40,005 nucleotides of DNA from Actinomycetota bacterium (GCA_035947055.1 DASZKM010000099.1:1-40005), one strand, 5' to 3'; shown: positions 1 through 40,005, counted from the first letter of the stretch. Numbers and translations are program-made. The notes: generated from the letters alone by a model not told the origin.

Positions 1-1
1 G

Positions 2-517
2 ATCCCCGTCATCGTCGAGACCCCCAAGCCGGTCATCGCCGCGGTGAACGGCGTGGCCGCCGGAGCCGGCGTGTCGCTGGCGGCGGCATGCGACATCCGC
101 ATCGCCAGCGAGGAGGCCCGGTTCACCCAGGCGTTCGTGAAGATCGGCCTGGCCCCCGACTCCGGCGGAACGTGGCTGCTCCCCCGCCTGATCGGCTACG
201 CCAGGGCGCTCGAGCTGTCCATGACCGGGGAGATGGTGGACGCGCAGACCGCGCTGCAGATCGGCCTGGTCAGCCGGGTGGTCGCCGCCGACGTGTTCGA
301 AAAGGAGGTGGCCGAGTACGCCGCCCGGCTTGCGGCCATGCCCACGGCGGCGCTGGGCGCCACCAAGGAGCTGCTGCGGGGAGCGGTAACCAGCGACTTG
401 GGTGAGGCGCTGCACCGAGAGGCCGAGGCCCAGGCCAGGATGGGGGACACGGCCGATCACCTGGAAGGCGTCACGGCGTTCGCCGAGAAGCGAGAGCCGA
501 AGTTCCAGGGACGCTAG
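2..517 (+). CDS. enoyl-CoA hydratase/isomerase (crotonase family), 5' end outside window
   Basis: The frame is open from base 2 (IPVIVETPKPVIAAVNGVAAGAGVSLAAACDIRIA...), a typical crotonase core. The C-terminal EGVTAFAEKREPKF is also typical. TAG at 515-517. Confidence 0.85.
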   Translation: MPVIVETPKPVIAAVNGVAAGAGVSLAAACDIRIASEEARFTQAFVKIGLAPDSGGTWLLPRLIGYARALELSMTGEMVDAQTALQIGLVSRVVAADVFEKEVAEYAARLAAMPTAALGATKELLRGAVTSDLGEALHREAEAQARMGDTADHLEGVTAFAEKREPKFQGR

Positions 518-586
518 GACACCAGGATCGAATCCCTGGGGCCGCTTCTGGCGTAGTACCCACGTCCCCGTCGAGAGGAGGCCCGC

Positions 587-1129
587 ATGAATCGCACCCG
601 GTTCGTCATCCTCTGCACGGCCACGGTCCTGGCCGCGGTGCCACTATTGGTCGGCCCCACGATGGCCCGGGAAGGACGGAGCTCCAAGGCCGGGCTGACC
701 GGTTGGGAGGAGGTCCCCTCGGTCTCAACCCCGGCCACCGGGCAGCTTCGGACAAGCGTGGTCAACACGACCACGGGGCCCGAGATCGTCTACGTCCTGA
801 CCTATTCGGACATCCAGAATGCCTTCGCTGCCCACATCCACCTCGGACAGGTCGGCGTGAACGGCGGAGTCTCCGCCTTCCTGTGTGGCGGCGGCGACAA
901 GCCGCCCTGCCCCCCGACCGGCGGAACCGTGGCCGGGACGATCGACCGGCCCGACGTCATCGGCCCGTCGACCCAGGGGATCGAGCCCGGTGAGATCGAG
1001 GAGCTCGTCGAAGCCATGCGGGTCGGTGTGACCTACGCGAACGTCCACACCACCGACGGCAACAACGCCGACCCGCCCGGTCCCCCCGGGGACTTTCCGG
1101 GCGGGGAGATCCGCGGCCAGATCAAGTAG
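587..1129 (+). CDS. secreted CHRD domain protein
   Basis: ATG preceded by GAGGAGG. N-terminal signal peptide. CHRD hallmarks are present: LTGWEEVP, AAHIHLGQVGVNGGV, YANVHT, FPGGEIRGQI. Confidence 0.75.
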   Translation: MNRTRFVILCTATVLAAVPLLVGPTMAREGRSSKAGLTGWEEVPSVSTPATGQLRTSVVNTTTGPEIVYVLTYSDIQNAFAAHIHLGQVGVNGGVSAFLCGGGDKPPCPPTGGTVAGTIDRPDVIGPSTQGIEPGEIEELVEAMRVGVTYANVHTTDGNNADPPGPPGDFPGGEIRGQIK

Positions 1130-1224
1130 CCCCGATCAACCGGACGGCCCCGCCACGCTCGGCGGGGCCGTTCGACGCCCGCAGCCGGATTGTTTGCCAT
1201 CCCCAGGCGGGGCATCATCCCGTC

Positions 1225-1587
1225 GTGGACCTGACCCGCGCCGTCGTTGAGGCCTGGCTGGAACGGTACGTCCGGGCGTGGGACAGCAACGACCCGGCCG
1301 ACATCACCGCCCTGTTCACCGATGACGCCCGGTACTTCACCGCGCCGCATCGCGACCCGTGGGTGGGACCCGACACCATCGCCGCGAAATGGATCCGGAG
1401 GAAGGACGAGCCGGGGACGTGGACGTTCCGATCAGAGATCCTGGGCGTCGACGGCGACCTGGCATTCGTCCGGGGATGGACGACATACATGAACGATCCC
1501 GACTACAGCAACCTGTGGGTGATCCGCCTGGACGGGAATGGGAAGTGCTCCGAGTTCACCGAGTGGTGGATGGAGGTCGACAAGTGA
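1225..1587 (+). CDS. NTF2/SnoaL-like small protein
   Basis: 120 aa with the pattern VVEAWLERYVRAWDSNDPADITALFTDDARY...FVRGW, typical of the SnoaL/NTF2 fold. High GC3. Confidence 0.6.
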   Translation: MDLTRAVVEAWLERYVRAWDSNDPADITALFTDDARYFTAPHRDPWVGPDTIAAKWIRRKDEPGTWTFRSEILGVDGDLAFVRGWTTYMNDPDYSNLWVIRLDGNGKCSEFTEWWMEVDK

Positions 1588-2042
1588 TCACCGTCTACGA
1601 CGCCGTGAAGTTCCTCCACGTGGTCCTGGCCATCATCGCGGTGGGGTTCAACGCCTCCTACGGCATCTGGCTGTCCCGGGCAGCCAGAGACCCCGATCAC
1701 GAGCTGCACGTCCTGCGGGGCATCAAGGCGCTCGACGACCGGTTCGCCAACCCGGCCTACGCGCTGCTCCTGGTGACCGGCCTGATCATGGTGGCGATCA
1801 GCGGGGTACGGATCACCGACTTCTGGATAGCCGCCGGACTGGCCCTGTACGCCCTGGTCGTGGTGGTCGGGGCGGGCTTGTACACCCCCACGCTGCGCCG
1901 GCAGATCGAGGTCCTGGAGGTGCAGGGGCCGACCTCGCCCGCCTACCAGCGGCTGGCCACCCGGTCGCGCATCACCGGGATCGGGCTGGCCATCCCCACC
2001 ATCATCATCGTGTTCCTCATGGTCACCAAGCCCACGTTGTAG
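1584..2042 (+). CDS. DUF2269-like integral membrane protein (4 predicted TM helices)
   Basis: The GTG at 1584 overlaps the preceding TGA (GTGA). VKFLHVVLAIIAVGFNASYG... plus three further hydrophobic helices. The upstream part of the track ORF (1359-1583) overlaps the previous gene and looks non-coding. Confidence 0.6.
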   Translation: MITVYDAVKFLHVVLAIIAVGFNASYGIWLSRAARDPDHELHVLRGIKALDDRFANPAYALLLVTGLIMVAISGVRITDFWIAAGLALYALVVVVGAGLYTPTLRRQIEVLEVQGPTSPAYQRLATRSRITGIGLAIPTIIIVFLMVTKPTL

Positions 2043-2154
2043 CCGGGCCTTCCCGCGGGGTCCAGGCAGGAATCCGGACCCCCGGCCGCGTACTGTGTTG
2101 TTGAATGCCCGCGCCCGCTCAGCGCCTCGCGCTCGCCTGCCCGGAGGTCCCTGC

Positions 2155-4557
2155 ATGCTGAGGATCAGGAACCTTCTGTTCGTGCTCGCTTGCCTGTCGG
2201 TTGCCTGGCTCGTCGCCGCGGCGCCAACGGCGCGGCTGAGCTTCTCCACCGGGAACGGCTCCGCTGCGGAGGAGGGCGACCTCGGCCCGCGCTCCCCCGT
2301 CGGCGACTGGCTGATGGCCCAGCGGGCCGGGGAATCGGGAGCGGTCCGAACCGTGGACTACCGTCGCGCATTGGCCCAGGCCGCGCAGCTCCGGGCAGCC
2401 ACCGCGGAGGATGCTCCCACCCTCGCCGACGCGGCCTGGACGCACCTCGGCCCGACGAACATCGGCGGGCGCGTTTCGGAGATCGCCGTCGATCCGACGG
2501 CCGACGGCACCGTGTATGCCGCGACCGCCAGCGGCGGGGTGTGGAAGAGCACCGACGCCGCGTTGACGTGGGACTACGCGTGGGTCCCCGGGATCACCCA
2601 GGCCATGGGAGCCGTGGCGGTGGGCTCCGACGGCACGATCTACGCGGGCACGGGCGAACCCAACCCGGGAGGCGGCAGCATCGTGTGGGGGGGCACCGGC
2701 CTGTACCGGTCGCGCGACGACGGGGCCACCTGGCAGCCCATCGGGCTTCCGACCTCCGGGGCCATCGGGCGGATCGCGGTGGACCCCAAGGACCCCACAC
2801 GGCTGTTCGTGGCGGCGGCCGGGAACCTGTTCGTGCCCGGGGGCGAGCGGGGGCTGTACCGCTCCACGGACGGGGGCGACACGTGGGAACTGGTGCTGGC
2901 AGGTGAGAACCCCACCACAGGAGCGGTCGACGTCGCGATCGATCCGGTGAACCCGAACAACATCCTGGTCGGGATGTGGGACCATCAGCGGCTTCCGACA
3001 CACCGCGTCTACGCGGGTCCGGGGTCAGGCGTGTTCCGCTCGACCGACGGCGGGGCCACGTGGAGCGAGGCCACGCTGCCGGGGAACGTCGCTCCCGGCG
3101 AGGTGGGGCGGATCGGCGTGGCGTTCGCTCCGTCGGACCCCAACCGGGCGTACGCGGTGGTGGCCAACAAGCTGAACGGAACCGCGGTGGGCCTGTGGCG
3201 ATCGAGCGACGGCGGGGCCACGTGGACGAAAACGTCTGCGGGCGCCGGTTCCTTGAGCCAGTCCAGCTATGGCTGGTGGTTCGGCAAGGTCTGGGTCGAC
3301 CCGGCGAACCCGGACCGCCTGTTCGTGGCCGGCCTGGAGCTGATCGAATCCACCAACGGGGGGGGCAGCTTCACCGCCCACTCCGTCTCCACGGCGGGTG
3401 TGGCGACCGGGGCGAACCAGGTGTTCGTGCACGCCGACCAGCACGGCATGGCCTGGGACCCGAATGAGGCCGGCCGCGTGTACCTGGCCAATGACGGCGG
3501 CGTGTACCGCTCCGATGCCAACGGACGGATCGGGACGTGGATCGGCGCCGCGATGCAGGGATGGACACAGCACTACAGCGTCGACGTGAGCGAGCAGAAC
3601 CCCAACCGCGTGGTGTCCGGGCTGCAGGACAACATGTGCCTGCGCAACTACTTCGGCGGGAACGTCGGCCATCCGCACACATGGACGAAGTACGGGCTGT
3701 GCGGCGACGGCCTCCAGACGCTGATCAACTTCGAGGACGACCGGGTTGTCTACGGGTGCGCTCAGTACGGGGGGAACTGCTCGCGGACGGAGGACGGCGG
3801 CGTGGCGTTCCGGTTCCTGGGGAGTACGACCTCCAACCGGCGCGGCTGGTGGACGCCGATGCTGTTCGATCCGAAAGACGCCGACGTCATGTATTTCGGC
3901 GGGAACATCGTCAACCGATCGACCGACGGGGGGCTGACGTGGAGGCCCATCAGCCCGGACCTGACCACGGACCCGCCCCAGCTCGACCCCAACAGCGGAT
4001 ACCGCATCTACGGAACGATCACCACGATCGCCGTCTCGGCCTCCGACCCGAACGTGATCTACGTGGGGACCGACGACGGCTTGCTGTGGCGGACGACCGA
4101 CCAGGGTCAGAGCTGGATCCGCCTGCGGGATACCGACGCGGACGATGACCTGCCCGGCACGTGGGTCACGCGGGTGGCCGTCGATCCGAACGACCCCAAC
4201 CTGGCCTACGCCACCTTCTCCGGGTTCCGGGGTGGGGACAACACGCCGCACGTCGTGCGGACCACGGATGGAGGCACCACCTGGTCGGACGTCAGCGGCA
4301 ACCTGCCGGACGCCCCGGTCAACGAGATCGTGACGCTTCCCGGTGGGCGGCTGGCCGTGGGCACCGATGTGGGGGTGTTCCTCAGCGACGACGCCGACAC
4401 GGTCCAGGTGACGGACACCGCCAACGCGACGTGGCTGGCTGTGGGCTCCGGTCTGCCGGCCGTGCCCATCCTGGACCTCCGGCACCACCCGGGGACCAAC
4501 ACGCTGACCGCGGCAACATTCGGCCACGGCATCCAGCGGGTTACCCTGCCGGCCTGA
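2155..4557 (+). CDS. secreted BNR/Asp-box repeat protein, probable double beta-propeller (sortilin/GH74-like architecture)
   Basis: ATG at 2155 lies 7 nt after GGAGG, followed by a signal peptide (MLRIRNLLFVLACLSVAWLVAAAP). About ten S-x-D-x-G-x-T-W boxes are present (STDAALTW, SRDDGATW, STDGGDTW, STDGGATW, SSDGGATW, STNGGGSF, TEDGGVAF, STDGGLTW, TTDQGQSW, TTDGGTTW). Confidence 0.8.
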   Translation: MLRIRNLLFVLACLSVAWLVAAAPTARLSFSTGNGSAAEEGDLGPRSPVGDWLMAQRAGESGAVRTVDYRRALAQAAQLRAATAEDAPTLADAAWTHLGPTNIGGRVSEIAVDPTADGTVYAATASGGVWKSTDAALTWDYAWVPGITQAMGAVAVGSDGTIYAGTGEPNPGGGSIVWGGTGLYRSRDDGATWQPIGLPTSGAIGRIAVDPKDPTRLFVAAAGNLFVPGGERGLYRSTDGGDTWELVLAGENPTTGAVDVAIDPVNPNNILVGMWDHQRLPTHRVYAGPGSGVFRSTDGGATWSEATLPGNVAPGEVGRIGVAFAPSDPNRAYAVVANKLNGTAVGLWRSSDGGATWTKTSAGAGSLSQSSYGWWFGKVWVDPANPDRLFVAGLELIESTNGGGSFTAHSVSTAGVATGANQVFVHADQHGMAWDPNEAGRVYLANDGGVYRSDANGRIGTWIGAAMQGWTQHYSVDVSEQNPNRVVSGLQDNMCLRNYFGGNVGHPHTWTKYGLCGDGLQTLINFEDDRVVYGCAQYGGNCSRTEDGGVAFRFLGSTTSNRRGWWTPMLFDPKDADVMYFGGNIVNRSTDGGLTWRPISPDLTTDPPQLDPNSGYRIYGTITTIAVSASDPNVIYVGTDDGLLWRTTDQGQSWIRLRDTDADDDLPGTWVTRVAVDPNDPNLAYATFSGFRGGDNTPHVVRTTDGGTTWSDVSGNLPDAPVNEIVTLPGGRLAVGTDVGVFLSDDADTVQVTDTANATWLAVGSGLPAVPILDLRHHPGTNTLTAATFGHGIQRVTLPA

Positions 4558-4598
4558 AACAGGATCCCGCCCGCCGCTCGCTCCCTCGGCTGATCGCC

Positions 4599-5381
4599 GT
4601 GGCTGCGGGGGCGGCCCTCCTGGGAGCCGGTTGCGCCGGCGACTTCGATCCGGGCCGGTCGACCCCGGCGTGCGGAGCCAGGCCAGTCGTCCCCCCCGGG
4701 TTCGGCCGGGTGAGCAGCGAGGAGGTCGAGGCGGACGACCGCCTCGGCGTCCGGGAGGACTTTCGCGGCCCGCAGGACCGGCGCCTGGTCTTCCACCTCG
4801 GCGTGCGCCCCGACGTCGAGCGAGCACTGCCCCTGGTGGAGGAGCTCCCGCTGGCCACGGTGGGATCCGGCCGACTGCTCGGACGGGGCGGCGAGTGGGT
4901 CTTCGCCTGGGAAGCCGATTTCCCGTGCACCGAGATGGCCGTGGTCGGATCGGGCTTCGACCGCCGTTCGTTCGTTGAGGCCCTGGGGTTCGCGCAGATC
5001 ATCCCGTTCGAGGCCGAAGCCGAAGCGGAGGGGGAAGGGATCGAGGAGATCCTGGAGGAGGCCGAGGGTGAGGAAGTGGAGGGCGAGGAAGCGGGCGCCG
5101 GTGCGGCGAACGCCGAATGGGTGGCGGTGTTCGATTCGGCACCCGATCCGGGGCAGCTCGATCCCGGCGCCGAGGAGCTACAGGACACCGCGGGGACACA
5201 CCTGGCCATCTCCCCCGTCTCCTGCTGGCGTGGGCTTCCGGCACGGGTGGGAGTGTCACGGAACGCATACGTCGCGGCGGTGATCGCCGCGACCGAGACC
5301 GAACTCGACTTCATCGTCGAACGCGTGGGCCGGATACCGCAGGCCAGGGGGCTGTTCGCACGGCGCTGTCCGGCTGACTGA
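4599..5381 (+). CDS. hypothetical (lipo)protein with internal acidic E/A/G linker
   Basis: Protein-like composition and high GC3 in this frame. LLGAGC is a lipobox-like motif near the N-terminus. The start is uncertain (GTG 4599 or CTG 4590) because no ATG follows the upstream stop. The antisense ORF 4541-5416 is Ser/Arg/Pro-rich shadow. Confidence 0.45.
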   Translation: MAAGAALLGAGCAGDFDPGRSTPACGARPVVPPGFGRVSSEEVEADDRLGVREDFRGPQDRRLVFHLGVRPDVERALPLVEELPLATVGSGRLLGRGGEWVFAWEADFPCTEMAVVGSGFDRRSFVEALGFAQIIPFEAEAEAEGEGIEEILEEAEGEEVEGEEAGAGAANAEWVAVFDSAPDPGQLDPGAEELQDTAGTHLAISPVSCWRGLPARVGVSRNAYVAAVIAATETELDFIVERVGRIPQARGLFARRCPAD

Positions 5382-5498
5382 TCCCCCGCAGCCCCTGTCC
5401 CTCTGTGAATGTGCATAGAGGACTTTTTGGACGAGACGGCGAAATGCTAGGGTGAGATTCCGGCATCACGCCTCAAACGCCCTAGAGAGGAGCCTGCC

Positions 5499-6935
5499 GT
5501 GAAGCTTCGCCTGGCGCTCGCCGCTGTCGCCGTTACCCTGGCCGTCCCAACCGTCTCCGCCATCGCCCAGGAGCCGGTCTGCCCAACCGTCGAGCCACCC
5601 GAGGTGACGTTCGACGACCCGCTGTACATCGACCGGCAGCGGGCGGGCGGCGAGCCGGTCAGCGTCGTGGCCCAGGACGGCTCGATCATCGTCAGCGCGC
5701 ATGCCGGAACGACGCACATCTACAAGGATCCGTCGGCCGCGGGCGGCATCCGTGACTTCGCGGCCGGATACACGAACCAGACCCTTCACTGGCGCTCGAC
5801 CGACGGCGGCGAGACGTGGGAGTACACCGGGTTGCTGGGACAGCGGGAAGGCCCGCACACCGTGACGTCCACCGGATTCTCCGACCCCGACCTGACCATG
5901 GACGCCGGCGGCAGGATCTACGACGTGGAGATCGACCTGGCCAACGTCGCGGTGTTCTCCAGCGTCGACGACGGGCAGTCGTGGCCGTTCGGCAACGCGA
6001 TGTCGGGCAGCGGCGACCGCCCGTGGCTGACCGCGGCCCAGGCAGACGAGGTGTTCCTGTACATCAACCTGCCCAAGTCGTTCTGGCGGTCGACCAACGG
6101 CGGACTGACCTTCCTGCCGCTTCCCACCCCGCCGGTGACCAGCAAGTCGCTCGTCGACCCCTTGAACCCGGACACGGGCCTGATCGGTCCCGTGGGCCTG
6201 GGCCAATTCGCGATCTCGGCCAACGACGGGCAGAGCTGGACCACCCACGAGTTTGGACCGCTGGGCGGCAGCCGGACGCAGTTCTTCGGCGTCGTCGGGG
6301 TGGACCGCGCCGGGAACGTGTACCAGGCGGCGGCCGGCGGGTACCGGGGATCGTCTGACCGGACGCCGGATGGCGAGGTGACGTACACGTACTACGAGCG
6401 GGCCACCGGCCTCACCAACCCCGACGTCATCGAGATCCCCACGCCGCCCGGCGACGCGCTGTGGCCGTGGACCATCGCCGGGGACGACGGCCGTGTGGCC
6501 GTGGTCTGGTACCAGAATCACGCCGGCGCGCCGGACGACTTCTACACGTACCTGGCCTACACGCATAACGGCCACGGGACCATCGTGACCTGCTCCGACG
6601 GATCGACCAGGAGGATCGAGCCGAAGTTCACGGTGGTGAACGCGTCGAAGCGCCCCATCCACCACGGGAAGATCTGCCTGTCGGGAACGACCTGTAACCT
6701 GAACCCGAACTTCGACGGCGGCGATCGGCGCCTGGGCGACTTCTTCACGGTCAACTTCGACATGAACGGCGACCTGTTCATCGTCAGCGCCGACACGATG
6801 CTGCGGAACCCGCTGGGCGGTCCCAAGCCCGTGGGGAACCCCATCTTCATCAAGCAGTCGAGCGGCGACCCGATGCTGGCCGAGCCGATCACGCCGCGGA
6901 AGTCCCGGTGCCTCTGGCCGCTGCCGTCCTGCTGA
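5499..6935 (+). CDS. secreted Asp-box (BNR) beta-propeller protein, sialidase-like fold
   Basis: GTG preceded by AGAGAGGAG. Signal peptide ending AIAQE. Four Asp-boxes are present (STDGGETW, SVDDGQSW, STNGGLTF, ANDGQSW), plus a DRPW motif. Confidence 0.7.
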   Translation: MKLRLALAAVAVTLAVPTVSAIAQEPVCPTVEPPEVTFDDPLYIDRQRAGGEPVSVVAQDGSIIVSAHAGTTHIYKDPSAAGGIRDFAAGYTNQTLHWRSTDGGETWEYTGLLGQREGPHTVTSTGFSDPDLTMDAGGRIYDVEIDLANVAVFSSVDDGQSWPFGNAMSGSGDRPWLTAAQADEVFLYINLPKSFWRSTNGGLTFLPLPTPPVTSKSLVDPLNPDTGLIGPVGLGQFAISANDGQSWTTHEFGPLGGSRTQFFGVVGVDRAGNVYQAAAGGYRGSSDRTPDGEVTYTYYERATGLTNPDVIEIPTPPGDALWPWTIAGDDGRVAVVWYQNHAGAPDDFYTYLAYTHNGHGTIVTCSDGSTRRIEPKFTVVNASKRPIHHGKICLSGTTCNLNPNFDGGDRRLGDFFTVNFDMNGDLFIVSADTMLRNPLGGPKPVGNPIFIKQSSGDPMLAEPITPRKSRCLWPLPSC

Positions 6936-6954
6936 ACATCCCGGCCACGTAGGC

Positions 6955-7797
6955 GTGGCCGGACGGGACCGGCACCGGCGGGAGGTGCCGCCGGGACGGT
7001 GGCGACACCTTCCCGCGCTGGTCGTCGCCGTGTTGTTCACGGTGCCGCTGCTGTTCATGGTGGCGGGCTCGCTGCGGCCCACCGGTCCTCCTCCCACCAC
7101 CATCGATCTCCTGCCGGACCAGCTGGCGTTCGCGAACTACGCCCGGGCGGTGGACCTCGTCGACCTTCCCCGGTACGCGCTGAACTCGCTGATCGTCGTG
7201 GCCGTGGCGGTGCCGCTCACGGTCGTCGTCGCGTCGTGGGCGGGGTTCGCCATGGCCCGGCTCTCCGGCCGGACCGCGGCCTGGGCGGTGGGGGTGACGC
7301 TGGTGGCCCTGATGGTCCCCACCACCGCGCTGATGGTTCCCCGGTTCGCGATGTTCCGGACGGTCGGGCTGACCGATACGTTCATTCCGTTGATCGCCCC
7401 ATCGTTGATCGGCACGTCGCCGTTCTACGTGCTGCTGTTCTACTGGAGCTTCCGCCGCCTGCCGCCCGAGCTGTTCGAGGCGTGCCGCCTGGAAGGCATC
7501 ACGCCGGTGCAGACGTGGTGGCGGGTGGCGATCCCACTGGCCCGGCCGGTCACGGTCGCGGTGGCGGTCCTGGCATTCTCCTTCACCTGGAGCAACTTCC
7601 TCGATCCGCTGATCTACCTGAGCGACGAGCGGATGTACACGCTGCCGCTGGGCCTGCGTGCTCTGGCCCAGGTCGATCCCAGCAACGCGCCGCTGCTCCT
7701 GGCCGGGGCCACGGCCGCCACGGCGCCGGTCGTCATGGCGTTCCTGTACGTGCAGCGGTTCTTCCTGCGCGCCCACCGTGGGTGGCTGTCGGCGTGA
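6955..7797 (+). CDS. carbohydrate-type ABC transporter permease (MalG-like)
   Basis: Six hydrophobic segments. EAA-loop-like block ELFEACRLEGITPVQTWWRVAIPLARP. Lies 19 nt after the previous gene. The start has no clear SD. Confidence 0.8.
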   Translation: MAGRDRHRREVPPGRWRHLPALVVAVLFTVPLLFMVAGSLRPTGPPPTTIDLLPDQLAFANYARAVDLVDLPRYALNSLIVVAVAVPLTVVVASWAGFAMARLSGRTAAWAVGVTLVALMVPTTALMVPRFAMFRTVGLTDTFIPLIAPSLIGTSPFYVLLFYWSFRRLPPELFEACRLEGITPVQTWWRVAIPLARPVTVAVAVLAFSFTWSNFLDPLIYLSDERMYTLPLGLRALAQVDPSNAPLLLAGATAATAPVVMAFLYVQRFFLRAHRGWLSA

Positions 7798-7809
7798 TCG
7801 AGCGATGAG

Positions 7810-9120
7810 GTGCGAGCGGTGAGGTTCGGTCGCACACGGGCCATCGCCGTGATGTCCACCTTCGTCCTGCTGGCCGGATGCATCGGGACTGCCCGGGACG
7901 AGCCCCAGGCGGCTCCCGGGGGACCCATCAGCGTGCTGGTGTGGGGGGAGCCGGAGGAGATCGAAGCGTACCGGCGCGTGGTCGAGGGATTCGCCGCGGT
8001 GGAACCGGGCATCGAGGTCCGCCTGATCGAGACCGGCGACCGTGACGATCTGCTAGCCCGGCTGTCGACGTCGTTCGCCGGAGGGACCCCGCCCGACCTG
8101 TTCCTCCTGAACTACCGCTTCGTGGGCCAGTACGCGGCCCGCGGCGTGCTGGAACCGATCCAGGGCCGGCTCGAGGAGTCCGACGCGTTCGCCCCGGAGG
8201 ACTTCTTCCCGGTGGCGCTGGAGGCGTTCACGTTCGACGGCGTGCTCACCTGCCTCCCACAGAACGTCTCCAGCCTCGTCGTGTACTACAACCGCGACCT
8301 GTTCCGTGAAGCGCGCCTTCCGGAGCCGCAGCCCGGCTGGGACTTCTTCGAGATGGTGAACCTTGCCCGGTTGCTCACCGTCGATCGCGACGGTGACCGA
8401 CGCCCCGAGCAATACGGCCTCGGCGTCGAGCCGTCCATCATCCGGCTGGCCCCGTTCATCTGGTCGAACGGCGGCACGCTGGTCGACGACGAGGCCGCGC
8501 CCACTCGGTTCACGCTGGAAGAGCCGGCGGCGGTCGAGGTGATCCAGGCGTTCTTCGATCTGCGCGAGGAGCTCGAGGTCATCCCCACCGAACGCGAGAC
8601 CGAGGCCCAGGCCGACGAGGACCGGTTCCTGAACGGCACGACCGCCATGGTCCTGGCCTCCCGACGGGAGACGCCGTCGTTCCGGACCATCACCGACTTC
8701 GAGTGGGACGTCGCTCCCCTCCCGGTGTTCCAGGAACCAGCAGGGATCCTGCACTCCGACGCGTACTGCATGCCCAGAGCGTCCGAGCACAAGGAGGCGG
8801 CCTGGCGGTTCATGGAGTTCGCGCTGGGACCGGAGGGACAGCGGATCACGGCCCAGGCCGGACGGACCGTTCCGTCGCTGATCGACGTGGCGAACTCCGA
8901 CGCGTTCCTGGACCCCTCGCTGCCGCCGGCCAACAGCCACGTGTTCCTGGACACGATCCCGTCGATCCGCCGGGTTCCCAACATCTCGACGTGGCCCGAG
9001 ATCGAGGAACGGACCGACGAGCTCCTGGAGATCGGGATGTACCAGCGGGTTTCCGCCCTGGACATCGCGCAACGCATCATCCGCGAGACCAGCGAGATCT
9101 TCGCTCGCGCGGCGCCGTGA
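7810..9120 (+). CDS. ABC transporter extracellular solute-binding lipoprotein (family 1, sugar type)
   Basis: Perfect lipobox VLLAGC. Typical SBP blocks are present (VLVWGEPEE, PDLFLLNY, VVYYNRDLF). An alternative GTG start at 7819 lies 8 nt after GAGG. Confidence 0.85.
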   Translation: MRAVRFGRTRAIAVMSTFVLLAGCIGTARDEPQAAPGGPISVLVWGEPEEIEAYRRVVEGFAAVEPGIEVRLIETGDRDDLLARLSTSFAGGTPPDLFLLNYRFVGQYAARGVLEPIQGRLEESDAFAPEDFFPVALEAFTFDGVLTCLPQNVSSLVVYYNRDLFREARLPEPQPGWDFFEMVNLARLLTVDRDGDRRPEQYGLGVEPSIIRLAPFIWSNGGTLVDDEAAPTRFTLEEPAAVEVIQAFFDLREELEVIPTERETEAQADEDRFLNGTTAMVLASRRETPSFRTITDFEWDVAPLPVFQEPAGILHSDAYCMPRASEHKEAAWRFMEFALGPEGQRITAQAGRTVPSLIDVANSDAFLDPSLPPANSHVFLDTIPSIRRVPNISTWPEIEERTDELLEIGMYQRVSALDIAQRIIRETSEIFARAAP

Positions 9121-10178
9121 GCGGCCTCCACCTGGACGGCATCCACAAGTCGTTCGGAGACGTCGACGTGCTGCACGAACTGGATCTCGACGTTCCGGAC
9201 GGAACGCTCCTCACGCTCCTGGGACCGTCGGGTTCGGGAAAGACCACGCTGCTTCGGATCGCGGCCGGCCTGGAGCGACCCGACCGGGGGCGGATCGGCA
9301 TGGACGACCGCGACGTGACCGACGTTCCCCCAGCTCGACGAAACGTGGCCATGGTGTTCCAGGGGTTCGCGCTGTTCCCCCACATGACCGTGGCGGAGAA
9401 CATCGGGTTCGGCCTGGCCGCCCGGAAGACGCCGCGGGCGGAGATCCGGCGCCGCGTCGAGGAAGCGGCGCTGCTGGCCGGTTGCCAGCACCTCCTCGAC
9501 CGGCGGCCCGGCGAGCTGTCGGGCGGCGAGCAACAACGGGCGGCGCTGGCCCGAGGCCTGGCTCGGCGACCGGGCGTGTTCTTGCTCGACGAGCCGCTGT
9601 CGAACCTGGACGCCCCGGTCCGGGCTGGCATGCGCGCCGACCTCATGCGGCTGCAACGGAGGATCGAGGGCACCATGCTGTACGTCACCCACGACCAGGC
9701 CGAGGCCCTGACGATGGGCGATCTGGTCGCGGTCCTGGACCGGGGCACGGTTCAGCAGGTCGGCCCCCCGGAAGAGCTGTACCGCCGGCCATCGAACCGG
9801 CTTGTGGCCACGTTCCTCGGGACTCCGGGGATGAACGTGCTGCCCGCGGTGGTGGATGGCGGCCAGCTGCGCCTCGGCCCGTTCCGGCTCCCTCTTCCTC
9901 GCGGCGTCCAGCCCGGACCTCGCGTGGAGGTCGGCATCCGTCCCGCCGCGGTCCGGATCGGTGACCCGGCCCGTGGAGAGCCCGCCACCGTGGAGCTGGT
10001 CGAGGTGGCGGGCGAGGATGCCTACGTCCACCTGCGAGCGGGAGAGATTCGGGTCGTGGCGGCGGTCCCGGCCCGCGCGCGTCCGCAGGCGGGCGACCAG
10101 GCCAGGGTGGCCTTCGACCCGGACGACGTGTACGTGTTCGACGCGGACACCGGCGCCACGCTTGGGTATCCGGCATGA
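9117..10178 (+). CDS. ABC transporter ATP-binding protein (MalK/UgpC-like)
   Basis: The GTG overlaps the SBP stop (GTGA). Walker A GPSGSGKTT, signature LSGGEQQR and Walker B VFLLDEPLS are present, plus a C-terminal regulatory domain. Confidence 0.9.
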   Translation: MSGLHLDGIHKSFGDVDVLHELDLDVPDGTLLTLLGPSGSGKTTLLRIAAGLERPDRGRIGMDDRDVTDVPPARRNVAMVFQGFALFPHMTVAENIGFGLAARKTPRAEIRRRVEEAALLAGCQHLLDRRPGELSGGEQQRAALARGLARRPGVFLLDEPLSNLDAPVRAGMRADLMRLQRRIEGTMLYVTHDQAEALTMGDLVAVLDRGTVQQVGPPEELYRRPSNRLVATFLGTPGMNVLPAVVDGGQLRLGPFRLPLPRGVQPGPRVEVGIRPAAVRIGDPARGEPATVELVEVAGEDAYVHLRAGEIRVVAAVPARARPQAGDQARVAFDPDDVYVFDADTGATLGYPA

Positions 10179-11056
10179 GCGTCGATGCCGAGCGCCGCGG
10201 GCTGCTGGCCATGCTGGCCCCGTACCTCGTGGGCGTCGGCGTGCTCGTGCTCCTGCCCGCCGTCTTCACAGTGGCCATGGCGTTCTACGAGTACGACCTG
10301 ATCCGGCCTGGCGACTTCATCGGGCTGGTCAACTTCCAGGAGCTGGCCCGCGACGAGGTGTTCTGGATCGCGTTGCTGAACTCGCTGGGATTCGTCGCTG
10401 CCGCCGTTCCTCTTCGCCTGCTCGGGGCGCTGGGGCTGGCCCTGCTTCTCCACCGCCGGTTCCGCGGCGTCGGCGCGTACCGGACGGCGGCCTACCTCCC
10501 GACCGTGATCCCGGACGTGGCCTACGCGCTGCTGTGGCTGTGGATCCTGAATCCGATCTTCGGTCCGCTCAACCTGGTACTCGACGCGGTCGGGCTTCCC
10601 ACCTTCGGCTGGCTGGCGTTCCCCAACGCCACCCGGGCAGGGATCGTGCTGATGAGCGTGTTCACGATCGGCGAGGGGTTCCTGGTGGCCATGGCCACCC
10701 GCCAGGCCATCCCCGGTGAGCTGTACGAGCTGTCCGCGATCGAGGGAGCCGGCCCATGGCGCGTGTTCCGGACCGTCACCCTTCCGCTCATGGCTCCGGT
10801 CCTGCTGCTGCTCCTGCTGCGGGACACGATCTTCAGCTTCCAGGTCACGTTCGTCCCCGCGGTGGTGGTCACCGGCGGCGGGCCCGCTCCCTACGCCACG
10901 ACCTATCTGCCGCTGTTCATCTACCGGAACGCGTTCGAGTTCCTCCGGTACGGGTATGCGGCGGCGGCCACCGTGATCATGTTCCTGATCACGTTCGTGA
11001 TCGTGGAGGTCCAGGTCAGGATCATCCAGCGCTGGCGCCACGCGCTGATCGTCTGA
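10175..11056 (+). CDS. carbohydrate-type ABC transporter permease (MalF-like)
   Basis: ATGA overlap with the ATPase stop. Multi-TM. EAA loop ELYELSAIEGAGPWRVFRTVTLPLMAP. Confidence 0.85.
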   Translation: MSVDAERRGLLAMLAPYLVGVGVLVLLPAVFTVAMAFYEYDLIRPGDFIGLVNFQELARDEVFWIALLNSLGFVAAAVPLRLLGALGLALLLHRRFRGVGAYRTAAYLPTVIPDVAYALLWLWILNPIFGPLNLVLDAVGLPTFGWLAFPNATRAGIVLMSVFTIGEGFLVAMATRQAIPGELYELSAIEGAGPWRVFRTVTLPLMAPVLLLLLLRDTIFSFQVTFVPAVVVTGGGPAPYATTYLPLFIYRNAFEFLRYGYAAAATVIMFLITFVIVEVQVRIIQRWRHALIV

Positions 11057-11062
11057 GGGGAG

Positions 11063-11575
11063 CTACTTCTCCTTGAATCCCTCGAAGGGGTTCCGGCACG
11101 CCCGGCACCAGTGCTGGGTGCGGCACGGGGTGGGTCCCCATCCGGACTCCATCACGGTCTCCGTGCTCCCGCAGAACGGGCAAGGCACGCCGGAGACGTT
11201 CATCAGCGGGACGGTGACGGCCGAACCGGTCGCGCGGTCCCAGTGCGGGGCGATCCCGAAGTCGCGAAGCCTGGCTCGCCCTCGCTCCGTGATCCGGTCC
11301 GTGGTCCACGGCGGATCATGGACGAACCGCACTCGCACGTCGCGGTCCCCCGCCACGTCGCGCAGCGCCGCGGCGACGTCTCCGCCGATGATGTCCCGGG
11401 CCGGACAGCCGACGAACGTGGGGAGGAGGTCGACCTCGACGGCGTCGTCGGTGACGTCGAGGCGCTCCACCATGCCCAGGTCGGTCACCGAGCAGGCCGG
11501 GATCTCGGGATCGGGAACGCCCTCCAGCGCCACCCGCACCCGCTCTTCGACCGCGCTGGTCTCCGTCCTCACCAC
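11063..11575 (-). CDS. paaD: 1,2-phenylacetyl-CoA epoxidase subunit PaaD
   Basis: LEGVPDPEIPACSVTDLGMV, LPTFVGCPA and a C-terminal Cys cluster CPFCGS...C...WCRAC. The GTG start overlaps the paaC stop (GTGGTGA). The N-terminal extension in the track ORF is out of context. Confidence 0.8.
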   Translation of the reverse strand: MVRTETSAVEERVRVALEGVPDPEIPACSVTDLGMVERLDVTDDAVEVDLLPTFVGCPARDIIGGDVAAALRDVAGDRDVRVRFVHDPPWTTDRITERGRARLRDFGIAPHWDRATGSAVTVPLMNVSGVPCPFCGSTETVMESGWGPTPCRTQHWCRACRNPFEGFKEK

Positions 11576-12441
11576 GTCGCTCCCGGCACCGCCCGGTACA
11601 GGGAGGTCATCTCCTCCCACAGCTCGGTGAAGTCGTCGGTGTGCTTGCCGCGACGCCCACCGGCTCCGGCGAACTCCCCCACGTGGACCCACTTCCCGTC
11701 GCTGCGCTCGATCCCCGGCACGGACAGCGAGGGGCCCTCCTCGATCTCCCCCGAGGAGGTGGGGACCATCTCGCCGGCCGCCCGAGCGTGCTCGGTGAGC
11801 ACCCAGTCCAGCGTGGCCTCCTCCAGCTGCTGCCCCACGCGTCCCAGCCATTCGGCCAGAAGCTCCTCGTTCGATGCCGGCAGTACGCCGTCATCCACAA
11901 GGACCTTCTCGCCGGGGAGGGTCTCGAACAGGGCCATGGCCTCCCCCATCGCCGCCTCCAGGCCCTCGGCGAACCGCTGCCGGGCCTGCACCGGGCCCGC
12001 GGCCAGCCGGGAGAACCACTGCCGCGCGTGGTCCAGGTGGTACCGCTCCTCGAGGCGGATGGTTTTCACCGCCGCGGCCAGCTCGGCGAACGAGGAATCC
12101 TCCAGGGCGGCCAGCCGAACGTCGTCGGCCGTGTCGTACAGGTACTGGCGGGCGATCGTGTACCCCCAGTCGCGGTTGGGCCGCTCGCACAGGATCGCGT
12201 GGCGGTACTCCTCCGGACGGCGTCCCAGGGCCAGCGTGTCCGGATCCTTTCCCGCCAGAGGCTCGGCCAGCTCGTACAGAAGGCGGGCGTGGCCGATCTC
12301 GTCCTGGCCCAGCGAGGAGAAGGCCAGGTCCTCCTCCAGGTAGGGAGCCCAGCCCGTCCATTCTGAGTGCCGGTGGCCCAGTATCAGCTCGTCGTCGGCC
12401 ACCGAGAGCAACAGCGCGAGACGGGGATCCTGGTCAGGCAC
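11569..12441 (-). CDS. paaC: 1,2-phenylacetyl-CoA epoxidase subunit PaaC
   Basis: LLSVADDELILGHRHSEWTGWAPYLEEDLAFSSLGQDEIGHARLLY matches the PaaC ferritin-like pattern. The GTG at 12441 overlaps the paaB stop (GTGCCTGA). Confidence 0.8.
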   Translation of the reverse strand: MPDQDPRLALLLSVADDELILGHRHSEWTGWAPYLEEDLAFSSLGQDEIGHARLLYELAEPLAGKDPDTLALGRRPEEYRHAILCERPNRDWGYTIARQYLYDTADDVRLAALEDSSFAELAAAVKTIRLEERYHLDHARQWFSRLAAGPVQARQRFAEGLEAAMGEAMALFETLPGEKVLVDDGVLPASNEELLAEWLGRVGQQLEEATLDWVLTEHARAAGEMVPTSSGEIEEGPSLSVPGIERSDGKWVHVGEFAGAGGRRGKHTDDFTELWEEMTSLYRAVPGATW

Positions 12442-12793
12442 CGGCGGCCTCCCGTTGACGCGGGCCGTGGCCCGGCGGTCGCGGGCGGTCGATGACGACG
12501 CCGCGGGCGGCCATCTCCGCATGGACCCGCTTGAGCTTGGCACCCACCCCGACGTAGCCGTCCTGGCGCCGGTACTCCTTGCCGATCACCCCACCGATGC
12601 CGCCCGGATCCTCGCACTCGTGGACCGCGTCCTCCCCGCGGCGGCGCAACGCGAAGGTCGTCCCCTCGCCGTGGCGGAAGTGCGTCTCCCGTGCCAGCAG
12701 CATGGCCAGGTCGAGGTCCGGTGCATTGATCGATCCCACGGTCTCCCACGCGTCGCCGTCACGGCGGCGGGAAAGGACGTCCCACACGTGCAT
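12434..12793 (-). CDS. paaB: 1,2-phenylacetyl-CoA epoxidase subunit PaaB
   Basis: WEVF-like start (VWDVLSRRRDGDAWETVGSINAPD...ARETHFRHGEG). Its position between paaA and paaC fits. Confidence 0.8.
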   Translation of the reverse strand: MHVWDVLSRRRDGDAWETVGSINAPDLDLAMLLARETHFRHGEGTTFALRRRGEDAVHECEDPGGIGGVIGKEYRRQDGYVGVGAKLKRVHAEMAARGVVIDRPRPPGHGPRQREAAGA

Positions 12794-12801
12794 GGCTGAG
12801 G

Positions 12802-13719
12802 TCAGGCGGCGGCGTGAGGCACGCCGGCGAAGATGTCACGGACCCAGGCGTGGTGATCCCACATGGCCTTCCGCCACGACAGCCGCGTCTTGGTCATGGG
12901 CCCGTTGCCCCGGACCACCTGCCAGAACTCGTCCCAGCCGGGGTCCCCCCAGATCCACTCGCCCCGCTCCTCGTCGTAGCGGAGCTCATCGTCGGGAACG
13001 GAGATCCCGAGGTCCCACAGCTTGGGCACGTAGGTGGAGAAGAACTCCTGACGGAGATCCTCGTTCGACCGCGTCTTGATCCCCCAGTACAGGAGGACGT
13101 CCCGGTCGGGCTTCGACGGCGGCCCGAAGAAATGCATGATCGGGCTCCACCACCGGTTCACCGCGTCCTGGAACATCTCCCGCTGCTCGGGGGTCCCCGA
13201 GACGAGCTCGAGGGTCAGGTCCTCGCCGTGGCGGAGGTGGAGGGATTCCTCGGGGCAGATCCGGCGCATGGCCCGGATGTACGGCTCGTATGAGGACTCC
13301 AGCAGCGCCTTCTGGGTCACCAGCGCCGCGCCGTCGATCAGCCAGCCGATAACCGCCACGTCCCCCCATGACTCGGTGGGGTAGTGGAAGACGTTGTGGA
13401 ACTTGGTCCGGCCGTTGACCAGGTCGTCGAACATCTGCTCCCGGCTCTTCCCCAGATCCTCCGCCACCCGGTACAGGATCTGGGCGTGCCCCGCCTCGTC
13501 CTGGACCTTCGCAGTCAGGGAGAGCTTGCGGCGGAGAGTGGGGGCCCGGGGAATCCACTCCCGTTCGGGCAGACACCCCATGACCTCGGAGTTGGCGTGC
13601 ATCTCGATGAACGCCAGCAGCGACCGCCGGTACTCGTCGGGGAGCCACTCGCCGGCCTGGATCTTGTCGCCGGCGTCGATCCGGGCCTTGAACTCGTCGA
13701 CGCGCTCCGCGTACGTCAC
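12802..13719 (-). CDS. paaA: 1,2-phenylacetyl-CoA epoxidase catalytic subunit PaaA
   Basis: Near-collinear with E. coli PaaA as I remember it (WLPDEYRRSLL, HANSEVMG, RAPTLRRKLSLTAKVQDEAGH, VIGWLIDGAA, CPEESLHLRHGE). Confidence 0.9.
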   Translation of the reverse strand: MTYAERVDEFKARIDAGDKIQAGEWLPDEYRRSLLAFIEMHANSEVMGCLPEREWIPRAPTLRRKLSLTAKVQDEAGHAQILYRVAEDLGKSREQMFDDLVNGRTKFHNVFHYPTESWGDVAVIGWLIDGAALVTQKALLESSYEPYIRAMRRICPEESLHLRHGEDLTLELVSGTPEQREMFQDAVNRWWSPIMHFFGPPSKPDRDVLLYWGIKTRSNEDLRQEFFSTYVPKLWDLGISVPDDELRYDEERGEWIWGDPGWDEFWQVVRGNGPMTKTRLSWRKAMWDHHAWVRDIFAGVPHAAA

Positions 13720-13830
13720 GGCTCTATCTTCCCAGAACAGAGCCGAGACCGACCGAACGCGGCCTCAAGCTGCTCTCCGAAGGGCCCAAGGCGCTCGGCC
13801 GAGCCCACCATTCCTCCTGTGGGCCCGTGC

Positions 13831-13983
13831 TCAGCGGCTGCTCGGGGCGACCATCAGCTGCAGGCCCGCCCCCAGAACGATCAGGCCGAAGGGCAGCCCG
13901 ACCACCGTGACCGCCCCCAACGGCATGATCAGCATTCCGGCAAAGAACAGGCATGCACCCATCAAGAACCGAACGATCCTCAT
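13831..13983 (-). CDS. 50-aa two-helix hydrophobic membrane protein
   Basis: ATG at 13983 lies 6 nt after GGAAGGAG. The sequence is MRIVRFLMGACLFFAGMLIMPLGAVTVVGLPFGLIVLGAGLQLMVAPSSR. It appears only as the tail of the fused track ORF 13831-15102. Confidence 0.5.
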   Translation of the reverse strand: MRIVRFLMGACLFFAGMLIMPLGAVTVVGLPFGLIVLGAGLQLMVAPSSR

Positions 13984-13987
13984 CACA

Positions 13988-14028
13988 GGCTCCTTCCGCT
14001 CGCTTGCACCAGATGAGACGAAGGAGCC
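13988..14028 (-). promoter_or_regulatory. hairpin able to sequester the SD of the 50-aa membrane protein gene
   Basis: 9-bp perfect inverted repeat GGCTCCTTC (13988-13996) / GAAGGAGCC (14020-14028) with a 23-nt loop. The downstream arm on the minus-strand RNA is the SD itself. Confidence 0.3.
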
Positions 14029-14056
14029 GGCCGTCTGTGACACAACCTTCGGGGGG

Positions 14057-15025
14057 CTAGGCGTTCGGCCCGCTGGGACCGATGACGGTCCCCAGGTGAC
14101 GGAGCTTGTCCGGGTTGGAGATGGCCCGCACCGTCTGCACCAGGTCGTCGGCGATGTCCACCGTGACGGCGGCAATGACCCGGCCCTCTTCATCGAAGAA
14201 GAGCGCTCCGGGCTGCCCGTTGATGGTCGCGGTATGTATGCCCACAACCCCAAAGCGCTCGCCCGCCGTCGCGCCGCCAAGGAGGACCCGCGCCGCTCGT
14301 TCCCGTCCATGCACCGGCCGCGGGAACGCGGGACCCTTGCCGCCACCATCCGCGTACACGACGACATCGGCGGCCAGCAGATCGACGAGGCCCTTCGCGT
14401 CTCCGTTCGCCGCCGCGTCGAAGAAGCGTTGGGCGAGCTCCTCGCGGCGCTTCCGCGAGGCCTCGAAACGCGGCTTCTTGGCCTCGACCTGCCGCCGGGC
14501 ACGGACGGCGATCTGCCGGCAGTTCTCCTCGCTCTTTCCGACCACGGCGGCGATCTCGTCGTACCCGTAGTCGAAGACCTCGTGGAGCAGGAACACCGCG
14601 CGTTCGACCGGCGAGAGACTCTCCAACAGGACCAGGAACGCCATGGAGAGTGAATCCGCCGTCTCCGCATGTTGCGCCACGTCCGGCTCGGCATCCATGA
14701 GCACCGGCTCCGGCAGCCACGTGCCGACGTAGCGCTCCCGGCGGACGCGGGCCGAGCGGAGGTGATCGATGGCAAGTCGGGTGGTGATTGCCGAGAGGTA
14801 CGCCTTCGGCGAGTCGACCTTCGTTCCCTTCTCGGACTCACGGTGGAAGCGCAGGAACGCCTCCTGGACGATGTCCTCGGCATCGCTGGCGCTGCCCACC
14901 ATCCTGTAGGCGATGGAGAACAACAGAGGCCGAAGCCCCTCGTGGTGCTCAGCCACGTTCCCCTTCTTCGACGGGCCCGCCGCCATGATGCCACCCAAGA
15001 CGAAGTAGCGGCCGCCCTGTGACAT
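14057..15025 (-). CDS. sigJ: ECF sigma factor, SigJ/ECF41-like, with C-terminal SnoaL/NTF2-like extension
   Basis: Sigma-2 block DAEDIVQEAFLRF. The YVGTWLPEPV linker is as in mycobacterial SigJ. Sigma-4 block LSPVERAVFLLHEVFDYGYDEIAAVVGKSEENCRQIAVRARR. About 100 aa of extension follow. An alternative start is M14 (14986). Confidence 0.85.
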   Translation of the reverse strand: MSQGGRYFVLGGIMAAGPSKKGNVAEHHEGLRPLLFSIAYRMVGSASDAEDIVQEAFLRFHRESEKGTKVDSPKAYLSAITTRLAIDHLRSARVRRERYVGTWLPEPVLMDAEPDVAQHAETADSLSMAFLVLLESLSPVERAVFLLHEVFDYGYDEIAAVVGKSEENCRQIAVRARRQVEAKKPRFEASRKRREELAQRFFDAAANGDAKGLVDLLAADVVVYADGGGKGPAFPRPVHGRERAARVLLGGATAGERFGVVGIHTATINGQPGALFFDEEGRVIAAVTVDIADDLVQTVRAISNPDKLRHLGTVIGPSGPNA

Positions 15026-15034
15026 GTGCGCCCC

Positions 15035-15466
15035 CTACCGCTTCCTGGACCTCCCCTCGAGACGCCGCTCGATCCGCGCCAGCGCAGCCTGGATCTCGTC
15101 ATCGCTGTCCTTGGACTCCGCGCTCCCCTTGTGGATCAGCACCGCGGCCAGGACCACGAACGAGAAGAGCTGCAGAAACTCGGACTGCCAGTTCTCCAGG
15201 GTCGACTGCAGGAACTCGCTGACGAACTCCCCCGCCTCGACCCTCTCTCCGTGCTGGCGCTGCTCGGAGATGAACACCCGCCACTGGATCAGGCCCTGGG
15301 CCAGCCACGTGGCGAAGAACAGGGTGGCCAGCGAGATGCTGAGTCCGAAGTTCTTCCAGATCTTGCGGGCCCGCTCCTGCCGGATGCTGTATACGAGCGC
15401 GCCAACGAGATAGGCCGCGGCCCCAACGGTGATGACCAGGGAGATGACCAGCAGCGCCGTGCTCAT
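15035..15466 (-). CDS. DUF6766-like membrane protein
   Basis: ATG at 15466 lies 5 nt after GAAGGAGG. Hallmark ENWQSEFLQLFSFVVLAAVLIHKGSAESK. Confidence 0.65.
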   Translation of the reverse strand: MSTALLVISLVITVGAAAYLVGALVYSIRQERARKIWKNFGLSISLATLFFATWLAQGLIQWRVFISEQRQHGERVEAGEFVSEFLQSTLENWQSEFLQLFSFVVLAAVLIHKGSAESKDSDDEIQAALARIERRLEGRSRKR

Positions 15467-15578
15467 GTTGTCCTCCTTCGGGCTTGGGTTGCCTGCGTTG
15501 TTCTTCCCCACGGACCTCGAAAATCAAGCTCCCCGGGGGATGGGTAGACTCATCGTCGTACCCGACCAGGAGGACCGC

Positions 15579-17129
15579 ATGAGCCCCCAACAGCGCTACC
15601 AGCTCGTGATCGGCGGCAAGCTCACGGACGCCGCAAGCGGCGAGACGTTCGAGTCGATCGACCCTTCCACCGGCCAGGCGTTCGCCGAGGTGGCCCAGGC
15701 CGGGCCGGAGGACGTCAGGACGGCGGTCGACGCCGCCCGGAAGGCCTTCGACGAGGGCCCGTGGCCCAGGATGCGTGGCCGCGAACGTGCCAAGCACCTC
15801 CTCGCCATCGCCGAGGGGATCAAGAAGGCGGCCAAGGACCTGGCCGAGCTGGAGTCACGTGACTCTGGAGGAACCATCCGCAAGGCGAAGAACGCCGACA
15901 TCGGCATGGCCATCTCCACGTTCCGGGTGTTCGCGGAGATCGCCGGTCGGGAGGAGGACGAGGAGCCACTCCCCCGGACGCCCATCTCCTACAACTACGT
16001 GCGCCGCGAGCCCCTCGGCGTGTGCGCGGCCATCACCCCCTGGAACTTCCCGCTCCAGATGGCGGCGTGGAAGATCGCCCCGGCCATCGCGGCGGGGAAC
16101 ACCGTGATCCTCAAGCCTGCGTCCTACACGCCGCTCAGCTCGATCGAGGTGGGGCGTATCGCGCTCGAGGCCGGACTTCCGGAGGGCGTGGTCAACGTGC
16201 TGCCCGGGCCCGGCGGGGCGGTCGGCGAGGAGCTCGTCACCTCGCCGGACGTCGACAAGATCGCGTTCACGGGGTCCACCGAGGTCGGGCGGCGGATCAT
16301 GCAGCTCGCCGCGGGGACCATCAAGAAGGTCACGCTGGAGCTGGGCGGCAAGTCGGCCGCGGTCGTCACCGACGACGCCGACCTCGACTACGCCACCGAC
16401 GGCGCCCTGTGGGGCGTGTTCTTCCATCAGGGCCAGGTGTGCTCGGCGGGCACGCGCCTGCTGCTGCAGCGCAGTGTCCACGACCGGTTCCTGGCCGAGC
16501 TGGTGGACCGCGCGGAGCGGCTCACGGTGGGGCCGGCCCTGGACCAGGGCTCGGACCTCGGTCCCGTGGTCTCCCGAAGCCAGCTGGAGACCGTGGAGCG
16601 GTACGTCGAGATCGGTCAGAAGGAGGGCGCCGAGCTGGCGGTGGGCGGCGAGCGGGCCGCCGTGGACGGCCACGAGGGCGGGTTCTACTACCGCCCCACG
16701 ATCCTGTCGAAGGTCGAGAACAACATGCAGGTAGCCCAGGAGGAGATCTTCGGCCCCGTCCTCGCCGTCATCCCCTTCGAGGACGACGACGACGCCGTTC
16801 GCCTGGCCAACGACTCGATGTACGGACTGGCCGGCGCGGTGTGGTCCTCGAACGTTCCCCGGGCCATCTCGATCGCGGAACGGCTCCAGACCGGGACGGT
16901 GTGGATCAACGATTACCACATGATCAACCCGCGCTATCCGTTCGGGGGGTACAAGCAGTCGGGCATCGGCCGGGAGCACGGGACGTTCGGCTACAACGAG
17001 TACCGCGAGACCAAGCACCTGCACATCGACCTGGCGGGAGGCCGCGACAAACATCCCTGGTGGGACACGCTGCTCGCCCGGGAGTCGATGGGAAAGCCGG
17101 CGAAGGGGGACGCGTCGCCGGGAGCGTGA
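15579..17129 (+). CDS. NAD(P)-dependent aldehyde dehydrogenase
   Basis: ATG after CCAGGAGGAC. WNFPL, FTGSTEVG, ELGGKS and the catalytic QGQVCSAGTR are present. TAGACT at 15545-15550 is a candidate -10. Confidence 0.9.
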   Translation: MSPQQRYQLVIGGKLTDAASGETFESIDPSTGQAFAEVAQAGPEDVRTAVDAARKAFDEGPWPRMRGRERAKHLLAIAEGIKKAAKDLAELESRDSGGTIRKAKNADIGMAISTFRVFAEIAGREEDEEPLPRTPISYNYVRREPLGVCAAITPWNFPLQMAAWKIAPAIAAGNTVILKPASYTPLSSIEVGRIALEAGLPEGVVNVLPGPGGAVGEELVTSPDVDKIAFTGSTEVGRRIMQLAAGTIKKVTLELGGKSAAVVTDDADLDYATDGALWGVFFHQGQVCSAGTRLLLQRSVHDRFLAELVDRAERLTVGPALDQGSDLGPVVSRSQLETVERYVEIGQKEGAELAVGGERAAVDGHEGGFYYRPTILSKVENNMQVAQEEIFGPVLAVIPFEDDDDAVRLANDSMYGLAGAVWSSNVPRAISIAERLQTGTVWINDYHMINPRYPFGGYKQSGIGREHGTFGYNEYRETKHLHIDLAGGRDKHPWWDTLLARESMGKPAKGDASPGA

Positions 17130-17139
17130 ACGGTCGGCG

Positions 17140-18420
17140 CTAGCCGGCCGTCCGCTCTGCGGTTCGCCGTAACGTCTCCGGCATCCGGATCGCGGCGGCC
17201 AGCACGAACACGATCGGGACGGCCGCAGCCGCGAACGCCATCGCGAAGCCGCCCAGGTCGGCCACGAGGCCGGTGATGGCCGGGCCGAGGACGAAGCCCA
17301 CGTCGCCGGCGAACCGGAACAACCCCACCGCGGCTCCGCTGGACCGCTTGGGGGCCACATCGGCCACGATCGCGGCGGGAACCACGCCGGCGAATCCTGA
17401 GGCCACCCCCAGCGCGGCTAGCGTCAGAGCCAGCGACCACGGCTCGGTGGCCAGTCCCAGGATGGCGACCACGCCGACGAGCCCGGCCAGACCCGGCACC
17501 AGCGCCGCTTTCCTCCCCCGCACGTCGGCGGTCGTGCCCCCTCGCCACATCACCGCCAGCTGCCCCGCTGCCGCCGCCCCGAGGACCAGGCCGATCCCCG
17601 CTTCGGACAGGCCCACCTCGTCGCGAGCGAACAGGGGGACCAGGGTCAGCCTGACCGACCCCAGGACCCAGAACAGGACGGCGTTGGCGGCCAGCGCGGT
17701 GGCGAACCCGGGGATCCGCAGCAGGGCCCGGGCCCGCCCCCATGCCGCTGCCACGGGCCCCTCCGCCGTGGCCAGGACCTCCGCGGGCGTGCCGGCGGGA
17801 GGGTGCTCGTGTGCCGGGCGCACGGCGTCCGACAGGAATCGAAGTGTCAGGCCGGCGGAGATGAAACAGGCGGCCGCGTAGAACCACAACGGCGAGGCCA
17901 GGCCGAACGCCTCGGCGATCAGCCCGCCGATCGGCTGGCCCAGGCCCGTCCCCAGCAGGAACGACGCGAAGAAGAAGCTCATGGTCCGGGCCATCCGGTT
18001 CGGCGGCACGGAATGGATCAAGTAGCTCATCAGCGCGGCGAACAGGATCGAGGATCCTGCCCCGCCCAGAGCCCGGAACAGCACGAGCAGGCCGAACGAC
18101 GGTGCCACGGCGGCCAGGACCGACGAGACGCCGACCACCACCGACCCGAAGGTGGCCATCCGCCGTTCGCCGAACCGATCCGCCAGCGGCCCGGCCACCA
18201 GGTCGAAGGCCAGCCGGGCCAGGGCGAACGTGGTGTTCAGGAGTCCGACCTCGGCGGGCCCCACCCCAAACGACCGGGCGTATAGGGGAAGGACCGGCAC
18301 GATGAGGCCGAAGCCCAGCATCGTGACCATGGTCACGCCCACGGCCACCCGCACCGCGGGATCGGCGGCGGCCTCTCGGAGGGAGCCTCGTGAAGGGGCA
18401 GGCCGGGCCACGTCGCTCAT
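17140..18420 (-). CDS. MFS transporter
   Basis: 12-TM-like hydrophobic pattern with GPLADRFGERR (MFS motif A-like). The ATG at 18420 (MSDVARP...) is chosen because the upstream part of the track ORF runs through structured non-coding sequence. Confidence 0.8.
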   Translation of the reverse strand: MSDVARPAPSRGSLREAAADPAVRVAVGVTMVTMLGFGLIVPVLPLYARSFGVGPAEVGLLNTTFALARLAFDLVAGPLADRFGERRMATFGSVVVGVSSVLAAVAPSFGLLVLFRALGGAGSSILFAALMSYLIHSVPPNRMARTMSFFFASFLLGTGLGQPIGGLIAEAFGLASPLWFYAAACFISAGLTLRFLSDAVRPAHEHPPAGTPAEVLATAEGPVAAAWGRARALLRIPGFATALAANAVLFWVLGSVRLTLVPLFARDEVGLSEAGIGLVLGAAAAGQLAVMWRGGTTADVRGRKAALVPGLAGLVGVVAILGLATEPWSLALTLAALGVASGFAGVVPAAIVADVAPKRSSGAAVGLFRFAGDVGFVLGPAITGLVADLGGFAMAFAAAAVPIVFVLAAAIRMPETLRRTAERTAG

Positions 18421-18448
18421 GCTAGTGGCGGTCCGGGAGAGCCCGGCG

Positions 18449-18485
18449 GCAACAAAGACGGGACCCGGTCGCGAACGACCGGGCC
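18449..18485 (-). terminator. terminator-like hairpin (UUCG loop) in the MFS leader / downstream of the S15 hydrolase gene
   Basis: Minus-strand RNA is GGCCCGGUCG-UUCG-CGACCGGGUCC followed by CGUCUUUGUUG. Confidence 0.35.
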
Positions 18486-18524
18486 CCGAAAAAGCCAGAG
18501 GGGGACTGCCCGCGAATCCCCCTC
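18486..18524 (-). terminator. terminator-like hairpin with U-run
   Basis: Minus-strand RNA is GAGGGGGA-(11 nt)-UCCCCCUC followed by UGGCUUUUUC. Confidence 0.35.
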
Positions 18525-18717
18525 CTGGCACGTGCAGCACCCGAGCGCCCTCTCGAAGTGCTGCTTCCTGCCGGGCGTAACCCGGCAAGCTCAATTGCTC
18601 ACATGATTCGCCTTTCGCGCCCGAAAAGGAATGGCCCGGGGGGGCTATTTTCGGGGTAGTCACAAATGACTAGTCCCTCGGCCGCCAGGCCCGTCTTCGG
18701 GGGCAGGAAGCCGGCTC

Positions 18718-20463
18718 TTATGCGGCCTGCTGCTCCCGCGACGCCAGCGGCGGCGGGAGGTTGAACGTCCGCTCCGACGAGGCGATCTTCCCCGCCGAAA
18801 GCGTGGTCTGGCTCGCGCTCATGTACTGCTCCAGCCGCGGGGTGGAGGCGTCCAGGAACTCCGTGCGCTCGTAGGTCAGGAAGGGAAGCCCGATCTTGGC
18901 CGACAGCACCGTGACCGGCGTACGGGTGGCCGCATGGAGGAACTCGTCGTTGTCGGCCGGTGAGACGAGCACCCCGATGCGGTGTCCCGCAGCGATGGGC
19001 CAGTCCTGGCCGTACATCGTGTAGCTGACGGTCCGACGCCCGCTCCCTCGGATCACGGACACACCCCGAGAGATCATGCGCACCCTGCCGTCTGGGCTGA
19101 TGTCGTACACGTTGGCGGCGAAGTTGGCGTTGGGAACGGCCTCCACCCCGGCGGTGATCACCGGCTCCCCCGCCAGCCACACGTCGTGGGGCAACGGCTG
19201 GGAGACGGTCCAGATGCCCTGGCCCTCCGTCGGACGAAGGCCGTTGCCGGATCCGTTGTCCGTGTAAGTACCGGTGTTGAGCTCCGTCTCCCACAGATGG
19301 GAGTCGGGCGGGGGCCAGGCCTCTTCGCCCCGGTACCGACCCAGGATGTCCTGCACCTCCACCGGTGGGTCTTCCACGCTGGGCTCGATCCCCTTGAGGT
19401 GCTCGTCGAGGAACCGCATCACCTGGTCCATGAAGTCCGCTCTGCCGAACGCCATGCGAGCGCCGCCCCCACCGCCCGCATTGCCGCAGGCCTGGCCTGT
19501 CTCCCACCCCCGGCAGTGGTCGAACTGGCCGAACCACGCGCGGTTCTCCGTCCCGGCGAGGTTGTTGAAGTACTGGAACGCGCCATCTGGCCGCGTGTTC
19601 CGCTCCAGGAAGCCCTGGGTCAGGAACAGCGGTGTGGTCTTGCCGATGGCGGTGGGGATGAGGTTCCGCTCCTCCCAGTACGGGCCGTGCGGGTTGTCGT
19701 CGGCGTAGTTGCCGGCCAAGTTCACCGGATAGCACCAGACCTGCGGCGCCGAGTTCACGTGGTACTGCGGAGAGTCGCTCGGCCGGCCGGGCTTGGCGTC
19801 GATGGCCTGGAACAGGGCCATGGTGGCCGCCCAGCTGCCGCCCCGGCGAACGCCGTTCATGTACATGTACCGGTAGCCCTCATACACGGGCTCCAGGGAA
19901 ACCACGGCGGCGAGACCCTTTGGCTGCTGGGCGATCCCCATGAGCCCCGTCCACCCGTCGTAGGACTTGCCGAGCAGCGCGACCTTGCCGTTGGACCAGG
20001 GTTGTGACGCCGCCCACTCCACCGCGGCGCGCACCCCGAGTTGCTCCCGGTTCCCGCCCCAGTCGTTGCAACCGGACGACCCTCCGTCTCCGGGGAGATC
20101 GACCATGACGTACGTGTAGCCCTTGCTCAGGGCGCCACTCAGGTCGAGGAAGTCATAGAAGCGGGGGTTCGGTCCCGTGCCGTTGATGTCGGTATCGATC
20201 GTGGACCCGTTGTGGTTCGTGTAGGGGCTGACCGTGAGGATCACCGGCGTCTTCACCGAGTCGTCCATCGGCATGCCCTTGGGGCGCAGGACGTCGGCGT
20301 GGAGCTGGGTGATCCCGTCAGCCGAGTTGAAATAGAACTCGTAGTGGTCCGCGTCCTCCCGGGGCGCCGCCTGGCTGGGCGGAGCCGTAGCCAGCACGAC
20401 GGCCAAGGCGGCTACCAGTGCCAGCGAGCGGTTTCGGGTCACGGCGCGGATCGTCTGGGGCAA
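18718..20463 (-). CDS. secreted CocE/NonD-type hydrolase (X-Pro dipeptidyl-peptidase S15 family)
   Basis: TTG start lies 6 nt after GGAGG. Signal peptide ...ATAPPSQA. GKSYDGW nucleophile motif (GxSYxG). The ~580 aa size includes a C-terminal beta-sandwich region. Confidence 0.75.
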   Translation of the reverse strand: MPQTIRAVTRNRSLALVAALAVVLATAPPSQAAPREDADHYEFYFNSADGITQLHADVLRPKGMPMDDSVKTPVILTVSPYTNHNGSTIDTDINGTGPNPRFYDFLDLSGALSKGYTYVMVDLPGDGGSSGCNDWGGNREQLGVRAAVEWAASQPWSNGKVALLGKSYDGWTGLMGIAQQPKGLAAVVSLEPVYEGYRYMYMNGVRRGGSWAATMALFQAIDAKPGRPSDSPQYHVNSAPQVWCYPVNLAGNYADDNPHGPYWEERNLIPTAIGKTTPLFLTQGFLERNTRPDGAFQYFNNLAGTENRAWFGQFDHCRGWETGQACGNAGGGGGARMAFGRADFMDQVMRFLDEHLKGIEPSVEDPPVEVQDILGRYRGEEAWPPPDSHLWETELNTGTYTDNGSGNGLRPTEGQGIWTVSQPLPHDVWLAGEPVITAGVEAVPNANFAANVYDISPDGRVRMISRGVSVIRGSGRRTVSYTMYGQDWPIAAGHRIGVLVSPADNDEFLHAATRTPVTVLSAKIGLPFLTYERTEFLDASTPRLEQYMSASQTTLSAGKIASSERTFNLPPPLASREQQAA

Positions 20464-20588
20464 GCTCGGCCTCCTGCCGGTCGAGAGGGCGCGCCGAGGC
20501 GGGCCCTCTAGGGGCGTTTCCAGAGGTATTCGCCGCCCGGGGCGGGGGTTCCTCCCCGCCCGATCCGGACTCAGCCCCCCGGGCGCAT

Positions 20589-21821
20589 GTGAGGAGGTCG
20601 GGCCTGTGCTACGAACCCCCCGTGCCGGCCGTGGGCTGCTCGACGCTGTACCCCTGCGTGTTCCCGCGTCTGCCGGTTCGGTCGCCCGCCCGTCCGGAGG
20701 GGATCCGCGACGGCGTGGTGGCCTGGGACGGGGACACCATCACGTACGCCGGCCCGCGGAAGGAGTGGGACGGAGACATCGACGAGGAGCTGGCCGGACG
20801 GACGGTGATCCCCGGGTTCGTCGATTGTCACACCCATCTTCCCTTCTTCGGATGGCGTGACGACGAGTTCGAGGCTCGGCTGGCGGGCCGCTCCTACCGC
20901 GACCTTCATGGCGAAGGCGGGATCCCCCGCAGCGCGCGGATGCTTGCCGACGCTTCGGACGACGAGGTCCTGGAGTTCTGTCGCCCCCTGACGCAGGAGA
21001 TGCTGTCGCACGGCACGACAGCGCTGGAGCTCAAGACGGGCTACGGCCTGTCGGTCGAGGCAGAGCTGCGCCAGGCTCGGATCGCCCGTCGGCTCGCGGA
21101 GGAGATCCCGCAGACGGCGATCGTCACCCTCCTGGCCTGTCACGCGATCCCGGCCAACATGAGCCATGAGGAATGGGTCGACGCAGCATGCGACGAGCTG
21201 ATCCCCGCGGCGGCACGCGAGGGGCTCGCGGATGCCGTGGACGTCTACGTGGAGGACATCGCGTTCAGCGTCGGAGACCTGGAGCGAGCGGCGGGGGCCG
21301 CCTCCGACGCGGGCCTCCCGCTCCGTTGCCACGCAGACCAGCTGGGACACTCCGGCGCGGCGGAGGCGGCCGCCCGCCTGGGTGCTCGCAGCGCGGATCA
21401 CCTCAACCACGCAGAGGAAGAGGGGATACAGGCCCTGGGCCGGGGCGCCACCGCGGCGGTCCTGCTTCCCGGGTCGACCCTGTCGCTCCGTGCGCCATCC
21501 CCACCGGTTAAGGACTTGGCGGATGTCGGCGCACCGCTGGCCCTGGCCACGGACCTCAACCCCGGGACCTCGGCGATGACGTCGATCCCCGAGGCCATCG
21601 CCTTGGCCTCGTCGCTGTACAGGCTGTCACCGGCCGAGGCGCTGGCGGCCGCCACGATCAACGGCGCCTGGGTCTTGGGCCTGGAGTCGACCCTCGGTTC
21701 GCTGGAACCCGGCAAGCGAGCCGACTTCCTGGTCCTGGAAGGCGAGGACATCCGGATGGTGGCCTACCGGCCCGGCCACAACCCGGTGGCCAGCGCATTT
21801 GTCGGCGGTCGGCCCGCCTGA
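20589..21821 (+). CDS. hutI: imidazolonepropionase (amidohydrolase superfamily)
   Basis: PGFVDCHTHL, TTALELKTGYGL, DVYVEDIAFS, CHADQL, SADHLNH and ATDLNPGTS match the HutI metal and active-site blocks. The start is uncertain (GTG 20589, 20622 or 20631). Confidence 0.8.
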   Translation: MRRSGLCYEPPVPAVGCSTLYPCVFPRLPVRSPARPEGIRDGVVAWDGDTITYAGPRKEWDGDIDEELAGRTVIPGFVDCHTHLPFFGWRDDEFEARLAGRSYRDLHGEGGIPRSARMLADASDDEVLEFCRPLTQEMLSHGTTALELKTGYGLSVEAELRQARIARRLAEEIPQTAIVTLLACHAIPANMSHEEWVDAACDELIPAAAREGLADAVDVYVEDIAFSVGDLERAAGAASDAGLPLRCHADQLGHSGAAEAAARLGARSADHLNHAEEEGIQALGRGATAAVLLPGSTLSLRAPSPPVKDLADVGAPLALATDLNPGTSAMTSIPEAIALASSLYRLSPAEALAAATINGAWVLGLESTLGSLEPGKRADFLVLEGEDIRMVAYRPGHNPVASAFVGGRPA

Positions 21822-21837
21822 AACCCCGAACTCGCGA

Positions 21838-21843
21838 TAGGGT
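21838..21843 (+). promoter_or_regulatory. candidate -10 hexamer TAGGGT, 6 nt before the GTG (leaderless-type)
   Basis: TANNNT hexamer, then 6 nt, then the GTG at 21850. There is no SD. Confidence 0.3.
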
Positions 21844-21849
21844 GCGCTG

Positions 21850-22938
21850 GTGCCTCGCAAGGCGTTGGTCATGACGGCGTTCGTTGCGACGTTCGCCGTC
21901 CTTCCTCCCATCGGGATGCAGCCGTCGGTCGCGGTGAGCGCAGCGGTGGCGGTGCCGTGCAAGGAGCCGGACTGCTGGCCGGCGGCCTTCGCATTCACGC
22001 CGAACGGGCGAGAGATGTTCTACCTCGAGAGGTACACGGGTGAGATCCGGCGCGTGCGGCTCAGCGACGGAACGGACCGCCGATGGGGATCCGTGAACGA
22101 CGTGGCCGGCCGAGGCGAGCAGGGTGCCCTGGGGATCGCGCTCCACCCGGGCTGGCACGACGCGGCCCGCAACCGGTGGGTCTATGTCTTCTACACGCAC
22201 CAGTCCAGCCAGGAGAACCGCATCGTCAGGATCAAGAAGGCGAGCGGTTCCCTCCGCCGGCAAACCCTGCTGACGATCGCGCCGACACCCAACACCGTGA
22301 ATCACAACGGAGGCGTCATCCACTTCGGCCCCGACGGCATGCTCTACGCAGTGACCGGCGATCGCTTCGACGAGAGCCGGTCGCAGAACCTCGCTGATCC
22401 GGCGGGAAAGATGCTCCGGACGAATCCGGACGGAACGCGTCCGGCCGACAACCCGATCCCCGGCAGCCTTGCCTACACGTTCGGCCACCGGAACTCGTTC
22501 GGGTTCACGTTCGACCCACAGACCGGGCGGGGGTGGGAGACCGAGAACGGTCCGACGTGCGATGACGAGATCAACTCGCTCGATCCCGGCGGGAACTACG
22601 GGTGGGGCGCGGAATCCGCGTGCCCCGACACGAACGACTCCGGACCCGAGCCGCGCCACCCACCTGCCCACACGTACAACCCGGTGGTCGTACCCACCGG
22701 CGCGGCGTTCTGCAACGGCTGCGGCCTCGGCGCCGACGTGGAGGGAAACCTCCTGGTCGGCACGTTCGGGGGCGGCACCACGATCCGTCTGCTGACGCTG
22801 AACGCGTCTCGCGATGGTGTGACCTCCGAGCGGGTCCTATACGACCATCCGACCGGCGTGGTCGCCGTGGAGGCCCGGCCGCCCGACGGCGCGATCTACT
22901 TCAGCGACCGAACCGGCATCCATCGACTGACGCCGTGA
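21850..22938 (+). CDS. PQQ-type soluble sugar dehydrogenase-like beta-propeller (sGDH/YliI family), paralog 1
   Basis: Signal peptide. GEQGALGIALHP, NHNGGVIHFGPDGMLYAVTGD, GHRNSFGFTFDPQTG, ENGPTCDDEIN, GGNYGWG. Confidence 0.85.
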   Translation: MPRKALVMTAFVATFAVLPPIGMQPSVAVSAAVAVPCKEPDCWPAAFAFTPNGREMFYLERYTGEIRRVRLSDGTDRRWGSVNDVAGRGEQGALGIALHPGWHDAARNRWVYVFYTHQSSQENRIVRIKKASGSLRRQTLLTIAPTPNTVNHNGGVIHFGPDGMLYAVTGDRFDESRSQNLADPAGKMLRTNPDGTRPADNPIPGSLAYTFGHRNSFGFTFDPQTGRGWETENGPTCDDEINSLDPGGNYGWGAESACPDTNDSGPEPRHPPAHTYNPVVVPTGAAFCNGCGLGADVEGNLLVGTFGGGTTIRLLTLNASRDGVTSERVLYDHPTGVVAVEARPPDGAIYFSDRTGIHRLTP

Positions 22939-24011
22939 GCGGGCACCGGCTGGCCGTCCTGGCCATCGCGGCCGTTGGCCTTACGGCACTCCCGCCGCTC
23001 GGCGACGACTCCGCCTCCGCTGTGGGGCGGAACCGCGTCGTCCGTTGCGGCCAACCGAAGCAGTGCTGGATCACGGCCTTCGCCTTCACTCCCGGCGGCA
23101 ACGAGATCTTCTACGTGGAGCGATTCAGCGGGGAGATCCGCCGGGCCGCGGTGGATGGTGCCGCCGACCGGCGGTGGGCGAAGATCGGAGGCGTCGCCAC
23201 CCAGGGGGAGCAGGGCGTCCTGGGCATCGCGCTGGACCCGCAGTGGGACTCCGGGCCCGACCAGCAATGGGTCTACGTGTACTACACCGAGCGGCGGCCG
23301 CTGCGGAACCGCATCGTGCGTCTGCGGAAGACCGGGAAGCGCGTCGTTCGCCAGCGGCTGGCCAGCATCCCGGCTACCACGTTCCACGACGGCGGGGTCA
23401 TCCACTTCGGGCCCGACGGGAAGCTGTACGCGGTGACCGGGGATGCCGGCCAGCCTGAGCGAGCCCAGCAGCCTTCGAACCTCGGGGGGAAGGTGCTTCG
23501 CTTGGAGGAGAACGGCAACCGCCCCGGTGACAACCCGATCGCGGGGAGCAAGGCGTTCTCGATCGGCCACCGGAACTCGTTCGGTTTCGCGTTCGACCCC
23601 CAGACCGGGTCGCTGTGGCAGACCGAGAACGGCCCCGACTGTGACGACGAGGTGAACCTCGTTCTCCCCGGCCACAACTACGGCTGGGGACCGGCCTCCG
23701 ACTGTCCCAACATCAGCGAGAGTGGCTCCGACCCCCAGCAGCCGGAGCTGACGTTCAACCCACTGATCGCCCCGACGGGAGCCGCCTTCTGCAAGGGATG
23801 CGGCCTCGGCCCGGGAGTGGAAGGCGACCTGGTGATGGGCTCGTACCTCCCCGACCGCATCTACAACCTGTCGCTGAACGCCGGCCGCAACGCCATCGAT
23901 GGCCAGGACGTGCTGTACACGAACTCGACGCTGGTCCTGGCGGTGGAAGCCGCCCCCGACGGACGGGTGTACTTCAGCGATCCGCGCGGCGTCTACCGGC
24001 TGACCGGCTGA
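22935..24011 (+). CDS. PQQ-type soluble sugar dehydrogenase-like beta-propeller, paralog 2
   Basis: GTGA overlap with the paralog 1 stop. It has the same blocks (GEQGVLGIALDP, FHDGGVIHFGPDGKLYAVTGD, GHRNSFGFAFDPQTG, ENGPDCDDEVN, GHNYGWG). Confidence 0.85.
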   Translation: MSGHRLAVLAIAAVGLTALPPLGDDSASAVGRNRVVRCGQPKQCWITAFAFTPGGNEIFYVERFSGEIRRAAVDGAADRRWAKIGGVATQGEQGVLGIALDPQWDSGPDQQWVYVYYTERRPLRNRIVRLRKTGKRVVRQRLASIPATTFHDGGVIHFGPDGKLYAVTGDAGQPERAQQPSNLGGKVLRLEENGNRPGDNPIAGSKAFSIGHRNSFGFAFDPQTGSLWQTENGPDCDDEVNLVLPGHNYGWGPASDCPNISESGSDPQQPELTFNPLIAPTGAAFCKGCGLGPGVEGDLVMGSYLPDRIYNLSLNAGRNAIDGQDVLYTNSTLVLAVEAAPDGRVYFSDPRGVYRLTG

Positions 24012-24430
24012 GGTCCGGGCCGGGCCACCAGAGCATCGTGGACCCGTTCCATGGCCAGACCCATGGCTGCCCACAGCGGGGCGTAGTCCAGGCGGATCAG
24101 GCCGTGGATGCTCCACCGCGCGTAGGAGTAGTCCCACGGCGCCCGCCCGCGGAGGCGGCGGAAAAGCCAGCCGGAGACGTACTCGACCGCGAAGAATCCG
24201 GCCGCGTAGGTGGCGGCGCGGGCCGGGACACCGGCCCGGCCTCGCAGGCGGTCGTGGACCGGCTCGAACAGCGGCTGCATGAGCCCGTAGACCGGAAACA
24301 TCCACAGGCTCGTGTGCGCCGTTCGCAGGGGATCGTCTCCCCGAATTGCGCCCTTCAACCCGGTGAAGGCGAGCTCGAACACCAGCCCGATCGTGCCGTA
24401 CGCGGCGAACCGCCCGGCACGGCTCTTCAC
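23993..24430 (-). CDS. small polytopic membrane protein (resembles the family called 'ABC-transporter type IV', PF06541-like)
   Basis: GTG at 24430 lies 7 nt after GGAGG. PWDYSYARWSIHGLIRLDYAPLWAAMG motif. The 3' end overlaps the convergent gene by 19 nt. Confidence 0.5.
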   Translation of the reverse strand: MKSRAGRFAAYGTIGLVFELAFTGLKGAIRGDDPLRTAHTSLWMFPVYGLMQPLFEPVHDRLRGRAGVPARAATYAAGFFAVEYVSGWLFRRLRGRAPWDYSYARWSIHGLIRLDYAPLWAAMGLAMERVHDALVARPGPQPVSR

Positions 24431-24463
24431 GTGACGACCTCCACGCTCGTCATGCCCCAACGC

Positions 24464-24469
24464 TAGACT
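24464..24469 (+). promoter_or_regulatory. candidate -10 hexamer TAGACT, 7 nt before the GTG (leaderless-type)
   Basis: TAGACT, then 7 nt, then the GTG at 24477. There is no SD. Confidence 0.3.
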
Positions 24470-24476
24470 GTCCCCG

Positions 24477-25241
24477 GTGCCCGCACCTCGAACGTCCGCA
24501 CGCGTCTCGGTGGCCGTCCTCGCCGTCGCCCTCTCCAGCATGAGCGGTGCGCAAGCGTCGTCCCAGCTCGACCAGCTCCCGAACCTGGTGCCGCTCGCAC
24601 CGTACGACCTCCACGTGGGATCGACCGACGACGGTCGGGGGGATGCCATCCGCCTGTCGGTGTCGACGGCCAATCGAGGCAGGTATGCCCTCGACCTGAC
24701 GGGCGTGCCCAACATGGGCTTCCCGCAGGTCTCGGATGCCTACCAGTGCGTGGCCTGGGTCACCGAGCGGGTGTGCCAGGACCGGCGGCTCGTGGGGCAG
24801 TTCGTCTTCCACGCCGCGCACGACCATTACCACTTCGAGGACTACGCCCTGTACGAGCTGCGGCGGCTGGATGAGACCGGCCGGCCGGACATGAGCCCCG
24901 AGGGACTGGCCGCCCCCGGCGTCAAGGCGTCCTTCTGTCTCATCGACTACGACCGGGACGGCTCTCCGCCGCACCCCGTCTACGAGCACGAGCACCCGCT
25001 CTATCTGACGTGCACGGGCAGCTTCGGGGTGGGGGTGCAGGGGATCTCGCCGAGCTGGCGGGACACCTACCGATCCGGCCTGGACGGCCAGCAGATCCCC
25101 ATCGACGGCGTGCCCGACGGGGACTACGCTGTCGTGGTCACCGCCGACCCCAAGAACCGGCTGGCCGAGACGAACGAGACCGACAACGTGTCGTTCGCGC
25201 CGGTGCGCTTGCGGGGCGGCTCGCTCAACTCACTCCCGTAG
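24477..25241 (+). CDS. secreted lysyl oxidase-like (LOX catalytic domain) copper amine oxidase, paralog 1
   Basis: Signal peptide. LPNLVPL...RLSVSTANRG. His cluster HAAHDHYH. GVKASFCLIDYD carries the LTQ Lys. GISPSWRDTYRSGLDGQQIPIDGVPDGDY carries the LTQ Tyr. AETNETDNV is also present. The protein is collinear with the animal LOX domain as I remember it. Confidence 0.8.
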   Translation: MPAPRTSARVSVAVLAVALSSMSGAQASSQLDQLPNLVPLAPYDLHVGSTDDGRGDAIRLSVSTANRGRYALDLTGVPNMGFPQVSDAYQCVAWVTERVCQDRRLVGQFVFHAAHDHYHFEDYALYELRRLDETGRPDMSPEGLAAPGVKASFCLIDYDRDGSPPHPVYEHEHPLYLTCTGSFGVGVQGISPSWRDTYRSGLDGQQIPIDGVPDGDYAVVVTADPKNRLAETNETDNVSFAPVRLRGGSLNSLP

Positions 25242-25320
25242 AGCCCTCCGCAATCGGCACCAAATAGTCATTTCTAGCCATGGCCTTTCCCGGCCGGCCC
25301 CTCGAGACTTTGCGGAGTTC

Positions 25321-26538
25321 ATGGGACGGGCGAAGGGCACGAAGAGCGGATTGCTGGTCGCCGGGCTGGCGGCGGCCCTGGTAGGGACGTCCCCGGGAGC
25401 CGGCTGGTCCGCCACCACGACGACCACAGCCGTCCCCAGCAGCGCCACGGTCCTGGCCGGCTCCATCGCCTCCGGAACCGCGGCCAACCTCTCCACCGAC
25501 GACGGCTCCGCCTACGAGGTCAACTCCACGGCGAGGTCGTCGTTCAAGACCCAGTGGCAGGGATCGTTCACCGACGTCCCGAACGAGATCACGAGCCTCA
25601 CCGTCTCCTACCAGGGATGGAACTCGCGAAGCTGCAGCCAGGTCCTGTTGATCCGGAAGTGGTCGTCCGGCAGCTGGGTCAAGCTCGACGCGCAGCGCGT
25701 GGGACCGACGGAGGTGCTGGTGACCGTCGCACCGACGGACAGCCCGTCACGCTACGTCAGTGGAGCCACCGGTCCGGGCGACGTGAGCCTCCGCGTGAAG
25801 TGTTCAACGACCGCCGGGAGGTTCCTCTCCAGCGCGGATCTCCTGAACCTGACCTATGACCAGGAGGTGCTCATCGACGAGCTTCCCAACGTCGTGCCCC
25901 TCAAGCCCTTCGATCTCAGGGTCGGGCTCCAGGACGACGGCACCGGGCCGGCGCTTCGTCTGTCCGTCTCCACGGCCAACCGGGGGAGCTATCCGCTCGA
26001 CGTGCTGGCCGTTCCAGGGGACGGTGGAGGCAGCTCCGATGCCTACCAGTGTGTGGTCTGGTCCACCCCTCGGGAGTGCCAGCAGCGCCGGGCGGTGGGC
26101 GAGTTCGTCTTTCACGCGGCACACAACCATTACCACTTCGAGGACTTCGCGCTGTACGAGTTGCGTCGCCTTGCTGTCGACGGCGGGCCCGACCTGAGTC
26201 CTGAGGGTTTGGTCGCGCCCGGCGTCAAGGCCTCGTTCTGCCTCCTGGACTACGAGTCGGACGGACCACCTCCCGACCCGGCGTACGAGGATCCCTACTA
26301 CGTCCGGTGCTCGGGAAGCGACGGTGACGGCATCCAGGGCCTCTCCCCTGCTTGGCGGGACACGTACCGATCCGGGCTGGCCGGCCAGCAGATCCCGATC
26401 GACGGCGTCGCCGACGGTGACTACGCGGTGGTGATCACCGCCGACCCCACCGACCGCCTGTGGGAAAGCGAGAACGGCGACAACGTGTCGTTCGAACGGA
26501 TCCACCTGGCCGGCGGGTCTGTCTCCCTCCTTCCGTAG
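25321..26538 (+). CDS. secreted lysyl oxidase-like protein, paralog 2, with extra ~190-aa N-terminal domain
   Basis: Same LOX blocks (HAAHNHYH, GVKASFCLLDYE, GLSPAWRDTYRSGLAGQQIPIDGVADGDY, WESENGDNV). They are preceded by an unassigned Ser/Thr-rich beta-type domain. Confidence 0.8.
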   Translation: MGRAKGTKSGLLVAGLAAALVGTSPGAGWSATTTTTAVPSSATVLAGSIASGTAANLSTDDGSAYEVNSTARSSFKTQWQGSFTDVPNEITSLTVSYQGWNSRSCSQVLLIRKWSSGSWVKLDAQRVGPTEVLVTVAPTDSPSRYVSGATGPGDVSLRVKCSTTAGRFLSSADLLNLTYDQEVLIDELPNVVPLKPFDLRVGLQDDGTGPALRLSVSTANRGSYPLDVLAVPGDGGGSSDAYQCVVWSTPRECQQRRAVGEFVFHAAHNHYHFEDFALYELRRLAVDGGPDLSPEGLVAPGVKASFCLLDYESDGPPPDPAYEDPYYVRCSGSDGDGIQGLSPAWRDTYRSGLAGQQIPIDGVADGDYAVVITADPTDRLWESENGDNVSFERIHLAGGSVSLLP

Positions 26539-26582
26539 GGACGTGGTGGCCGCGGGGGGCGGCGGCAGCCGACAATAGACCC

Positions 26583-27959
26583 GTGGAGGTTCTGGACACC
26601 TTCCTCGACGCCGTGGGGCGGACGCCGCTGGTTCGCCTGCGGGGATCGGTCCCCGGGGCCCGGCCCACGATCCTGGCGAAGCTGGAGATGCTCAACCCCG
26701 GGGGGAGCGTCAAGGACCGCATCGGGCTGCGGATGATCGAGGCCGCGGAGCGCGCGGGGAAGCTGAAGCCCGGAGGCACGATCGTGGAACCCACCTCCGG
26801 GAACACCGGACACGGCCTGGCCATCGCGGCAGCCATCAAGGGCTATCGGTGCATCTTCGTGATGCCCGACAAGATGAGCCAGGAAAAGGTGGCGCTGCTC
26901 CGCGCGTACGGCGCCGAGGTGGTCATCACTCCCACCGCCGTGGCGCCGGAATCCCCGGAGTCGTACTACCGCGTTGCCGACCGGCTGACCGAAGAGATCC
27001 CCGGTGCGTTCCAGCCCAACCAGTACTTCAACGCGGAGAACCCGGCCGCCCACTACGAGACCACCGGGCCCGAGATCTGGGAGCAGACCGCCGGGAAGAT
27101 CGACGTGCTGGTGGTCGGGGTGGGCACCGGTGGGACCATCACCGGTACGGGCCGATACCTCAAGGAGCAGAAGCCGGACATGGTGGTGGTGGGAGCCGAT
27201 CCGGAAGGCTCGGTGTTCTCCGGCGATGAGCCTCGCCCGTACCTCGTGGAAGGGATCGGCGAGGACTTCTGGCCGCAGACCTTCGATCCTTCCGTCGTCG
27301 ATCGTTACGTCCGGGTCTCGGACCGGGACTCGTTCGTGACGGCCCGGGCCATCACCCGGAAGGAAGGGATATTGGTCGGTGGGTCGTCCGGGACCGCGCT
27401 GTTCGCAGCCCTGGAGGTGGCCAAGGAGCTCGACGAGGACGCCACAATGGTGGTGGTCTTCCCGGACACGGGACGCAACTATTTGTCGAAGCTGTACTCG
27501 GAGACGTGGATGCTCCAGTACGGGTTCGTCGAACGCCCGGAGATCGTCCGGGTGGAGGAGGTGCTGGCCGCGAAGCACGGCGAGGTTCCGCCGCTGGTCT
27601 CCGTCGGCGCGCACGAGAAGGTCCGCCACGCCATCGACACCCTGCAGGAGTACGGGATCTCCCAGGCCCCCGTGAGCCGGCAGGAGTCGGACGAGGTGGC
27701 CGGCGTGGTGGGAAGCATCCAGGAGCGAGATCTGCTGGGACGGATCTTCCGCGACCCTGACGCGCTGCAAGCCGACGTGGCGGAGGTGATGGGCCCGCCG
27801 CTCCCCCTGGTCGAAGGTCGCGATCCCATCGAAGTGGCATTCGAGCACCTGCAGAACGCCACAGCCGTGCTGGTCACCCAGGACGGGCGGGCCCTGGGCG
27901 TGCTGACCCGGTCGGACCTCCTCGAATACCTGGCCCACCGGCGGCGGGTTGCTCCCTAG
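26583..27959 (+). CDS. cbs: cystathionine beta-synthase (PLP domain + CBS-pair)
   Basis: GRTPLVRL, LNPGGSVKDRIG, EPTSGNTGHGLA, GTGGTITG and LVEGIGEDFWP are present, plus a C-terminal CBS pair (GISQAPV...). Closely resembles mycobacterial Cbs. Confidence 0.9.
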   Translation: MEVLDTFLDAVGRTPLVRLRGSVPGARPTILAKLEMLNPGGSVKDRIGLRMIEAAERAGKLKPGGTIVEPTSGNTGHGLAIAAAIKGYRCIFVMPDKMSQEKVALLRAYGAEVVITPTAVAPESPESYYRVADRLTEEIPGAFQPNQYFNAENPAAHYETTGPEIWEQTAGKIDVLVVGVGTGGTITGTGRYLKEQKPDMVVVGADPEGSVFSGDEPRPYLVEGIGEDFWPQTFDPSVVDRYVRVSDRDSFVTARAITRKEGILVGGSSGTALFAALEVAKELDEDATMVVVFPDTGRNYLSKLYSETWMLQYGFVERPEIVRVEEVLAAKHGEVPPLVSVGAHEKVRHAIDTLQEYGISQAPVSRQESDEVAGVVGSIQERDLLGRIFRDPDALQADVAEVMGPPLPLVEGRDPIEVAFEHLQNATAVLVTQDGRALGVLTRSDLLEYLAHRRRVAP

Positions 27960-28603
27960 TGCGGTCGCTGGGGATCGACGTTGGAGTCCGGAAGGGGCTG
28001 GATCTCGTCCTGCTCGACGAGTCGCTCGAGCCGCGGGCGACGGCTCGAGGGGTGGACGTCACGGCCCTTCCGGACGTCGTCGAGAAGCTCCGGCCCGACG
28101 TGGTGGCCGTCGACGGGCCACCGCGGTGGGCGGCCCAGGGTAGGTCGCGGCGAGCCGAGCGGGATCTGCTTCGTCTGGGCATCCGCAGCTATGCCACACC
28201 GACGGCCGCGAGAGGCATCGGCCATCCGTTCTACGAATGGGTTCGGGTGGCCATCGAAGTGTTCCGAGTCACGGAGGGCCGGGGGTATCCGCTCGGAGGC
28301 CCGGGCCCCGCCACAGAGCGCTCCATCGAGGCGTTCTCCCACGCCAGTGCCGTGGTCCTGGCCGGCATGCTGCCGCCGCCGGGCACGTCGAAGCTGCGGT
28401 GGCGCCGCGACATCCTGCGGGCGAACGGCGTCCGGGTCGAAGCCTTGCGCTCGTCGGACCAGGTGGATGCCGCGCTGGCCGCGCTCACCGGGATAGCCGC
28501 GCTCCGCGGCCGCACCGTCGCCGTCGGAGATCCGCTCGACGGGTTCATCGTGTTGCCGGTGCCCGAGCTTCCCGCCGGCCGCTACGCTCGGGGTCCGGCA
28601 TGA
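27959..28603 (+). CDS. DUF429-like protein (predicted RNase H-fold)
   Basis: The GTG overlaps the cbs TAG by 1 nt, and the stop overlaps the metB ATG (ATGA). SLGIDVGVRKGLDLVLL...VAVDGPPRW...RRAERDL pattern. Confidence 0.6.
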   Translation: MRSLGIDVGVRKGLDLVLLDESLEPRATARGVDVTALPDVVEKLRPDVVAVDGPPRWAAQGRSRRAERDLLRLGIRSYATPTAARGIGHPFYEWVRVAIEVFRVTEGRGYPLGGPGPATERSIEAFSHASAVVLAGMLPPPGTSKLRWRRDILRANGVRVEALRSSDQVDAALAALTGIAALRGRTVAVGDPLDGFIVLPVPELPAGRYARGPA

Positions 28604-29766
28604 GCGACGACCGTTTCGAGACCAGGGCCATCCACGCGGGACAGGAACCCGAGCCCCTGCACGGCGCCGTGAACGTTCCCATCTACCAGACCTCGACGTA
28701 CGCCCAGGAGGGCGTGGGGCGCCCCAAGCGGTTCGACTACGCGCGGGGAGGCAACCCCACCCGGGAAGCGCTCGAGGTCGCGCTGGCCTCCCTGGAGGGC
28801 GGCATGCATGGGCTGTGCTTCGCCTCGGGCATGGCCGCCGAGTCGACGCTCCTCCTGTTGCTGGCCCCGGGCGATCACGTGGTCATCCCCGACGACGTGT
28901 ACGGCGGCACCTACCGCCTCCTGGCCCGGGTCCTGTCGGACTGGGGCGTGGCCTTCGACACCGCCGATCTGACCGATCCGGACGCGCTGCGCAAGGCCGT
29001 CCGCGATGAGACGAAGGTGGTGTGGGTGGAGACTCCCACCAACCCGCTTCTCAAGGTGATCGACATCGCCGAGGCCGCCGAGGTGGCCCACGAAGCCAGG
29101 GCCCGATGTGTAGTGGACAACACGTTCGCCACGCCGTACCTCCAGCGGCCGCTCGAGCTTGGCGCCGACGTCGTCGTCCACTCGGTGACGAAATATCTCG
29201 GCGGACACTCCGACCTGGTCGGCGGGGCCCTGGTTCTCAACGACGATGAGATGGCGGAGCGACTGCGGTTCCTGCAGAACGCGCTGGGTGCGGTCCCCGG
29301 CCCGATGGATTGCTACCTGGCACTGAGGGGGGTCAAGACCCTGGCTGTTCGCATGGAGGCGCACTGTCGCGGCGCCCGACAGGTGGCGGAGTTCCTGGAC
29401 TCCCACCCCAAGGTCGAGCGCGTCCATTACCCCGGGCTAGCCACCGATCCGGGCCACGACGTGGCAGCCCGGCAGATGCGCGACTTCGGGGGGATGGTCT
29501 CGTTCGAGATGGGAAGCGCGGAGGAAGCGGTACGAGTGGCGGAGTCCACCCGCCTGTTCTTCCTCGGGGAGTCGCTCGGAGGCGTGGAGTCACTGGTCGA
29601 GGTCCCCGGCCCGATGACCCACGCCAGCGTGGCCGGCTCACCGCTGGAGGTGCCTCCCGCCCTGATCCGCCTGTCCGTGGGGATCGAGCACCCCGACGAT
29701 CTGGTGGAGGACCTGGCCCACGCCCTGGAGGCGCAGGGCAGGTCGGACATGTCGCCCGGCGACTAG
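28600..29766 (+). CDS. metB: cystathionine gamma-lyase/gamma-synthase (Cys/Met PLP family)
   Basis: FETRAIHAGQEP, YARGGNPTR, VVHSVTKYLGGHSD (PLP Lys) and RLSVGIEHPDDL are present. Confidence 0.9.
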   Translation: MSDDRFETRAIHAGQEPEPLHGAVNVPIYQTSTYAQEGVGRPKRFDYARGGNPTREALEVALASLEGGMHGLCFASGMAAESTLLLLLAPGDHVVIPDDVYGGTYRLLARVLSDWGVAFDTADLTDPDALRKAVRDETKVVWVETPTNPLLKVIDIAEAAEVAHEARARCVVDNTFATPYLQRPLELGADVVVHSVTKYLGGHSDLVGGALVLNDDEMAERLRFLQNALGAVPGPMDCYLALRGVKTLAVRMEAHCRGARQVAEFLDSHPKVERVHYPGLATDPGHDVAARQMRDFGGMVSFEMGSAEEAVRVAESTRLFFLGESLGGVESLVEVPGPMTHASVAGSPLEVPPALIRLSVGIEHPDDLVEDLAHALEAQGRSDMSPGD

Positions 29767-31697
29767 CGTTTCCGCCGCTTCGCCGAGGTCACCGGCTCGA
29801 TGGGCGCGTAGCCCGCAGCCTTGTCCGGTGCCAGCTGCTGATCGAAGTGACCCTTCTCCTCGGTGGCCTCCAGCGTGGCCCCCTCGGCGAATCGAGGCGG
29901 CTCCTGTCCCTCCCGGAGCACCTGGAAGACCTTCAGCCGCTCGGTCTTCCCCTTCACGTGCAGCGGTGGCAGCGGGGCGAGACGGAGGTCGCCATCCAGT
30001 AGGTTCGCTGTCCGCTCGGTGACCACCACCTGGCCCGGGCCCGCCACGCCGCAGATCCGGCTCGCGGTGTTCACCGTGTCGCCGATAACCGTGTAGTCCA
30101 GCCGCTCGGTGGACCCGATGTTGCCAACCACCGCCTCCCCGGTGGAGATGCCCACCCCGCATCCCTGCACCTGGAGCCCCGCCGTCTCGCCGCGGGCCAC
30201 GGCCCGCTCGATGTAGTCCAGCATCCGCATCGCGGCCCGGACCGCGCGCTGGGCGTGCTGCGGCTCGGCTCTGGGCGCGCCCCAGAAAGCCATGACGCAG
30301 TCCCCCATGAACTTGTCGATGGTCCCCCGTTCCTCGTTCACCGCGCGGACCATGGCGTCGAGATACGCGTTGAGCGCCTTGACCACCTCGGTCGGCTCCG
30401 CGCCCTCGGATGCTGCGGTGAACCCACGAAGGTCGGCGAACAGAACGGACAGCGGGCGTGACGCGCCTTCCAATGTGGCCAATGCACGCTCCGGAGCCGA
30501 CAGGACCTCCTCCACCACGTCCTTTGCCACGTACCGGCCGAACACGCGCGTGACCCGGCGGCGTTCTCGCTCCTCGGTGAAGTACCGGACGCTGAGCGCG
30601 GCGATGTACGCGACGAGGACCGCCAGCGCCGGGTAGACGAGGTTCATCACGTTGCCCTCATCGAAACGGCGAAACGCCACCATGAAGTACGCCGCTCCGA
30701 TAGCCAGCGCCGCGATCGGCGACAGCCACACCCGGACAAACGCAACGATGAGCGCGACCAAGAGGGCCACCACCGCCGCCCACGCCACCGTCGCACCGCG
30801 GGCGGCGGGGAACAGGAACCGCCCGCTGACCATGGTGTTCAGCGCGTTGGCGTGGACCATCACCCCCGGTTGGCCGGTGGACTTGTCCAGCGGAGTGAGC
30901 CGCAGATCGCCCAAGCCAAGGGCTGTGGCCCCGACCAGCACGATCTTCCCTCGGAACGCGTGGACCGGAAGCGTGCCGTCGATGACGTCGGACACCGAAT
31001 AGACGGGGAACCCCTCCGCGTAGTTCACCTCCAGGAGGTGTCCTCGGCCCGTTGGGATCAGCGCGCTTCCTACCTGTACCCCGTCGGGTCGGAGGATCGG
31101 TGGGCCCTCGAGGCCTTGATCGAGTTGGAAGAGGGCGAAGGACAGTCCGGACAGGAACTGGCGGTCGGGCGTCTCGATCACCGGGGGGAGCGCCCGGACG
31201 ATGCCGTCGGGGTCGGGGATCACGTTGGCGTGCGCCACTGCGGCGGCGGCGGCGGCCAGCTCTGGGATCGGCACCTCCAGGGTCGCGGCGCGGGGCACGT
31301 CGCCGAGACGCTGGTCGAAGGAGGCATTGCCCGCCAGGACCACGTTTCCCGCTTCACCGATCGCTCGGGCCAGGTCGGCGTCCTGTGCGGGGTCACTCGG
31401 TTCGCTGAAGGTGACGTCGTACCCGATGAGCGCAGCCCCGCCCTTGCGGAGGGCGTCGATGAGCCGGGCGTGCACCGATCGGTCCCACGGCCACCGGCCG
31501 ATCGCATCCAGGCTTCGCTCGTCAGCCGCCACGACCACGATGCGCGGGTCGGCGGCCACCGCGGGGAACAGGCCATCGGTCAGTCGAAGCTGAGCGTTCT
31601 GAAAGATGCCTGCCGAGATCCCGCTCCAGGTGAGAACGCCAACGGCCGCCGCGATCAGGGCGGAGGTAACGAGACGGAAGGCGGGTGTGCGCTTCAA
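29763..31697 (-). CDS. CHASE2 sensor / multi-TM / class III adenylate cyclase
   Basis: N-terminal TM, then a CHASE2-like ectodomain (RIVVVAADERSLDAIGRWPWDRSVHARLIDAL...VGATALGLGD...). Three TM helices follow. The cyclase domain has FADLRGFT, DKFMGDCVMAFWGAP and YTVIGDTVNTASR. TTG start. The stop shares CTAG with the metB stop. Confidence 0.85.
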   Translation of the reverse strand: MKRTPAFRLVTSALIAAAVGVLTWSGISAGIFQNAQLRLTDGLFPAVAADPRIVVVAADERSLDAIGRWPWDRSVHARLIDALRKGGAALIGYDVTFSEPSDPAQDADLARAIGEAGNVVLAGNASFDQRLGDVPRAATLEVPIPELAAAAAAVAHANVIPDPDGIVRALPPVIETPDRQFLSGLSFALFQLDQGLEGPPILRPDGVQVGSALIPTGRGHLLEVNYAEGFPVYSVSDVIDGTLPVHAFRGKIVLVGATALGLGDLRLTPLDKSTGQPGVMVHANALNTMVSGRFLFPAARGATVAWAAVVALLVALIVAFVRVWLSPIAALAIGAAYFMVAFRRFDEGNVMNLVYPALAVLVAYIAALSVRYFTEERERRRVTRVFGRYVAKDVVEEVLSAPERALATLEGASRPLSVLFADLRGFTAASEGAEPTEVVKALNAYLDAMVRAVNEERGTIDKFMGDCVMAFWGAPRAEPQHAQRAVRAAMRMLDYIERAVARGETAGLQVQGCGVGISTGEAVVGNIGSTERLDYTVIGDTVNTASRICGVAGPGQVVVTERTANLLDGDLRLAPLPPLHVKGKTERLKVFQVLREGQEPPRFAEGATLEATEEKGHFDQQLAPDKAAGYAPIEPVTSAKRRKR

Positions 31698-31765
31698 CCG
31701 GGGGTCACCGGGCGAGCGATTCGGAGGTGAAGGTCACGGCGGCCGAGTCTATCCCCGGCCGCTGC

Positions 31766-32980
31766 TCACCGCGGCTCGGGGCAAAAGCCCAGGATGACCG
31801 CCTCCGCCCGGAGGTTTTGGCACGGATCGGGACAGAGACCGAGCGATCCGAAGTCGCACGGATCCGGCTCGGGCTCGCAATGGCCGAGCGGTCCGAAGCC
31901 GTCAATCACGGGGCAGTCATGGGGCGCCCGCGGTGGCGCATCGCAGGCGTCGCCGTATCCATCGCCGTCGGAGTCGGTCTGATCCGGGTTCGCCGCTCCG
32001 TTGCAGTTGTCCGTGTCGTCGGGCACCCCATCCTGGTCACTGTCCAGAGGCTGGACCGGCGGAGGCGGCGGAGGCGGCGGAGGCGGTGGAGGCGGCCCGG
32101 GCGGCGGGCCTCCACCGGGCCCGTCTGGCTCATTACCGCCCCCGATCTTCTCGGGGACCTGGACCGCTGGCAACTCCACGGACGTCTCCGAGGACGAGAA
32201 CCTCCTTGCCCTCGGCCGGTCCTCTTCTTCTTCTTCCTGGCCGCCGTTCACCGCCGGGTCGGACGGGCAGAACGGCACACCCTCCTCCTCGAGCGTGCAC
32301 AGGTTCAGAAGCGTCCACGGGTCGAGCAGTTCCTCATCCGTGAGATCGAACGGATCCCCGGCCCGGCCATCGCCGAACACCTGCAGGCCCTGACCCTCCG
32401 TGACGACGACCTCGGTTCCGTCCTGCAGGATGACTACGACCTCGCTGAGCCCCGGCGTGTCATCGGGAAGAACCCACACGAGGAACCCGCCGTCCGGCAG
32501 GAGGACCAGGATCCAATCCGTGCCGCGGACCGAAGCCGTGGCTGTGGGGGTGATGACATCGAACCGGCTCTCGGAGTCGGTGATCTCCGTCACCCGCTGG
32601 AAGGTGCGGCCTTCGCTCTGGGTCGCCTCGATGACCTTGCTGTCCGGGATCTCCGGGTCGCTGGAGAGCTCACGGAGGGCGAACGTCGTGTCGTGGTCTA
32701 GACGAGTGATGCTGCCGTCGAAGTACTCGATCTCCGCGAGCCCATCCGATCCCGTCCGCACCGTGTCCCCGGCCCGAAGCGCCTGACCCTCCGCACCGGC
32801 TGCGAAACCCCCTTCACCCGCCTTCTGTACCTCGACGACGCCTTCCAGAGGGTGCAGGGTGGCGAATTCCTTCGCCGTGGCCGGGCCGGCGGTGACCACC
32901 ACGAGAACGGCGAACAACGCCACCACCGCGGCCGCGGTGAAGCCGGCGATCCACTGGTTCTTTCGGGAGCCCAAGAGCAC
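31766..32980 (-). CDS. membrane-anchored FecR-domain protein 1: poly-Pro tract, TSP type-3 Ca-binding repeat, Cys-rich tail
   Basis: GTG start and one N-terminal TM. FecR-like blocks are present ([31 protein letters not shown]). P17-like tract at aa 292-308. DSDQDGVPDDTDNCNGAANPDQTDSDGDGYGDACD at aa 313-347. The last 50 aa contain eight Cys. Confidence 0.75.
   Translation of the reverse strand: MLLGSRKNQWIAGFTAAAVVALFAVLVVVTAGPATAKEFATLHPLEGVVEVQKAGEGGFAAGAEGQALRAGDTVRTGSDGLAEIEYFDGSITRLDHDTTFALRELSSDPEIPDSKVIEATQSEGRTFQRVTEITDSESRFDVITPTATASVRGTDWILVLLPDGGFLVWVLPDDTPGLSEVVVILQDGTEVVVTEGQGLQVFGDGRAGDPFDLTDEELLDPWTLLNLCTLEEEGVPFCPSDPAVNGGQEEEEEDRPRARRFSSSETSVELPAVQVPEKIGGGNEPDGPGGGPPPGPPPPPPPPPPPPPVQPLDSDQDGVPDDTDNCNGAANPDQTDSDGDGYGDACDAPPRAPHDCPVIDGFGPLGHCEPEPDPCDFGSLGLCPDPCQNLRAEAVILGFCPEPR
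32058..32093 (-). repeat. 9-nt tandem repeat x4 (GGCGGAGGC on + strand) encoding the poly-proline tract
   Basis: GGCGGAGGC GGCGGAGGC GGCGGAGGC GGTGGAGGC read directly. It is in frame within the FecR-1 CDS. Confidence 0.9.
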
Positions 32981-32988
32981 GCGGGCGG

Positions 32989-32994
32989 AGTGTA
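32989..32994 (-). promoter_or_regulatory. candidate -10 hexamer TACACT, 8 nt before the FecR-1 GTG (leaderless-type)
   Basis: CCGATACACT is conserved upstream of FecR-1 and FecR-2. There is no SD. Confidence 0.35.
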
Positions 32995-33053
32995 TCGGGG
33001 AGCCGGGCAGCCGCTAATAGCCCTTTGGGGCCATTTTCGGCGTAGTTACCTGC

Positions 33054-34169
33054 TCACCCCGATGGAGGGGGCGGGATCGGAGGGGTTTCCTCCGGGCTGT
33101 CGCACGCATCGCCGAACCCGTCCCCATCGGAGTCCTGCTGGTCGGGGTTGGAGACCGACACACAGTTGTCACGGGCGTCGGGTACCCCGTCCCCGTCGCT
33201 GTCGGGAGGTGCGGGTGGTGGCGGGGGTGGAGGACCGGGAGGGGGAGCGGGAGGACCCGGGGAAGGATTACCACCGCCGGTCCCTCGTCCGCCCGCGCCG
33301 CCATTCGGGTTGCCATCGTCCGTTGCGACCGGGTCTGTTTCCCCGGGGCTCTCCTCTGGGAACGGGGATGGGGGCGTCTCGAGATCCGGGGTGTTGTCTC
33401 GTGGGCGCTTCGCCTCGTCGTTACTCCTCGGGGGCTGCTCTTCGCCGCTCCCCAAGCACTCCGTCAGCCGCGCGGCCTCGAGACACCGGTTCAGCTGGGT
33501 CCAGGGGTCCTCCAGCTGGCCCGGCCCCAGGTCGAAGAGCTCGCCGGCACTGCCGTCCGGAAACACCATCAACCCCTGGTTCTCCTGGACGACGATCGAG
33601 GATCCGTCTAGCAGGACGATGACCAGTTCGCTGAGCTGATCCGGGTCGTCATCCGGCAGAACCCACACCACGAACCCACCGCTGGGAAGCGACGTCAGGA
33701 TCCAGGAGGTTCCCCGAACCGATGCAGTGGCGGTGGGAGTGGTGACGTCGAACCGGCTCTCGGAATCCGTGATCTCGGTGACGCGCTGGAAGGTTCGTCC
33801 GGCGCTTTGAGCAGCCGTGATGAGCTTGCTACCCGGGATCCCCGGCAGGCTGGAGAGTGCACGCAGGGTAAAGCTCGTGTCGTGGTCGAGCCGCGTCAGG
33901 CTGCCATCGAAGTAGGCGATCTCTGCGAGGCCGTTCGGCCCGGTTCGTACCGTGTCCCCCGCCCGCAGCGTCTGTCCGTCGGAGGCCGGGACAGCGGATG
34001 GTTCACCCCTCCCCTGGACTTCGACGTGGCCCGCAAGGGTGCGGAGGGTAGCGAACTCCTTCGCCGTGGCGGGCCCGGCCGTGAGCACGACGGCGGCGAG
34101 GATCACCGCGAGAACACCGATCGACGCGGTCGCCGCTACCCGGGCGCGCTTGGACTCCAGAACGGCCAC
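33054..34169 (-). CDS. membrane-anchored FecR-domain protein 2: Pro-rich tract and TSP type-3 repeat
   Basis: Collinear with FecR-1 for ~228 aa. [35 protein letters not shown] at aa 323-357. Confidence 0.75.
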
Positions 34170-34176
34170 GAGCCGA

Positions 34177-34182
34177 AGTGTA
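34177..34182 (-). promoter_or_regulatory. candidate -10 hexamer TACACT, 7 nt before the FecR-2 GTG (leaderless-type)
   Basis: Same CCGATACACT motif as upstream of FecR-1. Confidence 0.35.
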
Positions 34183-34240
34183 TCGGTCCGGCCCTACAAG
34201 GGCCGACTGGTCACGCGACCGGTGGGCCTGTCCCCAATGC

Positions 34241-34930
34241 CTACGGAAGACCGGCGGACGTTCCCCCGGCGGACGTTCCCACGTCGCTGTCGCCGTCCCC
34301 GTTCCAATCACCGTCGACGTCTCCGTCCCAGCCGCCGACGCGCTCACCGTCGCCATCCCAGTCGCCATCGACGTCCCCGTCCCAGTTGTCGGGCTGGACG
34401 TTCTCTCGATTGCCCTCGTGGTTGTCCTTGCACGGCTTGCAGATGCACTTGCCATAGAAGTCCTTGCACCTGTCCGGGCAGCCGTCTCCCTCTCCTCGCC
34501 GTTCTGGCCGGTCGCAGGCGTCTCCGAAGCCGTCGCCATCCGAGTCGTGCTGCTCGGAGTTCGGGGCGGTGCGGCAGTTGTCTTCACCATCAGGAACGCC
34601 GTCCCCGTCCTGGTCGCCGGGGCCCTGCTGGAACCTGGTCGCGCCAGACGAGGCCGTTCCCGTGGTCCCGGCGTACCCGGACGAGCCCGAGGAGGACGCA
34701 GTGGCTACCGGCGTTCCTGCCGTCGTCCCGCTCTCGGACCCGGATGATGCGATCAATGCCTGAGAGGCGAGGAAGGCATCCGACGTGAGATCGGCAACGC
34801 CTTCCGATCCCCGGTCGACCATGCCGGGAGCCGGGCCTGCCCCGAAGACAACCGTGGCATAGACGACCGAAACGGCGGAGAAAGCTGCGAGTCGTGCGAG
34901 AAGCGAGCGCTTCCTGGATGGCGCGGACAT
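34241..34930 (-). CDS. secreted Ser/Thr/Gly-rich protein with TSP type-3 repeat, Cys-rich knot and Asp-Gly-Trp repeats
   Basis: ATG lies 6 nt after AAGGAGG. N-terminal signal/anchor. [53 protein letters not shown]. Two WDGDVDGDW(D/N)GDG(E/D) units. Confidence 0.7.
34289..34384 (-). repeat. two ~16-codon direct repeats encoding WDGDVDGDW(D/N)GDG(E/D)
   Basis: aa 183-196 and 201-214 of the 34241-34930 product. Visible on the + strand as repeated ccgtcgacgtc(t/c)ccgtccca. Confidence 0.8.
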
Positions 34931-34963
34931 GGCAGTCCTCCTTATGTGGGCGCTAGCCCCATG

Positions 34964-34993
34964 ACGCTACCCAGCCGAACGACTGAAGGTCAA
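34964..34993 (-). promoter_or_regulatory. sigma-70-like promoter for the TSP3 gene (-35 TTGACC, 18-nt spacer, -10 TAGCGT)
   Basis: Read on the minus strand in the 131-nt gap after FecR-3. It leaves a ~30-nt leader carrying AAGGAGG. Confidence 0.4.
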
Positions 34994-35061
34994 GCGTCCG
35001 ACAGTCGCAGGCCGACGTATTTCGCGCGCCGGGCGACGGATTCGCCCTAATTGTGCGGGTC

Positions 35062-36711
35062 CTACAGGCCTATTGATCGAGAAACCGACTCGCTGCTCGC
35101 CAGGACGTCACCGGTCACGCCGCCGATGTCAGCTTGCGAGGTCGGCGGGCTCAGAGAACCCACCTCGTCCACGACGCTGGACGTGTGGACCTGAGGCCCA
35201 TCGGCGGATCCGCCTCCGGACCCTCCCACCGTGGGCGGACGCTCCTCGGCGCGGTCCTGCGACGCCCTCGCCTCCGTAACCACGCGAACCGAGAATGACG
35301 CCACTCCCTCCGCCGTCCACGAGAAGGTTGCCGGAGTCGGATCGACGTTCCCGGCCCGGTCCCGGGCCCGAACCTGGAACGTGTGGAGACCGGGCCCCAG
35401 GCCCGCGTACTCCGCGGGACTCGCGCACGCGAGGAATGGCCCCCCGTCCAACGCGCACCGGAAGGTAGAGCCGCGTTCCGATGATTCGAAGGCGAACAGC
35501 GCCTGGGTGCCGCCGGAGATCAGCGTGGGACCGGAAATGACGGTGTCCGGGGCGGCCGTGTCGACTCGCCACCGGCGCCGCGCCACGGGGCCGGGGTTCC
35601 CGGAGGGATCCACCGCCCGGATCAGGACGACGTGCGTCCCATCCGTCAGGTCACGGTATCGCTGCGGCGACTCGCACCGCCGGAACCCGCCTCCATCGAG
35701 CGAGCACTCGAAGAAGGCGACCGGACCGGCGCTTGCGAACCGGAACCTGGCCCGTTTGGCGTCCACCACCCGCCGGGGACCGCCGATGACGTCCACCTCG
35801 GGTGCGGCGGCAACCGTCACGAACGCCAGGGGCGCGGCCGGAGCCACCTCGCCCTCGATGGGTGCTTCACCCTCGGCGGATGGCTGGGCGTCGGTCGGTT
35901 GCTCCTTCGGGGGCGGCCGCTGGGGCGCCGGCTTGGGGGTCGGGGTTTCCTCGGGCGGAGCGCACAGCTCGAGTTCGGGGGCTTCTGAGCACAGGTTGGA
36001 CCGCACCCATTCGTCGGTCAGGTGGGCATCCGTCAGCCGGAACGGGGCCCCGAGCCTGCCCGTCTTGAACACCGTTGCGCCCTGGCCTTCGCCAACCCTC
36101 AACCTCCCCTCGTCCTCGAGCTCAAGGCTTACGGTTCCGACCTCCGGTTGCCCGTCAGGGAGCACCCACACGGCGACCAGGCCCGTGAGCAGCCGGCTCA
36201 CCACGAAGGCTCCCTCGCCGACGGCCACAGTTCCGCCCGCTTCGACCTCGAAGTAGCTGTCGGGATCACGGCTGTCCTGGACCTGGTGGAAGGTTCGGCC
36301 TGACTGGACATCGCTCTCGATGAGCTTGCTGCCCGGCGTGTCTTCGATGTCGGCCACGCGCTCCAGGCTCACGGTGGTATCGCGGTCCAGGACGGTGACG
36401 CTGCCGTCGAAGAACTCGATCTCGGCGCTTCCGTCATCCCCCGTCCGGATCACGTCGCCCTCGCGAAGCGTGGCTCCCTCGGACCCACTGCCGAACGCGT
36501 CACCGCCACGGGCCACCTCGACCGTCCCGGTGATGGGATGCAGGGTGGCGAACTGGGAGGCGGTCACGGGGCGGGCGACGATGGCCGTCAGCCCGGCTGC
36601 CAGCACGATGACCGACAGAACCAGGCCGGCGTATTCAGCGGCGCGCCTGCGGGCGGGCTCCCGCCGGATCTCGGCCAAGCCGCGCGCAGTGTAAGACGAA
36701 GGTCCCCTCAA
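35062..36711 (-). CDS. membrane-anchored FecR-domain protein 3 with two C-terminal Ig-like (Cys-pair) repeats
   Basis: TM plus FecR-like blocks (LREGDVIRTGDDGSAEIEFFDGSVTVLDRDT). Pro-rich linker. Two repeats of F.C.LDGG.F..C.SP..Y..L..G.H...(I/V)RA.D..GN....A...W at aa 318-385 and 400-467. The start is uncertain (TTG 36711 or TTG 36678). Confidence 0.7.
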   Translation of the reverse strand: MRGPSSYTARGLAEIRREPARRRAAEYAGLVLSVIVLAAGLTAIVARPVTASQFATLHPITGTVEVARGGDAFGSGSEGATLREGDVIRTGDDGSAEIEFFDGSVTVLDRDTTVSLERVADIEDTPGSKLIESDVQSGRTFHQVQDSRDPDSYFEVEAGGTVAVGEGAFVVSRLLTGLVAVWVLPDGQPEVGTVSLELEDEGRLRVGEGQGATVFKTGRLGAPFRLTDAHLTDEWVRSNLCSEAPELELCAPPEETPTPKPAPQRPPPKEQPTDAQPSAEGEAPIEGEVAPAAPLAFVTVAAAPEVDVIGGPRRVVDAKRARFRFASAGPVAFFECSLDGGGFRRCESPQRYRDLTDGTHVVLIRAVDPSGNPGPVARRRWRVDTAAPDTVISGPTLISGGTQALFAFESSERGSTFRCALDGGPFLACASPAEYAGLGPGLHTFQVRARDRAGNVDPTPATFSWTAEGVASFSVRVVTEARASQDRAEERPPTVGGSGGGSADGPQVHTSSVVDEVGSLSPPTSQADIGGVTGDVLASSESVSRSIGL

Positions 36712-36781
36712 CGCGAAATCGGACGGCGCGAGGCCCGGTGGTGCCGGTCATCCGGAGCTCTTCACAACCGGCGCGAGGTAT

Positions 36782-36798
36782 AGTGACTTTGGGTCAGT
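36782..36798. promoter_or_regulatory. degenerate third copy of the TetR operator, overlapping TATAGT and abutting the tetR ATG
   Basis: AGTGACT-TTG-GGTCAGT compared with consensus ACTGACC-N3-GGTCAGT. The right arm is perfect and the left arm matches 5/7. TATAGT lies at 36779-36784. Confidence 0.35.
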
Positions 36799-36799
36799 C

Positions 36800-37408
36800 A
36801 TGACGGTCAACACCCAGCGCAAGCGAGTCACCAAGCAGCCCGACGTACGCCGGCAGGAGCTGATGGACGCCGCCGTGCGCGTCTTCGTGGAAAAGGGCAT
36901 CGCGCGGACGACCGTCTCCGACATCACCCAGTCGGCCGGTGTGGCCAAGGGCACCTTCTACCTGTACTTCACGTCCAAGGAGAATCTGCTCGGTGCCCTG
37001 AAGGAGCGGTTCGTCAACGACGTCCTGGCCCATGCCACCTCCCACTACGAGCGCGTCGGCCGGGAGGACTGGTGGGCCCTGGCGGACAGCATCATCGAGA
37101 GCTTCACGGACTTCATGCTGGAGCGGAAGGACATGATCCACGTCATCGTCCAGGAGGGCTTGGCCCCCGAGAGCTCCCAGCTCTTCGCCGAATGTGAGGC
37201 CAAGGTCGATGCGATGTTCGCGGCCGGGATCCAGGCCGGTATCCAGGCGGGTGTGTTCCGGACGTCAGATCCCGAGCTGCTCGGTCGGTTCATCCACCAC
37301 GCTTTCGATGGCGCGCTGACCCACGGGATCCTCTACGGCCCCCCCATCGACCGGGATCGGTTCGTGGCCGCCGCGAAGGAGCTGGTCCGCAAGGCGCTTG
37401 CTCCGTAG
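36800..37408 (+). CDS. TetR/AcrR family transcriptional regulator
   Basis: N-terminal HTH RRQELMDAAVRVFVEKGIARTTVSDITQSAGVAKGTFYLYFTSKENL. ~200 aa. Confidence 0.9.
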   Translation: MTVNTQRKRVTKQPDVRRQELMDAAVRVFVEKGIARTTVSDITQSAGVAKGTFYLYFTSKENLLGALKERFVNDVLAHATSHYERVGREDWWALADSIIESFTDFMLERKDMIHVIVQEGLAPESSQLFAECEAKVDAMFAAGIQAGIQAGVFRTSDPELLGRFIHHAFDGALTHGILYGPPIDRDRFVAAAKELVRKALAP

Positions 37409-37446
37409 CTCTCCTCGGCCCAACCCCCTCCAGGCTGAGCCCCCCT

Positions 37447-37476
37447 CTTGACAGACTGACCACTGGTCAGTTAAAC
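37447..37476 (+). promoter_or_regulatory. sigma-70-like promoter (-35 TTGACA, 18-nt spacer, -10 TAAACT)
   Basis: TTGACA at 37447-37452 and TAAACT at 37471-37476, in the most AT-rich stretch of the region. Confidence 0.5.
37454..37470. promoter_or_regulatory. operator O1: perfect palindrome ACTGACC-ACT-GGTCAGT
   Basis: 7-bp perfect arms that fill the promoter spacer. Confidence 0.65.
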
Positions 37477-37490
37477 TGACCGACGGTCAG
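37474..37490. promoter_or_regulatory. operator O2: perfect palindrome ACTGACC-GAC-GGTCAGT
   Basis: Arms identical to O1. The centres are 20 bp apart. It overlaps the -10 and the predicted TSS. Confidence 0.65.
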
Positions 37491-37559
37491 TCAGAGAGGG
37501 CTGAGCGCCTCCGCCGCCGGGCGGGGGGCGCAAGGAACCAGGAAGAAGGAGGGTGAACG

Positions 37560-37718
37560 ATGGCCCAGGCACAGATCGCGGTGGAGGTTCGTCGACCGAG
37601 CCGCCCTCGGCTGGCCCTGGCCATGGCTCGGTTCATGGTTCGCCGTCAGGAGCGCCGCGCCGTGCGCCGGATGCTCGAGCAACGCGCCGACGGGCTGAGC
37701 ACCGGGGCGCGTGTCTAG
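37560..37718 (+). CDS. candidate 52-aa Arg-rich small protein (absent from the ORF track because of its size)
   Basis: ATG lies 7 nt after AAGGAGGG. The sequence is MAQAQIAVEVRRPSRPRLALAMARFMVRRQERRAVRRMLEQRADGLSTGARV. About 80% GC3. It is the only + strand reading frame downstream of the operator-controlled promoter. Confidence 0.35.
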   Translation: MAQAQIAVEVRRPSRPRLALAMARFMVRRQERRAVRRMLEQRADGLSTGARV

Positions 37719-37742
37719 CGACCTCGACCCCCGGGCTCTTCC

Positions 37743-37898
37743 CTAGCTCTTCGGCCGCTTGAGATAGGCGACGATCCCCTGGGGGCCCTGAACCACGGTC
37801 ACCAGCTCGTACCCGTCTTCCCCCCAGTTGTTGAGGATCTCCTGCGTGGCGTGCTCGATGAGCGGCACCGTCGCGTACTCCCACGTCTGCATGGTCAT
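37743..37898 (-). CDS. DUF4177-like small protein
   Basis: M(T)MQTWEYATVPLIEHATQEILNNWGEDGYELVTVV...KRP. The ATG at 37898 overlaps the Nudix stop (ATGA). The ATG at 37892 lies 7 nt after GGAGG. Confidence 0.6.
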   Translation of the reverse strand: MTMQTWEYATVPLIEHATQEILNNWGEDGYELVTVVQGPQGIVAYLKRPKS

Positions 37899-38476
37899 TC
37901 CTCCTTCTTGATCCAGCCTCCCTCGCGGAGGACTTCCAGGAAGCCGTGGACGATCCGTCCCGTGGCTCCCCACACGATTTGCCCACCCATCTCGTAGACG
38001 TACATCGGTGGCAGCCCGGGAGGTGCCCCGTCCGGGACGACTTTCCGCTCTTCCGATGCCAGCCCGGCCACGCCGAGCTCCAGTACCTCCTCGATCTCCA
38101 CCGGGCTGGGCCGCAGCGTGGGGCGCCGGGCCAGAACACCGACGAACGGAGCGATCACGTAGCCGGAGACGAACGTCTGAACCGGAGCCAGGGCCCCGAC
38201 GATCTCGAACGCGTCCCGTCCGATCCCCAGCTCTTCCTCAGTCTCCCTGAGAGCGGTGGTCATCAGGTCGGGGTCGTCGGCGTGGCGCACCCCTCCCGGG
38301 AAGGAGATCTCTCCCTTGTGGTCGCGGACCAGGTCCGTGCGCCGGGTGAACAACAACGTGGGCTCGTCGAGGTCCAACAGGGGGACGACGACTGCGGCGG
38401 GTGTTCCCTCGGGAAGGTCCGGATCTGCATCGGCCGGCTGGAGCGCACGCCTGAGAACGGTAGCGATGTCACTCAA
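37895..38476 (-). CDS. Nudix hydrolase, CoA pyrophosphatase type
   Basis: LFTRRTDLVRDHKGEISFPGG matches the NuCoA motif. It is followed by the Nudix box ...ALRETEEELGI. TTG start 6 nt after the SDR stop. Confidence 0.8.
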   Translation of the reverse strand: MSDIATVLRRALQPADADPDLPEGTPAAVVVPLLDLDEPTLLFTRRTDLVRDHKGEISFPGGVRHADDPDLMTTALRETEEELGIGRDAFEIVGALAPVQTFVSGYVIAPFVGVLARRPTLRPSPVEIEEVLELGVAGLASEERKVVPDGAPPGLPPMYVYEMGGQIVWGATGRIVHGFLEVLREGGWIKKEE

Positions 38477-38482
38477 CGGTCG

Positions 38483-39274
38483 TCACAGCAGTCCTCGGTA
38501 CAGACCGCCGTCGATCAAGAGCGACACGCCGGTGATGTAGCCGGCGCGCTCCGAGGCCAGGAACGCCACCGCGTCGCCCACTTCCTCGGGCCGTCCGAAC
38601 CGCCCAACCGGAACTCGGTCGGCCTCCTCCTGCAGGGCCTGCTCGACCGGCTGGCCGGTGTCACGAATCCGCTGCTCCACGAGCCATCTCACCCGATCGG
38701 TCAGCACCCGTCCGGGCATGACCGCGTTGACGGTGATCCCCGCCGAGGCCACCTCATCGGACAGCGTCTTGACCCACCCGATCACCGCCGCCCGGACCGA
38801 ATTCGACAAGACGAGATCGGGGATGGGCTGCTTCACCGCGATGGACGAGATGACGACGATGCGACCGTATCCAGCCTGACGCATGAGCGGAAGGGCCTCC
38901 CGCGCCATCCGCAGCGTCGAGAACAGGTTGAGGTCCAGGGCCTTGCGGAAGTCGTCGTCGCCGAGATCTTCGAACCGTCCCGCCGCCGGCCCCCCGGCGT
39001 TGGCCACCAGGATCTGGCACCCGCCCAGCTGAGAGGAGGCCTCGTGCACGAACCGGCGGGCATCCTCCTCCACAGCGACGTCGGCCGGGATGGCCGCCAC
39101 GGTCGACCCCGTCGCCGCGGCGATCTCGTCGCGGGCGGCCTTCAGGGGGCGTTGATCCCGGGCGCAGATGGCCACCTTGGCGCCCTCGGCGGCCAGGGAC
39201 ATGGCACAGGCCTTGCCCAGGCCGCGACTGGCGGCCGCCACCAATGCGGGACGCCCGGAAAGTCCCAGATCCAT
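38483..39274 (-). CDS. SDR-family protein (FabG-like fold, atypical catalytic motif)
   Basis: ALVAAASRGLGKA, LVANAGG and VVISS are present. The expected Y-x3-K position reads S-NSV-R. C-terminal ITGVSLLIDGG. Confidence 0.8.
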   Translation of the reverse strand: MDLGLSGRPALVAAASRGLGKACAMSLAAEGAKVAICARDQRPLKAARDEIAAATGSTVAAIPADVAVEEDARRFVHEASSQLGGCQILVANAGGPAAGRFEDLGDDDFRKALDLNLFSTLRMAREALPLMRQAGYGRIVVISSIAVKQPIPDLVLSNSVRAAVIGWVKTLSDEVASAGITVNAVMPGRVLTDRVRWLVEQRIRDTGQPVEQALQEEADRVPVGRFGRPEEVGDAVAFLASERAGYITGVSLLIDGGLYRGLL

Positions 39275-39300
39275 CGGCCCCTGATACCATCAGAGCCGAG

Positions 39301-39648
39301 ATGGAAGCCACTCGAACGTCCGACGTCATCACAGTCACCGAGAAGGCTGCCGCCAAGACGCGGAGCCTGGCCGAGCGAGAGGGCCAGCCCGGCGCGTGCC
39401 TTCGGCTGCGGGTGACGGCGGGCGGATGCAACGGGTTCTCCTACCGGCTGTCGCTGGAGGAGGCTCCCGCACCGGATGACGAGATCGTGGACGGCCACGG
39501 TCTGCGGGTGCTGATCGATCCCCGCTCGGTTCCGATCGTCCGGGGCTCGACGCTCGACTTCAACGACGCGCTGCTGGGCGGCGGCCTCAAGGTTCACAAC
39601 CCCAACGCCGTGAACGAGTGCGCGTGCGGGGACTCTTTCTCGGTCTGA
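39301..39648 (+). CDS. erpA: HesB/IscA/ErpA-type iron-sulfur cluster insertion protein
   Basis: LRLRVTAGGCNGFSY...NPNAVNECACGDSFSV has the three conserved Cys. 115 aa. Confidence 0.85.
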   Translation: MEATRTSDVITVTEKAAAKTRSLAEREGQPGACLRLRVTAGGCNGFSYRLSLEEAPAPDDEIVDGHGLRVLIDPRSVPIVRGSTLDFNDALLGGGLKVHNPNAVNECACGDSFSV

Positions 39649-39685
39649 CGCCGCCGGCTCGCCGCGCCGCTACCCGGGAGCGGCC

Positions 39686-40005
39686 CTAGTAGTTGTAGTC
39701 GTATCCCCCGCCGCCGGTATCGGCCGTACCATCATCCGTCTCCCCCGTCCCCCCGGGATCCTCCGGGCCACCGGTCTGCTTGGGCAGCCCGCAGCACACC
39801 GTGGGAGGAGCGCCGGATACCGAGACGCTGACCGAGTCGCTGACCGACGTCTCCTGATGATTCGCATCGGAGAGGACCACTCGGATGGTGTGGGTCCCGT
39901 CGGGCACTCCCAGCATGGTCTCTGTGCTGGTGACCGCCTCGTACTCCTTCGAATCGTCGACGTACACGTGGAGCATCCCTCCTGAGTCATGGGCGCCGAT
40001 CTCGG
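39686..40005 (-). CDS. C-terminal part of a secreted/hypothetical protein (5' end beyond window)
   Basis: The frame stays open upstream of the listed Met to base 40005 (..EIGAHDSGGMLHVYVDD...THTIRVVLSDANHQ). These His-containing beta-sandwich-like motifs are reminiscent of DUF4399. The tail is Gly/Asp/Tyr-rich and ends GGGGYDYNY. Confidence 0.45.
   Translation of the reverse strand, partial: EIGAHDSGGMLHVYVDDSKEYEAVTSTETMLGVPDGTHTIRVVLSDANHQETSVSDSVSVSVSGAPPTVCCGLPKQTGGPEDPGGTGETDDGTADTGGGGYDYNY

Follow-up and report, generated by a model that had tools for sequence, protein, structure and literature searches.

An expanded actinobacterial version of the FecR-CHASE2 gene pairing, with three FecR-fold genes beside a predicted class IIIb adenylate cyclase

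CHASE2 is a common bacterial sensor domain carried by cyclases, kinases and other outputs, and to our knowledge there is hardly a case in which its mode of input is understood. The pairing of CHASE2 genes with genes for FecR-domain proteins is already known, having appeared in three independent publications. In S. meliloti, the clr-cyaD1-smc02177-smc02178 cluster, like the locus described here, places the gene of an extracytoplasmic PF04773 protein devoid of an anti-sigma domain near that of a CHASE2 class III adenylate cyclase, and CyaD1 and the FecR-domain protein belong to one common cAMP pathway (PMC5498481). The FecR-domain gene near cyaD1, smc02177, has been mutated: it is induced by cAMP/Clr, its mutant copies the cyclase-mutant phenotype, and it is needed for infection control and not for perception of the plant signal (PMC5498481), the input of which requires the outer-membrane protein NsrA and the plant protein uL2 (PMC13001267). 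An RR, a LysM-FecR protein (COG4254), a CHASE2 histidine kinase and a DUF4136 protein are encoded in the Burkholderia 'BiofilmReg' operon and in P. aeruginosa PA4035/PA4036. The gene of the periplasmic FecR-domain protein lies immediately upstream of the CHASE2 sensor, as it does here, and in that system the two form part of one operon (PMC5192318). [quoted passage not shown] In view of these three bodies of work, one of which includes the smc02177 mutant, an earlier reading of the present DNA from its sequence alone (hereafter the sequence-only reading) was wrong to call such neighbourhoods experimentally untouched, and its statement that CHASE2 has no known ligand or mechanism is outdated.

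The window analysed here, a stretch of 40,005 nucleotides from an Actinomycetota bacterium (GCA_035947055.1 DASZKM010000099.1:1-40005), contains an expanded, lineage-specific actinobacterial version of this pairing. ORF calling recovered five consecutive minus-strand ORFs at 29763-36711, exactly where the sequence-only reading had placed them and with the short gaps it had described (68, 73, 71 and 131 nt), and GC3 in all five (0.78-0.86) is coding-like. Its FecR, CHASE2 and cyclase domain calls likewise proved right in a Pfam scan. The cluster and the elements at its upstream edge are as follows.

29763-31697, minus strand: predicted class IIIb adenylate cyclase of the receptor type, 644 aa (TM1, then the CHASE2 ectodomain, three further TM helices and the cyclase domain; Pfam)
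29937-30455, minus strand: class III cyclase catalytic domain, aa 415-587 of the cyclase (D422, D466, K462, T536, N543, R547)
30798-31601, minus strand: CHASE2 extracytoplasmic domain, about aa 33-300 of the cyclase (by hydropathy, between TM1 and TM2)
31766-32980, minus strand: FecR-1, 404 aa (Pfam FecR, AlphaFold2, Foldseek, TSP3 motif)
33054-34169, minus strand: FecR-2, 371 aa (Pfam FecR and TSP_3)
34241-34930, minus strand: secreted TSP3-repeat protein, 229 aa (TSP3 motif; HEV3474543.1, annotated hypothetical)
35062-36711, minus strand: FecR-3, 549 aa (Pfam FecR, weak Big_13 and OmpL47 matches)
36777-36799, no strand assigned: conserved block containing the palindrome TGAC-N5-GTCA, immediately ahead of the divergent TetR gene
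36800-37408, plus strand: TetR-family regulator, divergent (Pfam TetR_N 5.4e-18)

The cyclase is 100% identical to the NCBI entry 'MAG TPA: adenylate/guanylate cyclase domain-containing protein [Actinomycetota bacterium]' and matches CHASE2 (PF05226; E 9.6e-53, 179.8 bits against a cut-off of 26.3) and Guanylate_cyc (E 1.7e-27) in Pfam. Hydropathy peaks at about residues 9-32 (TM1), 303-321, 323-341 and 350-368, together with AlphaFold2 helices at 5-28, 300-320, 326-346 and 355-379, define a topology with one TM helix before the ectodomain and three after it. The AlphaFold2 model of residues 1-380 is of high confidence (pLDDT 94.8, pTM 0.91), and a Foldseek search with the CHASE2 model against PDB folds returned no significant match (best E 0.15), neither to an STN-like subdomain nor to another known ligand-binding one. 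The class III catalytic set is complete, with all six residues intact: the metal ligands D422 and D466, the substrate residues K462 and T536, and the transition-state residues N543 and R547. On the basis of K462 and T536, cAMP is the predicted product and the enzyme is predicted to be an adenylate rather than a guanylate cyclase, of class IIIb. The best PDB relatives of the catalytic domain are the Synechocystis Cya2 domain (2w01) and its E-to-K adenylate-cyclase chimera (6fht), and both the residue positions and the alignment to these structures uphold what the sequence-only reading had assigned, namely the metal Asp pair, the adenine-specifying Lys, the Thr at the second specificity position and cAMP as the predicted output.

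All three FecR proteins score above the Pfam FecR (PF04773) cut-off of 24 bits, FecR-1 with 33.5, FecR-2 with 31.1 and FecR-3, narrowly, with 24.8. FecR-1 begins with a signal/anchor helix, followed by a FecR beta-solenoid domain (aa ~40-235, pLDDT above 90 in the AlphaFold2 model), a Pro-rich linker, a TSP3 unit (aa 313-352) and a Cys-rich tail. Its fold matches 4m0n (E 1.8e-7) and PupR 6ovk_R (E 7e-5) in Foldseek alignments of about 145 columns that span the solenoid only, past which the model shows two short helices and then disorder. Because a search of the PDB with the FecR family profile matched only PKD domains, contributed by the C-termini of homologs, the link to FecR structures rests on this fold search. 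FecR-2 has the same architecture, with its TSP3 unit at aa 323-362. It shares 56% identity with FecR-1, and the two form sister branches in the tree; judged by these comparisons, it is a lineage-specific duplicate of FecR-1. FecR-3 carries an N-terminal helix and the beta-solenoid domain followed by two Ig-like repeats with Cys pairs (weak Big_13/OmpL47 matches), and is the ortholog of a 533-aa FecR protein at locus L001, with which it shares 55% identity and groups in the tree. These Ig-like repeats had been overlooked in the sequence-only reading. The conserved ectodomain blocks that it quoted are present in the alignment, save that FecR-2 has T and not P in FATL.P.

The TSP3 protein had been seen as a separate entity, which it is, but FecR-1 and FecR-2 also carry the module. 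The full D.D.DG..D..DNC...N(P/S)(D/E)Q.DSDGDG(Y/F)GDACD motif occurs once in each of the three proteins; FecR-2 exceeds the Pfam TSP_3 cut-off of 25 bits (27.8), and FecR-1 (23.1) and the TSP3 protein (21.8) fall just under it. The TSP3 protein ends in a tail rich in Cys and Asp. Identity between its TSP3 unit and the units of FecR-1 and FecR-2 is 66-71%, and its start codon is preceded by a strong ribosome-binding site (AAGGAGG).

At the N-termini, the single TM helix ascribed to each FecR paralog is borne out as a hydrophobic segment, preceded by about 10 residues in FecR-1 and FecR-2 and about 27 in FecR-3. An AxA-like site (GPATA|KEFATL) is conserved after it, so these segments could be cleaved signal peptides instead of TM anchors. 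Pfam gave no match in any of the three FecR proteins to the N-terminal anti-sigma domain (about 85 aa, DUF4880) or to the C-terminal STN-like subdomain (DUF4974), and the latter is also absent from the FecR-1 model. As only the beta-solenoid (PF04773) is kept and both the anti-sigma and STN-like parts are lacking, two proposals of the sequence-only reading find no support: that of a FecR module rewired from sigma-factor control, and that of the FecR/TSP3 proteins as Ca co-sensors, where Ca sensing rests solely on one TSP3 unit per protein.

The canonical FecI and FecA partners are missing as well, in agreement with the sequence-only reading: a scan of neighbouring genes found no ECF sigma gene adjoining the cluster and no TonB-dependent receptor among the scanned genes, the neighbours being the TetR regulator, a NUDIX protein, an SDR and cystathionine enzymes. 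SnoaL-extended ECF sigmas are not known to depend on a separate anti-sigma factor. The sole ECF-type sigma gene, at 14060-15034, was considered as a hidden FecI-like partner and rejected, as it lies 15 kb off with unrelated metabolic genes in between and its product has a SnoaL_2 extension at the C-terminus.

Conservation of gene order was assessed in species-representative ortholog loci with at least 43% identity in the CHASE2 region and enough upstream sequence (n=14); as greedy ORF calling proved unreliable in high-GC loci, upstream ORFs were hand-picked and scanned with Pfam. A same-strand FecR gene lies upstream of the cyclase in 13 of these 14 loci, and in orthologs at 85%, 65% and 54% identity one or more FecR genes directly precede the cyclase on its own strand, even with wholly different flanks. 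Spacing within the clusters of L001, L003 and L004 ranges from a 4-nt overlap to 25 nt, with the exception of one 168-nt gap in L001. At L014 and L059 the sequence ends inside Ig-like or CarboxypepD_reg ORFs that resemble the C-termini of FecR fusion proteins. The pairing is also found in Paceibacterota, Electrothrix, Calditrichaceae and a spirochaete, so that the neighbourhood is indeed recurrent, and the CHASE2 and FecR Pfam matches in the window are significant. A FecR neighbour is not obligatory for CHASE2 cyclases, since the ortholog locus L012 has no FecR gene and in a more distant sister clade of actinobacterial CHASE2 cyclases the upstream genes are metabolic, with no FecR neighbour. 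In the same phylum, the genes of related FecR+PKD proteins adjoin prfB and ftsEX and have no CHASE2 gene in their vicinity.

Copy number and rate of change set the FecR proteins apart from their cyclase. Between one and four FecR copies are present per locus, and the tree indicates that tandem expansions to two, three or four copies arose independently. The FecR proteins of the window share 53-55% identity with those of L001, as against 78-92% for the cyclase and flanking genes, and in 44 of 45 locus pairs the cyclase was better conserved than FecR. Such a pattern fits exposed parts that determine specificity.

At the upstream edge of the cluster, the divergent TetR arrangement recurs in L001 and L002 (92% identity), and the TetR-family protein is a candidate regulator of the cluster. 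The block GACTGACCCA(AA/GG)GTCACTATACC is near-identical in the window and L001 while the remaining intergenic region is not conserved, and its TGAC-N5-GTCA palindrome is a candidate operator in a shared promoter region. No promoter or terminator, including any U-tailed terminator, was found on the coding strand within the cluster, the sigma-70 consensus being poorly informative at 69% GC, and an Rfam scan of 29-38 kb returned no riboswitch or other RNA family. Because each of the 68-131 nt gaps opens with a GC-rich hairpin, co-transcription stays a matter of inference; none of the hairpins of the four gaps folded better than shuffled sequences (z -1.1 to -1.4).

We tentatively favour, at slightly less than even confidence, a model in which the cluster represents an expanded, lineage-specific form of a widespread pairing between a CHASE2 sensor and FecR-fold accessory proteins that act next to its ectodomain and set cyclase activity. 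All five genes would be co-expressed, possibly under the divergent TetR regulator, and the FecR-fold domains would sit at the outer face of the membrane beside the CHASE2 ectodomain and set its activity, while the fast-evolving C-terminal modules, adhesin-like or Ca2+-binding, would bind envelope or environmental macromolecules. From there the three-helix bundle would relay the signal to the cyclase dimer in the cytoplasm, with cAMP as the result. Co-transcription, FecR-CHASE2 contact, the direction of information flow and any Ca2+ role are parts of this model that we infer. Besides the loci in which one partner occurs without the other and the hairpins in the gaps, two points count against it: the window proteins lack the STN-like subdomain of true FecR-type proteins, through which, and not through the beta-solenoid, FoxR and PupR bind their partners (PMC11637429), and the sole genetic test of such a neighbour, that of smc02177, left perception intact and identified the gene as a cAMP/Clr target (PMC5498481). 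The broader proposal, that FecR-fold beta-solenoid proteins are dedicated extracytoplasmic co-receptors or gatekeepers of CHASE2 across phyla, with exchangeable C-terminal modules defining each sensor's input and tandem paralogs converging inputs on one cyclase, is in our estimate doubtful.

The same S. meliloti data can be read in the opposite direction, with the FecR/TSP3 proteins as outputs or effectors of a cAMP pathway in the envelope or in adhesion, their production coordinated with or controlled by cAMP and the cyclase not gated by them. Induction of the S. meliloti gene by cAMP/Clr, a mutant that behaves like cyclase mutants and intact perception (PMC5498481) all agree with this, as do the TSP3 modules and those found C-terminally in relatives (PKD, Big_13, CarboxypepD_reg, or a separate RTX protein), which are typical of adhesins and surface proteins. 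The NCBIfam families nearest to the FecR parts are the Leptospira surface adhesins Lsa33 and LipL45, and fast divergence with copy-number change is usual in surface proteins. However, in the window and the ortholog loci the FecR genes precede the cyclase in the same orientation and at short distances, which looks more like a single transcription unit than like a regulator and its target. The window yielded no CRP-type regulator or binding site, and a pure output role leaves unexplained a cross-phylum link to CHASE2 and not to cyclases generally. We regard an output role as possible but improbable.

By analogy with FoxR and FecR, the FecR-fold proteins might instead be cyclase inhibitors controlled by proteolysis, in which self-cleavage at Gly-Thr and stimulus-driven degradation would free CHASE2. 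Across 84 family members G153 never varies and T154 reaches at least 90% conservation, and FoxR self-cleaves at a GT site within the same beta-solenoid subdomain (PMC11637429). Profile alignment places G153-T154 on G181-T182 of E. coli FecR, but this alignment is weak (E 0.14), the GT pair is possibly purely structural, and in FecR-3 the corresponding pair is GE. Downstream of the L003 cyclase lies a large S8 protease gene, yet it is conserved neither in the window nor in L001, and the cluster has no linked protease, Prc or RseP homolog, leaving this mechanism unlikely. That ordinary secreted proteins stand beside the cyclase by chance is already very unlikely because of conservation: the sister clade without FecR neighbours, the related FecR proteins in other contexts and the hairpins in gaps of about 70 nt would suit it, but the arrangement is kept in 13 of the 14 assessable ortholog loci despite altered flanks and the pairing recurs in distant phyla and in three independent publications.

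A FecR-fold partner that holds its position next to this sensor from Actinomycetota to Proteobacteria offers a tangible and inexpensive handle for experiments. A co-receptor role, if true, would provide the first general mechanism for CHASE2, whose predicted fold matches no solved structure; if the partners are outputs as in S. meliloti, a conserved cAMP-linked envelope module is still defined.

Comparison with known systems delimits what is shared. With the anti-sigma factors FecR, FoxR and PupR, the window proteins have in common the beta-solenoid fold (Foldseek 4m0n, 6ovk_R), a conserved R-F-x-V-x-T...G-T-x-aromatic motif and, if the N-terminal helix is retained, an N-in/C-out layout; they differ in having only 10-27 residues before the helix and thus no cytoplasmic anti-sigma domain, no STN-like subdomain, and no adjacent ECF sigma factor or TonB-dependent transducer. 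The closest solved relative of the catalytic domain, that of the CHASE2 class IIIb guanylate cyclase Cya2 of Synechocystis (2w01, E 8.6e-33), has Glu and Gly as its substrate residues and produces cGMP, whereas K462 and T536 of the window enzyme resemble the engineered adenylate-cyclase version in 6fht. In Burkholderia and Pseudomonas the output is a histidine kinase with a response regulator instead of a cyclase, and the accessory protein is a single copy with LysM, for which the window proteins have no Pfam match. The Campylobacterota FecR partner has a predicted outer-membrane location, the phosphodiesterase and TPR genes of that cluster are absent from the window, and tandem FecR paralogs or TSP3 modules, as seen here, are not reported for it. 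The S. meliloti cluster encodes a CRP-type regulator, none being found in the window, and has a single FecR gene without TSP3 or Ig modules where the window has three FecR genes; S. meliloti is moreover a diderm alphaproteobacterium, unlike the source of the window. Actinomycetota are usually regarded as lacking an outer membrane, and if it is absent here, the actinobacterial version would dispense with outer-membrane intermediaries such as NsrA; its repeated paralog expansion and partners that evolve much faster than the sensor add to its usefulness.

The 40,005-bp contig derives from an uncultured Actinomycetota genome, and the cyclase it encodes matches an NCBI 'MAG TPA' protein at 100% identity. 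The five minus-strand ORFs at 29763-36711, encoding the cyclase, FecR-1, FecR-2, a 229-aa TSP3 protein and FecR-3, match exactly the coordinates and gap lengths reported in the sequence-only reading, and all five have a coding-like third-position GC of 0.78-0.86. The intergenic features of the cluster are as follows:

31698-31765, minus strand, 68-nt gap between the cyclase and FecR-1 genes
32981-33053, minus strand, 73-nt gap between the FecR-1 and FecR-2 genes
34170-34240, minus strand, 71-nt gap between the FecR-2 and TSP3-protein genes
34931-35061, minus strand, 131-nt gap between the TSP3-protein and FecR-3 genes
36777-36799, block GACTGACCCAAAGTCACTATACC with a TGAC-N5-GTCA palindrome, directly upstream of the start codon of the divergent TetR gene

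In each of the four gaps, a GC-rich hairpin lies no more than ~35 nt past the upstream stop codon, lacking a U-tract and with a stability not significantly above that of shuffled sequence (z -1.1 to -1.4); the hairpins may serve as terminators without a tail, as attenuators or as stabilisers. Because a promoter/terminator scan found no U-tailed terminator on the coding strand of the cluster, and because spacing in relatives is tight or overlapping, co-transcription is plausible, while the hairpin at the beginning of every gap keeps it from being more than that. The TetR gene is kept in the closest relative (L001, the contig with the 85% identical cyclase ortholog), where the 36777-36799 block is nearly identical and the remaining intergenic region has diverged; the block is a candidate operator for TetR within the promoter region shared by the divergent genes. 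At the opposite end of the cluster, the cyclase gene and a convergent gene of the cystathionine gamma-lyase type share 4 nt at their 3' ends (29763-29766), an overlap preserved identically in L001 (11935-11938).

The 644-aa cyclase matches the Pfam families CHASE2 (9.6e-53) and Guanylate_cyc (1.7e-27), with D422 and D466 as metal ligands, K462 and T536 as substrate residues, and N543 and R547 as transition-state residues. Nearest to its catalytic domain are Synechocystis Cya2 and an E-to-K chimera that makes Cya2 an adenylate cyclase. Lys together with Thr is the class IIIb adenylate pattern, and owing to this pattern and to the closeness to the chimera, the earlier prediction of cAMP synthesis from the sequence is sound. 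Hydropathy and an AlphaFold2 model agree on the classical CHASE2 layout, with one TM helix before the ectodomain and three after it:

30558-31697, minus strand, CHASE2 and TM region (AlphaFold2 model, pLDDT 94.8, pTM 0.91)

A Foldseek comparison of this model with the PDB returned no significant match (best E 0.15), and the fold of the CHASE2 region therefore seems to lack an experimental structure.

All three FecR paralogs were recognised by Pfam as such (PF04773; 33.5, 31.1 and 24.8 bits against a cut-off of 24), and the conserved blocks quoted in the sequence-only reading are seen in their alignment. For its TSP3 assignment, FecR-2 passes the TSP_3 cut-off, and FecR-1 and the 229-aa protein fall slightly under it. 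Overlooked at that stage were the C-terminal ends of FecR-1 and FecR-2, each a Pro-rich linker followed by a TSP3 unit, and those of FecR-3, which features instead two repeats of Ig-like type that contain Cys pairs (Big_13/OmpL47 match weakly). The TSP3 units of FecR-1, FecR-2 and the TSP3 protein share the motif D.D.DGVPD..DNC...NPDQ.DSDGDG(Y/F)GDACD and are 66-71% identical to one another. The N-terminal hydrophobic segment described as a TM helix is present in the paralogs, but its role as an anchor is not secured: each conserves an AxA-like site after this segment and before the first conserved block (between GPATA and KEFATL), and a cleavable signal peptide is as plausible as a membrane anchor.

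In the AlphaFold2 model of FecR-1 (84 homologs), residues 40-235 are all-beta with pLDDT >90 and are followed by two short helices bearing the conserved disulfide pair, the remainder being disordered. Its only significant Foldseek matches in the PDB are FecR-type periplasmic domains, namely those of BDI_1681, a putative anti-sigma factor (4m0n/4m0h, E about 1e-7), and of PupR (6ovk_R, E 7e-5), each aligned over ~145 columns. The periplasmic part of FecR-type anti-sigma factors combines a beta-solenoid-like subdomain, the seat of the Gly-Thr self-cleavage site, with a C-terminal STN-like subdomain that binds the TonB-dependent transducer, whereas the solenoid fragment alone did not bind (PMC11637429). 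By comparison, the FecR proteins of the window keep the solenoid only, without the STN-like domain and without an anti-sigma domain, a mere 10-27 residues preceding the helix; as already remarked from the sequence, neither an ECF sigma factor nor a transducer adjoins the cluster. The proteins therefore share the FecR fold but are not FecR-type anti-sigma factors, and the proposed rewiring away from sigma-factor control is a claim about evolution for which the data give no support.

Elsewhere in the window, 15 kb from the cluster and amid paa and aldehyde-dehydrogenase genes, a gene at 14060-15034 (minus strand) encodes a sigma factor of ECF type (Sigma70_r2, r4_2) extended at its C-terminus by SnoaL_2; considered as a partner for the FecR paralogs, it was rejected because of this distance and extension and is regarded as unrelated to them. 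Unusual secreted-protein genes comprise two adjacent lysyl-oxidase-domain ORFs (24435-26535, plus strand), a CHRD-domain protein (557-1126) and a BNR/sortilin-like 908-aa protein (1831-4554), the rest of the window being metabolic.

One or more FecR genes lie directly upstream of the cyclase, on the same strand, for all three orthologs at 85%, 65% and 54% identity, in the last case despite wholly different flanks. A CHASE2-region profile scan of species-representative genomes yielded 79 loci, which were searched with a custom FecR profile, critical cases being checked by Pfam. Within the ortholog clade (CHASE2 regions at least 43% identical), 14 loci had upstream sequence sufficient for a verdict, and FecR genes are found upstream in 13 of them, L012 being the exception. 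Outside these 14, L014 and L059 are truncated within ORFs of Ig-like or CarboxypepD_reg type, similar to the C-terminal parts of FecR fusion proteins found elsewhere, and the 1.9 kb available upstream in L006 are filled by a contig-cut ORF without Pfam hits. The pairing is seen too in Paceibacterota, Electrothrix, Calditrichaceae and one spirochaete, bearing out its earlier description as recurrent. It is not universal. In a more distant actinobacterial CHASE2-cyclase clade (36-43% identity) the upstream genes are mostly hydantoinase or GMC-oxidoreductase. A separate observation concerns four Nitrospirales loci (L056-L058 and L061, about 5600-10750), which carry two tandem CHASE2 genes on one strand, a ~745-aa cyclase directly followed by a ~940-aa protein without cyclase domain, and the custom profile detected no FecR gene there.

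Three loci feature, between FecR and cyclase and in the place of the window's TSP3-bearing genes, a gene for a DUF11/CLIPPER protein with Ca2+-binding RTX (HemolysinCabind) repeats (L013 is the same place as L003 and does not count as a fourth):

L003, 7992-9989
L007, 6287-7987
L010, 5264-7981

Proteins with Ca2+-binding repeats thus recur as a component of these clusters, although they are not homologous. Ca2+ binding is expected of TSP3 and RTX repeats, which are common among secreted proteins, and the presence of such modules is no evidence of Ca2+ sensing.

Related actinobacterial FecR+PKD proteins, 35-46% identical to FecR-1, reside in a conserved arrangement, prfB-FecR-ftsEX-smpB, which has no CHASE2 gene in its vicinity (order: prfB, FecR, YfhO on the opposite strand, ftsE-ftsX, smpB):

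L085, 4977-11849, housekeeping locus
L086, 4763-11864, housekeeping locus
L087, 4974-11995, housekeeping locus

This hints that the FecR fold may serve the envelope more generally as a partner module, with a possible link to FtsEX.

Ortholog loci hold one to four FecR copies. In a tree, FecR-1 and FecR-2 represent a lineage-specific duplication, FecR-3 is orthologous to a 533-aa protein of L001, and the four-copy arrays of two Acidimicrobiia have a separate origin. Compared with the closest relative, the window shows 78-92% identity in the cyclase and flanking genes and only 53-55% in the FecR proteins; of 45 locus pairs, in which the alignable part of the FecR proteins is the ~200-aa FecR domain only, 44 have a proximal FecR with lower conservation than the cyclase. 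The partners thus evolve fast and have exchangeable C-terminal modules, a pattern that fits exposed specificity-determining parts and ordinary surface proteins equally well.

The observation underlying the sequence-only reading and its cyclase and domain calls thus stand, and its interpretation is supported in part; sigma rewiring and Ca2+ sensing lack support, and the neighbourhood is not untouched. We tentatively favour, at slightly less than an even chance, a model where FecR-fold domains serve as accessory receptors: they would lie beside the CHASE2 ectodomain and modulate it, their variable C-terminal modules would bind macromolecules of the envelope or from outside, and cAMP would be the output. 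Rather unlikely, though worth weighing, is that the FecR proteins are pathway-linked envelope or adhesion proteins, outputs and not inputs, as suggested by analogy with S. meliloti, where the FecR-domain gene smc02177 (adjoining smc02178) lies near cyaD1, its induction by the plant signal goes through the cyclases and Clr, and mutation of the gene gives the same hyper-infection phenotype as in cyclase mutants with signal perception unaffected (PMC5498481). Proteolytic gating of FecR/CHASE2 control, which we consider improbable, builds on a conserved motif:

32519-32524, minus strand, Gly-Thr pair G153-T154 of FecR-1, with an aligned pair in FecR-2

Within the FecR-domain family the glycine is invariant and the threonine at least 90% conserved; the pair falls in the subdomain where FoxR self-cleaves, and its alignment with G181-T182 of E. 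coli FecR is weak. FecR-1 and FecR-2 might conceivably cleave themselves, unlike FecR-3, where Gly-Glu replaces the pair. Pure coincidence of the FecR/cyclase adjacency is effectively excluded by its conservation. The cluster offers a simple, testable handle on signal reception by CHASE2 sensors, though its host is uncultured.

A literature search brought up three earlier accounts of the CHASE2/FecR pairing. In Burkholderia/Pseudomonas, one operon holds the genes for a response regulator, for a LysM-FecR protein and for a CHASE2 kinase (PMC5192318); in Campylobacterota, a CHASE2 adenylate cyclase is clustered with a FecR-domain protein, a phosphodiesterase and a TPR protein (PMC9239204); and the S. 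meliloti work includes the smc02177 mutant. It is therefore outdated to call this neighbourhood untouched by experiment or to say that CHASE2 inputs are wholly unknown. The gene pairing is already known; relative to the diderm systems, the cluster of the window lacks the outer-membrane partners described there and features several tandem FecR paralogs, TSP3 modules and Ig modules, an actinobacterial variant that is new.
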